A program made the translations under genes and the position numbers. A DNA stretch of 64,000 bases from a bacterium (lineage in GTDB: Bacteria > Electryoneota > JAOADG01), in NCBI GenBank assembly GCA_963681965.1, contig OY820579.1, positions 1,440,001 to 1,504,000 of the forward strand, written 5' to 3'. Positions 1 through 64,000 of the stretch are shown piece after piece (the stretch's first letter is position 1; each line of letters begins with the position of its first letter). The notes under the pieces are model-generated. The model was not told where the DNA came from and searched no databases. It worked only from the letters and a program-made list of their open reading frames with translations.

Positions 1-294
1 TTGTATTTTGAAATACGTGTTAATTGGAGGCTCAGAGTACTTTTGAAGAAATTGGTTTATTTTAGTTGTATCGAAAGTTTTCAGTTGATCTGGACTTAAA
101 CCCTCCCAATTATAGGTCTTATTTTCATTTTCACTGACTCCAAAAACAATTATTCCACCGTTAGTGTTTGCCATTGCAAGAACATCTTTAACTAACTTAC
201 ATCGCTCTTCTTTGTTACTGTCATCCCAAGACATCGGTCCTTTGTAGTCGAATTCTTTTGTTTCATAACCATGCCGTATGTTAATTGTGTCCAT
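1..294 (-). CDS. AlbA_2/Schlafen-like domain protein (partial, runs off the window start)
   Basis: Manual translation MDTINIRHGYETKEFDYKGPMSW...LVKDVLAMANTNGGIIVFGVSE..., open to position 1. ExxxxDYK and A(M/F)ANxxGGxIxxGV are AlbA_2 motifs. GAGAGG RBS upstream. Not in the ORF track. Confidence 0.8.
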   Translation of the reverse strand, partial: MDTINIRHGYETKEFDYKGPMSWDDSNKEERCKLVKDVLAMANTNGGIIVFGVSENENKTYNWEGLSPDQLKTFDTTKINQFLQKYSEPPINTYFKIQ

Positions 295-477
295 TCTATC
301 CTCTCAAATTTTCGAATTATCAGTGAACATATAGAAACAAAATATAACAACAATAGATACAAATCAACGTTATTATGTAATTTGCTTCATTTTTCAGTCA
401 AGCAAAGTATTTCTTGCTAGCGTCATTACTCATATATAAATTGCTGATGGGTAAATTTCTGATAACAAAGGTCGCTA

Positions 478-735
478 ATGCAGAAAGAAAAACTGTTCAA
501 GCGGATTCTGAAACACCCAGTAAACGTGTCGTTTGCCGATTTCGTACTTATTGTGGAGGCTTTTGGGTTTCAGTTGTCACGCATTAGTGGAAGTCACCAT
601 ATTTTCAAACATGCAAGTATTCCTGAATTAATCAATATTCAGGATGTTGACGGGCAGGTGAAGCCCTATCAAGTAAGACAATTTCTTTCGTTAGTCGAGC
701 GTTATTCGCTGAAGATGCAACGGGAGGTACAATGA
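478..735 (+). CDS. hicA: HicA family toxin (mRNA interferase)
   Basis: 85 aa with GF..RISGSHHIFKH and KPYQVRQ motifs; ATGA overlap with the downstream hicB. Confidence 0.9.
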   Translation: MQKEKLFKRILKHPVNVSFADFVLIVEAFGFQLSRISGSHHIFKHASIPELINIQDVDGQVKPYQVRQFLSLVERYSLKMQREVQ

Positions 736-953
736 CCGATTACCACATTAACATCTTCTATAGTCAAGAAGATGAAGGGTATGTTGCCGATATTCCCGAT
801 TTGCGATTCTGCTCGGCATTCGGTCATACACCTGAAGAAGCATTACAACAGATTTTGATTGCGAAAACCGCGTGGCTGGAAGCCGCGAAAGCGGAAAATC
901 GACCCATCCCGCGCCCCAGTTATCGCCCGGCGATTTATCAGACGGCGATCTGA
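732..953 (+). CDS. hicB: HicB family antitoxin (short form, no DNA-binding domain)
   Basis: YVADIPDLRFCSAFGHTPEEAL...PIPRP is the HicB N-terminal domain. Confidence 0.9.
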   Translation: MTDYHINIFYSQEDEGYVADIPDLRFCSAFGHTPEEALQQILIAKTAWLEAAKAENRPIPRPSYRPAIYQTAI

Positions 954-962
954 CCCGAATAT

Positions 963-3545
963 TCAATAAAAACAACACTGGCGCAAACCATCGGTCTGCG
1001 CCAGTAAATTGTAATGAATGTAATGATGACTATTTGGCGGGTTCGTATTGATGCCGCCACGCTTCGAGAACAGGATCGCCCCTGTCAACACTGCCAGCGC
1101 GAATGCCACAACCACCCACTTCATCGGGCTGTCCTGCATCATCACACAAGTCGGTGCAACCAGAATTGCGACTAAGTTCATCACCTTGATCATCGGGTTC
1201 AATGCCGGACCAGCCGTATCCTTTAACGGATCGCCTACCGTATCGCCAATGACGCCAGCTTTGTGTGCTTCGGAACCTTTGCCGCCGAGGAAACCGTCTT
1301 CGATTTTCTTCTTGGCATTGTCCCACGCACCACCGGTATTCGACATGAACACCGCCATCAACTGACCGACCAAAATCGCACCAGCTAAGAAACCACCGAG
1401 TGAATAAGCGCCCAACCAGAAACCGACGAAAATCGGAGCAAACACTGCCAGCAAGCCCGGTCCAAGCAACTCTTTCTGAGCGGCTGCAGTGGAAATTTCC
1501 ACGCATCGCGCATAATTCGGCTTACCGTAATCGCCGACACCGGTATATTCCCAGATGCCCGGAATCGTCTTGAATTGGTGCCGCACTTCTTCTACCAACT
1601 GCACTGCTGCACGCGAAACGGCGCGAATGGCGAAGCTTGAGAACAGGAACGGAACGGCACCACCGATCAACAAGCCGATGAATACATCGGGCAGGTTGAC
1701 TTGAATGTTCTTCACCAAAATCGAGGGGTCTTTCACAGCGACGGTATCAAGGAACGAACGATACAACGCCACTGCCGCAATCACTGCTGTAGCGATGGCA
1801 AATCCCTTGGTGAGTGCTTTCGTGGTGTTACCAACCATATCCAATCGCGCGACGATGTTGTGTGCTGCCTTGTTTTCCGAACCGTCGGCATTCTTCAATG
1901 CGCCCGACATTTCGAAAATACCGTTCGCATTGTCCGAAATCGGTCCGTACGTATCCATCGCCAACACATAACCGGTCGTCGCCAACAAGCCGAGACCTGC
2001 CAATGCGACTGCGTAGGAAGCAAACGCCGGATCCGGGAACAAGATGAATGCGGCATAAATCGTACCGGCAATAGCGAGGATACCCCACACCGCCGATTCG
2101 AGACCTTCCGACAGACCTGCCAGAATTAATGTCGCGGCGCCGGTCTTAGCCGAAGAGGCAATTTCCGTTACCGGTTTCTTGTCGTCGGCAGTAAAGTATT
2201 CGGTAATTTTTCCAATAATCTGCGTCAGTACGATACCGAAGAATGTTGCCGCAAAAGCCAGGATCGAGAAATTATTGATCACTTCTGCAAGCTTCGGATC
2301 GGCACCAGCCGGAATTGCCGGTAGATTGCCGAACACCCAACTCGAGACCCCGAAAAAGCCGATTGTCGCAATAATCGAAGAGACATAGAAGCCGAAGTTA
2401 ATCGGTTTCATCGGATTCATCTTCGGATCGTCTTTACCGCGAACTGCCATCACACCGATAATCGATGCAAAGACACCGACGGCGCGGACGAGCAATGCGT
2501 AAATCACCAGTTTCAGTGTGAAGACGGAGGTAAACGATCCAACGCCAAGTACCGGACCGAAACCAGCATTTGCCAGTGTCTTGCCGACTGCCGCCGCGAG
2601 AATGATCGCAGCTACCAACGTTACTTCGTACGATTCGAATACGTCCGCTGCCATACCGGCACAGTCGCCAACGTTATCGCCGACGTTATCGGCAATGGTC
2701 GCTGCGTTGCGCGGATCGTCTTCGGGAATGCCAGCTTCCACTTTACCGACCAGGTCGGCACCAACGTCGGCTGCTTTCGTGAAAATACCGCCGCCAACGC
2801 GCATAAACAGCGCTGCGAGCGATCCACCGAACCCGAACCCGACCAACACGAACATTGCATTCTCTTGGAATACCATGAACGTAATTGTAGCACCCAACAG
2901 ACCGAGACCGACGGTAAACATACCCGATACGGCGCCGGCTTGGAATGCGGTTTCCAATGCGACTTTGAAGCTTGATAGTGCCGCATTCGCAACGCGCACA
3001 TTACCGCGCACTGCCACACCCATCCCGACATAACCGGCAAGATAGGACGCAGTCACACCGAGTAAAAAGGCGACGGCAACACCGAGAGCCAATTCATTCG
3101 ATTCATATTGATTCTGATACAGGAAAAAGAGCCCAATCCCCATAACAATCACTAGCGGTGCCATCGTCTTTACCTGACGTGCCAGATATGCCATCGCCCC
3201 TTCTTGGACGGCTTTGGCAACACCCTGCATCCGCTCGCTTCCGGGATTCTGCTTGATTGTCTTTTTCCACCAAAATACTCCAAATGCCAACGCCACTAGA
3301 GCTGAACCTAAAACGATGAACAAAGGCGCCCAGGCATCTTCGCCGAAGGGGAGCTGAATTGCTTCGCCACCATGTGCTTCGGGTTGTGCCGCTACCACCG
3401 CAGGTGGTTGTCCCGGCGTTTGCGCGAACAATTTCGGTCCCGCGAATAAGAAACCCAGCAGAGCAAGCGCAATTCCCGCGATGAACCATGTTTTCAAGGA
3501 TTGAAATCCCGTTTTACGGTGGTTAGGATTCCGGTTCGAAGTCAT
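963..3545 (-). CDS. hppA: Membrane-bound proton-translocating pyrophosphatase, K+-independent type
   Basis: Signature motifs GGGIFTKAADVGADLVGKVEAGIPEDDPRN, DNVGDNVGD and GDTVGDPLKDTAGP. GNTTKA (Lys) marks the K+-independent subfamily. Probable start is MTSNR (3545); the ORF track starts at 3617. Confidence 0.95.
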   Translation of the reverse strand: MTSNRNPNHRKTGFQSLKTWFIAGIALALLGFLFAGPKLFAQTPGQPPAVVAAQPEAHGGEAIQLPFGEDAWAPLFIVLGSALVALAFGVFWWKKTIKQNPGSERMQGVAKAVQEGAMAYLARQVKTMAPLVIVMGIGLFFLYQNQYESNELALGVAVAFLLGVTASYLAGYVGMGVAVRGNVRVANAALSSFKVALETAFQAGAVSGMFTVGLGLLGATITFMVFQENAMFVLVGFGFGGSLAALFMRVGGGIFTKAADVGADLVGKVEAGIPEDDPRNAATIADNVGDNVGDCAGMAADVFESYEVTLVAAIILAAAVGKTLANAGFGPVLGVGSFTSVFTLKLVIYALLVRAVGVFASIIGVMAVRGKDDPKMNPMKPINFGFYVSSIIATIGFFGVSSWVFGNLPAIPAGADPKLAEVINNFSILAFAATFFGIVLTQIIGKITEYFTADDKKPVTEIASSAKTGAATLILAGLSEGLESAVWGILAIAGTIYAAFILFPDPAFASYAVALAGLGLLATTGYVLAMDTYGPISDNANGIFEMSGALKNADGSENKAAHNIVARLDMVGNTTKALTKGFAIATAVIAAVALYRSFLDTVAVKDPSILVKNIQVNLPDVFIGLLIGGAVPFLFSSFAIRAVSRAAVQLVEEVRHQFKTIPGIWEYTGVGDYGKPNYARCVEISTAAAQKELLGPGLLAVFAPIFVGFWLGAYSLGGFLAGAILVGQLMAVFMSNTGGAWDNAKKKIEDGFLGGKGSEAHKAGVIGDTVGDPLKDTAGPALNPMIKVMNLVAILVAPTCVMMQDSPMKWVVVAFALAVLTGAILFSKRGGINTNPPNSHHYIHYNLLAQTDGLRQCCFY
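977..1005. terminator. Hairpin between convergent hicB and hppA
   Basis: ACTGGCGCA-AACCATCGGTC-TGCGCCAGT inverted repeat with A-rich flanks (U-rich on the minus strand). Confidence 0.55.
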
Positions 3546-3901
3546 AAGGTTGTTGTTCCTCCATAATGTTAAGAATGTTGTCGATAGTAGCGAATTTCGC
3601 GTAATAATGCAAATCAAACGTTAACAATAACAGAGTTTAGGCGATTCTCCCACGATACAATACCCATAATATACTCGGTTATTTTACATATTTCTTGATA
3701 CGAGTAACGATCTCATCATGTTGAACACGATTCTCGTATACTCCCAGAGAGTTCGACAAACTACTTCGATTTTGCTAGATAAATATTATTTTCACAATAT
3801 GAATGAATTCCGCGAATCGCGATCAAAATGACTAGACGATTATGTCGATGGAAATCGATAATTTCATGATACCGTAATTGCAATAGAACTTCAACCGTAT
3901 A

Positions 3902-5005
3902 TTGAGTATTGAAAAAATATCTTGGAGACGAATGATCGCAGGATTGGGACTTCGGCAATTTTTAGGGATCGCGCAGACTTCGCTAGCGCGACCATCCCGC
4001 TATGGTCAATTGCTGTCGCAATTCTGGAAGCGCTCGCACCAGCCTACTACCGACGCTGCCCCTATTCCCAGTTCGGCGATGATCGAACCGATCGCGCGCT
4101 GCAACCTGAAATGTCCCGAGTGTCCAGTCGGACGTGGGGAGTTGGGACGGACTGGCGAGCTGTCTGCGGAAGCATTCGCGGAAATCTGGAAAATGCTCCG
4201 CGGAAAAATTGCCCACGTACTGCTATTCAATCAGGGTGAACCGCTGATGGTGCGGCATTTCGATCAAATCGCGAAAATCTGTGCCAGTACCGATAGCTAT
4301 TCGGTGACCTCGACGAATGCGACGCTGCTCAGTCGCGAAAATTGGTCGGAGCGGCTAGTAGCATCCGGTTTGAGTGAATTGATTCTCTCGATCGACGGGA
4401 TAACGCAGGAGTCTTTTGAACAATACCGGGTGGGGGGGCGACTCGATAAAGTAATTGTGGGAGTCAAAGCGCTACGTGCCGCCCGCGACCGTGCAAAATC
4501 TCATACCCCGATTCTGACGATGCAGATGTTGCTGTCGAAAACGAATGAGGCGGAATGGCGGGATGCACCGGACTTTGCACAGAAAATCGGTTGCGACGGG
4601 ATGGTATTCAAGACGATGCAGATTGATCGGTTGGATAATCCAGCGGTGCAAAAAATCTTCCTACCGACCGATCCGAAATTCTGGCGGTATCGCGAGAGTG
4701 CCGATGGCAAGCTGGTGCTGCGACGCGAGTGGGCAGGATGCCGACGACTTTGGTGGCATCCGGTGATACATGCCGATGGGGCGCTCGTGCCATGCTGCTT
4801 TGATAAATCGTCGGAACATGCTTACGGCAATGTGTTGGAATCCGGGTTCGACGAAGTCTGGAATGGTAGCGCGGCGAAAATGTTCCGAAGGCGATTCATC
4901 GACAGCAAGCAACCACCTTTGCCGATTTGCCACAACTGTACCGAAGGGGTCTGGCGGGTGGAACTGCTCCCCTCCGAAATGAAGAAAATTCATGATCGTA
5001 CTTAG
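3902..5005 (+). CDS. Radical SAM protein with SPASM/twitch domain
   Basis: CNLKCPEC (CxxxCxxC), GEPL, and C-terminal C...GALVPCCFD...CHNC. Confidence 0.9.
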   Translation: MSIEKISWRRMIAGLGLRQFLGIAQTSLARPSRYGQLLSQFWKRSHQPTTDAAPIPSSAMIEPIARCNLKCPECPVGRGELGRTGELSAEAFAEIWKMLRGKIAHVLLFNQGEPLMVRHFDQIAKICASTDSYSVTSTNATLLSRENWSERLVASGLSELILSIDGITQESFEQYRVGGRLDKVIVGVKALRAARDRAKSHTPILTMQMLLSKTNEAEWRDAPDFAQKIGCDGMVFKTMQIDRLDNPAVQKIFLPTDPKFWRYRESADGKLVLRREWAGCRRLWWHPVIHADGALVPCCFDKSSEHAYGNVLESGFDEVWNGSAAKMFRRRFIDSKQPPLPICHNCTEGVWRVELLPSEMKKIHDRT

Positions 5006-5024
5006 TTCTTGGTGCTTAGTGCTT

Positions 5025-5274
5025 GGTGGCGCAAGCTTTTGAGCCTGCGAGTACATTATTTCAGTAGGTCGGAATTTCTTCCGACTACATTTTGTATCCG
5101 GTAGTAGGGGATGGCTCGCGAGCCATCCCGTTTTTGTTTCTTGTATCCTGTTGTAGGGGGTATCCCTGCATGCCCCTGTTTCTGTATCCTGTATCTTGCC
5201 GTAGGGGCGTATGGCATACGCCCTGTGGGCGCGAATGCGCCCAGATGCGGGAGGGCGTGGGAGCCCGCCCCTAC
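5025..5274. repeat. Cluster of REP-like (mostly GTAG-family) palindromes
   Basis: GGTGGCGCAAGCTTTTGAGCCTGCGA (5025), GTAGGTCGGAATTTCTTCCGAC (5064), GTAGGGGATGGCTCGCGAGCCATCCC (5104), GTAGGGGGTATCCCTGCATGCCCCT (5153), GTAGGGGCGTATGGCATACGCCCT (5201), TGGGCGCGAATGCGCCCA (5226), AGGGCGTGGGAGCCCGCCCCTAC (5252). The spacers repeat TGTATCC. Confidence 0.85.
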
Positions 5275-5287
5275 TTCACAATATGAA

Positions 5288-7954
5288 TTACTTCAACAAC
5301 ACCATCTTCTCCGTCTTCGAAAACATTCCCGCCTGCAACCGCACAAAATACGTTCCACTCGCCAACCGCGAACCATCGAGCAGCACGCGATACGATCCGG
5401 CACGCTGCTCACGCTGCACCAGCGTCGAGACTTCGCGACCGGTAAGATCGTAGAGACGAAGATCAACGTGAGAAGTGATTGGGAGAGTGTAAGATAGTGT
5501 GGTGGTGGAGTTGAAGGGGTTGGGATAATTCTGTACTAACGCGAAACCGGATGGTCGTATGAATCGTTCCGGTGTACTGGCTGACGAGTCGGGAACAAGT
5601 GTCAAACGCGCAATGAACCCATCAGTAACCCCGTTGAAACTCGTGTCACCGACCTCCGGTGTCGTTGGAAAGCCTGATCTGCAGAGACCAGTAAAAATAA
5701 TCCCATTAGAGTTGTGCTTTATACATGCATAAGCGACATCATTGCCATTTCCACCAAAATACGTGCTGTAAATTAATCGAGATGTATTGACTTTAAAATG
5801 AGTAACAAAACAGTTTCCTGTTCCGCTAAGGTGTTCTGAGTAAGCACCTAACGTTGTTGGAAAATTATCACTTCTCGTTCCTCCAACTAACGCAATGCTT
5901 GTATCTCTAAAAAATACCATATCCCAACCAGCATCAGAACCTGAGCCCCCGAAAAAAGTACTGTATAATAGATTGGATCCGGTACTATCTAAATAAGTAA
6001 TGAAAGCATCTCCAGATGTGGTTGATCCCCCGTTATAGACTGTATCAAACGCACCGACTGTAATAGGAAAATTGGGACTGGTAGTAGAACCAGTTACAAA
6101 ACAGTTTCCTCTTCCGTCCCCTTTAATCCCAATTGCCCACTCTTGATCGCTTGAACCACCGAGATAAGTACTGTACAGCAACTGCGAGCCGGTCGAATTC
6201 AAGCGTAGCACAAATGCATCCAAATCACCACCATTAAAAGTCGTATCGAACGCATTGGGGGTTGTTGGGAGTCCTGAATGACAATATCCAGTTGAGATAA
6301 TTCCACCCGATCCATCAGGTGTAATCGAATAACTATTTGTCATAGGACTTATAATTGTACTATACAATAAACCAGAGCCCGAGTCGTTGAGATGAATTAA
6401 TACACCACCAATTTCTGCCGAATCGAATACTCCCGGTGTGGTTGGAAAATTCAAACTATTAGTAATGCCTCCAATAAACACACTTCCGCTATCACCAGAC
6501 AGAATGGAATGTCCATCATCATAGCCATTACCACTGATATAGGTACTATAAACTAATCTCGAGCCAGAGCTATTTAATCGAGCTACAAAACAATCCCACT
6601 CTGAGCCATTGAATATTCTGTCAAATGAACCACTAGTGGTCGGAAACAGAGTATCGGCATACCCGGTGATCGTGCAATTACCCAAAGAATCGCAGACAAT
6701 ACTTTCCGCGCGATCGTCACCCGGTCCACCTAGAAAAGTACTGTAGATCAGTTGAGAAAAAGTACTGTCCACTCTTGTAATAAAACAGTCGCCGATACCG
6801 ACCGATGCACCATTGTAGCTAACATCGATAGCTCCAGTAGTGACTGGAAAATCGAAGCTGTTTGTGCAACCACAAACGATGACTCCCCCACTACCGTCAT
6901 CGACGATGCCATCGCCATAATCGTTTCCACCACCTCCCAAATACGTACTATACACCAGCGGATCGATTCGGAGCGTTTGCGATGCATCGTACCCATTTGG
7001 TAAATCGATCGCGAAGAGATTATCTGACACGAGTCTGAATTGTGCAGTGACAGCGTTTCCACGAGTGCCATTCGTGCTGGTTTGGTATGCCTCCGGAATT
7101 TTCATTCGGAGTTCGCCGAGGGAAGTGGGAAGCGAAAGTTCATTCGATAAGTGGAGGTCGGACACTCCTGTCCGACTCCCTTTTGTGACAGAAATATCTG
7201 AGTCGACGGACAAGAGTGTCCGTCCTCCGCCTGCGATTGGCGCTTCTAACCCCTCACACACTATCATGATTTGTTTCGGGTCGGCACCAGGATGAATCAC
7301 GAAATCGAATTCGAGATGTCCCTTGCTCTCATACCACTCAACATCGATACCCTCCCAGACATCATGATACACGATGCAAGTAAAGTTCCGGCAATCCGGT
7401 GCCCACTTCGTTGAATCATTCCCCAAGAAATAATTGTTGTGCCAGGATAGTTCGCCTTGAGCATTGATCCATTTTGCGCAAGTGTATTTTCGTAGGTCGG
7501 AATTTATTCCGACATCCTCTTGTGTCGTGCAATCGGTGATGAACTTGAATTTGAGCGCGTGCGATTTTATTGGGAAATTATCAGACACAAGAGGATCGCA
7601 GGCTCGGAGGCCTGCGCCACCAGACGGATCAAAAGATAGGTTGCCACGTCCACCGCTTTGCGGCGTCCTCGCAATGACAGCGGAAGAATCGATCACGGAG
7701 GTAACAAGGGTGACACCATCGCGCTCGAGGAACCAGGTAAAGCCATCGTGCCGCACTTCGCATTTGTAGAGGACTGCCGAGTCCCATTGTCCCTTATTCT
7801 CGGTGAACTGGAATGGATGCGGAAGGCGCGAGGATTGTACCGACACGGCGTATGTTCGTTGCGGGAGTAATGAAAGCAAAAGCGAGAGGACGAAGACGAG
7901 AGTCGTCACGAATGCGAGCATGTATTGTGGAAATCTGTGATGGCAGAAAGTCAT
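5288..7954 (-). CDS. Secreted SBBP-repeat beta-propeller protein with T9SS/Por-type C-terminal sorting domain
   Basis: Signal peptide, N-domain FTENKGQW, repeated LxYSTYLGG..D / G.T.S..FPTT units, and C-terminal NYPNPFN...YDLTGREV...LASGTYFVRL...KMVLLK. GGAGG RBS before MTFCH (7954). Confidence 0.88.
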   Translation of the reverse strand: MTFCHHRFPQYMLAFVTTLVFVLSLLLSLLPQRTYAVSVQSSRLPHPFQFTENKGQWDSAVLYKCEVRHDGFTWFLERDGVTLVTSVIDSSAVIARTPQSGGRGNLSFDPSGGAGLRACDPLVSDNFPIKSHALKFKFITDCTTQEDVGINSDLRKYTCAKWINAQGELSWHNNYFLGNDSTKWAPDCRNFTCIVYHDVWEGIDVEWYESKGHLEFDFVIHPGADPKQIMIVCEGLEAPIAGGGRTLLSVDSDISVTKGSRTGVSDLHLSNELSLPTSLGELRMKIPEAYQTSTNGTRGNAVTAQFRLVSDNLFAIDLPNGYDASQTLRIDPLVYSTYLGGGGNDYGDGIVDDGSGGVIVCGCTNSFDFPVTTGAIDVSYNGASVGIGDCFITRVDSTFSQLIYSTFLGGPGDDRAESIVCDSLGNCTITGYADTLFPTTSGSFDRIFNGSEWDCFVARLNSSGSRLVYSTYISGNGYDDGHSILSGDSGSVFIGGITNSLNFPTTPGVFDSAEIGGVLIHLNDSGSGLLYSTIISPMTNSYSITPDGSGGIISTGYCHSGLPTTPNAFDTTFNGGDLDAFVLRLNSTGSQLLYSTYLGGSSDQEWAIGIKGDGRGNCFVTGSTTSPNFPITVGAFDTVYNGGSTTSGDAFITYLDSTGSNLLYSTFFGGSGSDAGWDMVFFRDTSIALVGGTRSDNFPTTLGAYSEHLSGTGNCFVTHFKVNTSRLIYSTYFGGNGNDVAYACIKHNSNGIIFTGLCRSGFPTTPEVGDTSFNGVTDGFIARLTLVPDSSASTPERFIRPSGFALVQNYPNPFNSTTTLSYTLPITSHVDLRLYDLTGREVSTLVQREQRAGSYRVLLDGSRLASGTYFVRLQAGMFSKTEKMVLLK
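7151..7230. repeat. Intragenic inverted REP doublet (REPIN-like), in frame
   Basis: GTGGAGGTCGGACACTCCTGTCCGAC (7151-7176) and an inverted partner GACGGACAAGAGTGTCCGTCCTCCGC (7205-7230). Confidence 0.8.
7492..7513 (+). repeat. Intragenic GTAG-REP palindrome
   Basis: GTAGGTCGGAATTTATTCCGAC, 21/22 identical to the intergenic copy at 5064-5085. Confidence 0.85.
7596..7679. repeat. Two adjacent intragenic palindromic elements
   Basis: The reverse complement of 7596-7621 (GGTGGCGCAGGCCTCCGAGCCTGCGA) is 22/26 identical to 5025-5050. 7638-7679 (GGTTGCCACGTC...CCTCGCAATGAC) resembles the widespread TTGCCACG/CTCGCAATGAC palindromic repeat. Confidence 0.75.
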
Positions 7955-8095
7955 GGCGCCTCCGTTCAGACAGGTGGTATCAATAGTATAACAAGCATCA
8001 TGTCTGTTTACAAACAAAATGGAGTGTGATGAAAGAATTTATTTGGGTGATGGATTCGGTGATATGTATGTTCTTCAATTCATGACACAGGAGGT

Positions 8096-8118
8096 GGTCA
8101 GAACAAGTTCTGACCTAC
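8096..8118 (-). repeat. GTAG-REP palindrome
   Basis: Minus strand reads GTAGGTCAGAACTTGTTCTGACC. Confidence 0.75.
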
Positions 8119-8153
8119 GGGAACGAAGAATATCGCCAGAAAACAAATCGGAA

Positions 8154-9071
8154 TTATTGCGCCGGTGAGATTTTCGGTCTGCGACCGGGTAGTGGAATCT
8201 GCACAATGAAATTTGCGAGCAGAATCAACGTACCGCCTGCTAATTCAAAGTTCGTGAGATGTTCGCCAAACCACAACCAGGCGAAAAGCGCGGCAAACAC
8301 CGGTTCTCCGGTATAGATCAGCGACGCCGTTACCGCATTTGTGCGTGGTTGAAATTTATTCATCAATCCAAGCGCGAGCACCGAGCCGCCGATCGTTGTA
8401 TAAACGACCGCGACCCACAGCGCATTCGACCACTTGGTTGCAATCATCGCATCCCAATGAAATAGCCCGAGTAGCGGCAGACTCATTAGACCGGTGAATA
8501 GCGACGGGTAGAGAACCATCGCCATGAAATTGGTGTCGCGACCGACCCGACTCGTCCAGACTATCTGAAAGGCAAAAGCGAATGCGCACGCAATCGTAAG
8601 CAGATCGCCGACATTCCACTGCCCGCCGATATCGAGCCGCATCATCAGCGCCGACCCGAGTACCGCAATCGGAATTGAAACATAACTCGTTTTCGGGACA
8701 TGGTCGTGCGCGATCTTCATCGCAAACACCGGCACCCAGATCACATACAACGACGTGAGAAATCCCGATCGTGAGGCACTGGTGTACTGCAATCCGTAGG
8801 TCTGCAGGATAAATCCGAGACCGTACGAAATAATCAAACCCCAGCCGTGCTTGTCGAATTTATATTTGAACGAAAAACCGAATGCGAGCATGATGATAAT
8901 GATGACCGGAACGACGCAGAACATTCGCAACGCGATAAACAGCATTGCCGGTGCATCGTTGAGCGCAGCTTTGATCACCGGGAACGTCATGCCCCATAGT
9001 GCGACTGTGGTCAAGAGCCAAAGATTAGCGCGGCGCGCCTCAGCGTGGAGTTTCGGAGGAGTGGACTTCAA
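8154..9071 (-). CDS. DMT/EamA family transporter
   Basis: About 10 TM segments; LWGMTFPVIK, GLQYTSASRSGFLTSL and EPVFAALFAW. Confidence 0.9.
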   Translation of the reverse strand: MKSTPPKLHAEARRANLWLLTTVALWGMTFPVIKAALNDAPAMLFIALRMFCVVPVIIIIMLAFGFSFKYKFDKHGWGLIISYGLGFILQTYGLQYTSASRSGFLTSLYVIWVPVFAMKIAHDHVPKTSYVSIPIAVLGSALMMRLDIGGQWNVGDLLTIACAFAFAFQIVWTSRVGRDTNFMAMVLYPSLFTGLMSLPLLGLFHWDAMIATKWSNALWVAVVYTTIGGSVLALGLMNKFQPRTNAVTASLIYTGEPVFAALFAWLWFGEHLTNFELAGGTLILLANFIVQIPLPGRRPKISPAQ

Positions 9072-9414
9072 GGATTGCGTTCATCGGGTCGACAAAAATG
9101 ATTTTCGCCTCGACCGGTTCGTTGGACCAAGTGAATGCCATGATAATAATTTCTTCACCTGGTCGCATATGATGTGCGGCAGCACCATTCAAACAGATCT
9201 CGCCGCTACCGCGTTTACCAAGAATGACGTACGTTTCCAGTCGGGCACCGCTCGTTACGGAAACCACGAGCACATGTTCGTGATTCCAAAGATCGACGGC
9301 TTCCGCCAGAATCGGATCGAGCGTAATCGATCCGACATAGTCGATATTCGCCTCGGTCAGACGAGCGCGGTGAATTTTCGATTTAAGCTGTTTCCGGAGT
9401 ATTTCGTTGGGCAT
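9040..9414 (-). CDS. panD: Aspartate 1-decarboxylase
   Basis: KSKIHRA, YVGSITLD (Gly-Ser self-cleavage site), ETYVI and CLNGAAA. Confidence 0.95.
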   Translation of the reverse strand: MPNEILRKQLKSKIHRARLTEANIDYVGSITLDPILAEAVDLWNHEHVLVVSVTSGARLETYVILGKRGSGEICLNGAAAHHMRPGEEIIIMAFTWSNEPVEAKIIFVDPMNAILEVHSSETPR

Positions 9415-9421
9415 CGTTATC

Positions 9422-10474
9422 TCAAGTCAATTCATAATAATATACGTCGCGCCAGCCGCCGACTGCACCAAAATTCTCTTTGAACCGAATGAGACCGGGT
9501 CCCGGCACGCCGTTAACCGTTGATATTCCGAAGTCGAGCCAGATTGCTCCTTCCGCTTTCGCCTGTTGAATCGAGTAGTTATTGAGCGGAATCACCGCTT
9601 TCAGGTCTTCCCGATCGCGCAAATGAGTGATGTAAAACGTCAAATGGAGGCGAGCGTTCGCGACAAAGATCAAAGTACCGGCGACGACATTGCCCTCAGC
9701 GTCGTAAGCGAAGTACAACCGCAATCGTTCCGGCATCAATTGGGTCAGTACTGATAAATCTTCACGGCTATGTGCCGGAGTTACTCCATGTTTCTTGCGA
9801 TTTTCGACGAGCATCGGGTGGAATATATCCCAATTTGCATCGCATAATTCCACCGAGCGGACTTCAACACCCAATTTCGCGGCATGTCGCAAGGCACCGC
9901 AGGATTTGTTGTCATAACGTTCGGCAGGATCGCCGAGCCAAAGCGGCACGACTTGTGTATAGTCGCGCTTGCGGTATTTGAAACCGAGCTGCATCATTGC
10001 AAAATGCCAGACATCGGAAGGGATTGCGTGATATGCCAACGGTACCGGCGTAATTTCGATACCATTCAATCCCTGATTTCTGGCGGTATCGAGAAGCATA
10101 GCACCAGCTTCCATCGCTTCGTCGAAATCAAGAATTTTTTTCGAAACGATACCACCGTAGCTGGCACCGGGGTGCGAGATCAACCATTTTTCGGTATGCT
10201 CGCCGTTGGCGCGGTCGCGTATGGCTGCCGGGAAAACCCCGAACAGGTTGCCGCGCTTGGTCAGTGCAAGCGAACCATCGACAAATTTGCCGGCGGGATG
10301 ATAAGCGAGAAAGCGACGCGTCTGAAACATCGTCCCTTCGTTAGCGGCTTCTACCAAACGATCCCACTCATCGTCGGAGAATTGATTGCCGGAAACCCAC
10401 TCGTATGTATTACTCAAAGTTCTGTTCCAAAAATTACTTGCGTTCCGATAATGGACCCTGCGCACGTCGGGCAC
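9422..10474 (-). CDS. GNAT-fold / FemAB-like acyltransferase
   Basis: WDRLV...GTMFQTRRFLAYH, SHPGASYGG and DFGIST...GLIRFKENFGA. The true start may be TTG 10417. Confidence 0.75.
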   Translation of the reverse strand: MPDVRRVHYRNASNFWNRTLSNTYEWVSGNQFSDDEWDRLVEAANEGTMFQTRRFLAYHPAGKFVDGSLALTKRGNLFGVFPAAIRDRANGEHTEKWLISHPGASYGGIVSKKILDFDEAMEAGAMLLDTARNQGLNGIEITPVPLAYHAIPSDVWHFAMMQLGFKYRKRDYTQVVPLWLGDPAERYDNKSCGALRHAAKLGVEVRSVELCDANWDIFHPMLVENRKKHGVTPAHSREDLSVLTQLMPERLRLYFAYDAEGNVVAGTLIFVANARLHLTFYITHLRDREDLKAVIPLNNYSIQQAKAEGAIWLDFGISTVNGVPGPGLIRFKENFGAVGGWRDVYYYELT

Positions 10475-11393
10475 GGTACCATTTCACATATTCAGCCACC
10501 CCTTCGTCGAAGCCCATCGTAGGACTCCAGCCCAGCAGTTCGCTGGCACGGCGATTGGCAAGCGAAATGCGCAACACTTCGCCGGGACGGAAAGGGGCGT
10601 AAGCGTAGTTGAATTGACTATCAGTCGCCGCTTTCACGGCGGAAAAGACTTCGTCGTCGGTGACTTCGATGCCGCGACCGATATTGATCCAACGATTGTC
10701 GCCGCGTTCCAGTGCTGCCATTAATGCCCGAACGACATCGCCGACATAAATGTAGTCGCGGGTTTTTTTACCGTCGCCGAAAATCACCGGCTGTTTGGCG
10801 CTTTCCATCTGTTCGGTGAAGATTGCCACGACCCCGGCTTCGCCCCACGGATTCTGTCGCGGTCCGAAGACATTACCCAGTCGGCAGGAAACAAATGAAA
10901 TCGGTTTCGTTGCTGCTGTGGCTGCAAGATAAAGATCGAATGCCATTTTTGCAGCGCCGTACGGTGATTCCGGTATCGGGGGTACAGTTTCGGGTACTGG
11001 CAGATGATCGGGATCGATCGATCCATAGCCCGCGCCGCCACTGGAAGTGAAGATAAACCGTTTCACGTTGTGGCGAGTCGCTGCATTGAGCAGCGTCACA
11101 CCACCGGTCATATTCACCGAAAAGTCGAACATCGGATCGGCGACCGATTTCCGGACATCCATCTGAGCAGCGATGTGGTATACAACATCGGTGGGATGTT
11201 CGGTAAAGAACCGATCCCAATCGATCGTAACGATATCGTCTTCGACTAAGGTGGCTGCAGGATTGAGATTTTCTCGGAAGCCAGTCGAGAAATTATCGAC
11301 GATTACTACTTTGTGACCAGCAAATAGTAAAGCATCCACTAACGTGGAACCGATGAAACCTGCCCCACCAGTTACAAGAATGCGCAAATTCAT
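10434..11393 (-). CDS. NAD-dependent epimerase/dehydratase (UDP-glucose 4-epimerase-like)
   Basis: VTGGAGFIGS, YGAAK (YxxxK), NVFGPRQ and RDYIYVGDV. Confidence 0.92.
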   Translation of the reverse strand: MNLRILVTGGAGFIGSTLVDALLFAGHKVVIVDNFSTGFRENLNPAATLVEDDIVTIDWDRFFTEHPTDVVYHIAAQMDVRKSVADPMFDFSVNMTGGVTLLNAATRHNVKRFIFTSSGGAGYGSIDPDHLPVPETVPPIPESPYGAAKMAFDLYLAATAATKPISFVSCRLGNVFGPRQNPWGEAGVVAIFTEQMESAKQPVIFGDGKKTRDYIYVGDVVRALMAALERGDNRWINIGRGIEVTDDEVFSAVKAATDSQFNYAYAPFRPGEVLRISLANRRASELLGWSPTMGFDEGVAEYVKWYRARRAQGPLSERK

Positions 11394-11551
11394 GAATAAT
11401 CCCTGAAGATCTGAAAAAGTAATCAGTGACTGTTTCGAAGTCGATCCAATAACGTGCTGATAAAGATCTTACGCGTGAACAACACAATTGGTTCAATAGA
11501 TTAATCGCGAATACTGGAATGTCGCGTTGGGTAAGATACTAAGTGGTAGGC

Positions 11552-11584
11552 AAAAACGAAAACCGGTTAGCAGAACCGGTTTCG
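11552..11584 (-). terminator. Rho-independent terminator downstream of the CDF gene
   Basis: AAACCGGTT-AGCAG-AACCGGTTT stem followed by a T-run on the minus strand. Confidence 0.65.
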
Positions 11585-11627
11585 AGCAGAATAAATGATG
11601 AACTGATGTCTAATAGTCGAAAAGAGA

Positions 11628-12503
11628 TTAAATATTGCTTGCGGAATCATCATACGGATCGAGGTGGACAATCACATTTGCACCGGGAAAGTGTTGCATA
11701 ATTTCGGAGCTGATTTCGTCACCACGGGTATGTGCCACTTCGACGGATAGGAGCGGGTCGACTTCAAGATGGAATTCGATGTACCGGGTAACGCCTACTC
11801 GACGTGTACGTAATCCATGATACCCATTTACCGGATTTGGAAGAGATTTCAGATATTTATCCAACCATTCTTCCTCATCCTCAGGTAAGCTCGTGTCGAG
11901 TAGGGTATCGATTGTCCGTTTCCCGAGCCGATAGCAAACGGAAAGAACAATCACTGCTACAACCAAAGCTGCAACCGAGTCGACCCAATCGATATTGAAT
12001 GCAACGAATATTAAACCGATCAGTACTACGATCGAGCTGGCAACGTCGCTGGAAAAGTGCAATGCGTCAGCTTCGAGCGCTTCGCTATGATGTTTCTTTG
12101 CAGCCCGGGAAAGAGCGATCGATCGGCTAATATCGACGAGGATCGTAAATATGATGACGACAAAACCCCAAATACTGGAATCGACATCGGAAGATTTGTA
12201 GAAAATTCGCTGAATGGCTTCCCAGATAATCCACGCACAAGTGACGACAAGCAACAGGGTTTCGAACAAAGCGGAAACACTTTCGACTTTGCCGTGTCCA
12301 TATGGGTGTTTTTTATCGGCAGGGCGATCACTCACAGTAACTGCGAAATAGGTCATTGCAGCCGCGAGAAAGTCAAGCGCAGAATGAGCCGCCTCGGATA
12401 AAATACCAAGGCTGTTCGTTTGGATACCAACAACTAGTTTTAAACCAGTGATGAATACCGCTGCGACAACTGAGGAAAGTGCTACTTTCCGCTTTTCATT
12501 CAT
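11628..12503 (-). CDS. Cation diffusion facilitator family transporter (FieF-like)
   Basis: SEAAHSALD, HPYGHGKVES, ADALHFSSD and a C-terminal HLDP dimerization domain. Confidence 0.92.
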   Translation of the reverse strand: MNEKRKVALSSVVAAVFITGLKLVVGIQTNSLGILSEAAHSALDFLAAAMTYFAVTVSDRPADKKHPYGHGKVESVSALFETLLLVVTCAWIIWEAIQRIFYKSSDVDSSIWGFVVIIFTILVDISRSIALSRAAKKHHSEALEADALHFSSDVASSIVVLIGLIFVAFNIDWVDSVAALVVAVIVLSVCYRLGKRTIDTLLDTSLPEDEEEWLDKYLKSLPNPVNGYHGLRTRRVGVTRYIEFHLEVDPLLSVEVAHTRGDEISSEIMQHFPGANVIVHLDPYDDSASNI

Positions 12504-12715
12504 TGCGACCTTAACTGGGAAGAGTGTGATTCAATTGAATTTCTGATCTCACAATTAGCAAAGATACGGAATTAAGTATAAGTCTAGCAAACTCTTGCGA
12601 TTAAGTTTCAGTCCCAGAGTGCACAAAAACAAAGATGTCGGAGCACTTGGAATGATCCAATAGAAAAAATATCTTCTGAAAACAGATCATCAGGATTCTC
12701 TCAGAGTAACAAGAT

Positions 12716-12744
12716 TTGCAGACATCTTTGAAATGATGTATACT
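12716..12744 (+). promoter_or_regulatory. Sigma70-type promoter of rpmH
   Basis: TTGCAG-N17-TATACT about 45 bp upstream of the rpmH start. Confidence 0.55.
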
Positions 12745-12788
12745 TAGCTTTTGCTTTCGAGTAGGTAAAAAGAAAGGCTTAGCTCAAC

Positions 12789-12941
12789 ATGAAGCGCACG
12801 TTTCAACCATCGAATCGTAAACGACGTAACAAACACGGATTCCGTTCCCGAATGGCAACTGCCAATGGGCGTAAAGTACTTGCTGCACGCCGTGCCAAAG
12901 GTCGTAAGCATTTGACTGTCAGCGATACTATTGCAGCATAA
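12789..12941 (+). CDS. rpmH: 50S ribosomal protein L34
   Basis: Manual translation [50 protein letters not shown]; too short for the ORF track. Confidence 0.97.
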
Positions 12942-13018
12942 TCATCTTTGATTCTGTAATGTATCACTTCTCGCAGAGAGCTATTGAGAAAATCTCGATA
13001 GTTTCGATTTTGTTAATT

Positions 13019-13041
13019 CCCCGCGTACAGCGGGGTTTTTT
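13019..13041 (+). terminator. Intrinsic terminator between rpmH and rnpA
   Basis: CCCCGC-GTACA-GCGGGG followed by TTTTTT. Confidence 0.75.
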
Positions 13042-13049
13042 GTTGTTTT

Positions 13050-13421
13050 TTGAAGATGTTATCTGAAAATTCACCATTCAAACCTACCTATCCTTTCCCG
13101 CGCAGTCGTCGGGTACACGGACGCACGATTTTTTTATTACTCCGAAAATCGGGTCGAAAAAAGTATAGTAAGAATTTAGGAATCAATTATTTAAAATCGA
13201 CAGAAGATGTGCAGATCGGATTTGCCATCAGCAAAAAAGTCGGAAATTCGGTAACAAGGAACCGAATTCGCCGAATTATCCGGGAATATCTTCGAACACA
13301 TCCCGAAATTCTACCGAAAACCGGCAAAATCTTACTATCTGCTCATCGTCGATTTAGTGGTTGGTCTCTCGAACTCGAGCAACAACTGAGAGATTTGCTC
13401 ATTTTTACTACAATCGATTGA
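13050..13421 (+). CDS. rnpA: Ribonuclease P protein component
   Basis: GFAISKKVGNSVTRNRIRRIIRE (RNR motif); follows rpmH. Confidence 0.88.
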   Translation: MKMLSENSPFKPTYPFPRSRRVHGRTIFLLLRKSGRKKYSKNLGINYLKSTEDVQIGFAISKKVGNSVTRNRIRRIIREYLRTHPEILPKTGKILLSAHRRFSGWSLELEQQLRDLLIFTTID

Positions 13422-13500
13422 CTCACCTTGAATCCGGAAATATATTCCTAATACTCACTTGATAATCCCGCAATTGGTTGTAATTTTCCTGGTTAAATAG

Positions 13501-14772
13501 ATGTATCGGCAGATGTTGCCGATTTGTTCGGAGCAATCGATGGAGCTACCGGTACCCGGTTCCCCTGATGAAGCACTCACGGTTGAGAGATTAGTGGAGC
13601 TTTTTCGCGATTTTTCCGAACAATCGACTTCCCTGCGGTCGGCATATTCCGATCTCGAACAACGTGTCGTGGATTTATCCGCTGAACTCGCAAAGAAAGA
13701 TCGTGAGATTTACACGGGTTATAACAATCTGTGGGAATTCCAAACGTATCTCGACAGCATTTTGGAATCTTTACCCATCGGCTTAGTAGTGTTCGATTTG
13801 CAATGGCAAGTGACCCGGATCAACCGTACCGCTCGAGAGATATTAAATCTTGCACCGGAAGAATTACCCACCGGTACCGTCTTTCTCGATCAAGAACCGC
13901 TCATGACATTACTGGATGAACGGAACGAGAACACCGAACTCGGTGTACCCATGGAGCGCGTGATTGAACGTCCGCAGGGATCGATCGTCGTTCGTCAGAT
14001 TGTGTCCTGGCTCTACAATCGTTCGCATGAGCGAATTGGATTATTGCTTTCTTTGGAAGATTTGACGGCAGTACACGAGTTGGAGCGGCGGATCGACGAA
14101 CAAAAGACGCTGGTAGCGTTAGGAGAGATGGCAGCTCACGTAGCCCATGAACTACGCAATCCGCTCTTTGGAATATGCGGATTCGCACAAATCCTACTCG
14201 AAGAGACTCCGGAAACCGATCAACGTTATCGGCTAGTACAGAAAATTAATGAAGGGGTCGATTCGCTAAATCGAATCGCAACCACATTACTCAATTATAC
14301 AAGATCCGGCGAACCAACCTTCGAACGTACCGACTTACAGAGTCTCTTAACCGATATTTCCGAATGGACACGCACTGATAAAACCGACCGAACTTCACAA
14401 ATCAACATTATACTCGATCTACCGCAGGAAAATATTCCAGTTAAGCTGGACAAGGAATTGATGCGCGAGGCGCTACTCAATATCGCCAAAAATGCCAAAC
14501 AAGCCATGCCCAAAGGGGGAACACTACAATTCGGTATGAAGTGGGATCTGTTAAAAAACCGGGTCATGATTATTATTAGCGATACTGGTGTCGGTATTTC
14601 ACCCGAAAATCTTGATAAAATATTCAACCCCTTCTTCACGACTCGATCAACCGGAACCGGTCTAGGGCTAGCTGTCGTACACAAAATTATCCGATTGCAC
14701 CGTGGTAATGTCACGGTCGATTCACAAGTCGGAAGCGGAACCAAATTTACTGTGGAGTTACCGATCGTATGA
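13501..14772 (+). CDS. Cytoplasmic PAS sensor histidine kinase (FleS/FlrB/FlgS-like)
   Basis: N-terminal coiled coil, PAS-like segment, H-box AHELRNPL, DTGVGI, FNPFFTT and GTGLGL; no TM segment. Probable start ATG 13540. Confidence 0.9.
   Translation: MYRQMLPICSEQSMELPVPGSPDEALTVERLVELFRDFSEQSTSLRSAYSDLEQRVVDLSAELAKKDREIYTGYNNLWEFQTYLDSILESLPIGLVVFDLQWQVTRINRTAREILNLAPEELPTGTVFLDQEPLMTLLDERNENTELGVPMERVIERPQGSIVVRQIVSWLYNRSHERIGLLLSLEDLTAVHELERRIDEQKTLVALGEMAAHVAHELRNPLFGICGFAQILLEETPETDQRYRLVQKINEGVDSLNRIATTLLNYTRSGEPTFERTDLQSLLTDISEWTRTDKTDRTSQINIILDLPQENIPVKLDKELMREALLNIAKNAKQAMPKGGTLQFGMKWDLLKNRVMIIISDTGVGISPENLDKIFNPFFTTRSTGTGLGLAVVHKIIRLHRGNVTVDSQVGSGTKFTVELPIV
13505..13523. promoter_or_regulatory. 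Candidate FleR/FlrC-type operator (GGCA-N5-TGCC)
   Basis: Perfect inverted repeat ATCGGCA-GATGT-TGCCGAT at the start of the kinase operon. Confidence 0.5.
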
Positions 14773-16175
14773 ACCTATTCGAAGGACGTCGAATTGCCGT
14801 TGTAGATGACGAGCGGTTGAATCAGGAAATGCTGGAAGAGTATCTGACGAGAAATGGTGCCGAGGTAGAACTGTTTTCCAGCGCCGAAGACGCACTCAAA
14901 GGATTGGAATCGATCGAAGTCGATGCTGTAGTAACCGACATTAAACTCGGGGGAATGAGTGGTATCGAACTGCTACGGTCGTTACGGGTACGCTATCCCG
15001 AATTACCGGTGCTGCTAATGACGGCTTACGGTACAATTGAATCGGCAGTAGCCGCTATGTACGAAGGGGCGTTTTATTATCTCACAAAACCATTTAAACT
15101 TAAAGAATTTGGCGTATTAATTAATCGTGCTCTCGAACATTCTCACTTAGTTGCTGAAAATGATCGACTCAAACGCGAACTGAGTGCTCACACCAACTCA
15201 CACGGAATTATCGGTGGTAGTTTTAAGATGCGCGACATTCTGAGCTTAATTGATACTGTCGCCCCAACTTCATCCAATGTTTTAGTGTTGGGTGAATCAG
15301 GTACGGGTAAAGAAATGGTTGCCCGTGCAATTCACCAGAAATCGCTTCGTGCCGAAGGTCCGTTTGTAACGGTAAATTGTGCCGCTATGCCGGAAGGGTT
15401 AATTGAATCGGAGTTGTTTGGACACGTTCGCGGATCTTTTACCGGTGCGATCAAAGACTACCGCGGTAAATTTGAGACTGCCGACAACGGGACGATTCTA
15501 CTCGATGAGGTTTCGGAAATGCCGTTAACCCTCCAACCTAAACTGTTACGGGTAATTCAGGAGCGAGAATATTTCCGGGTGGGTAGTTCGGATGTTCGAA
15601 AAGCAAATGTTCGTGTTATTGCAACATCGAATCGTAACCTCGAAGAGGAAGTATCCGCTGGACATTTTAGGCAGGATCTCTATTTCCGGTTGAATGTGAT
15701 TCCGCTCCAACTCCCACCCCTTCGTGATCGGAAAGAGGATATTCAAGATTTATCCCTTCATTTTGTAAATCGTTACGCAGCAGAGTGTAAAAAAGACATC
15801 AAAGGGATCACGGAAGAAGCATTTGGGGTTTTGCTTAGTTATTCTTGGCCCGGTAATGTTCGCGAATTGGAAAATGCGATCGAACGTGCGGTCGTACTCT
15901 CCACCACTGGTGAATTAGAAAAGAAGCATTTTCAACATCTTCTCGGTTCCAGCCTGCAAACTCAAAGCAATCCGTTATCTGGCACGAGTGGTATCTCACT
16001 TCACGATCTAGAGAAGAAACACATTTTGGCAACCCTGTCAGCAAACAATAATAATCGTACTCGAACTGCAGAAGTTCTTGATATTTCAATACGTACACTC
16101 CGCAATAAATTGAATGAATACCGTGCGGATGGGTCATTCATTGATGATCGGGACGATACCGATCTAGGTGAATAG
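14769..16175 (+). CDS. Sigma54-dependent response regulator (FleR/FlrC/NtrC family)
   Basis: Receiver domain, GESGTGKE, ESELFGH..GSFTGA, WPGNVRELEN and a Fis-type HTH ISIRTLRNKL. Confidence 0.95.
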   Translation: MNLFEGRRIAVVDDERLNQEMLEEYLTRNGAEVELFSSAEDALKGLESIEVDAVVTDIKLGGMSGIELLRSLRVRYPELPVLLMTAYGTIESAVAAMYEGAFYYLTKPFKLKEFGVLINRALEHSHLVAENDRLKRELSAHTNSHGIIGGSFKMRDILSLIDTVAPTSSNVLVLGESGTGKEMVARAIHQKSLRAEGPFVTVNCAAMPEGLIESELFGHVRGSFTGAIKDYRGKFETADNGTILLDEVSEMPLTLQPKLLRVIQEREYFRVGSSDVRKANVRVIATSNRNLEEEVSAGHFRQDLYFRLNVIPLQLPPLRDRKEDIQDLSLHFVNRYAAECKKDIKGITEEAFGVLLSYSWPGNVRELENAIERAVVLSTTGELEKKHFQHLLGSSLQTQSNPLSGTSGISLHDLEKKHILATLSANNNNRTRTAEVLDISIRTLRNKLNEYRADGSFIDDRDDTDLGE

Positions 16176-16190
16176 GCATGCTCTGCCTAT
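16172..16190. promoter_or_regulatory. Candidate enhancer (UAS) for the flgB sigma54 promoter
   Basis: ATAGGCA-TGCTC-TGCCTAT; its center is 91 bp upstream of the -24 GG. Confidence 0.6.
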
Positions 16191-16269
16191 CCTGACGTTT
16201 TCTTCCTCTCGATAACTCGTTATCGCACTTTAACTATCTATTTTTCAATAATCGATCCATCAAAAGTCT

Positions 16270-16286
16270 TCGGCATAGTAGTTGCT
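16270..16286 (+). promoter_or_regulatory. Sigma54 promoter of the flgB operon
   Basis: TCGGCATAGTAGTTGCT, GG-N10-GC. Confidence 0.8.
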
Positions 16287-16303
16287 CTCAATGATGTGGA
16301 ATT

Positions 16304-16744
16304 ATGGAGCATATCATTATGTCATTAAAAGATATGATCTTCGAGAAAACACCCATTCCGGTATTGGCGAAGGGACTGGATGCTTATACCCGTCGGCAGC
16401 GAACAATTGCTCACAATGTTGCCAACATTGAAACCCCCGGGTATCAGAGGAAGTATGTCAAATTCGAAGATGAGTTGAAACAGATTTTGGATACCCGTAA
16501 TCAAGCGTTGAAGGTTACATCGGAGAATCATCTGCCATTTACCCGTCAGCAACTGGAAAAGCTCGAGGGTGAAATCGTCGTAGACGATGTCACTGGACCG
16601 CTGAATGGTGTCAATAATGTTTCATTGGATCGCGAAATGGCAGATTTGGCGACGAACAATATGCAATATCAAGCGGTAACGAAACTGATGAAAACTTACT
16701 TCGATAGTTTGAAAAATGCGATTCGCGGTGGTGGTGCTGCTTAA
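16304..16744 (+). CDS. flgB: Flagellar basal-body rod protein FlgB
   Basis: RQRTIAHNVANIETPGY and NNVSLDREM. Confidence 0.95.
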   Translation: MEHIIMSLKDMIFEKTPIPVLAKGLDAYTRRQRTIAHNVANIETPGYQRKYVKFEDELKQILDTRNQALKVTSENHLPFTRQQLEKLEGEIVVDDVTGPLNGVNNVSLDREMADLATNNMQYQAVTKLMKTYFDSLKNAIRGGGAA

Positions 16745-16759
16745 GCAGGAGAATAGATC

Positions 16760-17260
16760 ATGATTAGAGGCATTTTTTCTTCCATCGATATCAGTTCAAG
16801 TGGTTTGATGGCGCAACGCCGGCGATTGGATGCCGTCGCACAAAATCTTGCCAATAGTGAAACAACACGAACTGCGGAAGGTGGACCCTACAAACGTCGA
16901 ATCGTAACCTTTGGCGAAGATTTACAGAGCAGCACGATGATTACTTCGGAGCAAACCGATAGCTCGAAGTTAAAACTTGACTATACCGACCTCGATCATT
17001 TAAACACCAGTGGCGCTGCTGGCGACAGAGCGCATTTGTCCGGTGTGATGGCGCGAGAAACGCGCGATACGACCGAACCACCGGAACTGGTATACGATCC
17101 CGGTCATCCCGATGCCAATGAACAGGGGTACGTAGCGTATCCCAAAATTAATCCTATTCAGGAAATGTCCGATCTGATTATTGCGGCACGGGCATACGAA
17201 GCGAATTCCGCAGTAATTCAATCTGCCAAGTCAATGTTTCGCAAAGCACTGGAGATTTAA
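16760..17260 (+). CDS. flgC: Flagellar basal-body rod protein FlgC
   Basis: SGLMAQRRRLDAVAQNLAN, GGPYKRR, YDPGHPDA and RAYEAN. Confidence 0.96.
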   Translation: MIRGIFSSIDISSSGLMAQRRRLDAVAQNLANSETTRTAEGGPYKRRIVTFGEDLQSSTMITSEQTDSSKLKLDYTDLDHLNTSGAAGDRAHLSGVMARETRDTTEPPELVYDPGHPDANEQGYVAYPKINPIQEMSDLIIAARAYEANSAVIQSAKSMFRKALEI

Positions 17261-17263
17261 TCG

Positions 17264-17584
17264 ATGCCGTTTCCGATTCAACAACTCCAAGCACAAGCGA
17301 TTGCACCTCAGCCAAAATCGAAATCGAATGCGGCACAATTTATCGCAACGCGTCGAAATCGCGTGGAAACTTTCGAACGGTTGCGTGAACAAAGTGTCTA
17401 TGAACAACAGACTGAAATGGAGATGTCGCGCGCATCAAGCGAATTACGATTGGCGCGGATGCAAACCGAAGTCGAATCCAAACTTCAGCAACGAGGCGCA
17501 CTTCCAGTAGGTACGGCGTACGATCCCAGTGGAAAACCCGACGCTGCAAAATTCGTCGGTCGCCATATTGATCTTTACGCGTAG
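17264..17584 (+). CDS. Hypothetical flagellar-operon protein with C-terminal GxxIDxYA motif
   Basis: Tightly packed between flgC and fliE; coiled coil; ends GRHIDLYA. Confidence 0.65.
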   Translation: MPFPIQQLQAQAIAPQPKSKSNAAQFIATRRNRVETFERLREQSVYEQQTEMEMSRASSELRLARMQTEVESKLQQRGALPVGTAYDPSGKPDAAKFVGRHIDLYA

Positions 17585-17593
17585 GAGATCGGG

Positions 17594-17995
17594 ATGAATA
17601 TCAATGAGTTAGGGCGATTTGCTCAAGACCTTCCGGGAATGACCAATCAGGTTGGTAAAACCGAATTGGATGAACTCAAACGGAAAAATCTGGTCGATAA
17701 CGCAAGACCGGTCAAAGATGTCTCGGGAATTAATACCGAAATTTCGAATGCACCTTCGCGAATCAATCCCGATCGCGGTTCATTCGGTGATACACTTCAG
17801 GGAATGTTGCATGAAGTGAGTAATCTGCAACAACAAGCCAATACTGGTTCACAGCGATTGATGACGGGCGAAGTGGAAGACGTGCATCAAGTCATGGTCG
17901 CAGTCGAAAAAGCAAGCACTAGTTTTATGCTGATGATGGAGATTCGCAACAAGCTGGTGGAAGCGTACCGCGAAGTTATGAGAATGCAGGTCTAA
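17594..17995 (+). CDS. fliE: Flagellar hook-basal body complex protein FliE
   Basis: DVHQVMVAVEKA...EIRNKLVEAYREVMRMQV. Confidence 0.95.
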   Translation: MNINELGRFAQDLPGMTNQVGKTELDELKRKNLVDNARPVKDVSGINTEISNAPSRINPDRGSFGDTLQGMLHEVSNLQQQANTGSQRLMTGEVEDVHQVMVAVEKASTSFMLMMEIRNKLVEAYREVMRMQV

Positions 17996-18043
17996 TAACA
18001 CACAATTTTTTTGCGAAAAGCTGGTTAGCCGGGAACTCGAACG

Positions 18044-19660
18044 ATGAATGGAAAAGAACTAATCACCCAGACAAAATCGACGCTGAATCGGTTGTCGAAT
18101 CCACAAAAGTTGTTACTGGGAATCCTCGGATTTGGTGGAATCTTTGCCATATCGCTGATTCTTTGGTGGTCAGCTCGTCCCGATTACGTTGTCTTGTTCT
18201 CCAATATGAATCAACAAGACGGTGGCAAAATCCTTACTTTTCTTCAAGAATCGAATATCCCCTATCAATTCGAAGGTGGTGGATCGACCATCAAAGTTCC
18301 TCAAGAAAAAGTCTATGAAATCCGCTTAAAATTAGCCAATCTGGGGCTTCCGCAACAAAAGGGCAATGGCTACGAATTGTTCGATAAAGTCAATTTCGGC
18401 ATGAGTGACTTCATGCAAAAATTGAATTATCGACGGGCGCTGGAAGGGGAATTGCAACGAACGATCATGTCGATGGAAGAGATTGAAGCAGCGCGTGTTC
18501 ATCTCGTGATTCCTGAACAATCATTGTTTGCCGATAAAGAAAAACCGACGACCGCTTCGGTGACACTCAAGTTGAAAGCCAATTCGACACTAAATCAACA
18601 GCAGGTCCAAGGTATGGCATTCTTGGTTTCAGGCGCAGTTGAAGGTTTGAAAATGGAGAATGTTATGATCGTCGACTCGCGCGGAAATGTATTGTCAAAT
18701 CCGCTGGAGCGCGATCCAATCGTTGCATTATCTGCTACTCAACTCCAGATGCAAAAACAGCTCGAGCAGTCGATCCAAAACAATGTGCAATCGATGTTGG
18801 ATAAATTACTGGGAAGTAATAAATCGATTGTAAGAGTCACTGCAAAATTGGATTTTCAGCGGATCGAGGAGCAACGCGAAACCTACGATAATTTAAATCC
18901 GGCAATTCGCAGTGAAGAACGGAACGAATCGACCAGCAACGGTGGATCCGATGGTTCAACCAGTACAGAAAGTACCGTCACCAATTACGAAGTAAGTCGA
19001 ACGGTTCAGAAGCTCCAGAACAGTGTCGGTGGTGTTCAGAAATTATCGCTTGCGGTAATCATCGATGGTGCTTACAAGAAAGTAGGAACCGGCGACAATG
19101 CCAAACTGGAATATCAACCCCGCTCCGATGTTGAATTGAAGAGTATTGCCGGCGCGATTCGCGGTGCGGTCGGATTTGATTCTTTGCGTGGTGATCGATT
19201 GGAGTTATCGAATGTACCATTCGATGTAACGCAGACCGAACAACAGAATGAAGAATTCCGTCAGACTGAGAAAATGGAATTCTGGCGAATGGTGATCGAG
19301 CGAAGTGTGTTGGTTCTGGGTGCGTTGGTCATACTGTTGATGGTGCGTGGATTATTGAAGCGGCACGCTAAAGCTTCCGAAGCGGCACTTGAAAAGACGA
19401 TGGTCGAAATTCGACCGCAACCGCCGGAACAATTAAGTCCAGGGCACCATGTTGCCGGGGCATTACCGTCTGGAAGCTCTGCAGTACGGCAAATCGAGGA
19501 GCATCAACGCAGGATGTTGAGTGGATTACCTGATTTGGATACGCAACTTTCCGATGAAGTGGTCCAGATGAAACAGTTGCAAGAACAACTGGAAGAGTTT
19601 GCGGTAAGTAGTCCGGAAAACGCGGCTCGGTTGTTGAAAACCTGGTTGATTGAGGGATAG
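18044..19660 (+). CDS. fliF: Flagellar M-ring protein FliF
   Basis: GYELFD, RALEGELQRTI, ARVHLVIP and TASVTL; two TM segments. Confidence 0.96.
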   Translation: MNGKELITQTKSTLNRLSNPQKLLLGILGFGGIFAISLILWWSARPDYVVLFSNMNQQDGGKILTFLQESNIPYQFEGGGSTIKVPQEKVYEIRLKLANLGLPQQKGNGYELFDKVNFGMSDFMQKLNYRRALEGELQRTIMSMEEIEAARVHLVIPEQSLFADKEKPTTASVTLKLKANSTLNQQQVQGMAFLVSGAVEGLKMENVMIVDSRGNVLSNPLERDPIVALSATQLQMQKQLEQSIQNNVQSMLDKLLGSNKSIVRVTAKLDFQRIEEQRETYDNLNPAIRSEERNESTSNGGSDGSTSTESTVTNYEVSRTVQKLQNSVGGVQKLSLAVIIDGAYKKVGTGDNAKLEYQPRSDVELKSIAGAIRGAVGFDSLRGDRLELSNVPFDVTQTEQQNEEFRQTEKMEFWRMVIERSVLVLGALVILLMVRGLLKRHAKASEAALEKTMVEIRPQPPEQLSPGHHVAGALPSGSSAVRQIEEHQRRMLSGLPDLDTQLSDEVVQMKQLQEQLEEFAVSSPENAARLLKTWLIEG

Positions 19661-19662
19661 TC

Positions 19663-20685
19663 ATGGCACAAGTTGGCGCAAAATACCATCCCGGCAATAT
19701 CTCCGGTAAAATGAAAGCCGCGATTTTTCTGGTCGCATTGGGCATCAAAGCCTCAAGTGGAATCTATCGCTACTTGAGCGATTCCGAAATCGAAATATTG
19801 ACGACTGAAATCGCTCGACTTGATAATGTACCTTCTTCGGTGATACAAAGTATTATTGAAGAATATCACCACATGGTCCTCGCGCAGGAATATATCGCAA
19901 CCGGTGGTTTGGCGTATGCTCAGGAAATTCTCGAAAATTCCGTGGGTGAACAACGTGCGATGGAAATTATCCGGAAAGTTCAACTATCGTTGCAAGTCAA
20001 GGGTTTCAATATTCTACAAAACGTCGATAGCAACCAGTTGCTTGCATTCCTTCAGAAAGAGCATCCGCAAACAATCGCACTGGTTATGACGCAACTCAAT
20101 CCGATTCAAGCCGCTAATGTTATGCAAGATTTTCCACCGTCGTTACAAGTCGAAGTTGTATATCGATTGGCGCAAATGGAACGTGTTTCGCCGGAAACTA
20201 TCGCAGCAGTGGAACGCGTCTTGGAATCCCGTATCGATTTCTCACAGAGTACATCGAAACTGGGTGGTGTTAAAGCCGCTTCCGAGATCTTGAACCTGAT
20301 GGGAACTCGGCATGAGAAATCGATTCTATCCGGGATTGCACGGGATAATCCAACGCTTGCTACCGAAATCAAAAACTTGATGTTTGTTTTCGAAGATCTG
20401 ATGAATCTCGATGATCGATCGCTGCAGAAGGTATTGAAAGAAGTCGACAACAAGGAACTCGCGATGTCGTTGAAGGCTTGCAGCAACGAACTCAAAGGTC
20501 GAATTCTCTCGAATATGTCGAAACGTGCTGCCGAAATGATCGAAGAAGAGTTGGGATATATGGGTCCGGTTCGTTTACGAGAAGTGGAAGAAGTGCAACA
20601 GCGAATTATCGATATCGTTCGACGATTGGAAGAAGAAGGTCAAATAGTAGTTACTGGCTCGACTACGGAAGATCAGTTGGTGTAA
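19663..20685 (+). CDS. fliG: Flagellar motor switch protein FliG
   Basis: EHPQTIAL, MFVFEDL and MGPVRLREVEE. Confidence 0.97.
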   Translation: MAQVGAKYHPGNISGKMKAAIFLVALGIKASSGIYRYLSDSEIEILTTEIARLDNVPSSVIQSIIEEYHHMVLAQEYIATGGLAYAQEILENSVGEQRAMEIIRKVQLSLQVKGFNILQNVDSNQLLAFLQKEHPQTIALVMTQLNPIQAANVMQDFPPSLQVEVVYRLAQMERVSPETIAAVERVLESRIDFSQSTSKLGGVKAASEILNLMGTRHEKSILSGIARDNPTLATEIKNLMFVFEDLMNLDDRSLQKVLKEVDNKELAMSLKACSNELKGRILSNMSKRAAEMIEEELGYMGPVRLREVEEVQQRIIDIVRRLEEEGQIVVTGSTTEDQLV

Positions 20686-20692
20686 TATCAAA

Positions 20693-21418
20693 ATGAATCG
20701 CAAAGACCCGTTGGAAGCAACATCGGTTAAATCGCGCAGAATCTCGGCGATCGAAGGGATGCCGATCGATACCGAACCGATGTGGGTCAGACCGCAACCG
20801 ATAATAAAACTACCAAAACGCGAAACCGAGCCGCGTAGTAATGTGTTTGATATAGCTAAGAAATTGGCATCGGAACGCAATGAAGATCGTAATGCCGCTG
20901 TCGAAGATGCTTACCAACGAGGATTTGACGAAGGGTATGCCACGGCGGAACGCGAGTGGCAAGAACGATCGGCAACAATTGCCCGAAGATTCGAATCGTA
21001 CGCATTGCAAATCGACCAAGCAGTCTCATCGATTTACCGGGAATTGGTCGATCCGATGACCGAACTGTCATTACTGATTGCAAAGCGTGCATGTGCAACG
21101 GAATTGCAGATCACTCCGGAAATAGTCGCGAAACTAATCTGGAATGTGTGTAAAGAAATCGGTGATCGATCCGAATTGAATATTCTCATTAATCCCGATG
21201 ATTTAGTCGCGATGCAAGAAGCTGGAGTTGATATACTTTCCGGTGTTGCCGCGACTAGTAAAATTAAAATTACACCGGCAAAAGGAATGACTCGCGGCGG
21301 ATGTATTGTCGAGACTCCGCAAGGCACTTGGGATGCCCGTTGGGAAACCCGCTGGAATGAATTAGTCAATACGATGTTGCAACGAGGATCGACCTTATCG
21401 GAGCGAATCGATGCGTGA
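20693..21418 (+). CDS. fliH: Flagellar assembly protein FliH
   Basis: AYQRGFDEGY (GxxxG), INPDD and RGGCIVET; lies between fliG and fliI. Confidence 0.9.
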   Translation: MNRKDPLEATSVKSRRISAIEGMPIDTEPMWVRPQPIIKLPKRETEPRSNVFDIAKKLASERNEDRNAAVEDAYQRGFDEGYATAEREWQERSATIARRFESYALQIDQAVSSIYRELVDPMTELSLLIAKRACATELQITPEIVAKLIWNVCKEIGDRSELNILINPDDLVAMQEAGVDILSGVAATSKIKITPAKGMTRGGCIVETPQGTWDARWETRWNELVNTMLQRGSTLSERIDA

Positions 21419-22733
21419 AGGATCGCCATTTGCCGAGCCATTTGCACCTGCGTTTCAACGGGCATCGGAAGTAAATCCGGTCGTCCAGAGCGGAAAAGTC
21501 GTGCAAGTTGTTGGATTAGTAATCGAAGCGAATGGACCATCGGCTACGGTCGGTGAGGCATGCCGTATCGTTACGAAAACCGGAATGGTACCTGCCGAAA
21601 TTGTTGGATTTCGCGAAGGTCGAGTGTTATTAATGCCGCTAGGCGAACCAGAAGGCATCGCACCCGGTTCGGAAGTGATCGCATTACGACATCACTGGAC
21701 TGTTCCAGTAGGCGACGAGTTATTAGGACGAATCCTGGATGGTCTAGGTCATCCGATGGATGGTAAGGGTCCACTCAATTGCATGAAAGTTCGTTCTTTG
21801 CGTGGAAGTGCGCCGAATCCATTAACTCGATCCCGGATCAATGAGCCATTCATAACCGGACTAAGAGCAATCGACAGTCTGACAACAATCGGTAAAGGGC
21901 AGCGAATGGGCATCTTTGCCGGTTCCGGTGTCGGAAAATCGGTATTGCTCGGACAGATTGCCAAATTCAGTAAATCCGATGTAGCAGTAATTGGTTTGAT
22001 CGGCGAACGCGGTAGAGAAGTACGAGAATTTATTGAACGCGATCTTGGTGAAGAAGGTTTGAAGCGTAGTGTTGTGGTTGTGGCGACTTCCGATCAGCCC
22101 GCATTGGTAAGATTGAAAGCTTCGTTGGTCGCAACGGCGATTGCCGAGCACTTCCGCAGTGAAAGTAAAGATGTCGTATTAATGATGGACTCGGCAACCC
22201 GACTCGCAATGGCGCAACGCGAAGTAGGTCTCACAATCGGCGAACCACCGACAACAAAAGGGTATACACCGTCGGTTTTTGCGATGTTACCGAAATTGTT
22301 CGAACGTGCCGGAAAAGATGAACACGGTTCAATCACCGGTCTATATACGATTCTGGTGGATGGAGACGATTTAACCGAGCCGGTTGCGGACGCAGCACGA
22401 TCAATTCTCGATGGTCACTTATGGTTGTCGCGAAAATTGGCGGCGATGAACCGCTACCCGGCAATCGATCCGTTGCATTCTATCTCGCGCGTGATGCCGG
22501 ATGTAGTATCGAAAGAACACTACAAAGCCTCCAAAGAAATTATCTCGAATCTTGCCGCATATGCCGAAGCAGAGGATTTAATCAATATCGGTGCGTATGT
22601 GACGGGTTCGAATCCGAAGATTGACCGTGCCATTTCCAAATATTCTGCGATTGTAGAATTTTTGCGACAGGGAATTTTGGATGTTTCGTCGTTCGAATTG
22701 ACAATTGAGTCATTAATGCGATTGGCACAATAG
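21411..22733 (+). CDS. fliI: Flagellar export ATPase FliI
   Basis: GIFAGSGVGKS, GERGREVREF and GEPPTTKGY. Confidence 0.97.
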   Translation: MREGSPFAEPFAPAFQRASEVNPVVQSGKVVQVVGLVIEANGPSATVGEACRIVTKTGMVPAEIVGFREGRVLLMPLGEPEGIAPGSEVIALRHHWTVPVGDELLGRILDGLGHPMDGKGPLNCMKVRSLRGSAPNPLTRSRINEPFITGLRAIDSLTTIGKGQRMGIFAGSGVGKSVLLGQIAKFSKSDVAVIGLIGERGREVREFIERDLGEEGLKRSVVVVATSDQPALVRLKASLVATAIAEHFRSESKDVVLMMDSATRLAMAQREVGLTIGEPPTTKGYTPSVFAMLPKLFERAGKDEHGSITGLYTILVDGDDLTEPVADAARSILDGHLWLSRKLAAMNRYPAIDPLHSISRVMPDVVSKEHYKASKEIISNLAAYAEAEDLINIGAYVTGSNPKIDRAISKYSAIVEFLRQGILDVSSFELTIESLMRLAQ

Positions 22734-22747
22734 CACGATAGGCGAGT

Positions 22748-23200
22748 GTGATGGAAAAATTCAAGTTTCGCCTCGAACGGGTACTGGATGTCAAACGAAT
22801 TCGCGAGAAGGAAAAGCAACGCGAATGGGTGGTTGCTCGAATGGAGCGTGAAGAACGTCAGCGCGAAGAACATGAGCTGAAACTGGATCATCAAGCATTC
22901 AACAATCGTCGGAAAACCAACGCCAGTATCGGTGAGATGAAAATTGAGGCGGAATTGTCACGAGGAATTCGCTTCAAAATCCGCAAACAAGCGATTAAAG
23001 TAGCTCAGGCAACACTTCTAGAAGATCAGGCAAATCAGCGACTTCTCGAAGCAATGAAGGAACGAAAAGTGCTAGACAATCTTCGCGATCGAAAGCAGGA
23101 AGAACATCGCATCGAAGAAAATCGACAGGAGCAGAAATCGATCGATGAAGTCGCATCGCGAAGATACATCGATACGCTTCATAAAGGTAGCCGATCATGA
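22748..23200 (+). CDS. fliJ: Flagellar export protein FliJ
   Basis: FKFRLERVL, coiled coil and EQKSIDE. Confidence 0.9.
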   Translation: MMEKFKFRLERVLDVKRIREKEKQREWVVARMEREERQREEHELKLDHQAFNNRRKTNASIGEMKIEAELSRGIRFKIRKQAIKVAQATLLEDQANQRLLEAMKERKVLDNLRDRKQEEHRIEENRQEQKSIDEVASRRYIDTLHKGSRS

Positions 23201-23892
23201 GTTTGCGACAAATGATCACTTTATTCTTGATTACACTGTTGTCTTTGATCCTTTTGATATGTGTCGGATGTGGCAAGAAAGAAGCAGAAAATCAGGAAAC
23301 CAAAAAAGACGTAGACACTTTGAGTGTGGTGAAAGCCAAGAATCCGATGAAAGTATCGTTGGATACAATTCCCTTTCGACCACTGCCCAATCATGGATTA
23401 ATGCGGGACTTGTCGTTGCAGGATGATTCTACTCTGGATGCTCAAAATGCCGCAAATGAAACACCTGCGATTGATTCGTTTGTCGTTCATGTTCCTGCAG
23501 ATACCCAGAAAATTTTACAATTATCCGGATATCCTCGCAAACTCGATTCGTTACTCGCAGTGAAGCGAACGATCGAACAGTCTTCGATCAATCTAAAGGA
23601 TTCGCTAGTTCGAACAATAAGCAATTTGACCGATTTACGCGATGGTCTGGGTAAGAAAAAAGTCGACGACGAGAAAGCTGAAGAAGCTCGATTAATCAAA
23701 TTGGCAAAGCTCATTGAGGGGATGAAACCGCAACAAGCCGCACCGATGTTGGATAAACTTCCACCTAAAGTTGCCGCTCAGATCGTTGCGAGACTAAAGG
23801 AACGAACGGCAGGTCGAGTACTGGCAGCAATGCCATTGGCGAAATCATCGCAGATCGCAATGCTAATTAAATCGGGTGATTATCAAAATTAG
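23197..23892 (+). CDS. MotE/FlbB-like (MgtE N-domain) putative lipoprotein
   Basis: Lipobox-like ICVGC; C-terminal LAKLIEGMKPQQAA...AGRVLAAM; follows fliJ. Confidence 0.75.
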   Translation: MSLRQMITLFLITLLSLILLICVGCGKKEAENQETKKDVDTLSVVKAKNPMKVSLDTIPFRPLPNHGLMRDLSLQDDSTLDAQNAANETPAIDSFVVHVPADTQKILQLSGYPRKLDSLLAVKRTIEQSSINLKDSLVRTISNLTDLRDGLGKKKVDDEKAEEARLIKLAKLIEGMKPQQAAPMLDKLPPKVAAQIVARLKERTAGRVLAAMPLAKSSQIAMLIKSGDYQN

Positions 23893-23908
23893 AAATTAGG
23901 TTGATCGT

Positions 23909-23925
23909 TCGGCACGGATTTGGCT
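23909..23925 (+). promoter_or_regulatory. Sigma54 promoter upstream of fliK
   Basis: TCGGCACGGATTTGGCT, GG-N10-GC. Confidence 0.65.
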
Positions 23926-23958
23926 CTCTATCGAGCTGATCAAAAAGTATCAGGAAAA

Positions 23959-25134
23959 ATGAGCACACAAATCGGAACTGGAGTGACATCGAAAAAGCCC
24001 CGTCGGGATGCCGTGGGGTTACCACTGTTTGCTGCAACGCGTCCGTCGCGAGTAGGCAACAGTACATGTCAACTACTCCCGATCGGATCGAAAAAGACCG
24101 GTAAACTGGTTGCAAACTCACCTATCCCACAAAATTCGATGGCAACATTCACAAAGCTGTTATCGGATAAATCGCGCGAAGTGACTCCACATGGACGCGA
24201 TAAAAATATTGCGAACATTCAACTTACATCCGAAAATCGAGCAGATATTCCGAATTCTTTTATCGATCCGTTGCAGAAAAAGCTGCAGGTGCCAGTAGAA
24301 AAAGTTGCCGCTCGACTTGAAGTTTCCGATCCACTCGGTCTACTTGGACAGACAAAACACCTTCAGAAGAAGATGCCATCGATCCTTCAATCTGAAACTT
24401 CTCAATCATTTACACTGGATAACTCGAAATCGCAATTCAATAAACTGCTAGATGAAGCCGGTACTCGAAGAGTGAATCGGAAATCAGATGCGGAGGATGC
24501 GTCAGTTGATGTAACTCGATCAAAAGCGACTCCTCCGAAAGAAAAGTTCGCTGAAACTCCAATATCGATGTCAACTCAACGAGCACCTGTCAATGAAACC
24601 AATACGTCGATCTCGCCATTGATCCACACCAATCGAAATTCGGCGAATTTACATTCGACCAAAACCGAAACCACATCGAAATCTTCTGCTCCGAATACCC
24701 CCCCTGTCAATTTCTCCGACCTCTTGGTAAAATTGGGAGCGGAACTGAAGCAACGGATGGTTAATGGCGATCGCACGTTGGACGTCATGATCGCTACTCC
24801 CATGCTCGGCAAACTGAAAATCGAACTCGTCGAGCAAGAGGGTAAAATGCAGGCGACGTTTATTGCCGAATCGCCTGCGTTACGCGATCAATTATTGCGA
24901 GATCGCGACCGTTTACAATCGCTGTTACCGGTAATCGATGGAAAAACGGCTGAAGTATTTGTCTCGACCGACCCCTCGTCGCAACAATCTGCACAATATC
25001 AGTCCACCTCTCGTGAAAGTCACGAAACAACTTCGAATCATTTCTCCGATATGGCACGAAATTTGAACCATTTTGAGCCGGTAGCAGAGCGTCGCGTCCT
25101 TTCGCCGAATGCTACCCGTGAATGGATTGGATAA
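23959..25134 (+). CDS. fliK: Flagellar hook-length control protein FliK
   Basis: Long low-complexity N-terminus and C-terminal T3S4 domain PMLGKLKIEL...ATFIAESPALRDQL; lies before flgD. Start taken at ATG 23959, downstream of the sigma54 promoter. Confidence 0.8.
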   Translation: MSTQIGTGVTSKKPRRDAVGLPLFAATRPSRVGNSTCQLLPIGSKKTGKLVANSPIPQNSMATFTKLLSDKSREVTPHGRDKNIANIQLTSENRADIPNSFIDPLQKKLQVPVEKVAARLEVSDPLGLLGQTKHLQKKMPSILQSETSQSFTLDNSKSQFNKLLDEAGTRRVNRKSDAEDASVDVTRSKATPPKEKFAETPISMSTQRAPVNETNTSISPLIHTNRNSANLHSTKTETTSKSSAPNTPPVNFSDLLVKLGAELKQRMVNGDRTLDVMIATPMLGKLKIELVEQEGKMQATFIAESPALRDQLLRDRDRLQSLLPVIDGKTAEVFVSTDPSSQQSAQYQSTSRESHETTSNHFSDMARNLNHFEPVAERRVLSPNATREWIG

Positions 25135-25218
25135 TTCGTCACCAACTCAACACCAGAATCAACTATTTGAAGTAATTGTCTTTTCAAACTGGTTTCCGTT
25201 GGTGTAATCGGAGGATTT

Positions 25219-25938
25219 ATGGAAACATCTCAAATTAGTTCGACCTCTCCTCCAGTATCGTTGCTTCAGAGAACGTCAAGTTCCACGTTGGGAAAAGACG
25301 ATTTTCTGAAATTGTTAATGACGCAAATGTCGCATCAGGATCCGCTATCGCCGATGGATAGCAACGAAATGATGTCGCAAATGTCGCAACTAGGTCAGGT
25401 GGAACAACTCACAAATCTCAATACGGCAATTCAACAATCATTGCAGAATGATGCCGTCTATCAACAATCGTTGCAGAACCAGCTAGCTGCTAACATGATT
25501 GGAAAACGCGTTCGCGGTACTGGCGATACGATCAAGGTCGAAGCGGAAGCAACCCAATCGTTGGGATACCGGTTCGAGAGTACGATTTCGAGTGGGAACG
25601 TTGAAATTTACGATTCCAATGGAAAATTGGTCAGAACCTTGGCATTATCGACCCAAGCTAGTGGCGATCACACCATTTCGTGGGATGGTAAAGACGAAAG
25701 CGGAGTGGCAGTAACTGCGGGAACCTATACAGTCAAAGTAACCGGAACCGATGCCAATGGCGATAGCGTTTCCGGAACACCCTCCAACTGGTACCGGATT
25801 GACGGTGTTACTTATCGAAACGGCACTGCTTATCTCACCAGCGGTACGAAAGAAATTGCATTTGCCGATATCCGCGAAATCAAAGAAGCATCCACAACAT
25901 TGCTGAAGCAACTCGGATTGGCAGGGCTATCGAAATGA
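25219..25938 (+). CDS. flgD: Flagellar hook assembly protein FlgD
   Basis: LGKDDFLKLLMTQMSHQDPLSPMD; Ig domain WDGKDESG. Confidence 0.96.
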   Translation: METSQISSTSPPVSLLQRTSSSTLGKDDFLKLLMTQMSHQDPLSPMDSNEMMSQMSQLGQVEQLTNLNTAIQQSLQNDAVYQQSLQNQLAANMIGKRVRGTGDTIKVEAEATQSLGYRFESTISSGNVEIYDSNGKLVRTLALSTQASGDHTISWDGKDESGVAVTAGTYTVKVTGTDANGDSVSGTPSNWYRIDGVTYRNGTAYLTSGTKEIAFADIREIKEASTTLLKQLGLAGLSK

Positions 25939-26375
25939 TCGCTCCTATCGATGCTCTCCGTGCTGTCGATCGCTATCAACAATCGGTTTCGGCAATCGAT
26001 GGCGGTATCCGAACCCGCCAACTCGATCCGGCAACGATTCATCGCAATAAACCACAACCCCCACCGGTTGCTGGCGAATCATTTTCCGAAGTACTGCGTA
26101 AACGGGTCGACCTCGATAATCGACCAGTTGAATTCAGTCGTCATGCGATCGATCGCATTGCCGAGCGCGCAATTCCATTTGGGACACAGCAGCTTCAACG
26201 ATTGTCGGAAGGAATTGATCGTGCACAGGCAAAAGGGTCGCAGACTGCTGCAGTGATGGTCGACGATGTTGCGATGGTGGTGGCGGTTAACAATCGAACA
26301 GTCATTACGGCTGTACCAGTGAACCAATTGAAAGAAGGGGTTTTGACCCAGATCGATTCGGTTCTGTTCGTGTAA
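25935..26375 (+). CDS. Flagellar operon protein (TIGR02530-like)
   Basis: FSRHAIDRI...AQAKGS...VAVNNRTVITA...TQIDSVLFV; lies between flgD and flgE. Confidence 0.85.
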   Translation: MIAPIDALRAVDRYQQSVSAIDGGIRTRQLDPATIHRNKPQPPPVAGESFSEVLRKRVDLDNRPVEFSRHAIDRIAERAIPFGTQQLQRLSEGIDRAQAKGSQTAAVMVDDVAMVVAVNNRTVITAVPVNQLKEGVLTQIDSVLFV

Positions 26376-26416
26376 TTTTTACGAAATCTAATTGGAAAAT
26401 TTAGCGACTTGGAAGT

Positions 26417-26463
26417 AGGCTGGACCTCAGGGGAGCCGAACCGGTGGATCGACTGAAGCCGGT
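26417..26463 (+). ncRNA. Putative two-hairpin cis-regulatory RNA leader of flgE
   Basis: GGCT-GGACCTCAGGGG-AGCC and ACCGGT-GGATCGACTGAA-GCCGGT just upstream of the flgE RBS. Confidence 0.5.
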
Positions 26464-26488
26464 AGGAGTCGCGAAAGGAGAAGTCATT

Positions 26489-28411
26489 ATGATGCGTAGT
26501 CTGTTTGCTGCAATGAGTGGTTTGCAAGCTCACCAAACAATGGTGGATGTCACTTCGAACAATATCGCCAATGCGAATACCCACGGATACAAGCAGAGTC
26601 GAGTGTCGTTTGCCGATCAACTCTCGCAGAATATTTTTGGCGGCAGTCGACCGACCGAAAATCTCGGTGGAATCAATGGAGTACAAGTAGGACTTGGCGT
26701 ACGAGTCAATTCGATCGATCAGATCATGTCCCAGGGAAGCTTGGAGCAAACGGGAAATACGTTGGATCTGGCGGTTTCCGGTGACGGTTTCTTTGTCGTA
26801 TCGGATGGCGCGAAAAATTACTATACCCGGAACGGCGCATTCGGTATGGACGGCGACGGCTTTATAACCCTGCAAGGTTCAGCGTATCGCGTAATGGGTC
26901 GGATGGCAAGCGAAGATGGAACGATTACCGGCACGGAATCTACCGGCGCACTTAAACTCCCGCTACAGATGAAGATTGCTGCGAAGGCAACATCGAGTAT
27001 CGACTTTGCCTGTAACCTTGATGCCGATGCCACGAATTCAATTGCGACACTAGGTAGTGCAGGAACAACCGGGTTGTCGCAAGTCAGCGGTACTGCTGTT
27101 GACGGTGCCGGTGGAACGCATGCCCTTTCGATCACCGGAGCCAATGCTACTCGTGATTCGCTCACTTCTACGCAAACCACGTTGACTACCGATACAATTT
27201 TAAGTAGTCTAGGTGTATCCGGTGCTTCGTTTACAATTACAGTAGATGGCGGTACGGCGCAAACGATAACTGGACTATCGAGTGGATCATCGATCGGCGA
27301 TTTGATCAATGCAATCAATACTCAAGTTCCCGGTGCAGTAGCACAATTGGTCACTTCAGGATCGCCGGCCACTACTAGCTTGGTGGTCGAACGGAAGACT
27401 TACGGGGATCATGCGACGCACAATCTCGAATTTGCCGATGTGGCTGGTGGCACCAATAATATCGTTGGTGTGTTGTTTGGAACGAATACTGTCACATCTG
27501 GTGGCACGAATTCGACTTTGTCTGCGTTGGATACATTTACCGCCACCGGTTCGACGACCCCGTCGTATACCGATCGTGCTCTGACTCTATCCAGAAATTC
27601 CGATGGATTAGTGATTGGAATCGATGGTCTTGGAAATGGTGGAGTTACGATGACTGCCGCGAACGGTCTCGCGAGCGGCACCGCTTCTATCACTACTACC
27701 GATACTAGCCACTCGACTTCGATGGTGGTCTACGATTCACTTGGTGTCGGGCACAATTTAAACGTAACCTTTAGTAAGAGCGGAAATGCCAATGAATGGC
27801 GTTGGGCGGCAACGCTTCCGTCGGAATCGAGTGCGACACTTGCAGGAAATACCGGAACGATTAAATTCAATTTGGATGGATCGTTAAATTCATTCAATTA
27901 CGACGGTGGTGCGAGTGGGGTATCGCTGCAAGCCAGTAACGGTACCGAAGCGTTGAATATCAATTTGAATGCCGGTTTAATCGGTTCGCTCAAAGGGATT
28001 ACTCAAACCAGTGCCGCATTTAGCACGGCCGCCGTCAGTCAAAACGGGTATGCTTCCGGTAAACTCGATGGTATTAGTGTTGACAATTCGGGTAAAATTA
28101 TCGGTTCATTTACTAACGGTTTGAATCGAACACTCGCCGAGGTCGATTTGGCAACTTTCAGTAATGCCCAGGGATTGACCAAAACTGGTGGAAACCTGTT
28201 CGAAGTATCGGCAAATTCCGGCGACCCGAAAATCGGTGCCGCGACCACCAATAATAGTCAAATATATTCGGGATATCTGGAATTGTCGAATGTCGACCTG
28301 ACGAAAGAATTCACCAATCTGATTATCGGACAGCGCGGTTTCTCGGCAAATAGCCGTGCAGTGCAAAGTGCCGATCAGATGTTGATGGAAGTTCTGCAGA
28401 TTAAGCGGTAA
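26489..28411 (+). CDS. flgE: Flagellar hook protein FlgE (long form)
   Basis: MMRSLFAAMSGL...NNIANANT.GYK, YTRNGAF and LELSNVDLTKEF; AGGAG RBS before 26489. Confidence 0.95.
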   Translation: MMRSLFAAMSGLQAHQTMVDVTSNNIANANTHGYKQSRVSFADQLSQNIFGGSRPTENLGGINGVQVGLGVRVNSIDQIMSQGSLEQTGNTLDLAVSGDGFFVVSDGAKNYYTRNGAFGMDGDGFITLQGSAYRVMGRMASEDGTITGTESTGALKLPLQMKIAAKATSSIDFACNLDADATNSIATLGSAGTTGLSQVSGTAVDGAGGTHALSITGANATRDSLTSTQTTLTTDTILSSLGVSGASFTITVDGGTAQTITGLSSGSSIGDLINAINTQVPGAVAQLVTSGSPATTSLVVERKTYGDHATHNLEFADVAGGTNNIVGVLFGTNTVTSGGTNSTLSALDTFTATGSTTPSYTDRALTLSRNSDGLVIGIDGLGNGGVTMTAANGLASGTASITTTDTSHSTSMVVYDSLGVGHNLNVTFSKSGNANEWRWAATLPSESSATLAGNTGTIKFNLDGSLNSFNYDGGASGVSLQASNGTEALNINLNAGLIGSLKGITQTSAAFSTAAVSQNGYASGKLDGISVDNSGKIIGSFTNGLNRTLAEVDLATFSNAQGLTKTGGNLFEVSANSGDPKIGAATTNNSQIYSGYLELSNVDLTKEFTNLIIGQRGFSANSRAVQSADQMLMEVLQIKR

Positions 28412-28423
28412 TTGAATTAACCT

Positions 28424-28445
28424 TCCCCCCGCCATGGCGGGGGGA
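28424..28445. repeat. Perfect 22-bp palindrome between flgE and fliL
   Basis: TCCCCCCGCCATGGCGGGGGGA; no U-tract. Confidence 0.65.
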
Positions 28446-28461
28446 TTCAAAGGGTACGCAG

Positions 28462-28953
28462 ATGGCGGAACCAAAACGCGAACGCGCGAACAAGAAAAAA
28501 CGAATACTCTTCTTTGTTACGATTATCTCGATGATTCTGATCGGAATGGGATCGTTTCAGTTTATCGGATGCAGCAAATCGTCCAGTAAAACCGAGACGA
28601 AGAAGACCGAAGAGAAAACCGAGGGGAAGACCGAAGAAGGGGGTGGCGAAGTTGGTGAAATCGTTACCATCAATGAACTGGTCGTGAATCCGAAGAATAC
28701 CCGCGGCACCAGATTTTTCGTTGCTTCGATCGGAATCATGTGCGGTACGAAACCGCAAGCCGACGAAGTGAAGAAAAAAGAGCCGTTGATTCGCGACCGA
28801 TTGATTCTGTTCTTCTCGTTGCAGACGTTGGAAGTATTGTCGGATATCAGCCGACGTGAGCAAATCAAAGCTTACGTGAAAGCGATTATCGATCGTGAGA
28901 TTACGACGGGACCGGTTAAAGAAGTCCTCTTCTCGAGATACATCGTTCAATAG
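28462..28953 (+). CDS. fliL: Flagellar basal body-associated protein FliL
   Basis: N-terminal TM, LVVNP, PLIRDRLI and VKEVLFSRYIVQ. Confidence 0.9.
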   Translation: MAEPKRERANKKKRILFFVTIISMILIGMGSFQFIGCSKSSSKTETKKTEEKTEGKTEEGGGEVGEIVTINELVVNPKNTRGTRFFVASIGIMCGTKPQADEVKKKEPLIRDRLILFFSLQTLEVLSDISRREQIKAYVKAIIDREITTGPVKEVLFSRYIVQ

Positions 28954-28962
28954 GGTTACACC

Positions 28963-29952
28963 ATGAACAAAATACTCTCACAAGAGGAAATCGATGCCTT
29001 GCTGCAGAACGTCAGCAAGGGCAAATCGATTGATATCGCTACCAAAATCGAACGAAAGGTCGCTCTATACGATTTTAAACACCCCGATCGTATTAGCAAG
29101 GAGCAAACCCGGTCGCTGCGCGGCATTCACGACAGTTTTGCGCGACTGTTTGCGACCTACCTTTCAACGACTCTTCGAACTTTGGTCGATGTCAATATGT
29201 TATCGATCGATCAGGTGACTTACAGCGAATATACGATGTCGCTTACCGTACCAAGTTCGTTGTTCATTCTCAATCTAAAAAATATCGACGGGAAAGCACT
29301 GCTCGAAATCAGCCCCCAGTTCCTATTGTTTGTTGTGGATCGATTGTTAGGGGGACAGGGCGACACCGATGTCGAAATTCGCGAAATTACCGCGATCGAA
29401 CAGACGGTATGCCGGAAAGTTATCAATTCATCCATATCGATGTTGAATGATGTTTGGCATCAAATCGTCGATTTGGGTGCCGACTTTGAAACATTTGAAA
29501 GCGATCCACAGTTTGTTCAAATAGCGCGCGGTTCGGAAACCATTGCGATTGTCTTTTTTGAAATTCGGATGCGTGGAACCACGTACACCATGAATTTCGG
29601 TTATCCGTATTACGTACTGGAACCGCTGCTCCAACGACTATCGACCCAAACCATGATTCAATCGGGGAAACGGCGACCGACCGAAGAAGACATGGTGTCG
29701 ATCCATACGCGTGTAAAGGCGTCGAAAGTGCCAATTACCGCCCAACTGGCACGGACCTCGATTTCAATTCGCGATTTTATCGATTTTAAAGTCGGGGATA
29801 TACTTCAATTGGAGCAACCAATTCAAGGCGAAATGCCGGTGCTTGTCAGCGGTAGACTGAAATTTTTCTCCGTACCGGGAACGCTGGGACGCAAGCGTGC
29901 CATTCGAATTACTCGCTTCCTGGAAGCGGACGAGGAGTTGATCTATGAGTGA
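28963..29952 (+). CDS. fliM: Flagellar motor switch protein FliM
   Basis: ILSQEEIDALL, YDFKHPDRISKEQ and DRLLGG.G. Confidence 0.97.
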   Translation: MNKILSQEEIDALLQNVSKGKSIDIATKIERKVALYDFKHPDRISKEQTRSLRGIHDSFARLFATYLSTTLRTLVDVNMLSIDQVTYSEYTMSLTVPSSLFILNLKNIDGKALLEISPQFLLFVVDRLLGGQGDTDVEIREITAIEQTVCRKVINSSISMLNDVWHQIVDLGADFETFESDPQFVQIARGSETIAIVFFEIRMRGTTYTMNFGYPYYVLEPLLQRLSTQTMIQSGKRRPTEEDMVSIHTRVKASKVPITAQLARTSISIRDFIDFKVGDILQLEQPIQGEMPVLVSGRLKFFSVPGTLGRKRAIRITRFLEADEELIYE

Positions 29953-30871
29953 AATGACTAGCAAAACCATCCGACAGATTTCCGACACAGTCGGACAAAA
30001 AATCGGGGAAGTTTTTGGTGCGATTCTGGGAAAGAACGTCAAAGTTTCCACTGGCGAGATACAAAAAGTTTCTGCCAATATTATGGATATTGAGTATTCC
30101 AGTGGTTTGGTCACAGCCAGTGTCGAAGGGGATCAAATACCCGGTTCACTCACATTCTGGTTTACTCCCGAAGCCGCGGCGGCAATTGTTGATTTGATGG
30201 TGATGGGAGACGGTACCGCGCCGTTTCGACCGGAAGAGCATTTGGATGGAGTCTCTGAAGCAATTCATCAAGTGGTTGAGTCGTTGGCACTGGATTGGCG
30301 TAATGAAGGATTCCCCGTTTCGTTCAAATCAGTCGTATCGAATGTGCACGACGATCCCAAGAGTTATAGTACAAATTTCACCGGTCAACCGATTATTCGG
30401 CTGGAAATCGAAATCGATACTTTTGGAGAAGCCGGAATTTGGTTGCTAATTGACCCACAACTTGCGATGTTATTAGTACCGCCAACTGTCAGTGACTCTC
30501 GCGGCGCACAAGCATCGGCAGGAGGCGTTGCCAAGCAAGCTCCAGCGGTGAATGTCCGACCCGCGGTATTCGCGCCGTTCGACGGTTCAGCCGGCAATGA
30601 AGCCGAACCTCGAAATCTCGATTTATTACTGGATGTATCACTTCCGGTTACGATCGAATTAGGTCGCACATCAATGTTAATTCGAGATGTACTTGATCTA
30701 GGTCCCGGATCCGTCGTTGAATTAGACAAATTATCAGGCGAACCGGTGGATTTATATGTAAATGATCGTAAATTTGCTCGGGGAGAAGTTGTGGTGGTCG
30801 ATGAGTATTTCGGAGTTCGAATTACCGAGTTGATGCATATTGAAGACCGGTTGAAGTCATTGCGAGGATAA
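29945..30871 (+). CDS. fliN: Flagellar motor switch protein FliN/FliY (CheC-like N-domain plus FliN domain)
   Basis: C-terminal NLDLLLDVSLPVTIELGRT...GEVVVVDEYFGVRIT; N-terminal CheC-like region with DLMVMGDG. Confidence 0.9.
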   Translation: MSEMTSKTIRQISDTVGQKIGEVFGAILGKNVKVSTGEIQKVSANIMDIEYSSGLVTASVEGDQIPGSLTFWFTPEAAAAIVDLMVMGDGTAPFRPEEHLDGVSEAIHQVVESLALDWRNEGFPVSFKSVVSNVHDDPKSYSTNFTGQPIIRLEIEIDTFGEAGIWLLIDPQLAMLLVPPTVSDSRGAQASAGGVAKQAPAVNVRPAVFAPFDGSAGNEAEPRNLDLLLDVSLPVTIELGRTSMLIRDVLDLGPGSVVELDKLSGEPVDLYVNDRKFARGEVVVVDEYFGVRITELMHIEDRLKSLRG

Positions 30872-30887
30872 ACGCTAGAAGGAACAA

Positions 30888-31295
30888 ATGCTCGATACTA
30901 ATTTGGTCGTAGATACTGCGCGTGTCCTTTCGCAACCGTATTACCCAACATCGGTATCTCCGGACTTATCAGTTGGGTACACAATTCTTAGAATGACGGT
31001 CGGAATGGCGATCGTCATTGCCGTTTTATGGATTGTGTCGGTTACTTTGAAACGAACCAAGAATTTTGGGCAAGCGGGAAAAAATGTTTCGGTGATCGAA
31101 TACCGTTCTTTGGGAGGCAAGCGATCTGTTGCGCTGGTCAGGGCATTGGATAAAATTGTACTTCTAGGTATAACCGATCAGGAAGTAACGAAACTATCGG
31201 AATGGGACGATGCCGATCGGTTCAAGGAACAGATCGATCCTCAACCGGTAGAATCTTCGTTTGAAAAAATCTTATTTCGAAAACGTCAATCATGA
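30888..31295 (+). CDS. fliO: Flagellar biosynthesis protein FliO
   Basis: TM segment followed by LGGKRSVALVR...LLGIT. Confidence 0.85.
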   Translation: MLDTNLVVDTARVLSQPYYPTSVSPDLSVGYTILRMTVGMAIVIAVLWIVSVTLKRTKNFGQAGKNVSVIEYRSLGGKRSVALVRALDKIVLLGITDQEVTKLSEWDDADRFKEQIDPQPVESSFEKILFRKRQS

Positions 31296-32674
31296 ACGAA
31301 ACCGACCGAGCAGCAATCGCGCAACCATTTATCGAAGTATCCAACGATGGTATGCAGGCAACTCTTCGTATCCCGAAATTAGGTTTTCAGGTGACCGATA
31401 AGCATGTGCGAACTGCACTATCCGATGCCGGTGTGACGTTCGGTATTAATGAAGTAATTGTGAATTGGGTAACTCGATCTCCGGCTATGACCCTCGAGAT
31501 TATTGTTGCCAATGGAATACCACCCAAATCCGGACGGAATGGGTGGATTGAATACAAATTCAATCCTGAATTGGCGACAGAATTCGGTCGACCGGACCAA
31601 TTGCATCAATATTCTTTTCAGAATATTGAAGCGGGCACCCTGTTGGCTATTCATCATAACCCTGTTCCCGGTGAAGCAGGCAAGACTGTTCGTGGAAATC
31701 GAGTAGAACCGGCGCCGATCAAGGATATTGCGATATCAGCCGGTGAAAATACCAATTTCCGAAATTCCGATAACAACGAATTGCTCGCAAATAAAGCGGG
31801 TTGTACCCAAATCGACGATCTAGGGAAGATTTCAGTATTGGATCACATCTCGTTGATGCGCGATGTCGACAACAGTGTTGGAGATATCGAGTATTTTGGC
31901 GATCTCTATATTCGCGGTGATGTCAAATCGGGATTCTCGATTAAAACCCGAGGAAAACTCCATGTTGCCGGTACGATCGAAGATGCCAATATCGAAGCAA
32001 ACGAAGTGGAAATTCAAGGCGGATTTACCGGGTCAGGGAGTGGTGTGTGTCGGGTAGAAACCGATTTTCGAGCACAATTCGTTGACAACCAGACCGTATA
32101 TGCTAAAAATGAAGTACACATCAATGGTGAAGTGCGGAATGCTGTTATTGAAGCCGGTAAAGCAATCTTCATTACTGGATCGAAAGGTGTGTTGATTGGT
32201 GGTCGAATCGAGGCGATCGAGCGAATCGAGGCGACCGTTTTGGGAAATAATATCGATCTCTCGTGTAAAGTAAATGTCGGTAGACCCAAAGAAATGTATG
32301 TCCAGTTAGACGCTTACGAAGAAGAAATTTCGCAGATCGATCAACGCTCGCTCGTCATGCGGCGTCAATTTGGAATTCCCGACGATTTCGATTTAGTCAA
32401 TGATAAAACCATCGTGAATAAAGATACCCCCATGGCACGGAGTATTGGTCTGTTAAAGAAAATTATGGACAAGCGACAGGAAATTTCGACCAAACAACAA
32501 GCATTACTCGATGAAATCAATCGATTGGCACAGAATTCCTGTGTCGTGGTGTACAAGGCTTGTCACCCGGGGGTTGTAATTCGGATCGGGAATTTAACCA
32601 AGACGATCGATACTTTGATTGGTCACACCATCTTCAGGATTATCGAAGGAGAAATTGTCGGTGTTAAAGAATAA
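31292..32674 (+). CDS. FapA family (DUF342) protein
   Basis: VSNDGMQA, GVTFGI, GIPPKSGRNG, VDNSVGDIEYFGD...GDVKSGF and HPGVVIRIG. Confidence 0.85.
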   Translation: MNETDRAAIAQPFIEVSNDGMQATLRIPKLGFQVTDKHVRTALSDAGVTFGINEVIVNWVTRSPAMTLEIIVANGIPPKSGRNGWIEYKFNPELATEFGRPDQLHQYSFQNIEAGTLLAIHHNPVPGEAGKTVRGNRVEPAPIKDIAISAGENTNFRNSDNNELLANKAGCTQIDDLGKISVLDHISLMRDVDNSVGDIEYFGDLYIRGDVKSGFSIKTRGKLHVAGTIEDANIEANEVEIQGGFTGSGSGVCRVETDFRAQFVDNQTVYAKNEVHINGEVRNAVIEAGKAIFITGSKGVLIGGRIEAIERIEATVLGNNIDLSCKVNVGRPKEMYVQLDAYEEEISQIDQRSLVMRRQFGIPDDFDLVNDKTIVNKDTPMARSIGLLKKIMDKRQEISTKQQALLDEINRLAQNSCVVVYKACHPGVVIRIGNLTKTIDTLIGHTIFRIIEGEIVGVKE

Positions 32675-33425
32675 TCGATTGGTTGGAATCTTCGCCATCG
32701 TCTTGCTAGTTGCCGGACTATTGCTCCCGATTGCAGCATCTGCGCAAACAGCCTTTCCGAAAGTTACCGTTGGGATCGAAAAAGCGAAAGATGCCGGTGA
32801 TTTATCGATTACGCTCCAAATCCTGATTTTGATGACGGTGCTTTCGCTAGCACCATCGATTTTGATCATGATGACCAGTTTTACCAGAATTCTAATCGTC
32901 TTGCATTTTTTACGACAGGCGATCGGTACACAGCAGATGCCTCCGAATCAAATCATTGTCGGGTTATCGCTATTTCTCACTTTCTTTGTGATGGGTCCAA
33001 CCTTTACTACGATCTACGACCAAGCATGGACACCGTATCGAGATAAACGTATCACTGCCGAGGAAGGTTACGACCGAGCCGCCAAATCACTACGTGAATT
33101 TATGCTGCGAAATACCCGCGAAAAAGATCTACAACTCTTCGTGAAATTGGATCATAGTCCGCAGCCGCGGAATGTGAAGGATCTTTCGATGCGTGTCGTT
33201 ATTCCCGCATTTGTCACTTCCGAATTGCGCGTTGCCTTTCAGATTGGATTTCTACTCTATTTACCATTTCTTGTGATCGATATGGTGATCTCATCGATTT
33301 TGATGAGTATGGGGATGATGATGTTGCCACCGGTGATGATATCACTTCCATTTAAGATATTATTGTTCGTTCTGGTCGATGGCTGGTATTTAATCGTCAA
33401 TTCATTAGTACAGTCATTTCATTGA
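32661..33425 (+). CDS. fliP: Flagellar export apparatus protein FliP
   Basis: MMTSFTRILIVL, PPNQ and MGMMMLPPVMISLPFKILLFVLVDGW. Confidence 0.97.
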   Translation: MLKNNRLVGIFAIVLLVAGLLLPIAASAQTAFPKVTVGIEKAKDAGDLSITLQILILMTVLSLAPSILIMMTSFTRILIVLHFLRQAIGTQQMPPNQIIVGLSLFLTFFVMGPTFTTIYDQAWTPYRDKRITAEEGYDRAAKSLREFMLRNTREKDLQLFVKLDHSPQPRNVKDLSMRVVIPAFVTSELRVAFQIGFLLYLPFLVIDMVISSILMSMGMMMLPPVMISLPFKILLFVLVDGWYLIVNSLVQSFH

Positions 33426-33435
33426 GGCACCGGCG

Positions 33436-33705
33436 ATGACACAAGAATTTGCACTTTATATCGTAAAAGAATCGCTTTGGACGGCGCTGATCCTTTCTGC
33501 TCCGATGATTCTAGCGGGACTCATCGTCGGTTTGATCGTTTCGATTTTTCAGGCAGTCACGTCGATTAACGAAATGACGCTGTCGCTGGTAGCGAAAATT
33601 ATCGCCGTTATTTTTGTCGGACTGTTAACGTTTCCGTGGATGGTGACGACTATGGTTAGCTTCACGCAGACGATATTCAATTATATCCCTGTCATGGCAA
33701 AATAA
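33436..33705 (+). CDS. fliQ: Flagellar export apparatus protein FliQ
   Basis: GLIVSIFQAVTSINEMTLS..K. Confidence 0.95.
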   Translation: MTQEFALYIVKESLWTALILSAPMILAGLIVGLIVSIFQAVTSINEMTLSLVAKIIAVIFVGLLTFPWMVTTMVSFTQTIFNYIPVMAK

Positions 33706-33756
33706 ATAAATTCATTCATTCCCAATTCGAATTCTCACTCGCAAGGAATCGACCTC

Positions 33757-34548
33757 ATGCTCCCAATCCCAATGCAATTATCTTTTCGGGAAGTGGAGTT
33801 CTTTTTCCTAATTTTGGTCCGAACCGCAACCATGTTGATGCTCGTTCCGTTGTTTGGGTATACGACCAACCCGGCACCGGTAAAAATCGGCTTTTCAATT
33901 CTACTCGCGATGATTCTGTTACCCATTGTTCCGATCGCAAATTTTGCACAGAGTACGGGTCTTCCGGGATTTGTCGAACTAATCATTAAAGAAGTGACGG
34001 TTGGATTGATTCTCGGGATGTTGACGTTATTCCTGTTTGTCGGTGTGCAGTTTGCCGGGGAATTGATTGGGATGCAGATGGGTTTCTCGATGGCAAGTAT
34101 GATGGATCCCACGCAGGAAACGAATTTATCGCTCATCGGACAGGTGAATTTTTATATTGCCATGATGCTGTTCTTAGTGATGAATGGTCATCACCGTTGG
34201 ATTGAAGCACTTTACTACAGTTACCAAATAGTACCACCGGGAGCGGCAAAAATCTCCATCCCGCATGTAATGAATGAATGGATCGGTTTAACATCGGGTG
34301 TTTTCGTCATAGCGATTAAAATCGCCGCACCGGTCATGGCGACGCTCTTCTTAACCGATGTGGCATTAGGTCTTCTCTCACGCTCTTCCGAACAATTGAA
34401 TATCTTCTCCGTCGGTTTCGGGGTCAAGATTTTTATCGGTTTATTCGCTATCGTGTCTGGTATTCCACTATTTGCTTATGCTTTCGGCAAGATATTTGCC
34501 GAGTTAATGAAGAAAATGGAATTTTTCCTGTCATTATTGAAGGTTTAA
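33757..34548 (+). CDS. fliR: Flagellar export apparatus protein FliR
   Basis: AGELIGMQMGF...DP, NGHH and QLNIFSVG. Confidence 0.95.
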   Translation: MLPIPMQLSFREVEFFFLILVRTATMLMLVPLFGYTTNPAPVKIGFSILLAMILLPIVPIANFAQSTGLPGFVELIIKEVTVGLILGMLTLFLFVGVQFAGELIGMQMGFSMASMMDPTQETNLSLIGQVNFYIAMMLFLVMNGHHRWIEALYYSYQIVPPGAAKISIPHVMNEWIGLTSGVFVIAIKIAAPVMATLFLTDVALGLLSRSSEQLNIFSVGFGVKIFIGLFAIVSGIPLFAYAFGKIFAELMKKMEFFLSLLKV

Positions 34549-34551
34549 GCA

Positions 34552-35643
34552 GTGGCTGACGAATACGGCGAAAAAACTGAACAGCCCTCAGCACGGCGAA
34601 TTAACAAAGCGCGTAATGAGGGTAATGTCATCCAATCACCAGACTTGGCGAAAGGTACCGGTCTGGTGATGAGTTGGCTAACCTTGCTTATTTTCGGCGG
34701 CTGGGTTTACGATAATATGTTTGTTAGTACCCGCTATATCTTCGCCAATCTGCATTCAATCAATTTTACCAATGAAAATATATCCGTTTTTTTGGGACAA
34801 GGTTCCTTTTTCTTGTTGAAATTGATCCTCCCCTTTTTCGTGATTGCTGCAACTACTGCGATTGTGACCGCGGTTTTCGAACATGGCTGGAATTATACTC
34901 TCAAACCAGTTATGCCAAAGATGTCGAAGATCAATCCAGTTACCGGGTTTTCGAAGCTGTTCAAAGTCCGAGCACTCGTAGAGATGCTAAAGGGTCTGCT
35001 CAAAGTGTTGATCGTTGGATTGGCAATCTGGGGTATCATGTCGAAAGAATTGACTGAGTTTCAATTCATGGTCGATATGACAATTTCCGACATCTTCAAG
35101 AAAATCATGTGGGCAACGACTGTGCTGTTTGCGCGCGTCACATTTATTCTCCTGATTTTAGGTATTGCCGACTATTTTGTATCCAAATATCTGTACATCA
35201 AAGATTTAAAAATGACTAAGCAAGAGGTAAAGGAAGAATATAAAGAGCAAGAAGGCGATCCCAAGATCAAACAAAAAATGCGGCAAGTCGCATTGAACAT
35301 GGCTTACGGTATGACCGTGAAAAATACGAAGAAAGCCACTGTTTTAATCACAAATCCGACACATTTTGCAATTGCATTGCAATATGAACCGGAAACGATG
35401 TCGGCACCGAAAGTAATTGCCAAGGGACAACGTCGAGTTGCCCTGAGAATGCGGGAAATAGCCACTGAGAACAATATCCCTATCGTTGAGAATCCGCCAC
35501 TGGCTCGCGCATTGTATCGAAGCGCAGCTATTGGTCAAGAGATTCCCGGTAATTTCTATCAGGCAGTGGCGGAAGTATTAGCCTATGTCTATCGCCTCCA
35601 AGAAGAAAAGCGCCACCCCAACAATATGGAACAGCCGATCTAG
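34552..35643 (+). CDS. flhB: Flagellar export apparatus protein FlhB
   Basis: EKTEQPS, KMTKQEVKEEYKEQEGDP and the NPTH autocleavage motif. Confidence 0.97.
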   Translation: MADEYGEKTEQPSARRINKARNEGNVIQSPDLAKGTGLVMSWLTLLIFGGWVYDNMFVSTRYIFANLHSINFTNENISVFLGQGSFFLLKLILPFFVIAATTAIVTAVFEHGWNYTLKPVMPKMSKINPVTGFSKLFKVRALVEMLKGLLKVLIVGLAIWGIMSKELTEFQFMVDMTISDIFKKIMWATTVLFARVTFILLILGIADYFVSKYLYIKDLKMTKQEVKEEYKEQEGDPKIKQKMRQVALNMAYGMTVKNTKKATVLITNPTHFAIALQYEPETMSAPKVIAKGQRRVALRMREIATENNIPIVENPPLARALYRSAAIGQEIPGNFYQAVAEVLAYVYRLQEEKRHPNNMEQPI

Positions 35644-35646
35644 CAG

Positions 35647-35663
35647 TTGGCACCCCTTTTGCA
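35647..35663 (+). promoter_or_regulatory. Sigma54 promoter of the flhA operon
   Basis: TTGGCACCCCTTTTGCA, a consensus match. Confidence 0.85.
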
Positions 35664-35680
35664 TCTAATCATGATGACAC

Positions 35681-37777
35681 TTGCAAGAGGAAAATGTGGC
35701 AGCTGGAACAACCATCGCTAAAAAGCCAGAAAACAGTTTCTTAGCTCATCTAACCACCAAAGCGGACATCTGGTTCGCTGCGGCGGTGATAGCGGTTCTT
35801 TCCATACTTATTCTGCCCCTACCCGCATTCATGATCGACTTAATGCTGACGATTTCGATTACAATTGCACTCTTAATTTTGATGGTTTGTACCTATACCG
35901 AAGAACCCCTCCAATTCAGTGTTTTCCCCGGTTTATTACTTGTCGTTACCCTATTTCGTCTGGCGCTGAATATCTCAACCACACGATTGATTTTGTCCGA
36001 GGGAACCGGTGGACGGATTATTGAAGCATTTGGTACCTTCGTCATCAAAGGGAATTATGTAATTGGACTGGTGATCTTTGCGCTATTGAACATTATCAAT
36101 TTTGTGGTAATTACGAAAGGTTCAAATCGAATTGCGGAAGTCGCTGCCCGGTTTACCCTCGATGCAATGCCGGGTAAACAGATGGCGATTGATGCCGATT
36201 TGAACAATGGTTTGATTGGTGAAGAAGAAGCCAAGGAACGGCGTGATAAAATTACCCGGGAAGCCGACTTTTACGGTGCGATGGATGGTGCTTCGAAATT
36301 CGTCCGGGGCGATGCGGTTGCCGGATTAATTATTACCTTCATTAATATCGTTGGCGGTATCGTTATCGGTGTCGTGCAACGCGGAATGCCGATCGAAAAA
36401 GCGGCTTCATTATACACGACATTGACCGTTGGTGATGGCTTGGTCGCACAGATTCCCGCTCTTATTATTTCGATCGGTGCCGGTATTCTGGTGTCTCGTG
36501 CGGCTTCGAAGGAAAATCTGGGTAGCGGTATCGTCAAGCAGTTATTTGGTTACAAACGTTCGCTGTGGTTGGCTACGGTCGTATTGGTGCTATTCGGGAT
36601 CGTTCCCGGATTTCCATTAATTCCCATGTGGTTACTCGCGGGTGGTTTGGCATGGATCGCTTCGAAATATAATACTGCTGAAAAGAACGATGCTGCAGCG
36701 GTGCTAACTGCAACCAAAGAGACGGCGAAACCGAAAGAGAAACCCGAAGAATTTCTGGCAATCGATCCATTGGAATTGGAAATTGGTTACTCTTTAATAC
36801 CATTGGTTGATACGGCTCAGGATGGGGATTTACTTTCGCGAATTACTTTGATCCGTAAGCAACAAGCGATTCAGATGGGGATTATTATTCCTCCAATCCG
36901 GATTCGCGACAATATTCAATTAAAATCGAACGAATACTCAGTAAAGATCCGGGGGAACGAAGTGGCACGCTCCGAACTCCGGTTAGGTCATTATCTGGCA
37001 CTGAATCCCGGAACGGCAATCGGTGAATTGGAGGGATCAAAGACCCACGAACCGACCTATGGCTTACCGGCGACTTGGATCGCTGAACGGGAGAGGGAGC
37101 GAGCGGAATCGAATGGCTTTACTGTGGTAGAGCCGCCGGCAGTATTATCGACACATTTAGTGGAAATTATTAAGCGGAATGCCCATCGGATCTTGACGCG
37201 ACAGGATGTTCAAACGTTAGTTAACGTCTTAAAACAAGACAGCTCCGCCGTAGTTGAAGAATTGATCCCGAATATGATGTCGATCGGAGGAGTTCATAAA
37301 ATTTTGCAGCGCCTCTTGAAAGAAGGTATTCCAGTTCGCGATCTTGCTACTATCTGCGAAGCGCTGAGCGACTATGCACCATTGACGAAAGATCCCGATT
37401 TGCTAACGGAATATGTCCGGTATGCGTTAAGTCCGACGATCACGCAAAAATTCGTCGATAACGACGGTAAACTTTACGCGTTGACGATGACCCCGCAGGT
37501 TGAAGATGTACTAGCAGAAGAGGTTCAATCGGCAGGCGGTCGAATGCAGCAGATAAACCTGAATCCACAATTTTTACAGACGCTTTACCGGTCGATACAA
37601 TCGAATATCAATATTGTGAAACAGCAGGGTCGGCAGCCTATTATCATCGTTGCCCCCTCTGTTCGCCTGTATGTCCGTCGCTTGCTCGAACCAGTATTGC
37701 CGGAAGTAACTGTGTTGTCGTTTGGCGAGTTGGTAGCAGATGTGTCGGTGGAAAGTTTAGGAAAGATTTCGGTGTAA
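35681..37777 (+). CDS. flhA: Flagellar biosynthesis protein FlhA
   Basis: RIAEVAARFTLDAMPGKQMAIDADL and FYGAMDGASKFVRGD. Probable start GTG 35696. Confidence 0.98.
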   Translation: MQEENVAAGTTIAKKPENSFLAHLTTKADIWFAAAVIAVLSILILPLPAFMIDLMLTISITIALLILMVCTYTEEPLQFSVFPGLLLVVTLFRLALNISTTRLILSEGTGGRIIEAFGTFVIKGNYVIGLVIFALLNIINFVVITKGSNRIAEVAARFTLDAMPGKQMAIDADLNNGLIGEEEAKERRDKITREADFYGAMDGASKFVRGDAVAGLIITFINIVGGIVIGVVQRGMPIEKAASLYTTLTVGDGLVAQIPALIISIGAGILVSRAASKENLGSGIVKQLFGYKRSLWLATVVLVLFGIVPGFPLIPMWLLAGGLAWIASKYNTAEKNDAAAVLTATKETAKPKEKPEEFLAIDPLELEIGYSLIPLVDTAQDGDLLSRITLIRKQQAIQMGIIIPPIRIRDNIQLKSNEYSVKIRGNEVARSELRLGHYLALNPGTAIGELEGSKTHEPTYGLPATWIAERERERAESNGFTVVEPPAVLSTHLVEIIKRNAHRILTRQDVQTLVNVLKQDSSAVVEELIPNMMSIGGVHKILQRLLKEGIPVRDLATICEALSDYAPLTKDPDLLTEYVRYALSPTITQKFVDNDGKLYALTMTPQVEDVLAEEVQSAGGRMQQINLNPQFLQTLYRSIQSNINIVKQQGRQPIIIVAPSVRLYVRRLLEPVLPEVTVLSFGELVADVSVESLGKISV

Positions 37778-37780
37778 GTC

Positions 37781-39106
37781 ATGGGAATGCGAATCAAGAA
37801 ATTTGTCGCTAGCACGATTAACGAAGCCATGGCGATGGTTCGCAAAGAACTCGGCGAGGATGCGGTCGTCCTCAAAACCGAGAAATTGGAGCATAAATCT
37901 CATCTCGGTCTCCGTAGTAAAACCGAATTTGAAATTACCGCAGCGACTCATGACAACTCGTTACCACCATTAATTGATCGAATGACCCGAAATGCGCAAC
38001 AAGTTCAGGAGCATATTCGCAACCGACCGACTTTGACTGCGACAGGAGAACCCCGATTGACACTGGATCCTGCCAAAGGTAAACCAAGTTCAGGCGTCGC
38101 ACCTCTCAATCAGCCTTATGCATCGGTTGCCGAACATCAAACGGTGAGAACTCTGAAAGCCGAACTGGAAAGTCTGAAGGGAACCGTCCGTGAACTCTCC
38201 GATCAACTTCGCGCAGCTCGGTTACCCGATGTGCCACCGATGCTTGCGGAGATTATTGGTGCGCTGGACGAATCCGGATTGGAAGATCCGGAACGTACTG
38301 AACTAATTATCGAATGCATGCGCAGCAATCCGCATATCGATCGGATGGAGCGCTCGGAACTGATGGGGTGGTGGATTGAGAAACTTGCTACTGCGATGCC
38401 GGTAACACCCGTACCCCAAGATCAAGTAGGACAAGTAGTTTTTGTAATTGGTCCGACTGGTGTAGGTAAAACAACGACTCTGGCAAAACTGGCAACTCAT
38501 CATCGGTTCTGGGGTAAACGAAAGGTGGCTCTCTGCTCGATCGATACCTATCGGGTGGCTGCCATTGAGCAACTTCGGGTCTTTGCCAACATTGCCAACA
38601 TCCCAATGACGACCGCCTTCACTCCAGAAGAATTAAAACAACACGTGACTCGCTTTATAAAGCAGGGTTTTGAAGCGATATTTGTTGATACGCCCGGTCG
38701 GAGTCCAGTCGATGGCTCGGCTCTACCGGACTTAGTCGATTTCTCAAATGCCGTAAATCCTGAAGAAACAATGTTATTGTTATCTGCGTCGAGTGGATTA
38801 TCGGATTTACAGGAGCAATTTAATCGCTATCGCGAATTGCCGGTATCACGAATTATTGCTACTAAGATCGACGAAACCAGCAAACCCGCTCGATGGTATG
38901 GCTTTTGTCGGAGAACTGCACGCTCGATTAGTTATTGGACGGTCGGGCAGAATGTGCCGGATGACATCATGGTTGCCGATCCCCGTTTGTTAGTGCGCGG
39001 AATGTTGCAACCGGATTTGTTCAGCGATTTGAAAGCAGCGCGCTTTAGATTGCACGCAGTCGGCGACGACAATGCCAATCCGCGGGAACGAGAAACAGCA
39101 CGATGA
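37781..39106 (+). CDS. flhF: SRP-family GTPase FlhF
   Basis: VRKELGEDAV, GPTGVGKTTTLAKLA, DTYR, DTPG, TKIDE and GQNVPDD. Confidence 0.95.
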   Translation: MGMRIKKFVASTINEAMAMVRKELGEDAVVLKTEKLEHKSHLGLRSKTEFEITAATHDNSLPPLIDRMTRNAQQVQEHIRNRPTLTATGEPRLTLDPAKGKPSSGVAPLNQPYASVAEHQTVRTLKAELESLKGTVRELSDQLRAARLPDVPPMLAEIIGALDESGLEDPERTELIIECMRSNPHIDRMERSELMGWWIEKLATAMPVTPVPQDQVGQVVFVIGPTGVGKTTTLAKLATHHRFWGKRKVALCSIDTYRVAAIEQLRVFANIANIPMTTAFTPEELKQHVTRFIKQGFEAIFVDTPGRSPVDGSALPDLVDFSNAVNPEETMLLLSASSGLSDLQEQFNRYRELPVSRIIATKIDETSKPARWYGFCRRTARSISYWTVGQNVPDDIMVADPRLLVRGMLQPDLFSDLKAARFRLHAVGDDNANPRERETAR

Positions 39107-39125
39107 AGGTAAGAAAGAGGCTCCG

Positions 39126-39989
39126 GTGAACGATCAAGCCGCAAAACTCCGCGACCAATTTAACACCCCTAACTCCAATCGAGTGGGGGCACGCAAAATT
39201 GCGATTACATCCGGTAAGGGCGGAACGGGTAAATCGAACACCTCAGTCAATCTTGCGATCGCCTTGGCTAAGTTGGGACAAAAAGTAATTTTAATTGATG
39301 CCGATAGTAATCTGGCTAACATTGATATTTTGTTGGGAATTTCTCCGAAATTCAGTCTTCTGGATGCCATTAACGGAACTGCAACGTTAGAACAAGTGGT
39401 GATGGATGGTCCGGCTGGCATCAAAGTTCTTCCCGGAACCTCAGGAATCATCGATCTCGTTGGTAACGACGGTATGATGCGCAACGAGATCATGAATGCG
39501 TTATCGGTATTTGAAAAAGAGATGGATATCATGATCATCGATACCGGCGCCGGAATTAACGAAACGGTGGTTCATTTTGTTTCGGCAGCCGACGAAGCGA
39601 TCATTGTCACTCACCCCGAACCGACAGCGCTTGCCGATGCGTATGCATTGATCAAAATTATCTCGGCACGATCGGTTCGAACACGAGTGTATGTGATGGT
39701 CAATGGTGTTCGACGTCCCTCCGATGGTTATGAAGTCTTTGAACAACTGCAATTGGTCGTTCAGAACTTTCTGAATTTGCAAATTCATTTTCTCGGTAAT
39801 ATTCCATTCGATCAGAATGTTCAAGTTGCCGTGAGTCGCCAGCAACCATACTTATTGCATGCACCGAAAGCCGAAGCTTCGATTGCAATATCGGGTATCG
39901 CGCGGAAATTATTGAAACATCCGCCGATTGCTCCCGATGGTAAGAAGGAAACTTTTTTTAGTCGGATTCTGAAAGCGAACCGGACATGA
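39126..39989 (+). CDS. flhG: MinD-like ATPase FlhG/FleN
   Basis: DQA N-terminal motif, SGKGGTGKS, DTGAG and PEPTALADAY. Confidence 0.95.
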   Translation: MNDQAAKLRDQFNTPNSNRVGARKIAITSGKGGTGKSNTSVNLAIALAKLGQKVILIDADSNLANIDILLGISPKFSLLDAINGTATLEQVVMDGPAGIKVLPGTSGIIDLVGNDGMMRNEIMNALSVFEKEMDIMIIDTGAGINETVVHFVSAADEAIIVTHPEPTALADAYALIKIISARSVRTRVYVMVNGVRRPSDGYEVFEQLQLVVQNFLNLQIHFLGNIPFDQNVQVAVSRQQPYLLHAPKAEASIAISGIARKLLKHPPIAPDGKKETFFSRILKANRT

Positions 39990-40264
39990 AAATCAATGCG
40001 ATCGCTCAGCGGATTTCGATATTAGTCGCGTTATTGGTGATGGTCGTATCGCTACTAGCCCGAAAACCATTGGAAAAAGCCTTGATCGCAATGATCGGGA
40101 CCTGGGTGATCGTATCGATGATTATGTATGTGGTAACGATAGTTACCGGACGTATCGCTACCGATCTACTGATCAAAGAGAAAGAAGAGCGCGAAGCGGA
40201 AGAGAAACGCCTTCAGGAAATGGAAGAATCTTCCAAACAAGGCGAAGCAGTTACGGGAGGATAA
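39986..40264 (+). CDS. Small two-TM hypothetical protein
   Basis: Translationally coupled between flhG and fliA; two hydrophobic segments and a charged tail. Confidence 0.7.
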   Translation: MKINAIAQRISILVALLVMVVSLLARKPLEKALIAMIGTWVIVSMIMYVVTIVTGRIATDLLIKEKEEREAEEKRLQEMEESSKQGEAVTGG

Positions 40265-40267
40265 GCC

Positions 40268-41158
40268 GTGAGAATGACAGATGAAGCACTGACGGCTTGT
40301 TGGATTTCGTACCGGCAAAGTCTAAGTGCGGTTTCGAAAGATCGATTGTTAATTCATTATGTGGAATTAGTACATCAAATTGCCGGTCGGATGAAGATCA
40401 CACTTCCTTCGTCAGTGCAGTTCGACGATTTGACATCCTGCGGAACAATGGGATTGATTCGCGCGATTGAGAATTTTGAACCGGATCGTGGTTTCAAATT
40501 CGAAACCTACGCCTCACAAGTTGTTCGGGGTGCAATGCTTGATGGTTTGCGCGAGTACGATTGGTTACCGCGAACCCAGAGGATTAAAAACCGACGTTTG
40601 GAAAATGCGATTCGGGATTTGGAACAACGGCTTGCACGATCGCCCGATGACGAAGAAATTGCCGCTGAACTTGGGATGACAGACGATCAATACCGGCAGT
40701 TGTTGTCGGAAGCTGGTGCGGGAGCGTTACTTTCTCTGGATAATGAAGTATCGGCATTCGAATCCGATAGTGGTAGTTTTCATGAGGTGATTCCCGATAC
40801 AGAAGCGGATAACCCGCATGAATTGATCGAACAGGCTGAAATCAAACGGATCGCTCGAACGCTCTTGGACGAATTACCCGATCAAGCCCGCAAAGTGATG
40901 GCATTGTACTACTTCGAAGAGTTGACGCTGAAGGAAATTGGTCAATTGCTGGGAATAACCGAATCTCGCGTTTGTCAGATTCACAGTAAAATAATACTTC
41001 AATTGCGTGCTAGACTCCGAAGAGTGTTCGAAGAAGATGCCGACGATCCGGTAACTCCGGCAGCAAGACCTCGGGGACGACCGCGGAAAATTATCGAACC
41101 GCTAATGGAAGTTGCAACTTCAATCTTGGAACGGTCTTCTAAGGATTTGTCGCCGTGA
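40268..41158 (+). CDS. fliA: RNA polymerase sigma factor FliA (sigma28)
   Basis: KFETYA...GAMLDGLREYDWLPR and LYYFEELTLKEIG...ESRVCQIH. Confidence 0.96.
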   Translation: MRMTDEALTACWISYRQSLSAVSKDRLLIHYVELVHQIAGRMKITLPSSVQFDDLTSCGTMGLIRAIENFEPDRGFKFETYASQVVRGAMLDGLREYDWLPRTQRIKNRRLENAIRDLEQRLARSPDDEEIAAELGMTDDQYRQLLSEAGAGALLSLDNEVSAFESDSGSFHEVIPDTEADNPHELIEQAEIKRIARTLLDELPDQARKVMALYYFEELTLKEIGQLLGITESRVCQIHSKIILQLRARLRRVFEEDADDPVTPAARPRGRPRKIIEPLMEVATSILERSSKDLSP

Positions 41159-41478
41159 AGATTGCGATGTTGCAGGATTTTTTTTCGAAGCTGCCGTATC
41201 TCTCGCAATTAAATGCCAAACATGCGGTAGAAGCGATTGCAGCAACCGAACGGCAACTTCGCAATACCGACGAGAAAGCTCGAGTAGCTGCGCAGTTGCA
41301 GTTACAAAATTCGCAATCGTCGATTCAAACCGATACAAATCGTCGACACAGTCGAAAATGGTTTCGCTTCGGTTCCCATGACAACAAACAAGAAGATGAG
41401 TCAACTGCATCCACCGAGCAATCGGCTACCGAACAACCAAACACTCAGAAAGGTGGAAAGGTAGACCGTTACGCATGA
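41155..41478 (+). CDS. Hypothetical protein with C-terminal GxxVDxYA motif
   Basis: GTGA overlap with fliA and ATGA overlap with the next gene; ends KGGKVDRYA. Confidence 0.6.
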   Translation: MKIAMLQDFFSKLPYLSQLNAKHAVEAIAATERQLRNTDEKARVAAQLQLQNSQSSIQTDTNRRHSRKWFRFGSHDNKQEDESTASTEQSATEQPNTQKGGKVDRYA

Positions 41479-42992
41479 AGTCAGCAATGAACATTCGACG
41501 ACTGTTACCAATATTCTGCCTGACAATCGTGATGAGCTTTGTTCCAAAGCTTGTGTTGGCGCTCGCTCCGATCGACCGAGTGGTTCAAATCAATACTAAC
41601 GCGAGCGAGGGATTGGAATTTCGAACCACGGGTACTTTGCTCGTGCAGAAAACCGCTACAGCCGGCGAATATATTTTGACCGGTACTCTTCCAGCAAATG
41701 CAAATACAGCCTATAGTTTTCTCTCCGGTAATTCGGTTACACTCACTCAAGTGTCGAATGGCGTCAAGGTAAAACTTACCGGGCAGACCAAAGGCACCGT
41801 TTCATTGGCGCCATCGAGTCGAGGAATGGTGTTGCGATGGACACCAATCAACGCCAAACCAGATGAACCGGTCGTTTCGGCTGCGAAATCGAATGATCCA
41901 AAAGAACCGAAAAGTAAGAAAGTGTCGGCAACTGATTCGTTGTCGGTGACCATGCAGGCACAGCACTTTATCAATTTGCTCCACAATATTCAACCGACTG
42001 GGATGAAAGAAACCATTCTCGATCAAGGTCGAGAAGCGCTGCAGAAACGCAATTTCGGTCAAGCAATAAAAATCTTTACAGAAGCGAGTAAGGATTCCGG
42101 ATTGGAAACGCAAGCCTTGATGTTGTTAGCGCAAACCTATCAATTAAAAGGTGAAAAGAAGAATTACGAAAAGACTTGGGCGCAGTATCTGGAAGCGGCT
42201 AAACGCAGTTATTCTGGCAGTGGCAAGGATACACTCATTTCCTTATTGAACTTTCATCCACCGGTGATGAGTTCACTTCCACCACTGGAGTTACCGGAGG
42301 GAATGAAAGGATTGAAAGTACCCGGTCAAGAAGAACTCCCTCCTCCAGACACCGTCCAAAAGACCCACTCTCAGGGGAGTGTGGTATCGGAAAATGGATC
42401 CGATAGTGTCGAAAATCGCACAAGTTTCACACCATCTTCGAAAACTGACGCTGCCCATAGTGAGGTGAATAGTCAAGAAACTGCGAATATCCACTACCTG
42501 GATTCACTCAAAAAGATCGCTGAATCCCATTCTGGTTTTCCTTGGATGATTGTCGTCATTACCGCAGTAGTAAGTTTGCTGATTAGCTTCGCAGGTTTCT
42601 ATTTTTGGACGCAACGCAAACCGAAACAAGCAGCGGAAACTTCGATCGAGACATCACCGGAAACACCGCGAGCTGTCCCATCGTTTCTGGCACCACAGGA
42701 AAATCCTGAAACTGTGAAACAACCTGCGGTTCCATCGGGAATGGCGAATGTTGCTTCTTCCTATTCGGCAAATAGTAAATTATCTTCTGATAATAAAACC
42801 GGAGCCAATGAGACTGCGGCAGGTCTTTCCGAAGAAGATGAAGCAGAAGAAGAAGCTGAACTTGAATCGGACGGTAAACGACAGATGATTTACGAACTTG
42901 AAGCTAGTGGTTTATCGATTCGTGAAATAGCGCAGAAAATGGGAATTGGACAAGACGAAGTTAGAACATTTTTAAGTCTTCGAAAGGTGTAG
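41475..42992 (+). CDS. Membrane protein: periplasmic region with TPR-like repeat, one TM, cytoplasmic HTH-like tail
   Basis: Signal peptide; TPR-like GREALQKRNFGQAI...LAQTY; TM WMIVVITAVVSLLISFAGFYFW; tail GLSIREIAQKMGIGQDEV. Confidence 0.7.
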   Translation: MKSAMNIRRLLPIFCLTIVMSFVPKLVLALAPIDRVVQINTNASEGLEFRTTGTLLVQKTATAGEYILTGTLPANANTAYSFLSGNSVTLTQVSNGVKVKLTGQTKGTVSLAPSSRGMVLRWTPINAKPDEPVVSAAKSNDPKEPKSKKVSATDSLSVTMQAQHFINLLHNIQPTGMKETILDQGREALQKRNFGQAIKIFTEASKDSGLETQALMLLAQTYQLKGEKKNYEKTWAQYLEAAKRSYSGSGKDTLISLLNFHPPVMSSLPPLELPEGMKGLKVPGQEELPPPDTVQKTHSQGSVVSENGSDSVENRTSFTPSSKTDAAHSEVNSQETANIHYLDSLKKIAESHSGFPWMIVVITAVVSLLISFAGFYFWTQRKPKQAAETSIETSPETPRAVPSFLAPQENPETVKQPAVPSGMANVASSYSANSKLSSDNKTGANETAAGLSEEDEAEEEAELESDGKRQMIYELEASGLSIREIAQKMGIGQDEVRTFLSLRKV

Positions 42993-43000
42993 GTGATTAG

Positions 43001-43666
43001 ATGATTGAGCCAACAAATCTGAATTATTCCGATTGGCCTCCTGGAGAAGCGCTGGGATTACGTCGGTTGGCACACGACCTAATGACTCCGATTACCGTTT
43101 TAATGGGTAATTTACAACTCTTTTTAATGCGTAAAGATTTGCCACCTCCCGTCGCTGCGAAAATAGAAGACTTGTACAAACAGGCTCAGCACCTGATGAA
43201 AATGGTCCAGGATTCATCGCAACACGCATACGACACAGTATGGTCCGGCACCAGTGGTTCGATTGCCGAACGTTGGGAAGCTGGTAAGGAAGTCGCCAGC
43301 AGCGTATTGACTCGTGCTGGAGTTGCTGTCGACATCATGCAACCAACGCCGACTGTTATTTGGAATGGTGAACCGGAAGCTTGGCGCGAGTGGATGGGTT
43401 CAGTCTTTGCATCGGTTGCCAATCGTATGGAGCGCGGTGGGAAAATCGAATTATCTGCCACTGACCGCGGATGGAAATTAACCGCTTCGCATTTGAATCT
43501 TGAATCCAATAATTTTCCGGAATGGTTAGCCAGTCTGCGAGCAGAGCAAAGTGATATCAATCTTGCCGGCTACCGACGCTACTGCGAATTATTAGTGATC
43601 AACTCTTGTATTCCACAGGTCAACTTGGAAGGAAAGAACTTGACGATCGAGTACAATCTCGGCTAG
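43001..43666 (+). CDS. Degenerate histidine-kinase-like protein (HisKA, no intact ATP-binding boxes)
   Basis: H-box LAHDLMTPITVLMGNLQL and a remnant N-box ANRMERGGKIEL; no DxGxG or GxGLG. Confidence 0.65.
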   Translation: MIEPTNLNYSDWPPGEALGLRRLAHDLMTPITVLMGNLQLFLMRKDLPPPVAAKIEDLYKQAQHLMKMVQDSSQHAYDTVWSGTSGSIAERWEAGKEVASSVLTRAGVAVDIMQPTPTVIWNGEPEAWREWMGSVFASVANRMERGGKIELSATDRGWKLTASHLNLESNNFPEWLASLRAEQSDINLAGYRRYCELLVINSCIPQVNLEGKNLTIEYNLG

Positions 43667-43714
43667 TAACCCTTTCTTTATATTTAAACCGGTTGTCGTA
43701 TTCAAGGAATTGAA

Positions 43715-43733
43715 TACGGCAATCGTTGCCTAT
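43715..43733. promoter_or_regulatory. Candidate enhancer (UAS) for the flgF sigma54 promoter
   Basis: TACGGCA-ATCGT-TGCCTAT; its center is 91 bp upstream of the -24 GG. Confidence 0.6.
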
Positions 43734-43812
43734 AGTAGTCCCTCCATACCTAATATTCCCCCATTATCATCTATAAGTAATTAATTATCAACTCCGCCGA
43801 TGGTGCTCTCGG

Positions 43813-43829
43813 ATGGCACAACCCTTGCT
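43813..43829 (+). promoter_or_regulatory. Sigma54 promoter of the flgF operon
   Basis: ATGGCACAACCCTTGCT, a consensus match. Confidence 0.85.
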
Positions 43830-43858
43830 CACATTTAAGTGGACAATCAGGGTGACTC

Positions 43859-44593
43859 ATGGTTAAAGGGTTTTATGACGCAACTGCAGGATTGCACGCG
43901 AGATCGATCCAACAGGATACAATCTCGAACAATCTTGCCAACGTGAGTACCGAAGGGTATCGCACGCAACGGTTGGCATTTCGCAATCTACTGGATCACA
44001 AATTGGTTGTGGATCGTCCCGGTGGTACAGTCGAGGCTTGGAACAAATTTGAAGAGGGGCGATACGATATCACCCAGCAAGGTCCACTCCGTTCGACCGG
44101 CAATCCACTGGATATCGCAATCGAGGGGGAAGGGTATTTCTCGATCGAGACTGCCGACGGTCCTGCGTATACCCGCAACGGATGTTTTACCCGCGATGTC
44201 AATGGTCGACTTGTCGCCGCTGGTGGCAATCCGGTACGGATGGAAGGCGGTGGCGAACTGCAACTTCCAGCCGGTTCCGAAGTATTGATTGGCAAAGACG
44301 GTACGGTTCGGATCGATGATTCCGTGGTGGGAAAGTTGGAATTAGTGAATTGGCGTGCGGATGCGAAACTGGAGCGCTTGGGTGAGAATTTAATTCGACC
44401 GATTGATGATACTGCTACTACCGGTGGTGTAGCTGTGCAACAAGGGATGTTGGAAGATTCGAATGTGAACTCGATGCGGGAAATGGTGGATATGATCATG
44501 ACGCAGCGAATGTTCGAGTCGTTGTCGAAGTCGTTGACGACGACTGACGACACGCTTCGCGTGGCAATCAACGATATCGGTCGAACACAATAA
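43859..44593 (+). CDS. flgF: Flagellar basal-body rod protein FlgF
   Basis: SNNLANVSTEGY, TGNPLDIAI, YTRNG and LEDSNVN; first gene of the flgF-flgG pair. Confidence 0.9.
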   Translation: MVKGFYDATAGLHARSIQQDTISNNLANVSTEGYRTQRLAFRNLLDHKLVVDRPGGTVEAWNKFEEGRYDITQQGPLRSTGNPLDIAIEGEGYFSIETADGPAYTRNGCFTRDVNGRLVAAGGNPVRMEGGGELQLPAGSEVLIGKDGTVRIDDSVVGKLELVNWRADAKLERLGENLIRPIDDTATTGGVAVQQGMLEDSNVNSMREMVDMIMTQRMFESLSKSLTTTDDTLRVAINDIGRTQ

Positions 44594-44610
44594 GAGGTTA
44601 GGAGTTAGTC

Positions 44611-45399
44611 ATGATTCGGGCATTAAGAACAGCAGCCAGCGGAATGTATGCCGAGCAATTGAAGATTGACACCGTTGCCAATAATCTTGCAAATGTCAAT
44701 ACTGCGGGTTTTAAAAAACAGTCAGTGCAATTTCAGGATTTGATTTATCAATCCACACTCGCTGCTTCAGCGGGTCAAGGCGACGGCACGGTCGCGCCCG
44801 TGCCGATTGCCGTCGGACATGGTGTTCGTCCGATTTCTACCGACCGGATCTTTGCACAAGGGACGCCACAAGAGACGAATAATTCACTCGATGTGATGAT
44901 TGAAGGTACCGGATTCTTTCAGGTTCGTCGGGCTGACGGGCGAATTGCCTACACCCGCGACGGCACCTTCAAGCTGAGTTCCGATGGTGCATTGGTGACT
45001 TCCGGCGGGTATCACCTCGAACCCGATGTTCAAATTCCCGAAGATGCTGCCAGTATTGTGATCGGTCGCGATGGCACGATCGCAGTAACGACTGCCAGCA
45101 ATCCTCAGACACAAACGGTGGGTCAATTCGAATTGGCAAAATTTGTGAATAGTGCCGGATTGAAACCGATTGGACAAAATCTATTCGAAGAATCGGCTGC
45201 CTCGGGTACATCGACGGTAACTTCCCCCGGTAAAGAAGGGAATGGAGAATTAGTGCAGGGTTTTGTCGAGGGATCGAACGTGCAGGTTGTCGAGGAAATG
45301 GTATCGATGATTTTGGCACAACGAGCCTACGAAGCGAATACGAAATCCATTCAAACTGCCGATTCGATGTTGCAATTGGTGAATTCACTGAAACGGTAG
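44611..45399 (+). CDS. flgG: Flagellar distal rod protein FlgG
   Basis: ANNLANVNTAGFKK, FQDLIYQ, YTRDG and AQRAYEAN. Confidence 0.96.
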   Translation: MIRALRTAASGMYAEQLKIDTVANNLANVNTAGFKKQSVQFQDLIYQSTLAASAGQGDGTVAPVPIAVGHGVRPISTDRIFAQGTPQETNNSLDVMIEGTGFFQVRRADGRIAYTRDGTFKLSSDGALVTSGGYHLEPDVQIPEDAASIVIGRDGTIAVTTASNPQTQTVGQFELAKFVNSAGLKPIGQNLFEESAASGTSTVTSPGKEGNGELVQGFVEGSNVQVVEEMVSMILAQRAYEANTKSIQTADSMLQLVNSLKR

Positions 45400-45403
45400 C
45401 GCA

Positions 45404-46075
45404 ATGAAAGCACTCGAGACACTCATTCTAATTATGGTAAATGCACTTTTGCTGCAAGCATCCTCATTGAATTCGGATGTAGTCAAGCAGACGATCGAAC
45501 ATGCATTTTCCTACTCGAATTCCGGGAATGGTGTCACATCGTGGAAACTGATCGAACCGGTTCCGCAACTTCCACTATCCGATAGTGTCACGGCGCTTCC
45601 TACAATCATCCACCACAGTGGAATTCACACAGTCTGGTTACAGACTTGGCGAAAAGGATTGCGCTGCAAGACAGTCGGTGTCAAAGTCGATGTAGTGAAG
45701 CAAGCAAAAGTCGCAGTTGTTAAGAAACCAATTAAGTCGGGTGAACCGTTGTCGGGTGCCTTCGATACAATCCTTAGGGAAATCGGTGTATTGAATGATC
45801 GTGCAATCAAACCGGAAGATGCCAATGGAATGGTCGCTGTTCGCGATATCAATGCGGGTGAAGTCGTACAGGTCGGATGGGCAAAACAACCGTATGCCGT
45901 GCGACGTAACTCGCCAGTAACGGTGCTTTCCGGTGCCGACAATGTCTCCGTACAAGTCGACGGTATCGCTTCGATGGACGGTCGAGTCGGCGATCGCGTG
46001 GCAGTAAAAACGAGTGTTTCGAAGCAGTCGCTATGGGGTCGTGTCGAAGGTCCCGGTGTAGTTCGAGTGCAGTAG
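45404..46075 (+). CDS. flgA: P-ring formation chaperone FlgA
   Basis: Signal peptide, SAF-like domain and VRRNSPV...DGRVGDRVAVK. Confidence 0.88.
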   Translation: MKALETLILIMVNALLLQASSLNSDVVKQTIEHAFSYSNSGNGVTSWKLIEPVPQLPLSDSVTALPTIIHHSGIHTVWLQTWRKGLRCKTVGVKVDVVKQAKVAVVKKPIKSGEPLSGAFDTILREIGVLNDRAIKPEDANGMVAVRDINAGEVVQVGWAKQPYAVRRNSPVTVLSGADNVSVQVDGIASMDGRVGDRVAVKTSVSKQSLWGRVEGPGVVRVQ

Positions 46076-46092
46076 GAAGAAGGAGCATAAAG

Positions 46093-46665
46093 ATGCGTCA
46101 GATCGGTTTAGTATTGCTGTTACTTCCCATGATTGTGCTGGGACAAGGTCGTGCCGATTGGGCAAATGGGTCGCCGTATTCCGACACTCGATCGATGCAA
46201 ATCGGTGGAATCCTGACCGTGATCATCATGGAATTGTCGCAGGCAACGAACGAAGCGGGATCGAACACCAAAGCCGACATTAAAAATAATCTTGCGTTTA
46301 CACCGAGCGGTATGCTTGCAAAATCAATGCAAGGCGCCGGATTCGATCTACCGCTGAAGCACGAGACCAATAACAATGGCGGTACATCGCAACGCGGAAG
46401 TGTAACCGGTAAACTTACAGTTTTCATAAAAGGGGTTGATTCGACTGGGAATTTTATCATTGAGGGAACGCGGACAGTGAATGTAAACGGTGACAAGCAA
46501 ATCATGACATTGACTGGAAAAGTTCGCCCACAGGACATCAATCCCGATAACACCGTTTATAGTTACAATATCGGTAATGCCGATCTCAATGTAACCGGTA
46601 AAGGCATCTCGCATAGTGCATCGCGTCCCGGTTTTCTGTCACGATTATTCGCTTGGATTCTGTAA
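46093..46665 (+). CDS. flgH: Flagellar L-ring protein FlgH
   Basis: IGGILTVII.E, GNFIIEG, G.VRPQDI..DNTV.S and PGFLSRLF. Confidence 0.9.
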   Translation: MRQIGLVLLLLPMIVLGQGRADWANGSPYSDTRSMQIGGILTVIIMELSQATNEAGSNTKADIKNNLAFTPSGMLAKSMQGAGFDLPLKHETNNNGGTSQRGSVTGKLTVFIKGVDSTGNFIIEGTRTVNVNGDKQIMTLTGKVRPQDINPDNTVYSYNIGNADLNVTGKGISHSASRPGFLSRLFAWIL

Positions 46666-47804
46666 TGAAGAGGATGAACATGAGGAATAATCCGACCAGT
46701 CGAATATTTTTTGCAATAGCACTGGTTTCTGCGATTGTCGCAGTTGCCGGAGCGGCGACTCGTGTTAAGGATATCGCCGATGTTCTTACTGGTCCGACGG
46801 TAACGTTGCAGGGATACGGTTTAGTGATTGGTTTGGAAGGTTCGGGCGATGGATCGCGAACAGTTTTCACACAGCAATCGCTTGCCAGCTATCTCGACAG
46901 GTTGGGTATTCGCGTCGATCCCAATGTTGTCCGAGTGAAGAATGTTGCTGCTGTGATGGTCACAGCGAAGATGGTGCCATTTTCACGCGCAGGTCAAAAA
47001 TATGATGTCGTGCTTTCATCATTAGGCGATGCCAAATCGTTGAATGGCGGCAATCTGATGGCGACACCGTTATTGGGTCCCGATGGTTTAGTATACGGCA
47101 ATGCGCAAGGTCCGGTTCTTACTGGTGGTTATTCGGTTGAATCCGAAGGGCAGCGCGAAGCCGTAAATCCCTCTGTAGTCGGTCGCATCGTGAGCGGGTT
47201 AACACTGACGAGAACCCCAGCTTCTTCGGTTGCGACCGACTCGGTTATTTTCATGTTGAAAACGCCGGATTTTACTTCCGCCAAGAAGTTATCCGATCGT
47301 CTGCGAGCCGCGACTTCTCTGTTGTCCGGCGGTTTCACTGCCTATCCGGTCGATCCCTCCACAATTGTGATGATGCTCCCCGATACTCTTCAGAATCCTG
47401 CCGGTTGGATGACCGCGGTAGCTGCAGCGGAAACGTTGGAAATCGAAACTGATGTTACTGCGCGAGTAGTCATTAATGAGCGCACTGGAACGGTTGTTGT
47501 CGGCGATCGAGTTCGATTGTTACCCGTCGCGATTGCACATGGCGCACTGTCGATCCGGGTAAAGCAGACACCGGTTGTATCGCAACCGAATGCATTTGGA
47601 CAGGGAACGACCGCACAATCCAATCAAACCGAATTGAATGTATCGCAACAGAATTCCGGATTGCAGGTGTTTCAACAGTCCGCGTCTGTGGGCGATGTTG
47701 CCAATGCATTGAATAAGCTGGGTGTTACTCCCCGCGATGTTGTCGCCATCTTTCAAGCATTGAAAGCTGCCGGAGCATTGCAAGCGGATCTGGTAATCAT
47801 ATAG
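46665..47804 (+). CDS. flgI: Flagellar P-ring protein FlgI
   Basis: RVKDI, GYGLVIGL.GSGD, KNVAAVMVTA, NERTGTVV and LKAAGALQADL. Confidence 0.96.
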   Translation: MKRMNMRNNPTSRIFFAIALVSAIVAVAGAATRVKDIADVLTGPTVTLQGYGLVIGLEGSGDGSRTVFTQQSLASYLDRLGIRVDPNVVRVKNVAAVMVTAKMVPFSRAGQKYDVVLSSLGDAKSLNGGNLMATPLLGPDGLVYGNAQGPVLTGGYSVESEGQREAVNPSVVGRIVSGLTLTRTPASSVATDSVIFMLKTPDFTSAKKLSDRLRAATSLLSGGFTAYPVDPSTIVMMLPDTLQNPAGWMTAVAAAETLEIETDVTARVVINERTGTVVVGDRVRLLPVAIAHGALSIRVKQTPVVSQPNAFGQGTTAQSNQTELNVSQQNSGLQVFQQSASVGDVANALNKLGVTPRDVVAIFQALKAAGALQADLVII

Positions 47805-47812
47805 GTCGTGCC

Positions 47813-48559
47813 ATGACAGCAATACCCTCGAAATTCGATAAAACTGAAATCGCACCGCTGACCGCTGCGAAGCATGTTCAGACTACTGCTGACCGGAAAA
47901 AAGCCGAGCAAGTCGCCAAGCAATTCGAAGCGGTTCTGGTGGCGACGATGGTGCGCGAGATGCGTCAGGGAACAGAGTTGTTTGGATCAAGCGATCCTTC
48001 GGCAAAAATGTTCGACACCATGTTCGATGAAGCATTGGCGACCCAGATGGGAAGTACTGGCAATGGTTTCGGTATCCGCAAAATGGTGCTGGATGCACTG
48101 GATCGCACGCAACACAAATTTGAGCCGACCAAAGACTTTAAGCCGGGTGTGAAGCAATGGGATCCGATGATCGAAAAAATCGCTACGGAAGAGGGTGTCG
48201 ATCCTAATCTGGTGCGCGCAGTGATGGAACGCGAATCCGGTGGTCATCAGACTGCGAGATCGCGTGCCGGTGCTTGCGGTTTGATGCAGTTAATGCCGGA
48301 TACCGCCCGGTCGCTGGGTGTCAAACAGATTTTCGATCCCGAACAAAACCTGCGCGGCGGCGTCAAGTATCTCAAAGAACAAATCGATCGCTTCGGTCGC
48401 GTCGATCTGGCACTGGCAGCCTACAATGCCGGACCAAATGCGGTTGAGCGACACCGCGGTATACCACCTTTCAGCGAAACACGAAGTTATGTGAGTAGTA
48501 TCATGAACCGACTCCAAAGTACCCTACTACCAACTCGAGAGGAGGACGCAAATGACTGA
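47813..48559 (+). CDS. flgJ: FlgJ: rod-binding domain fused to a soluble lytic transglycosylase domain
   Basis: AKQFEAVLV..MVREMR (rod-binding) followed by AVMERES, GLMQLMP, ALAAYNAG and ETRSYV (SLT). Confidence 0.88.
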   Translation: MTAIPSKFDKTEIAPLTAAKHVQTTADRKKAEQVAKQFEAVLVATMVREMRQGTELFGSSDPSAKMFDTMFDEALATQMGSTGNGFGIRKMVLDALDRTQHKFEPTKDFKPGVKQWDPMIEKIATEEGVDPNLVRAVMERESGGHQTARSRAGACGLMQLMPDTARSLGVKQIFDPEQNLRGGVKYLKEQIDRFGRVDLALAAYNAGPNAVERHRGIPPFSETRSYVSSIMNRLQSTLLPTREEDAND

Positions 48560-49052
48560 GCAGATTAAGGAATTAATCGAGTTGATTCGTTCCGAAGAAA
48601 ACCTGATGCAGGATTTCTTAACCGTTCTTGATCGCCAGAAAGTACTGTTACTCGAAAATCGACACGAAGAATTCGAAATGACGGTAACCGAACAGGAACG
48701 CTTATTAACCTCCATTCAACATCTCGAACAGAAGCGGATCGAAGTAATCGTAATGATTGCGAGTGGTCTGAAGATCGAAGGTGAAGAACTCACACTGGCA
48801 CGCTTGATCGAGATGACGCTGGGTGAATTCGACGAGGAATTGCGCGAATTAAAACGATCGCTGAATCGCTTGGTCGATCGCATTCGTAAAGCAAATCAGG
48901 TCAATGCGCATCTGGTTCATCGCTCGTTGAATTATCTCCAGAAATCGGTTACGTGGTTGATCGATTCCGGCGACTTAAGCGTGACTTATTCTCAAGCCGG
49001 TGAAATGAATCAATCGGCAGTCGGTGCCGTGTTGTTGAACAAGAAACTGTAG
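48552..49052 (+). CDS. flgN: Flagellar export chaperone FlgN
   Basis: Helical protein immediately before flgK; N..N..L motif (ANQVNAHLV) and C-terminal TY. Confidence 0.88.
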   Translation: MTEQIKELIELIRSEENLMQDFLTVLDRQKVLLLENRHEEFEMTVTEQERLLTSIQHLEQKRIEVIVMIASGLKIEGEELTLARLIEMTLGEFDEELRELKRSLNRLVDRIRKANQVNAHLVHRSLNYLQKSVTWLIDSGDLSVTYSQAGEMNQSAVGAVLLNKKL

Positions 49053-49060
49053 GAGCCTAA

Positions 49061-50416
49061 ATGCCGTCGCTATTGTCTGCACTGCTGTCAGCACGCTCCG
49101 CATTATTGTCGAATCAGTCGAGTATGGCTGTCATTTCGCACAATATGTCGAATGCGAATACCGATGGCTATACCCGTCAATCGGCGGAAATGGTGGCAAT
49201 GGCTGGCATCGGCGATGCCAATGCCGCATACGGATTTGGTGTTGATGTCGCTTCGGTGACGCGGTCGCGAAACGATTATATCGATCGAAGCTTGCGTTCC
49301 GAACAAGGCGAATTAAGTCGCAACGAATATCTGCACGATCAATTATCGCAACTATCGCAAGCGATCGGTGATCCGACCGAAGGCGATTTTGTTACTTCGA
49401 TCAATGAATTCTGGTCGAGTTGGCAGGATTTGGCGAATGCGCCGGAATCGATTGCTGCCCGTGCTTCGGTACAAACCGCCGGTCAGGAAATGTGTGGTGA
49501 ATTTCAGCGCATTGCATTAACGATCGATGACTTGTCTTCCAATGCAAATTCGACGATTGATTCCGCAGTAACGAACGTTAATCAAATTTCGGCATCATTA
49601 GTCGAGCTGAATCGACAAATCGCTCGCGAGACATCGCAAAGTCGGCAACCCAACGACTTGATGGATCAGCGCGATAAACTTCTCGATCAACTTGCCAAAC
49701 TTGGCAATGTTTCAACTTCGACCGGCACCAATGGTGCATTTCGGGTACAATTCGGCGATACGATCCTCGTCGAAGGTGAGAGCGCTATTCAATTGCGCTC
49801 GACTCAATTAGCTGGCAAAACCGTCGTGATGTGGGAAGGCGGCGATCGGGAAGTAAAGCTCTCCTCCGGACAAGTTGCAGGTGCGTGCGATACATCGAAA
49901 CAGCTAAACGATTGGCGAGCAAACCTAGATACAATTGCGAAAACCATCGCCGACAAAGTGAATGAAATTCACCGGGTTGGTCGCGGTCTCGATGGATCGA
50001 CCGGAGTCAATTTCTTTGCTGCTAATATTACCAGCGCCGATCAAATGCGGCTAGATCCTTCGGTTCTTACTAGCGTCAATCGGATCGCTGGTTCAGGTGC
50101 CCAAGGGACAGGCGACGGTTTGACCGCGCGTGCTATCGGTAAACTATCAACGCTCTCGATCATCGATGGCAAAACTGTATCGGCATCCATTTCAGGTTTC
50201 ATCGGTACAGTCGGAACGGTAACGGCAAAAGCGGAAAACGATCGCGCGCAAGCCGAGGCGGGTGTTCAGCAAATGGATACCTGGCAAAAGTCAGTTTCGG
50301 GTGTAAATGTTGATGAAGAATTGATGAATATGATGAAATATCAACAATCGTTTGCGGCAGCAGGAAAAGTGTATACCATCGTGAATTCGATGATGGATAC
50401 TATCCTCAAATTATAG
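49061..50416 (+). CDS. flgK: Hook-associated protein FlgK
   Basis: HNMSNANTDGYTRQ, NDLMDQRD and SGVNVDEE...YQQSF.A. Confidence 0.95.
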   Translation: MPSLLSALLSARSALLSNQSSMAVISHNMSNANTDGYTRQSAEMVAMAGIGDANAAYGFGVDVASVTRSRNDYIDRSLRSEQGELSRNEYLHDQLSQLSQAIGDPTEGDFVTSINEFWSSWQDLANAPESIAARASVQTAGQEMCGEFQRIALTIDDLSSNANSTIDSAVTNVNQISASLVELNRQIARETSQSRQPNDLMDQRDKLLDQLAKLGNVSTSTGTNGAFRVQFGDTILVEGESAIQLRSTQLAGKTVVMWEGGDREVKLSSGQVAGACDTSKQLNDWRANLDTIAKTIADKVNEIHRVGRGLDGSTGVNFFAANITSADQMRLDPSVLTSVNRIAGSGAQGTGDGLTARAIGKLSTLSIIDGKTVSASISGFIGTVGTVTAKAENDRAQAEAGVQQMDTWQKSVSGVNVDEELMNMMKYQQSFAAAGKVYTIVNSMMDTILKL

Positions 50417-51349
50417 GTGATGACAATGCGAATTACCCAATTATCGCTTTATCAGCAACAGATGTATGAGAATCGAAAGCAGTACGCCAACCTGGCGGAA
50501 TCGCAACTCGGTTCAACTACCGGTACACGAGTCAACACCGCCGAGGACGATCCGAATAATGCAGCGCAATTGGTTCGATTGGCGACCGATAAAGAGCGTA
50601 GTAAACAATATCAGCGGAATATTCAGGATGGTCTGGATCGATTGCAGACGACCGATAATGCCTTGTCGCGTATCGATCAAATACTTACCTCGGCACGTGC
50701 TAAAGCTGTTTCCGGAGGTACCGATTCGATTACCGACGATGATCGTCAGAAGATTGCAACCGATTTGGATCAAATTCTAAATGATCTAGTTGCAACCGTC
50801 AATCAGCAATCGGATGGACGATACCTGTTTGGTGGCGCCACCAACGATAAACCCCCACTACAGATCACGAAAGCCGATGACGGTACGATAACGCAGATTA
50901 CCATGAATTGGGAGGAGATCGCTACCCCGGTGTTGCGCGATATTGGCGACGGTGAGGAAGTGTCGGTGACTGCTAGCCCACTGATGTTTCGATCGGACGA
51001 TTCGGGAACTGCTCCCGATGTATTCACGGAATTAATTCGGTTGCGCGACGATTTACGCGGGAACGGCACAACGACACAAGTTACCACTCACTTGGATGCC
51101 ATCGATAAATACCGCGCGAAAGTAAACGGAACGCAAGCTCAAGTTGGTGAATGGGTTAATCAACTCAATGCCGCCGATATCCGGTGGAAAGATCGCGATC
51201 TGCGCATTACCGATCAAACGAGTAAACTGCAGGATTGGGATACCGCTGAAATCATTATGAAGTACAAACAGGCGGAAACTTCATATTCCAGTTCGCTGCA
51301 GATGACGTCGCAGATCTTCAATTTGTCGTTGTTGAAATATCTTTCCTAG
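50417..51349 (+). CDS. flgL: Hook-associated protein FlgL
   Basis: MRIT, TGTRV...DDP, GRYLFGG and SLLKYL. Confidence 0.93.
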   Translation: MMTMRITQLSLYQQQMYENRKQYANLAESQLGSTTGTRVNTAEDDPNNAAQLVRLATDKERSKQYQRNIQDGLDRLQTTDNALSRIDQILTSARAKAVSGGTDSITDDDRQKIATDLDQILNDLVATVNQQSDGRYLFGGATNDKPPLQITKADDGTITQITMNWEEIATPVLRDIGDGEEVSVTASPLMFRSDDSGTAPDVFTELIRLRDDLRGNGTTTQVTTHLDAIDKYRAKVNGTQAQVGEWVNQLNAADIRWKDRDLRITDQTSKLQDWDTAEIIMKYKQAETSYSSSLQMTSQIFNLSLLKYLS

Positions 51350-51370
51350 CTAGTTGACTAAGGAATCCAT

Positions 51371-53059
51371 ATGCGTGCTCCGGATATCTCGATATTAATT
51401 GCCACCTATAATCGGAAAGATCTCGTACAGGCGTGTCTGGATCGAGTATTCGAACTGGCACCCACTGAACCACCGTTCGAAGTCATTGTGGTTGATAATG
51501 CTTCGACCGATGGAACGGCAGAAATGTTGGAAGCATACCCAAATCCGATTGTATTGGTTCGGAATTCGGTGAATCGCAATTTTTCCGGGGCAAACAATCA
51601 GGCTGCCGAGTTAGCTCGGGGCGATTGGTTGGTCATGTTAAATGCCGACACTTTGCCCGAAGCGGGCTGGTTACAGGCACTTTTAGCCGAAGCGAAACTT
51701 GATCCGAAAATTGGGGTGACAGGCTGCAAGTTGCTCTACCCAGAAGATCGTACAGTACAACATGCCGGAGTGGCAATCGGAGAGCAAAACCATCCGTTCC
51801 ATATTTACCGCAAAGCGCAGGAAGACTCCCCGATCATTAATCATCGCCGGGAATTGCAATCAGTGACTGCCGCGTGTTGGATTGTACCGACGAAATTGTA
51901 TCGCGAGTTGGGGGGATTTGACGAACGATATGTGAATGGCTTCGAAGATGTCGATTTTTGCTTCCGGGTTCGTGAAGCCGGTTTGAAAGTCTTTTACACT
52001 CATTTGGCGACGGTGTTGCATTTCGAAGGGGCGTCTCCGGGAAGAAACAGCAATAACGGTGATAACTGGCAGATCTTTCGCGATCGATGGGAGGGAAAAT
52101 ATTTCCCCGACATCTTGATGATTTATGCGCGAGACGGTCTCCGCGCGATCCCAATCAAATTCAATACCGTACGTCTTATTTCCGACACAGCCCAGCGACA
52201 ATTCGAGATCAACTATGTTTGGGATCTGATTAATCACCAGCAATACGAACTTGCAGCTCAGCAATTACAAATAGTTAAGGAAAAATACCCCGATGAATTT
52301 AATGTTCGGGAATTCGAAATCAAGTTGTTGATTGCAACTGGGCATCTAGTAGAAGCGATTGATTTAGCTGAAATGCAAAGTGCATCGCTACCGATCTGGT
52401 ATCATGCCAAACGCACCATCACACTGGCTAAACGTGCCGGTCAACTGGAGCGTGCTACTCATTTACTCACCGCTTGGGAAACAAAGCTCGAAGAGGATGA
52501 AGATCGAGCCGAATGGTGGGCGTTGCGAGGTGATGTATTTGCCAAACAAAGCGATTGGGTATCAGCCGGTGAGTGTTATCAAAATGCTGCACAACTGCGC
52601 CCGACACTGGAAGAAGTTATGGTCGGGAAAGCGAATATCTTGTTGGCTCAATCGAAGGCTCCCGAGGCTGAATATGCGTATCTGGAAACGATCCATCGAC
52701 ACTGGGAATCGAGCCGGGCACACCTCGGATTGGCACTGAGTTTGCTTATGCAAGGTAGGAAGCACGAGGCATTGGATGCATTTGTTGCATCCCGGAGATA
52801 CGATCCTACCGACTTGAACTGCACACTGTATCTGGTCTCGTTAGCACAAGAACTAGGGCAGTTGACTCTTGCAGAGAAAACTCTGCAAGACGCGCTGAAG
52901 CGAATGCCAAATCATACCGAATTAATGCTGTTTCTGGGTTCGACTAAAGCCAGCGCAGGGGATCGCGACGGCGCTAAAGACATATCGAAGAAAATATTGA
53001 AAATAAACCCGGGTGATCAAGGCGCGAAGAAATTGTTGGCATGGGCGGAATCGTCGTGA
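51371..53059 (+). CDS. GT2 family glycosyltransferase with C-terminal TPR repeats
   Basis: VIVVDNASTDGT, LNADT and GGFDERY..GFEDVDFC; TPR repeats in the C-terminal half. Confidence 0.9.
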   Translation: MRAPDISILIATYNRKDLVQACLDRVFELAPTEPPFEVIVVDNASTDGTAEMLEAYPNPIVLVRNSVNRNFSGANNQAAELARGDWLVMLNADTLPEAGWLQALLAEAKLDPKIGVTGCKLLYPEDRTVQHAGVAIGEQNHPFHIYRKAQEDSPIINHRRELQSVTAACWIVPTKLYRELGGFDERYVNGFEDVDFCFRVREAGLKVFYTHLATVLHFEGASPGRNSNNGDNWQIFRDRWEGKYFPDILMIYARDGLRAIPIKFNTVRLISDTAQRQFEINYVWDLINHQQYELAAQQLQIVKEKYPDEFNVREFEIKLLIATGHLVEAIDLAEMQSASLPIWYHAKRTITLAKRAGQLERATHLLTAWETKLEEDEDRAEWWALRGDVFAKQSDWVSAGECYQNAAQLRPTLEEVMVGKANILLAQSKAPEAEYAYLETIHRHWESSRAHLGLALSLLMQGRKHEALDAFVASRRYDPTDLNCTLYLVSLAQELGQLTLAEKTLQDALKRMPNHTELMLFLGSTKASAGDRDGAKDISKKILKINPGDQGAKKLLAWAESS

Positions 53060-54363
53060 ATATAGGCGTTTTACAGTTGGCAAGAATGGGCGATTGGGTG
53101 CAGACGATGCCTCTAGTCGCCAATTTGCGCTCAAAATATCCCGATGCGAATATTACACCTATTTGCGATCGTCGCGTCTCAGATCTGGTTACGGAAATCA
53201 CGGATACAACTCCGATCGCGTTACCGATTCCCGAGCGGATGCTGGCTCGTGACGTACCGGCGATGCTTTATTCCATGCTTCATCGATTTTTAGCCGAAGT
53301 TCCGCAATTCGATCTGATCATTCGCTGTAACGATACTCCATTGGCGCGATTATGGCAGCATATCCTTGAAAATCCGTTTCGACAAAATACTCAAGATGCG
53401 AATCTTCGTACCGTTCGTTCGGAAGCTTTGATTCGAATTTTACCGTTGATTGATTCCCGGTTACGACTCCACATCAGTGACCTCTGGCGCTGGCGTGTTG
53501 CCGATTCTCAGACAATTCCACGATCGCATTGGAATGATACCGTTCGACAGATCGCTATCGCAGTCGGTTCCGGTGGTGTGGAACGTGCTTGGGGTGAGGA
53601 TCGATTGCTTCGCACCATCCAGATTGCCAGTGATTCAGCGCCAGTAACACTAATCGGAAGCGAATCGGAACAGGATTTTGCCGGAAATATCGCGCGCCAA
53701 ATCGATCTGAATCGAAATGTTACCAATAAAGTTGGATGCTGGTCGATAAAAACTTTGAATAGTTGGTTAAGTCAGACGGGCGTTGTGTGTGTTGCATTGG
53801 ATACCGGATCACTGCACTTGGCAGCGCTATCGGGAGCAGCAACTTTTGGATGTTATGAGGGTGAAGCGGTTCCCGAAACGACTGGTGCCGTCGGATCTTG
53901 CAGTGCTGGGGTCGAAAACGAAGCATCGATTCCGATCGATCAATGGGAAATAAGCTTACGACGATTCCTGGTTGCTCCGAATCAATTTCTTCCAGAGAAT
54001 GACAGCGAATTTGTGATGGAACAAACCGACCGAATTCGAGTTCTTCGGGCAACATCACTAACTGAAACAGAAATAAAAATTGTCAACTGGTTAATCGACT
54101 TTGTGCACTGTAAAAGTAACTGCACAATGCGCGACTTGCGAGATCCGTGGCGATCGCTCGAGCAGTGGTTGACGAATTGGGAAAACCGATCGAATGAACC
54201 GGGTTGGGAGTTTAAAGAAGTCGTTCCGGAATCACAATTTGAGCACATTTTAACTGCACTCCATTGGTCGGTATTGGAAAGTATCAATCGACCACCTTCA
54301 CTTTTCCAGCGCTCGTCAAATAAACAAGAGGATCGACATGCGTCCGTCGCACTGGCACGTTGA
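53056..54363 (+). CDS. GT9 (heptosyltransferase-like) glycosyltransferase, divergent
   Basis: QLARMGD N-terminal motif and DTGSLHLAA. Confidence 0.75.
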   Translation: MNIGVLQLARMGDWVQTMPLVANLRSKYPDANITPICDRRVSDLVTEITDTTPIALPIPERMLARDVPAMLYSMLHRFLAEVPQFDLIIRCNDTPLARLWQHILENPFRQNTQDANLRTVRSEALIRILPLIDSRLRLHISDLWRWRVADSQTIPRSHWNDTVRQIAIAVGSGGVERAWGEDRLLRTIQIASDSAPVTLIGSESEQDFAGNIARQIDLNRNVTNKVGCWSIKTLNSWLSQTGVVCVALDTGSLHLAALSGAATFGCYEGEAVPETTGAVGSCSAGVENEASIPIDQWEISLRRFLVAPNQFLPENDSEFVMEQTDRIRVLRATSLTETEIKIVNWLIDFVHCKSNCTMRDLRDPWRSLEQWLTNWENRSNEPGWEFKEVVPESQFEHILTALHWSVLESINRPPSLFQRSSNKQEDRHASVALAR

Positions 54364-56068
54364 AAAAATCGTTGCGTCGGATGGCAATGTAACCGTTCGG
54401 GTGAACGGCAAATTACTGCATAGTAAAGTCGCTCCATTGCGTGAAGCGGATAAATGGGCATCGCAACAACCGGAAGCACCAGCGTATGCGATTGTCGGTG
54501 CTGGGATGGGGTGGGGTGTTCAGGCGCTTCTCAAACGCTTTCCCACTTCGAAAATTGTTGTCCTCGAACCTGTTCCCGGATTAATACCGGATCTCCAGTC
54601 GCAGTTTAATGGTTATAACGGGTCCATTCGAATCGTCTCACTTGCTAATCGAATCAATGCGTCAGTCGCCCTTTCGTCGATCCAGCAACATCTTGGATCC
54701 GACTATCGCATCGTCGAGGGATATCCGAATGCTGCCGAGTGGGATAATAGCGGTATTGTCGATCGATTGCGATTTCGATCGAAACTATCGCAACAACCGC
54801 CTCGGGTATTGGTTGTTACCCCAATTTACGGAGGTTCGTATCCGATTGCGCAGTATTGTGTGAATGGACTGCGAATGCTCGGTTGCACTGTCGAATTACT
54901 CGATAATGCACATCTTGACCCAGCACGGCAGGAAATTGATACAATCACCGACCGACCCGACCATAAACAGCAATTGACTGGAATACTGGTTTCGTTTGCT
55001 GCAGAACGAATCGCCGCGAAAGCTGCTGCCATGAAAGCCGACTTAGTATTGGCGTTGGCACAAGCTCCGGTAACATCTCGGGTTTGGGATGAGTTGCGAA
55101 ATGCGGGTGTAGCTACAGCATTCTGGTTTGTCGAAGATCATCGATTGTTTCCCTACGGATCGAATATTGCCCCACGCGTCGATGCATTCTTTCCAATTCA
55201 ATGCGATGAATGGACCGATGAACTATCAAAGCAGGGTGCACACCTCCATTACTTACCACTTGCTGCAGACGAATCGATACACAGTGAAGTTGAATTGAAC
55301 GAATTCGAACGCGGACGATTTGGTTCCGATCTATCGTTTGTTGGTGCTGGATACTATAATCGCCGGAATGCGTTTCTCACGTTTATCGATCAGAATATGA
55401 AAATTTGGGGTGATGGGTGGCGGAGTGCCGACGGTTTATCACGGTTGGTGCAAGAGGATGGACGACGAATCTCGACCGAAGAATCGATTAAAATCTTCTC
55501 AGCATCGAAGGTGAATATCAATCTTCATTCCAGTACTTACTATCAGGATGTCAGTCCGGATGGCGATTTTGTCAATCCCCGAACGTTCGAAATAGCCGCT
55601 TGTCGCGCCTTTCAAGTAATTGACGAACGCTCGCTATTACCGGAGTTGTTTTCACCCGAAGAAATGCCGACAGCCGGCACCCTTGATCAATTCCGAATGC
55701 AAGTTAATTCGGCACTAGCTGATTCTGGTTATCGACAACAAACCACCGAACTCGCTTATAACCGAGTTGTTGCCGACCATCTATACACCCACCGGATGGA
55801 AGAATTACTGGGCTATGTCTTTCGAAACCGTTCTCCACTGAGCCACTCCGCAATGGGTCAAGTGTCGGTTGAGAAATGGATCGAGGAAGCTGGAGACGAT
55901 CCCGATCTCGTCGAATATCTTACGCGATTTCGCGATCGAAAGCGATTGACGTTATCCGAAATTGCCGAAGAAATTGAATCGCGACGAGAACGTTTGTCTT
56001 CTACAGAATCGGTTTTCTTATTGATGAATGAATTTTACAAGTGGGGAAAAGAGCACGGTGTTATTTAG
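54338..56068 (+). CDS. CgeB/DUF3880-like GT-B glycosyltransferase with Maf-like N-terminal segment
   Basis: LHSKVAPLREA..G.G.G, PIYGGSYP, FWFVED, SFVGAGYYNR, NPRTFEIAAC and HLYTHRM. Confidence 0.8.
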   Translation: MRPSHWHVEKIVASDGNVTVRVNGKLLHSKVAPLREADKWASQQPEAPAYAIVGAGMGWGVQALLKRFPTSKIVVLEPVPGLIPDLQSQFNGYNGSIRIVSLANRINASVALSSIQQHLGSDYRIVEGYPNAAEWDNSGIVDRLRFRSKLSQQPPRVLVVTPIYGGSYPIAQYCVNGLRMLGCTVELLDNAHLDPARQEIDTITDRPDHKQQLTGILVSFAAERIAAKAAAMKADLVLALAQAPVTSRVWDELRNAGVATAFWFVEDHRLFPYGSNIAPRVDAFFPIQCDEWTDELSKQGAHLHYLPLAADESIHSEVELNEFERGRFGSDLSFVGAGYYNRRNAFLTFIDQNMKIWGDGWRSADGLSRLVQEDGRRISTEESIKIFSASKVNINLHSSTYYQDVSPDGDFVNPRTFEIAACRAFQVIDERSLLPELFSPEEMPTAGTLDQFRMQVNSALADSGYRQQTTELAYNRVVADHLYTHRMEELLGYVFRNRSPLSHSAMGQVSVEKWIEEAGDDPDLVEYLTRFRDRKRLTLSEIAEEIESRRERLSSTESVFLLMNEFYKWGKEHGVI

Positions 56069-56077
56069 GAGGAATCG

Positions 56078-57355
56078 ATGGAACCGTTGATTGGTATTGT
56101 AATGCTTACGCATAACCGGCTACCGATGTTGAAAATCGCGTTGCCGTCCATGTTGCGCTCCTTGACGCTTCCTGCCGAAGTGATCATTGTCGACAATGCA
56201 TCAACCGACGGAACTGGCGAATTTTTGAAGCGTTTTCAAGCGCGCTACTCCTTGCCGAATGTGTTTTCGTTACGAGTTGATCGCTTACCCGAAAATATCG
56301 GAACAGCCGCCTATAATCACGCGATGAAAGATTTAACGGCTCCGGTATTGATTGAGGTTGATGATGATGTGGTGCAATTTCCCAATGAATGGGATCGAAA
56401 ACTTGTTGACGCATTGATTCACGGCGATCGCATTGGATATGTCTCTACCGATGTCGTGAAAGACGATTGGACCGATGGAAATCGAGCGGATGGTATAACC
56501 TTTGGCACAACCTTCGAACAGCTACCCGATGGCGGTAAGTTGGAAATTGGGGTTGTGGGCGGTTGGTGTGCTGCGACTCCGCGAACGCTGTTTCAAGCAC
56601 TGGGTGGATTCCCAATGCGTGGTGCGGGGCTGTTTGAATTGGAAGATGGTGCTTACGCAAATCTATTGTTTCAATACGGGATGCGATTTGCAATCCATAC
56701 CGATGTTAAAGTATATCACGCCAGTGGTCCGAAGATCGCTAAGGCGATGGGATTGTGGCAAACCTGGTTTGCCAAATACGATCCCGAAGTCGATCCCGCC
56801 TATGCCGACATGCGACTGTTTGGTGAAGCGCAATCAGGCGACGGTGAATTACCAGAGATTCTGCAAATTGACGAATCAGTCAATGACTTAATTCATCTGT
56901 TGCGTCAAGAAGAACGGATGTTGTTGCGATTTGTCGGAATACTTGATCGACAAAAACTGCTTCTGTTCGAACATCGGTACGCCGAGTTCGAAGATTCAGT
57001 TTCTGAGCAGGAAGCGTTGTTGGTGCAATTAAATCGCGTGGAATCGGAACGTAAACGAACGATCCTTAAAATTGCAGAAGCACTTCATATCGGTCACGAA
57101 GAGACAACGTTAAACGATCTTATCTCATCGACGATGGGTCAATTCGAAGAAGAGTGGAGCGAAGCAAGGCGGTTACTTCATCGTATTTCCGAACGATTAA
57201 CGCGAATTGTGAGTGACAGTTCGGTGAAGACTACCAATTCCGTTCAGAATTGGAAGGAATCGATTTCATCATTAATTGCTGTGCGAAGATCGAAAGCGCG
57301 TACGACGCCAGTATTTCAATTACCCAATGATCCCGATTTGGGTATAGCAATTTGA
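56078..57355 (+). CDS. GT2 glycosyltransferase fused to a C-terminal FlgN-like domain
   Basis: N-terminal LTHNR, IIVDNASTDGT, VDDD and GGF...ED. Residues ~266-374 align without gaps to the FlgN of this window. Confidence 0.88.
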   Translation: MEPLIGIVMLTHNRLPMLKIALPSMLRSLTLPAEVIIVDNASTDGTGEFLKRFQARYSLPNVFSLRVDRLPENIGTAAYNHAMKDLTAPVLIEVDDDVVQFPNEWDRKLVDALIHGDRIGYVSTDVVKDDWTDGNRADGITFGTTFEQLPDGGKLEIGVVGGWCAATPRTLFQALGGFPMRGAGLFELEDGAYANLLFQYGMRFAIHTDVKVYHASGPKIAKAMGLWQTWFAKYDPEVDPAYADMRLFGEAQSGDGELPEILQIDESVNDLIHLLRQEERMLLRFVGILDRQKLLLFEHRYAEFEDSVSEQEALLVQLNRVESERKRTILKIAEALHIGHEETTLNDLISSTMGQFEEEWSEARRLLHRISERLTRIVSDSSVKTTNSVQNWKESISSLIAVRRSKARTTPVFQLPNDPDLGIAI

Positions 57356-57365
57356 GTGTCTGTAA

Positions 57366-59084
57366 ATGAGCCCGATAATTTCACCCAGTCATGCGACAAG
57401 GCATTACCGAAAAGTATTGGTAGTGTCGTGGAATCGTATGGGCGATATGCTCCAGTTGACACCGATATTCGAGTCGTTTAAAAAGTACTCGCCGGAAACT
57501 GAACTGCATCTGACCGTTTCACATAAATTCGAGGACGTTGCAAAGCTGATTGGTGGGGTTTCGAAAATAATTCCCTTCAATTTGAACTGCGTTCTCGAGC
57601 AAGTTCGCAGTACCGATCATACAATTCAATTGCATCGGATGCTAACGAAATTTGTCGATGAATTGCGATGTGAGCAGTACGATTTAGTCTTGAATGTGAC
57701 GCACAACCGGTTAACTGCCCTTTTTATGCATCTGCTGGGTGTTCCCGAAAGTCGGGGACTACTCTACGACGATCACGGATATCGCGCGGTGCGAGATCCC
57801 TGGAGTCGCTTCTTTTTTATTGCCGATCTGATTCGCGGACAAAGTCGGATCAATTTGGTTGAAATACAACTCGGAATTGCCGGATTTCACCCCGACCGAC
57901 CGATGCGAATCGAAATTCCCGAAGAAGTACAACATCGAATTGATGCTGAAATACTTAGCTGGTCGATTGCTACCGACAAGATCGTAGCGATTCAAATTGG
58001 TGCATCGCTGCCGAACAAAGAATGGAATCACGCATCATTTGCCGAAATTGCCCGACGACTTGTAGCGAATGGATTTACACCGATCTGGGTGGGTGCACCA
58101 TCGGAATTGGAAAAGATTGAATCGGTTGCGATGAATGTTCCGGGATCGATCAATCTTGCCGGTAAAACCTCTGTTGCCGAATTAGCCGCAATAATGAAAC
58201 GATGCCGGTTGTTGTTAACGAACGATACCGGAACGATGCATGTTGGTGTGTGTGTTGGAACGCCGATCATCTCGCTGAATGTGGGTACACCACTGTCGCA
58301 TGAGACCGGACCGTATCAAGCGGGATCGACAGTGATTGAACCGAAGATCTCTTGTTATCCGTGCAGTTTTCACGTCGAATGTCCCCACTATCGTTGTCAT
58401 GATGAAGTCGATGTCGATTCCGTCTGGTCGGAAGTAGCTAAATCGCTTGAGATCGCAGTGGATTATGCAATATCAGATCGTGTCCGAGTATGGCGAACAG
58501 CATTCGATGAAAATGGTTTCTGGGAACTTCGTCGCATCAAACCTGAAGCTGCAACTGCCGACGAATTGGCTGCCGTGATGTGGGCTGAGATCTGGAAACG
58601 ATTTCTTGCACACCGACCGATTGAGAAGTCATTGATAGAAGCCATTCAACTGCGCTTCGCTCGCGAATACACGAACGATTCGATAGCACCCGCTTTCGCC
58701 AATTTGTCGGAACGGATGAGCCATCTATCGAAAATGGTTTCGATTGCCCGAAGTGGAATCCAGATTGCCGAAGCATTACGGCGATTGGATCCGATTCGCG
58801 ATGTCGCGAGAATCGTCGAATTGGGTAAACAACTTGAATCAATCGAACAGAATCTTCAACTGGTGGGATTAGTGCACCATATCTGGCGTCCGCTGTTTGC
58901 AATTTTTGTCTTTGGAAAAGACGCGATGGTTGGCGATTCGATCGATGTGTTGGCGAAACAGACAAGTGAATTGTTTCAAGATTTCGTTACTATTGGCGAA
59001 ACGATGCTCGATCAGTCTACGAATTTTTCAAAGCGGTACAGCCGTCCTTTCGATGAACCGGTGCACGTATGCCTTCCGCAATAA
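57366..59084 (+). CDS. GT9 (heptosyltransferase-like) glycosyltransferase
   Basis: RMGDMLQLTP, QIGAS..KEW, NLAGKTS, TNDTGTMH and CYPC...C...C. Confidence 0.88.
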   Translation: MSPIISPSHATRHYRKVLVVSWNRMGDMLQLTPIFESFKKYSPETELHLTVSHKFEDVAKLIGGVSKIIPFNLNCVLEQVRSTDHTIQLHRMLTKFVDELRCEQYDLVLNVTHNRLTALFMHLLGVPESRGLLYDDHGYRAVRDPWSRFFFIADLIRGQSRINLVEIQLGIAGFHPDRPMRIEIPEEVQHRIDAEILSWSIATDKIVAIQIGASLPNKEWNHASFAEIARRLVANGFTPIWVGAPSELEKIESVAMNVPGSINLAGKTSVAELAAIMKRCRLLLTNDTGTMHVGVCVGTPIISLNVGTPLSHETGPYQAGSTVIEPKISCYPCSFHVECPHYRCHDEVDVDSVWSEVAKSLEIAVDYAISDRVRVWRTAFDENGFWELRRIKPEAATADELAAVMWAEIWKRFLAHRPIEKSLIEAIQLRFAREYTNDSIAPAFANLSERMSHLSKMVSIARSGIQIAEALRRLDPIRDVARIVELGKQLESIEQNLQLVGLVHHIWRPLFAIFVFGKDAMVGDSIDVLAKQTSELFQDFVTIGETMLDQSTNFSKRYSRPFDEPVHVCLPQ

Positions 59085-60658
59085 TTACCTGTGTCGAATC
59101 GGCGAAAAGCGGAGATTTAACCGCTTATTGGAAGACGCCCTCCGGTGGAAAGCGATATCTTCATAGTCGCGTCGATCCAATCCACGAAGCGCATCAGATT
59201 GCCGCATCGCTTGATTGTTCGTTTAAAGAAGAATTGGTAATCGAGGGGATCGGACTGGGTTATTTGGTCGAGATACTACTAGAAGAAAATCCACAATTGA
59301 TAAAAGTCGAACTCTATGATCCCGATCCCGCTATTACTGAAATTTTGAAACTATTTCGACCAAAAACATCGCTTTTATCCGATCCGAGAATTATCTGGCA
59401 TTCTGGTGAGCAACCTTCGGTAACAGTCAATTACCGGTCACCGGCGGTTTTGGGACTGCAATACAAGGATTCGAAAACGACCCAATCGAGAGTAATGTAT
59501 CCTCGATCGCACCGACCTACGGTTATTTATCTCAAATCGGGATACTTCATTGAACGAGAATTGCTCGCAGCATTGGCTGCCGAAGGTATTCGCACTTTCG
59601 CATTGGATTACAAAGAGGGACACAGCTTTATCGAGCAGTTACTGGAGATTGCGCTCCATGAGCATCCGGATTTTTTATTGACGGTAAATCATTTTGGATT
59701 CGATTGCAACGGCGAACTAATCCGGCTGCTTGAGAAAATCAATTTGCCGGTAGCAAGCTGGTTTGTCGATTCACCGAGTTACATCTTATTGAATCACACC
59801 GAAAATCGGTCCGGGTTGGTGACCCCGTTTCTCTGGGAAGAAGCGTATGCCGAGCGGTTAAAGGGATGGTTCGATACCCCCGTTTGGCTCCCCTTGGCGG
59901 GTGATGAAACCCGATTGGTGAAAGACATACAATTCCATGAACAACCGGGTATTTTTGTCGGAGATAGTCAACTGGTAGCCGCTGCCGGATGGCGGAAGAT
60001 GTTGCCTACCGATTCGATTTGGGATATGCGAATCGAAACCGGTGTTCAAGCGATTCGGAGTTACCGACAACCTGTGTGGAATGTAACGGACTCGATCAGG
60101 TGTTCGAACCTAAAAGAACAACTCGATCTCGAGTCGGCAATCGTATTGGAAGCAACGCGACGTCAGCGGTGGGAAGGCGTGAAGGATCTTTCTGATGCGG
60201 TAGCATTGACCGTGGTTGGTGACGAAGGATGGTTGAAAGTACCCGGCAATATTTCGATCCACAACACAGTCGATTTCTACGAGACGCTCCCGGAGTGGTA
60301 TGCTAATGCAGCCTTTGTGGTTAACTGGACTAGTTATCAAATGCCGACTGCGGTTAATCAGCGGATTTTCGATGTACCGCTGTGTGGTGGCTATCTAGTG
60401 ACTGATTCACAGACTGATCTAAGTCGGTTGTTTTCACCTGAATCGTACCCAGTATTCAATCATTCGGGTGAGTTAGTTGGATTGGTACAATGGTTGCTCA
60501 GGAATCAAGCAGCAGCGGAGACGCTGCGTCGAAAACAGGTCGAGCAGATTCTAAGTAATCACACCTACCGGCATCGCATTCGATCACTGTTACGAACAAT
60601 GAGTACAAAAAGATCGCACTCTACAACTGTATCTCATTGGGAAACCGTTGGTATTTAG
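59069..60658 (+). CDS. CgeB/DUF3880-like glycosyltransferase with Maf-like N-terminal segment
   Basis: YLHSRVDP..EA, GIGLGY, NHFGFD, SWFVDSP, NQRIFDVP and HTYRHR. Confidence 0.8.
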   Translation: MPSAIITCVESAKSGDLTAYWKTPSGGKRYLHSRVDPIHEAHQIAASLDCSFKEELVIEGIGLGYLVEILLEENPQLIKVELYDPDPAITEILKLFRPKTSLLSDPRIIWHSGEQPSVTVNYRSPAVLGLQYKDSKTTQSRVMYPRSHRPTVIYLKSGYFIERELLAALAAEGIRTFALDYKEGHSFIEQLLEIALHEHPDFLLTVNHFGFDCNGELIRLLEKINLPVASWFVDSPSYILLNHTENRSGLVTPFLWEEAYAERLKGWFDTPVWLPLAGDETRLVKDIQFHEQPGIFVGDSQLVAAAGWRKMLPTDSIWDMRIETGVQAIRSYRQPVWNVTDSIRCSNLKEQLDLESAIVLEATRRQRWEGVKDLSDAVALTVVGDEGWLKVPGNISIHNTVDFYETLPEWYANAAFVVNWTSYQMPTAVNQRIFDVPLCGGYLVTDSQTDLSRLFSPESYPVFNHSGELVGLVQWLLRNQAAAETLRRKQVEQILSNHTYRHRIRSLLRTMSTKRSHSTTVSHWETVGI

Positions 60659-60678
60659 AAGCATGAAAAGAGGAAAAT

Positions 60679-61317
60679 ATGAAAATCAGCGTTGACAATC
60701 AGCTTCGTCAAATCAATCTCGATCCCTCGATACAACTCCGAGTGGGCATCAAAGAATTGGTGGATAGCCTGACTGAATCGCGGAGACGGGTTGTTCGAAT
60801 TGTCGTCGATGACGTAGAGATCACCGGAAAATTCGATCACGAGAAGTACGATTTGTCGTTTTCGGATGTCGAGAAAATCGAATTGTTCACCGCCGATCCA
60901 TTTGTATTAGCACTCGATTCAATTCCGATGCTGCAAGACTTTATCATGAAAATGAAGCTTGAAATCGGGTCAGCGACTGAATGGTATCGCTTTGGAAGAG
61001 TTGATGAAGCCAGCAATTCAATGGCTCGAATCGCCGATGGATTGACATTGATCACTCACACGATTGAACGACTTCGCAGCTTGTTAGAGCTTGATTTTTC
61101 TTGTCTGATTTTCAATGAGAAACCGATTCTGGATCATTATTCGAAACTTGCCGAAATGATCGAAGAGTTGATCGGTGCTCAAAATGAAACGGATTGGATT
61201 CTCGTAGCCGATCTGCTCGAGTATGAATTACTGCCTGTAATTGAGGACTGGGATGGTATCCTCGGTCTGTTGTCGCAAAAAGGATCGGAACTGCTCAATG
61301 TCGCAGCAATTGCTTGA
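60679..61317 (+). CDS. Hypothetical protein of the flagellin glycosylation region
   Basis: GAGG RBS; AQ...DWILVADLLEYEL.P motif of the kind seen near flagellin loci. Confidence 0.7.
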   Translation: MKISVDNQLRQINLDPSIQLRVGIKELVDSLTESRRRVVRIVVDDVEITGKFDHEKYDLSFSDVEKIELFTADPFVLALDSIPMLQDFIMKMKLEIGSATEWYRFGRVDEASNSMARIADGLTLITHTIERLRSLLELDFSCLIFNEKPILDHYSKLAEMIEELIGAQNETDWILVADLLEYELLPVIEDWDGILGLLSQKGSELLNVAAIA

Positions 61318-61603
61318 ACAGCAGTATGAAGCTCTGACTGATCAACTGTTGTTAGCCGCTAGAGCAGCCGACTGGAATCTGTGTGCTCATCTTCTCGAGG
61401 AGCGCGAGCGATTGATTCCATTGAAATTGTTAAACAATCGCTTAAAGGTAATTCAATCGGATCAGGCGATTCTCACTCTTCTAGAGAACGAAAAAAACAC
61501 AATCGGTAAGCGAATATCGTGTCTAAACCGCGGATATTCATTAATTGATCGGTACTTGTCAGGATCGGTGATGAATGGACGGCGCTTCATGGTTGAAGGT
61601 TAG
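61298..61603 (+). CDS. FliT-like small helical protein
   Basis: LT...L.A....DW.....LLEERE.LI pattern; overlaps the upstream gene. Confidence 0.5.
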   Translation: MSQQLLEQQYEALTDQLLLAARAADWNLCAHLLEERERLIPLKLLNNRLKVIQSDQAILTLLENEKNTIGKRISCLNRGYSLIDRYLSGSVMNGRRFMVEG

Positions 61604-61736
61604 TTGTAATCTTACTTGAAGAAACGGATAGGTAAGTTAGTGAATAAAGGTTATTCAAAGAGTGGAATTACTTTACAGAATTGAATCGATAATTTCAGAG
61701 AAACACTATAAGTATTTATAAATCAATATATTACTG

Positions 61737-61764
61737 TAAAGTTTGGTTCTCCTCCTGTCGAAGG
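61737..61764 (+). promoter_or_regulatory. Candidate sigma28 promoter of flagellin
   Basis: TAAAGTTT-N12-GTCGAAGG versus consensus TAAAGTTT-N11-GCCGATAA; preceded by an AT-rich tract. Confidence 0.6.
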
Positions 61765-61801
61765 GATTGGTGAAGAGGGGTCACCACCCGAGGAGGAGAA
61801 A

Positions 61802-62632
61802 ATGAGTACCCGTATTAATCATAATATTCTTTCCCTGACAGGTCAGAGGAATATTTATGCAACTCAGAAGTCATTAGACACTGCAATCAATCGCTTGTCG
61901 AGTGGCTTACGTATTAACAATGCCTGGGACGATCCAGCAGGTTTGGCAGTATCCGAGCGTTTCCGTGCTCAAATCTCTTCAATGGACGAAGCAGAGAAGA
62001 ACATGGAATATGGCACGAATCTGTTGTCGACGGCTGAAGGTTCGTTGTTGATCCGCATCCGCATGCGATCGTTGTCAGTTCAAGCCTCGAATGGCACATT
62101 GACTGGTAACGACCGAGCAGCACTTGACGTTGAGTTCCAACAGCTCAAGAGCGAAATCACTCGTATCGCCAATGTGACGAATTATAACGGTCTCTATTTG
62201 CTGAACGGAACGTATTCCGGTTCAGGTCAAAACGGCATCAAGCTGCATATCGGTACGAATAATGTCCAGAATCAGGACTATTATCACGTGTCGATGGGTA
62301 ACATGACTGCCTCGGCGCTCGGTCTGAGCGCGACGAACGTGTTGGACACCGTTGCCAGCCAGGCTGCGATCGACACTTTGGATACGGCAATCAATTCGAA
62401 GGATACAGAGCGAACTCGTCTCGGTTCCTACGTCAGCCGTCTCCAGAATTCGATCACGAATATCCAGATCGCCCATGAAAACGCTGTTGCGTCCGAATCG
62501 CAAATCCGCGATGCCGACATTGCCGAAGAAATGTCTAGCTTTGTTCGCGCGCAGATTTTAATGCAGACTGGCATCTCGATGCTGGCTCAGGCGAATCAGA
62601 CACCACAGCAAGTAGCGCAGTTGGTGGGATAA
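61802..62632 (+). CDS. fliC: Flagellin (short, D0-D1 type)
   Basis: RINHN, RLSSGLRIN.A.DD.AGLA and ESQIRDADIAEEM...MLAQAN; strong AGGAGG RBS. Confidence 0.97.
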   Translation: MSTRINHNILSLTGQRNIYATQKSLDTAINRLSSGLRINNAWDDPAGLAVSERFRAQISSMDEAEKNMEYGTNLLSTAEGSLLIRIRMRSLSVQASNGTLTGNDRAALDVEFQQLKSEITRIANVTNYNGLYLLNGTYSGSGQNGIKLHIGTNNVQNQDYYHVSMGNMTASALGLSATNVLDTVASQAAIDTLDTAINSKDTERTRLGSYVSRLQNSITNIQIAHENAVASESQIRDADIAEEMSSFVRAQILMQTGISMLAQANQTPQQVAQLVG

Positions 62633-62647
62633 CACCCAATCGCATTT

Positions 62648-62711
62648 GACCGGAGGGGCGCGGTGCGGTAGGGTGGCGCGGATTACGCGAGGCTCTGCCG
62701 CACCTCCGGTC
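62648..62711 (+). other. Large GC-rich stem-loop in the flagellin 3' region
   Basis: GACCGGAGG/CCTCCGGTC and GGTGCGGTAGGGT/GCTCTGCCGCACC pairings. Confidence 0.55.
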
Positions 62712-62851
62712 TGATTACCGGAGTTGCGGCTTTTGGAAACAGTCTTTCGGCAGTTCGGAAGTACGTGTAATGTTACACGTACGATTTTTCGCAACTGGTC
62801 CGAGTCTTGATACTAATCAAGGGAAAGATTGTATCGGGTTCCGGAGGTCGT

Positions 62852-64000
62852 ATGGCAATACAAAATATGTCCGGCATTTCGTCCGGGTACGATTGGCAAA
62901 AGCTGATCGATTTACAGATTCAACAAAAATCTATTCATCTTAACAATCTCCAACAGACTAAGTCGGATGATTCGTCCAAACTCACCCTTTGGAACTCAAT
63001 CGAAGGGGCAATGGGTTCGCTGAAATCGTCTGCCGATGCAATTGCCAAATCTTCCGGGTTCATAGCAAAATTTACCACCTCCAGCGACTCCGATAAAGTT
63101 GCACTGGATGCTTCCGACACAGCCGTAAACGGAAATCACTCGATCCTGATCAATCAATTGGCTAGAAATAACGTGCAAATGCATGCCGGATGGATCGATA
63201 GCGATACTACAGCGATTAACACTAGTGGATCCGATCAAGTATTCAGCTATTCTTACAAAGACATTACTCGTAATATCACGATTCCCAATGGCACGACACT
63301 CGAAGGGCTGGTGGGATTGATCAATTCGGATTCGGCATCGGTCGTATTGGATGAAGAAGAGACTGAAACCAATAAGAACCTTGGTATTTCGGCGTCGATT
63401 GTAAACGATGGAACCGGAGGAGCAACAGCCTATCACCTTGTCTTATCTGGAAATAATACCGGAGGCGAGTATTCGATTACGATCAACGATGGTGCAACGA
63501 CACTGGGGGGAGCGGGGTGGCAAACCTCGGGATTTACTGTAACGCAGACATCGCAAAATTCAAAGTTTCGATTAGATGGAATTCCTCCGGGATCATGGAT
63601 CGAATCGATCACGAACGATGTCTCGGATGCTGTACCCGGTTTAACTTTTCATTTGAAAGCAGTTACCACGGAAACTGATCCGGTTTATCTGACAGTGGCA
63701 CAAGATGACGGTACAATCAAAAATCGAATAAAAAACTTTGTTGAAGCCTATAATACCGTCGTCCAGCAACTTAGAAACTTGTCGTCGTATGATACCGAGA
63801 ATAAAAAAGCGGCTGCTTTATTCGGCGATGCAAATATCTCTTCGATCAAAGCGGAATTGAATTTTCTTGTTTCAAGCACATTTCCGGGAATTCCGGGGGG
63901 GTCGAATTATACAAGCTTGACGGCGATCGGAATTTCGCCCAATACTGACGGGGATTTGGAAATTGACAACAAGAAGTTATCGGATGCATTGACCAGAGAC
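62852..64000 (+). CDS. fliD: Flagellar filament cap protein FliD (partial, runs off the window end)
   Basis: Manual translation MAIQNMSGISSGYDWQKLID..., INQLA, SASIVNDGTG, TSQNSKFRLDG and FVEAYN; GGAGG RBS; no stop seen before 64000. Confidence 0.92.
   Translation, partial: MAIQNMSGISSGYDWQKLIDLQIQQKSIHLNNLQQTKSDDSSKLTLWNSIEGAMGSLKSSADAIAKSSGFIAKFTTSSDSDKVALDASDTAVNGNHSILINQLARNNVQMHAGWIDSDTTAINTSGSDQVFSYSYKDITRNITIPNGTTLEGLVGLINSDSASVVLDEEETETNKNLGISASIVNDGTGGATAYHLVLSGNNTGGEYSITINDGATTLGGAGWQTSGFTVTQTSQNSKFRLDGIPPGSWIESITNDVSDAVPGLTFHLKAVTTETDPVYLTVAQDDGTIKNRIKNFVEAYNTVVQQLRNLSSYDTENKKAAALFGDANISSIKAELNFLVSSTFPGIPGGSNYTSLTAIGISPNTDGDLEIDNKKLSDALTRD

Follow-up and report, generated by a model that had tools for sequence, protein, structure and literature searches.

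The DNA analysed here, a stretch of 64,000 nucleotides (hereafter the window), carries within a flagellar gene cluster a single gene in which a GT2-type glycosyltransferase is joined to a C-terminal tail derived from the flagellar export chaperone FlgN. The GT2-FlgN fusion is real and rare, and we consider it best explained, taken as a whole, by a flagellar glycosyltransferase that would use a FlgN module unable to dock at the export gate as its means of recognizing the acceptor, a reading to which we give a probability of about 0.5.

The surroundings of the gene are flagellar on both sides. On one strand, flgN–flgK–flgL are followed by six glycosyltransferase-like genes, an ORF of 212 aa and fliC–fliD–fliS (Table 1), such that the glycosyltransferase island is bounded by flgL (ending at 51349) and fliC (starting at 61802). 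The gaps around the fusion gene are about 10 bases, with island gene 3 ending 10 bases upstream. The FlgN module is not a small stand-alone protein; it forms the C-terminal part of an enzyme of 425 aa, whose gene follows flgN–flgK–flgL at a distance of 7 kb. No nonulosonic-acid genes were found among the island genes scanned with Pfam and NCBIfam, and promoter and terminator scans of 47500–63000 returned counts no higher than in shuffles; a search for a sigma-28-like pattern found a single match (0.69 expected), which lies elsewhere in the window. Two other island products were considered as FlgN relatives, the C-terminal extension of the GT9 protein and the 212-aa protein (the latter with no Pfam or NCBIfam match), and neither has similarity to the FlgN profile by hhalign.

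Table 1. Features of the fusion gene and its flagellar neighbourhood, in window coordinates.
Feature	Position	Strand	Basis or remark
GT2-FlgN fusion gene	56078..57355	+	425 aa plus stop; single ORF, two Pfam domains
GT2 / GT-A catalytic domain, residues 1-257	56078..56848	+	PF00535, Foldseek GT-A matches
DDD (DxD-type) motif, residues 95-97, inside EVDDDV	56360..56368	+	3-sequence alignment
FlgN-derived helical tail, residues 258-403	56849..57286	+	BLASTP, PF05130, hhalign, VIA-align
Gapless FlgN-like core, residues 266-376	56873-57205	+	BLASTP against window FlgN
C-terminal residues 404-425	57287..57352	+	predicted disordered; without counterpart of FlgN Tyr motif
Canonical flgN (166 aa), paralog of tail	48552..49052	+	PF05130 on 1-146/147, 79.7 bits
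flgK (451 aa), candidate client	49061..50416	+	FlgK_D1 E 5.1e-54
flgL (310 aa), candidate client	50417..51349	+	Flagellin_N + Flagellin_C; directly after flgK; ortholog in G003
Island gene 1, GT2 + TPR (562 aa)	51371..53059	+	PF00535 E 2.6e-29, several TPR families
Island gene 2, weak GT9-like (440 aa)	53041..54363	+	NCBIfam heptosyltransferase I E 4.2e-10, below cut-off; Pfam GT9 E 0.11
Island gene 3, DUF3880 + Glyco_trans_1_2 (576 aa)	54338..56068	+	Pfam
Island gene 5, GT9 heptosyltransferase-family (572 aa)	57366..59084	+	PF01075 E 9.4e-25; helical C-terminal extension ~210 aa
Island gene 6, Glyco_trans_1_2 (529 aa)	59069..60658	+	PF13524 E 4.4e-21
Conserved island protein (212 aa)	60679..61317	+	same-place orthologs in G015 and G028
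Flagellin fliC (276 aa), candidate target, island end	61802..62632	+	Flagellin_N E 1.4e-34, Flagellin_C E 1.1e-22

The fusion reads as one uninterrupted gene, with 0 internal stops across 425 codons and with Glycos_transf_2 followed by FlgN in the Pfam scan, both above cut-off, as a preliminary description of this DNA had proposed. That description had also named the junction near 56850 as the place to look for a stop or a misassembly, and neither is present: two runs, each from a different study (X1 and X3), have Logan contigs of 65,838 bases that span 55900–57500 with 0 differences, and 56792–57287 is matched, also at 0 differences, by a contig from a third run (X4), with the proviso that the source of the assembly may itself be among these three runs. 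No RNA run is among the listed sequencing runs that match the gene. The source genome, a single contig of 4.24 Mb, is rated 99.91% complete and, independently of the window assembly, the orthologous gene in another genus (G003) likewise runs through GT domain and tail in one open frame. No misassembly underlies the junction, and we regard it as vanishingly unlikely that two genes were joined through an assembly or sequencing error or that the gene is a pseudogene; nothing was found in favor of an artefact, and the spanning contigs and the ortholog contradict it.

The catalytic part of the protein is that of a GT-A enzyme. Pfam Glycos_transf_2 (PF00535) matches residues 7–173 (E 6.6e-18, 65.6 bits against a cut-off of 23.3), and only GT2-type Pfam families were found in this part. 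In the AlphaFold2 model (mean pLDDT 88.4 and pTM 0.84 for the whole protein), residues 1–250 are mostly at pLDDT 90–98, and all of the top Foldseek matches of this domain in the PDB are GT-A enzymes (E 4e-10 to 2e-8), among them the mannosyltransferase 6yv7 (E 4e-10) and ppGalNAc-transferases. D95, D96, and D97 are invariant in an alignment of the window protein, its G003 ortholog and the stand-alone GT2 protein P0003; we take this DDD motif to be the one that binds metal and nucleotide sugar.

Stand-alone relatives of the catalytic domain exist and place the tail in context. P0003 (268 aa) and a second protein of 268 aa, from locus L019, are each 60% identical to the GT domain of the fusion and stop where the FlgN tail would start; the tail is therefore unnecessary for the enzyme as such. 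More distant metagenomic GT2 proteins (P0004–P0033, 260–320 aa, 30–39% identical to the catalytic domain) are likewise without a FlgN tail, and the EVDDDV and GGWCA motifs are common to the fusion and its stand-alone relatives. The gene neighbors of three GT2 relatives (L005, L006, and L019) are non-flagellar, a context that fits a foreign enzyme having been plugged into a flagellar pathway by gain of the tail. The opposite direction, with P0003 descended from the fusion by truncation, was also considered, since the end of P0003 (LPPRLQRIIA) can be aligned with the start of the tail (LPEILQIDES); an overlap of eight residues is too short to settle the matter.

We next turn to the homology of the tail, which several comparisons connect to FlgN. 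BLASTP aligns tail residues 266–376 with residues 3–113 of the window's FlgN without a gap (49/111 identities, 44%; 74/111 positives; E 2e-26), in agreement, coordinates included, with the earlier manual count of about 49 identities in 109 positions over 56873–57199. Pfam FlgN (PF05130) matches residues 268–373 at 32.4 bits, against a cut-off of 30.5 (35.2 bits in a six-frame genome search), and hhalign pairs the tail with a stand-alone FlgN profile over 140 columns (probability 99.5%, E 3.7e-23). An alignment of stand-alone FlgN proteins contains six invariant or nearly invariant positions (L8, E15, E59, R62, T81, and L82), and the window tail retains all six, as L14, E22, E65, R68, T87, and L88. 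These alignments make the tail a genuine paralog of FlgN, as first suggested.

The predicted structure of the tail agrees with this assignment. AlphaFold2 places helices at residues 260–297, 301–335, 345–352, 357–379, and 387–400, most of them at pLDDT about 85–95. The structural similarity that the preliminary description required is present by VIA-align, in which P. aeruginosa FlgN (PA3352, 2fup_A) ranks first of 48,161 PDB chains (Z 12.8, rmsd 2.6, 117 of 128 residues), with the caveat that helical models readily attain such Z values and that unrelated helical bundles follow by a margin of ~1 Z unit (STAT1 at 11.6, Sso2 at 11.3). Foldseek returned no match of the tail model to the PDB at E ≤ 0.001, and single-sequence phmmer against PDB sequences gave chance-level matches only.

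The resemblance between tail and FlgN is an old one. Over the gapless core the two genes share 176/333 nucleotides (53%), with 36% identity at third codon positions, and the same codon is used at just 22 of the 49 identical residues; the similarity is no artefact of duplication. In a tree of 25 FlgN and tail sequences, the branches leading to the tails are very long, at 3 and about 10 changes per column; the backbone is unresolved, with the window tail outside a supported clade of FlgN sequences from families f3 and f5 (84/89) and in a polytomy with the FlgNs of its own family, f1, so that the date of the duplication is not decided by it.

Comparison with stand-alone FlgN indicates which parts of the chaperone have been given up. 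The tail retains the helical core corresponding to FlgN residues about 1–113, and its most altered part is the C-terminal third. The C-terminal part of Salmonella FlgN reportedly contributes to FlgK/FlgL binding (Bennett et al. 2001), and if so, client binding by the altered tail is perhaps changed or lost. Two losses claimed in the preliminary description are both borne out in the alignment. The FlgN sequence NQVN (the NxxN segment) reads SDSS in the window tail, and the conserved C-terminal Tyr column, which holds Tyr in 13/13 full-length stand-alone FlgN rows (two truncated rows are gapped), has Thr in the window tail; the G003 tail is gapped there. Residues 404–406 and 408–425 of the fusion fall below pLDDT 50. 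In Salmonella it is Tyr-122 that docks FlgN on FlhA (PMC8527033, PMC5932034).

The fusion was found in this genome (G000) and in one sister genus (G003) only, among the large databases searched. Within family f1 it is present in both genomes with flagellar genes and absent from the other two (G001 and G002), in neither of which FlgN or FlhA was found; this distribution, together with the position in the flgL–fliC glycosyltransferase island, upholds the flagellar role first proposed for the gene. The two genomes examined from family f3 (G015 and G028) have the same flgL–fliC island with orthologs of other island genes, yet there the GT2-FlgN query matches flgN alone and the DUF3880/GT1_2 gene directly precedes the GT9 gene. 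Hence the fusion gene is a family f1-specific insertion. Wider searches returned no further fused form: among 401 candidate proteins of 233–744 aa, the query itself was the sole scorer for the tail region; the tail against 1.84 billion representatives gave 13 matches at E ≤ 0.001, all of 119–173 aa; and a pattern scan of genome contigs with the 3-sequence alignment used above gave 131 matches and no relative. The window FlgN scored against 0/3275 candidates of 292–2000 aa, which is weak evidence; the window's own fusion was also missed. In the ESM Atlas, the whole fusion protein falls with GT2-only clusters and the tail with FlgN clusters at 0.80–0.81 (the latter a lead only). A literature search at title level found no published GT-FlgN fusion. 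The rarity is to be read against a small phylum, represented here by 79 species, with the fusion in two genera, and further cases elsewhere in bacteria may exist.

The two genera differ most in the tail. Between G000 and G003 the tail is 27.0% identical, the lowest value of the locus, the catalytic domain 61.4% and FlgN 79.4%, with all other segment and gene pairs compared at 41–79%; no other part of the locus has evolved as fast as the tail. In G003 the tail carries a deletion of 13 residues, gives no Pfam FlgN match at E ≤ 0.001, and is barely recognizable to hhalign against FlgN (probability 12.8%, E 0.0022, 46 columns). The two tails nonetheless have residues in common that depart from FlgN (MG.F for LG.F, LHRI for LNRL, and L.RI for I.KA), which points to a single ancestral fusion that has been kept open in both genera.

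This rate of change gives weight to an explanation in which the tail has no chaperone-like binding at all, being a generic helical appendage (an oligomerization or scaffolding stalk, or a decaying relic) on an enzyme that adds or extends a flagellin glycan sugar. The fast evolution and the deletion, the existence of a tail-less homolog, and the loss of the conserved Tyr and NxxN segment would all be in keeping with it, and the pTM of 0.84 suggests that, in the model, the tail packs in a fixed manner against the GT domain. Set against this, about 145–170 tail codons have stayed open in both genera despite a catalytic domain identity of 61%, all six FlgN-family positions are kept in the window tail, and most helices are confidently modeled. 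We regard a generic appendage as possible, though somewhat unlikely.

We favor instead an accessory glycosyltransferase that is particular to this lineage and belongs to its flagellar glycosylation pathway, and infer its binding, client, sugar and timing as follows. The GT-A domain, with its intact DxD-type motif, would transfer a sugar from an activated donor, and the FlgN-derived module would serve in cis to recognize the acceptor or as an adaptor, holding a late export substrate of the flagellum in the cytoplasm by its disordered terminal segment. The client would be FlgK/FlgL by descent, or flagellin after re-specialization, and would be modified by the catalytic domain before the true chaperones pass it to the gate; lacking the C-terminal Tyr region, the enzyme would not compete for FlhA.

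The preliminary description has the tail deliver the enzyme to unfolded FlgK/FlgL (or pair with FlgN) for glycosylation before export, and in its furthest form such a reading would have the tail still recognize FlgK and/or FlgL, with the junction proteins rather than flagellin as the glycosylated species. We are cooler toward this more specific claim, because the tail is the least conserved segment (27%, with the 13-residue deletion in G003) and because a 60%-identical GT homolog without the tail resides among non-flagellar neighbors, and think it unlikely. A complex prediction for the tail (17-row alignment) and the last 100 residues of FlgK (2-row alignment), run without controls, gave ipSAE values of 0.07 and 0.05, against a mark of 0.32, and weighs on neither side of the question of binding. 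A literature search at the level of titles and abstract starts found no report of FlgK/FlgL glycosylation. Flagellin is no less plausible as the target, since the systems FlmG, Maf-1, and Maf-2/GlfM act on flagellin and since fliC ends the island.

A further explanation has the tail target the machine and not the substrate, binding FliJ, FliI, or the true FlgN (as a heterodimer) and thereby placing the glycosyltransferase near the export apparatus or near FlgN–client complexes. Salmonella FlgN binds FliJ and FlhA-C and FlgN/FlgK/FliJ complexes exist (PMC7955116), the PDB holds the structure of a FlgN–FliJ fusion (8ftx), and the pattern of conservation in the tail (N-terminal two thirds conserved, FlhA-docking region gone) is compatible with such a role. 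A tail that bound conserved machine parts, or FlgN at 79% identity, should however itself be conserved, yet it is at 27%, and we hold machine targeting to be quite unlikely.

Set beside its parent family, the tail has a homologous helical core in common with stand-alone FlgN (PF05130; Salmonella 5b3d, P. aeruginosa PA3352 2fup), but FlgN is a separate protein of about 140–170 aa that keeps the C-terminal Tyr and NxxN segment, whereas the tail is fused behind an enzyme, has neither element, and evolves far faster (27% against 79% between genera). Among glycosylation systems, the nearest parallel is GlfM from Shewanella oneidensis, described in a preprint (bioRxiv 10.1101/2023.12.03.569772) as a separate protein of 89 residues that links Maf-2 to flagellin, a small adaptor that forms a four-helix bundle and resembles FliS/FliT by HHpred. 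By that account, GlfM resembles the tail in being a small helical-bundle, export-chaperone-like module of a flagellar glycosylation locus, and gives its glycosyltransferase acceptor binding; it differs in that it works in trans, with a Maf (DUF115) enzyme, and is FliS/FliT-like, where the tail is FlgN-derived, of ~150 residues and fused to a GT2 domain. By analogy, GlfM may be taken as a precedent for the notion of a chaperone serving as an address label, which the preliminary description put forward without citing it.

Modular enzymes provide a second comparison. FlmG of Caulobacter is a flagellin O-glycosyltransferase with an N-terminal flagellin-binding domain (PMC7591256), and Maf-1 of Shewanella, in the same preprint as GlfM (bioRxiv 10.1101/2023.12.03.569772), has a flagellin-binding C-terminal TPR. 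Both are cytoplasmic, combine a catalytic and an acceptor-binding domain in one polypeptide and are encoded with flagellar genes, a modular design like that of the fusion; their binding domains are of TPR type and their catalytic domains of other families, in contrast to the FlgN tail and GT2 domain found here. The catalytic part of the fusion is neither of the Maf (MAF_flag10/DUF115) nor of the FlmG type, and island gene 1, with its GT2 and TPR regions, is closer to the FlmG/Maf-1 design than is the fusion gene. Like the FlmG and Maf systems, the fusion is encoded in a flagellar cluster beside flagellin.

The choice of acceptor by cytoplasmic O-glycosyltransferases is only partly understood, the known means being a TPR in cis (FlmG, Maf-1) and the adaptor GlfM in trans. 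Were the tail to recognize an acceptor as we propose, it would represent a third route, in which a type III export chaperone is directly reused as a targeting domain. As the parental FlgN is present in the same genome for comparison, the fusion offers a built-in experiment, tail and FlgN forming a ready-made pair of constructs with which to tell the client-binding surfaces of FlgN from the gate-binding ones. Should FlgK and FlgL be the clients, glycosylation of the hook–filament junction would be indicated, and an export-chaperone paralog would have turned into a substrate-selecting domain after shedding its gate-docking residue, so sparing FlhA.

The GT2-FlgN gene of the window is one open frame of 425 codons in which Pfam finds both Glycos_transf_2 (residues 7-173, E 6.6e-18) and FlgN (PF05130; residues 268-373, 32.4 bits against a curated cut-off of 30.5; 35.2 bits when the complete genome is searched in six frames), the two domains named in the preliminary description. 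Its coordinates and hand-counted identities for the FlgN paralogy also hold: BLASTP aligns residues 266-376 with residues 3-113 of the window's own FlgN without gaps (49/111 identical, E 2e-26). The FlgN-derived part, residues 258-403 (hereafter the tail), matches a profile built from 15 stand-alone FlgNs only, with an hhalign probability of 99.5% (E 3.7e-23, 140 columns). The AlphaFold2 model of the whole protein (mean pLDDT 88.4, pTM 0.84) comprises a mixed alpha/beta domain ending at about residue 251, tail helices at 260-297, 301-335, 345-352, 357-379 and 387-400, and a C-terminus disordered from residue 404; the catalytic part resembles GT-A glycosyltransferases of the PDB (6yv7, E 4e-10; ppGalNAc-transferases). 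Modelled by itself the tail reaches a pLDDT of 80.6; this model gave no Foldseek match, and in an all-against-all VIA-align its best of 48,161 chains is Pseudomonas aeruginosa FlgN (2fup_A; Z 12.8, rmsd 2.6 Å, 117/128 residues), which leads generic helical bundles by just ~1 Z unit. A sequence profile with the tails included recovers the solved FlgN-family chains 3opc_A (8.3e-10) and 5b3d_A (5.7e-4).

Features of the flagellar cluster and of related loci (window positions unless a locus is named)
Feature	Coordinates	Strand	Length	Remarks
Protein of fliA-flgF interval	41475-42992	+	505 aa	
Protein of fliA-flgF interval	43001-43666	+	221 aa	
FlgN	48552-49052		166 aa	
FlgK, FlgL	49061-51349			
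Island gene 1			562 aa	GT2+TPR
Island gene 2			440 aa	weak GT9-like
Island gene 3			576 aa	DUF3880+Glyco_trans_1_2
Island gene 4	56078-57355	+	425 aa	GT2-FlgN fusion
Island gene 5	57366-59084		572 aa	GT9 with helical extension
Island gene 6	59069-60658		529 aa	Glyco_trans_1_2
ORF after gene 6			212 aa	no known family
Small helical ORF	61298-61603	+	101 aa	between 212-aa ORF and fliC
fliC, then fliD			276 aa (fliC)	downstream of 212-aa ORF
FlgM-like protein	L016:2998-3495		165 aa	window genome, ~1.0 kb beyond window end
Single ORF, genome G015	L020:13437-16448			GT9+DUF3880+Glyco_trans_1_2
Single ORF, genome G028	L021:6067-8919			GT9+DUF3880+Glyco_trans_1_2
Tail-less homolog (P0003 type)	L019:4543-5349		268 aa	metagenome contig

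The fusion is not an artefact. Contigs from public runs of two studies cover 55900-57500 end to end with zero differences, and the junction between the domains is crossed in a third run (these runs may include the source data); as stronger support, G003, which belongs to another genus of the same family (f1), carries the same GT-plus-tail architecture in a single open frame at the same place. Because tail and flgN share 53% of the DNA of their gapless core (176/333), 36% of third codon positions and the codon itself in 22 of 49 identical residues, the pair is an old duplication, neither a collapsed repeat nor a fresh gene conversion.

Within the window lies a large flagellar cluster (annotated flhF, flhG, fliA, flgF, G, A, H, I, J, flgN, flgK and flgL), in which flgL is followed by six glycosyltransferase-like genes on one strand with tiny gaps or overlaps; fliS and an FlgM-like gene lie past the window end. 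The 101-aa ORF, which starts at an internal ATG of a 120-aa ORF (61241-61603), is a possible FliT-like chaperone, its Pfam FliT match being weak and sub-threshold (E 0.013; 16.7 bits, cut-off 29.5). The FlgM match, after fliS, is likewise weak and below cut-off (E 1.3e-4), and by eye a segment 'RLA.G.YD....V..E.A.R.A' seems to occur twice in the protein, in similar copies. Between fliA and flgF, the 505-aa protein shows only a sub-threshold DUF6115 match with weak HTH/TPR signals, and the 221-aa protein only a HisKA phospho-acceptor domain; a domain of the kinase ATPase type was not detected in it.

The region downstream of flgN was read in two genomes of another family of the phylum (G015 and G028, family f3). 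In both, orthologs of the GT2+TPR, GT9-like, DUF3880/GT1_2, GT9, GT1_2 and 212-aa proteins make up a flgL-fliC island; the GT2-FlgN query matched flgN and nothing else there, and the GT9 gene directly follows the DUF3880/GT1_2 gene. Since the other genes are present and these two adjoin, the island is shared with these two genomes, and relative to them the fusion gene is an f1-specific insertion. The window's GT9 and Glyco_trans_1_2 genes, overlapping by 16 bases, match one ORF of ~950-1003 aa in both genomes; the pair is thus either split in the window lineage or fused in the other.

Among 79 species genomes of the phylum, the fusion is matched at full length in the window genome and G003 only, GT-only relatives (32-35% identity) occur in five genomes of another family, and a second Pfam FlgN match within a long frame is found in the window genome alone. 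The f1 genomes G001 (congeneric with the window genome; 96% complete, 720 contigs) and G002 (100% complete) yielded no FlgN (PF05130), FlhA (PF00771) or fusion, so flagella seem confined to part of this small family. In large protein collections the fusion is just as rare: both Pfam domains occur in 1 of 47 whole-protein homologs, the window's own protein; the homolog P0002, with a degenerate tail, matches the G003 gene; searching by tail among proteins of 233-744 aa found the query itself only; and the tail against 1.84 billion representatives matched 13 proteins, all of 119-173 aa.

Between the window genome and G003 the tail is the minimum of the locus, at 27.0% identity, against 61.4% for the GT2 domain, 79.4% for FlgN, 56.8% for FlgJ, 55.5% for FlgK, 42.2% for FlgL and 41-60% for other island proteins. 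True FlgN is thus far better conserved between the genera than its presumed clients FlgK and FlgL. The G003 tail lacks 13 residues in the first helix region and is just faintly FlgN-like by profile; because both tails share residues unlike FlgN (MG.F, LHRI, L.RI), their comparison favours a single ancestral fusion whose frame both lineages have kept open. P0003 (near-identical to a copy on the metagenome contig L019) is equally close in its GT domain (60% identity) but ends where the tail would start; it may represent either the pre-fusion form or a shortened descendant of the fusion. Its last residues align with the first of the window tail. Upstream of the L019 copy the genes are non-flagellar (thioesterase-, YjbQ-type- and heptose epimerase-like, named by eye from translations), and the remaining 219 bases downstream hold no FlgN-like frame; remoter GT-only relatives within the phylum also lie in non-flagellar contexts. 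In the simplest history, a GT2 enzyme of a non-flagellar family would have entered a flagellar glycosylation island already present in the f1 ancestor, gained its C-terminal domain as a copy of flgN from nearby, and afterwards shed the copy's gate-docking end.

The window tail retains each of the six columns that are invariant or nearly so among stand-alone FlgNs (L8, E15, E59, R62, T81, L82); past FlgN residue 113 the similarity fades. The losses first described are borne out: 'NQVN' of FlgN is 'SDSS' in the tail, and the near-C-terminal Tyr, present in 13/13 stand-alone rows of full length (with gaps in two truncated ones), is Thr in the window tail and a gap in that of G003. Tyr-122 and the C-terminal region of Salmonella FlgN are reported to bind the FlhA-C docking cleft (PMC8527033, PMC5932034), and with this Tyr missing it is reasonable to infer that gate docking is beyond the tail.

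On the history proposed, the tail would most likely link a foreign GT2 enzyme to flagellar proteins, and we give about an even chance (roughly 0.5) that it is a cis acceptor-recognition module. The preliminary description, which is partly supported, saw in it an address label delivering the enzyme to FlgK/FlgL before export; the anatomy it invoked (fusion, FlgN paralogy, lost motifs) stands, and FlgK/FlgL are candidate clients. Descent of the tail favours FlgK/FlgL, a version that we consider unlikely; the island's position beside fliC, the precedent systems and fast tail evolution favour flagellin or a lineage-specific client. Alternatively, FliJ, FliI or FlgN may be what the tail binds, so that the machine rather than the substrate is targeted; the enzyme may do no more than lengthen a glycan; or the tail may be only a stalk, for structure or oligomerisation, or a relic in decay.

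As an acceptor-recognition module, the tail would follow the modular principle of FlmG, in which a domain at the N-terminus binds flagellin (PMC7591256), and Maf-1, with its C-terminal TPR domain; Maf-2 requires a separate four-helix-bundle protein, GlfM, which by HHpred resembles FliS/FliT according to its discoverers (bioRxiv 10.1101/2023.12.03.569772). These reports describe experimental demonstration of acceptor-binding modules for FlmG, Maf-1 and Maf-2/GlfM. The fusion would belong to an already known kind, the modular flagellar glycosyltransferases, its mechanism being plausible by analogy; new is a module demonstrably paralogous to FlgN, covalently joined, on a GT2 enzyme.
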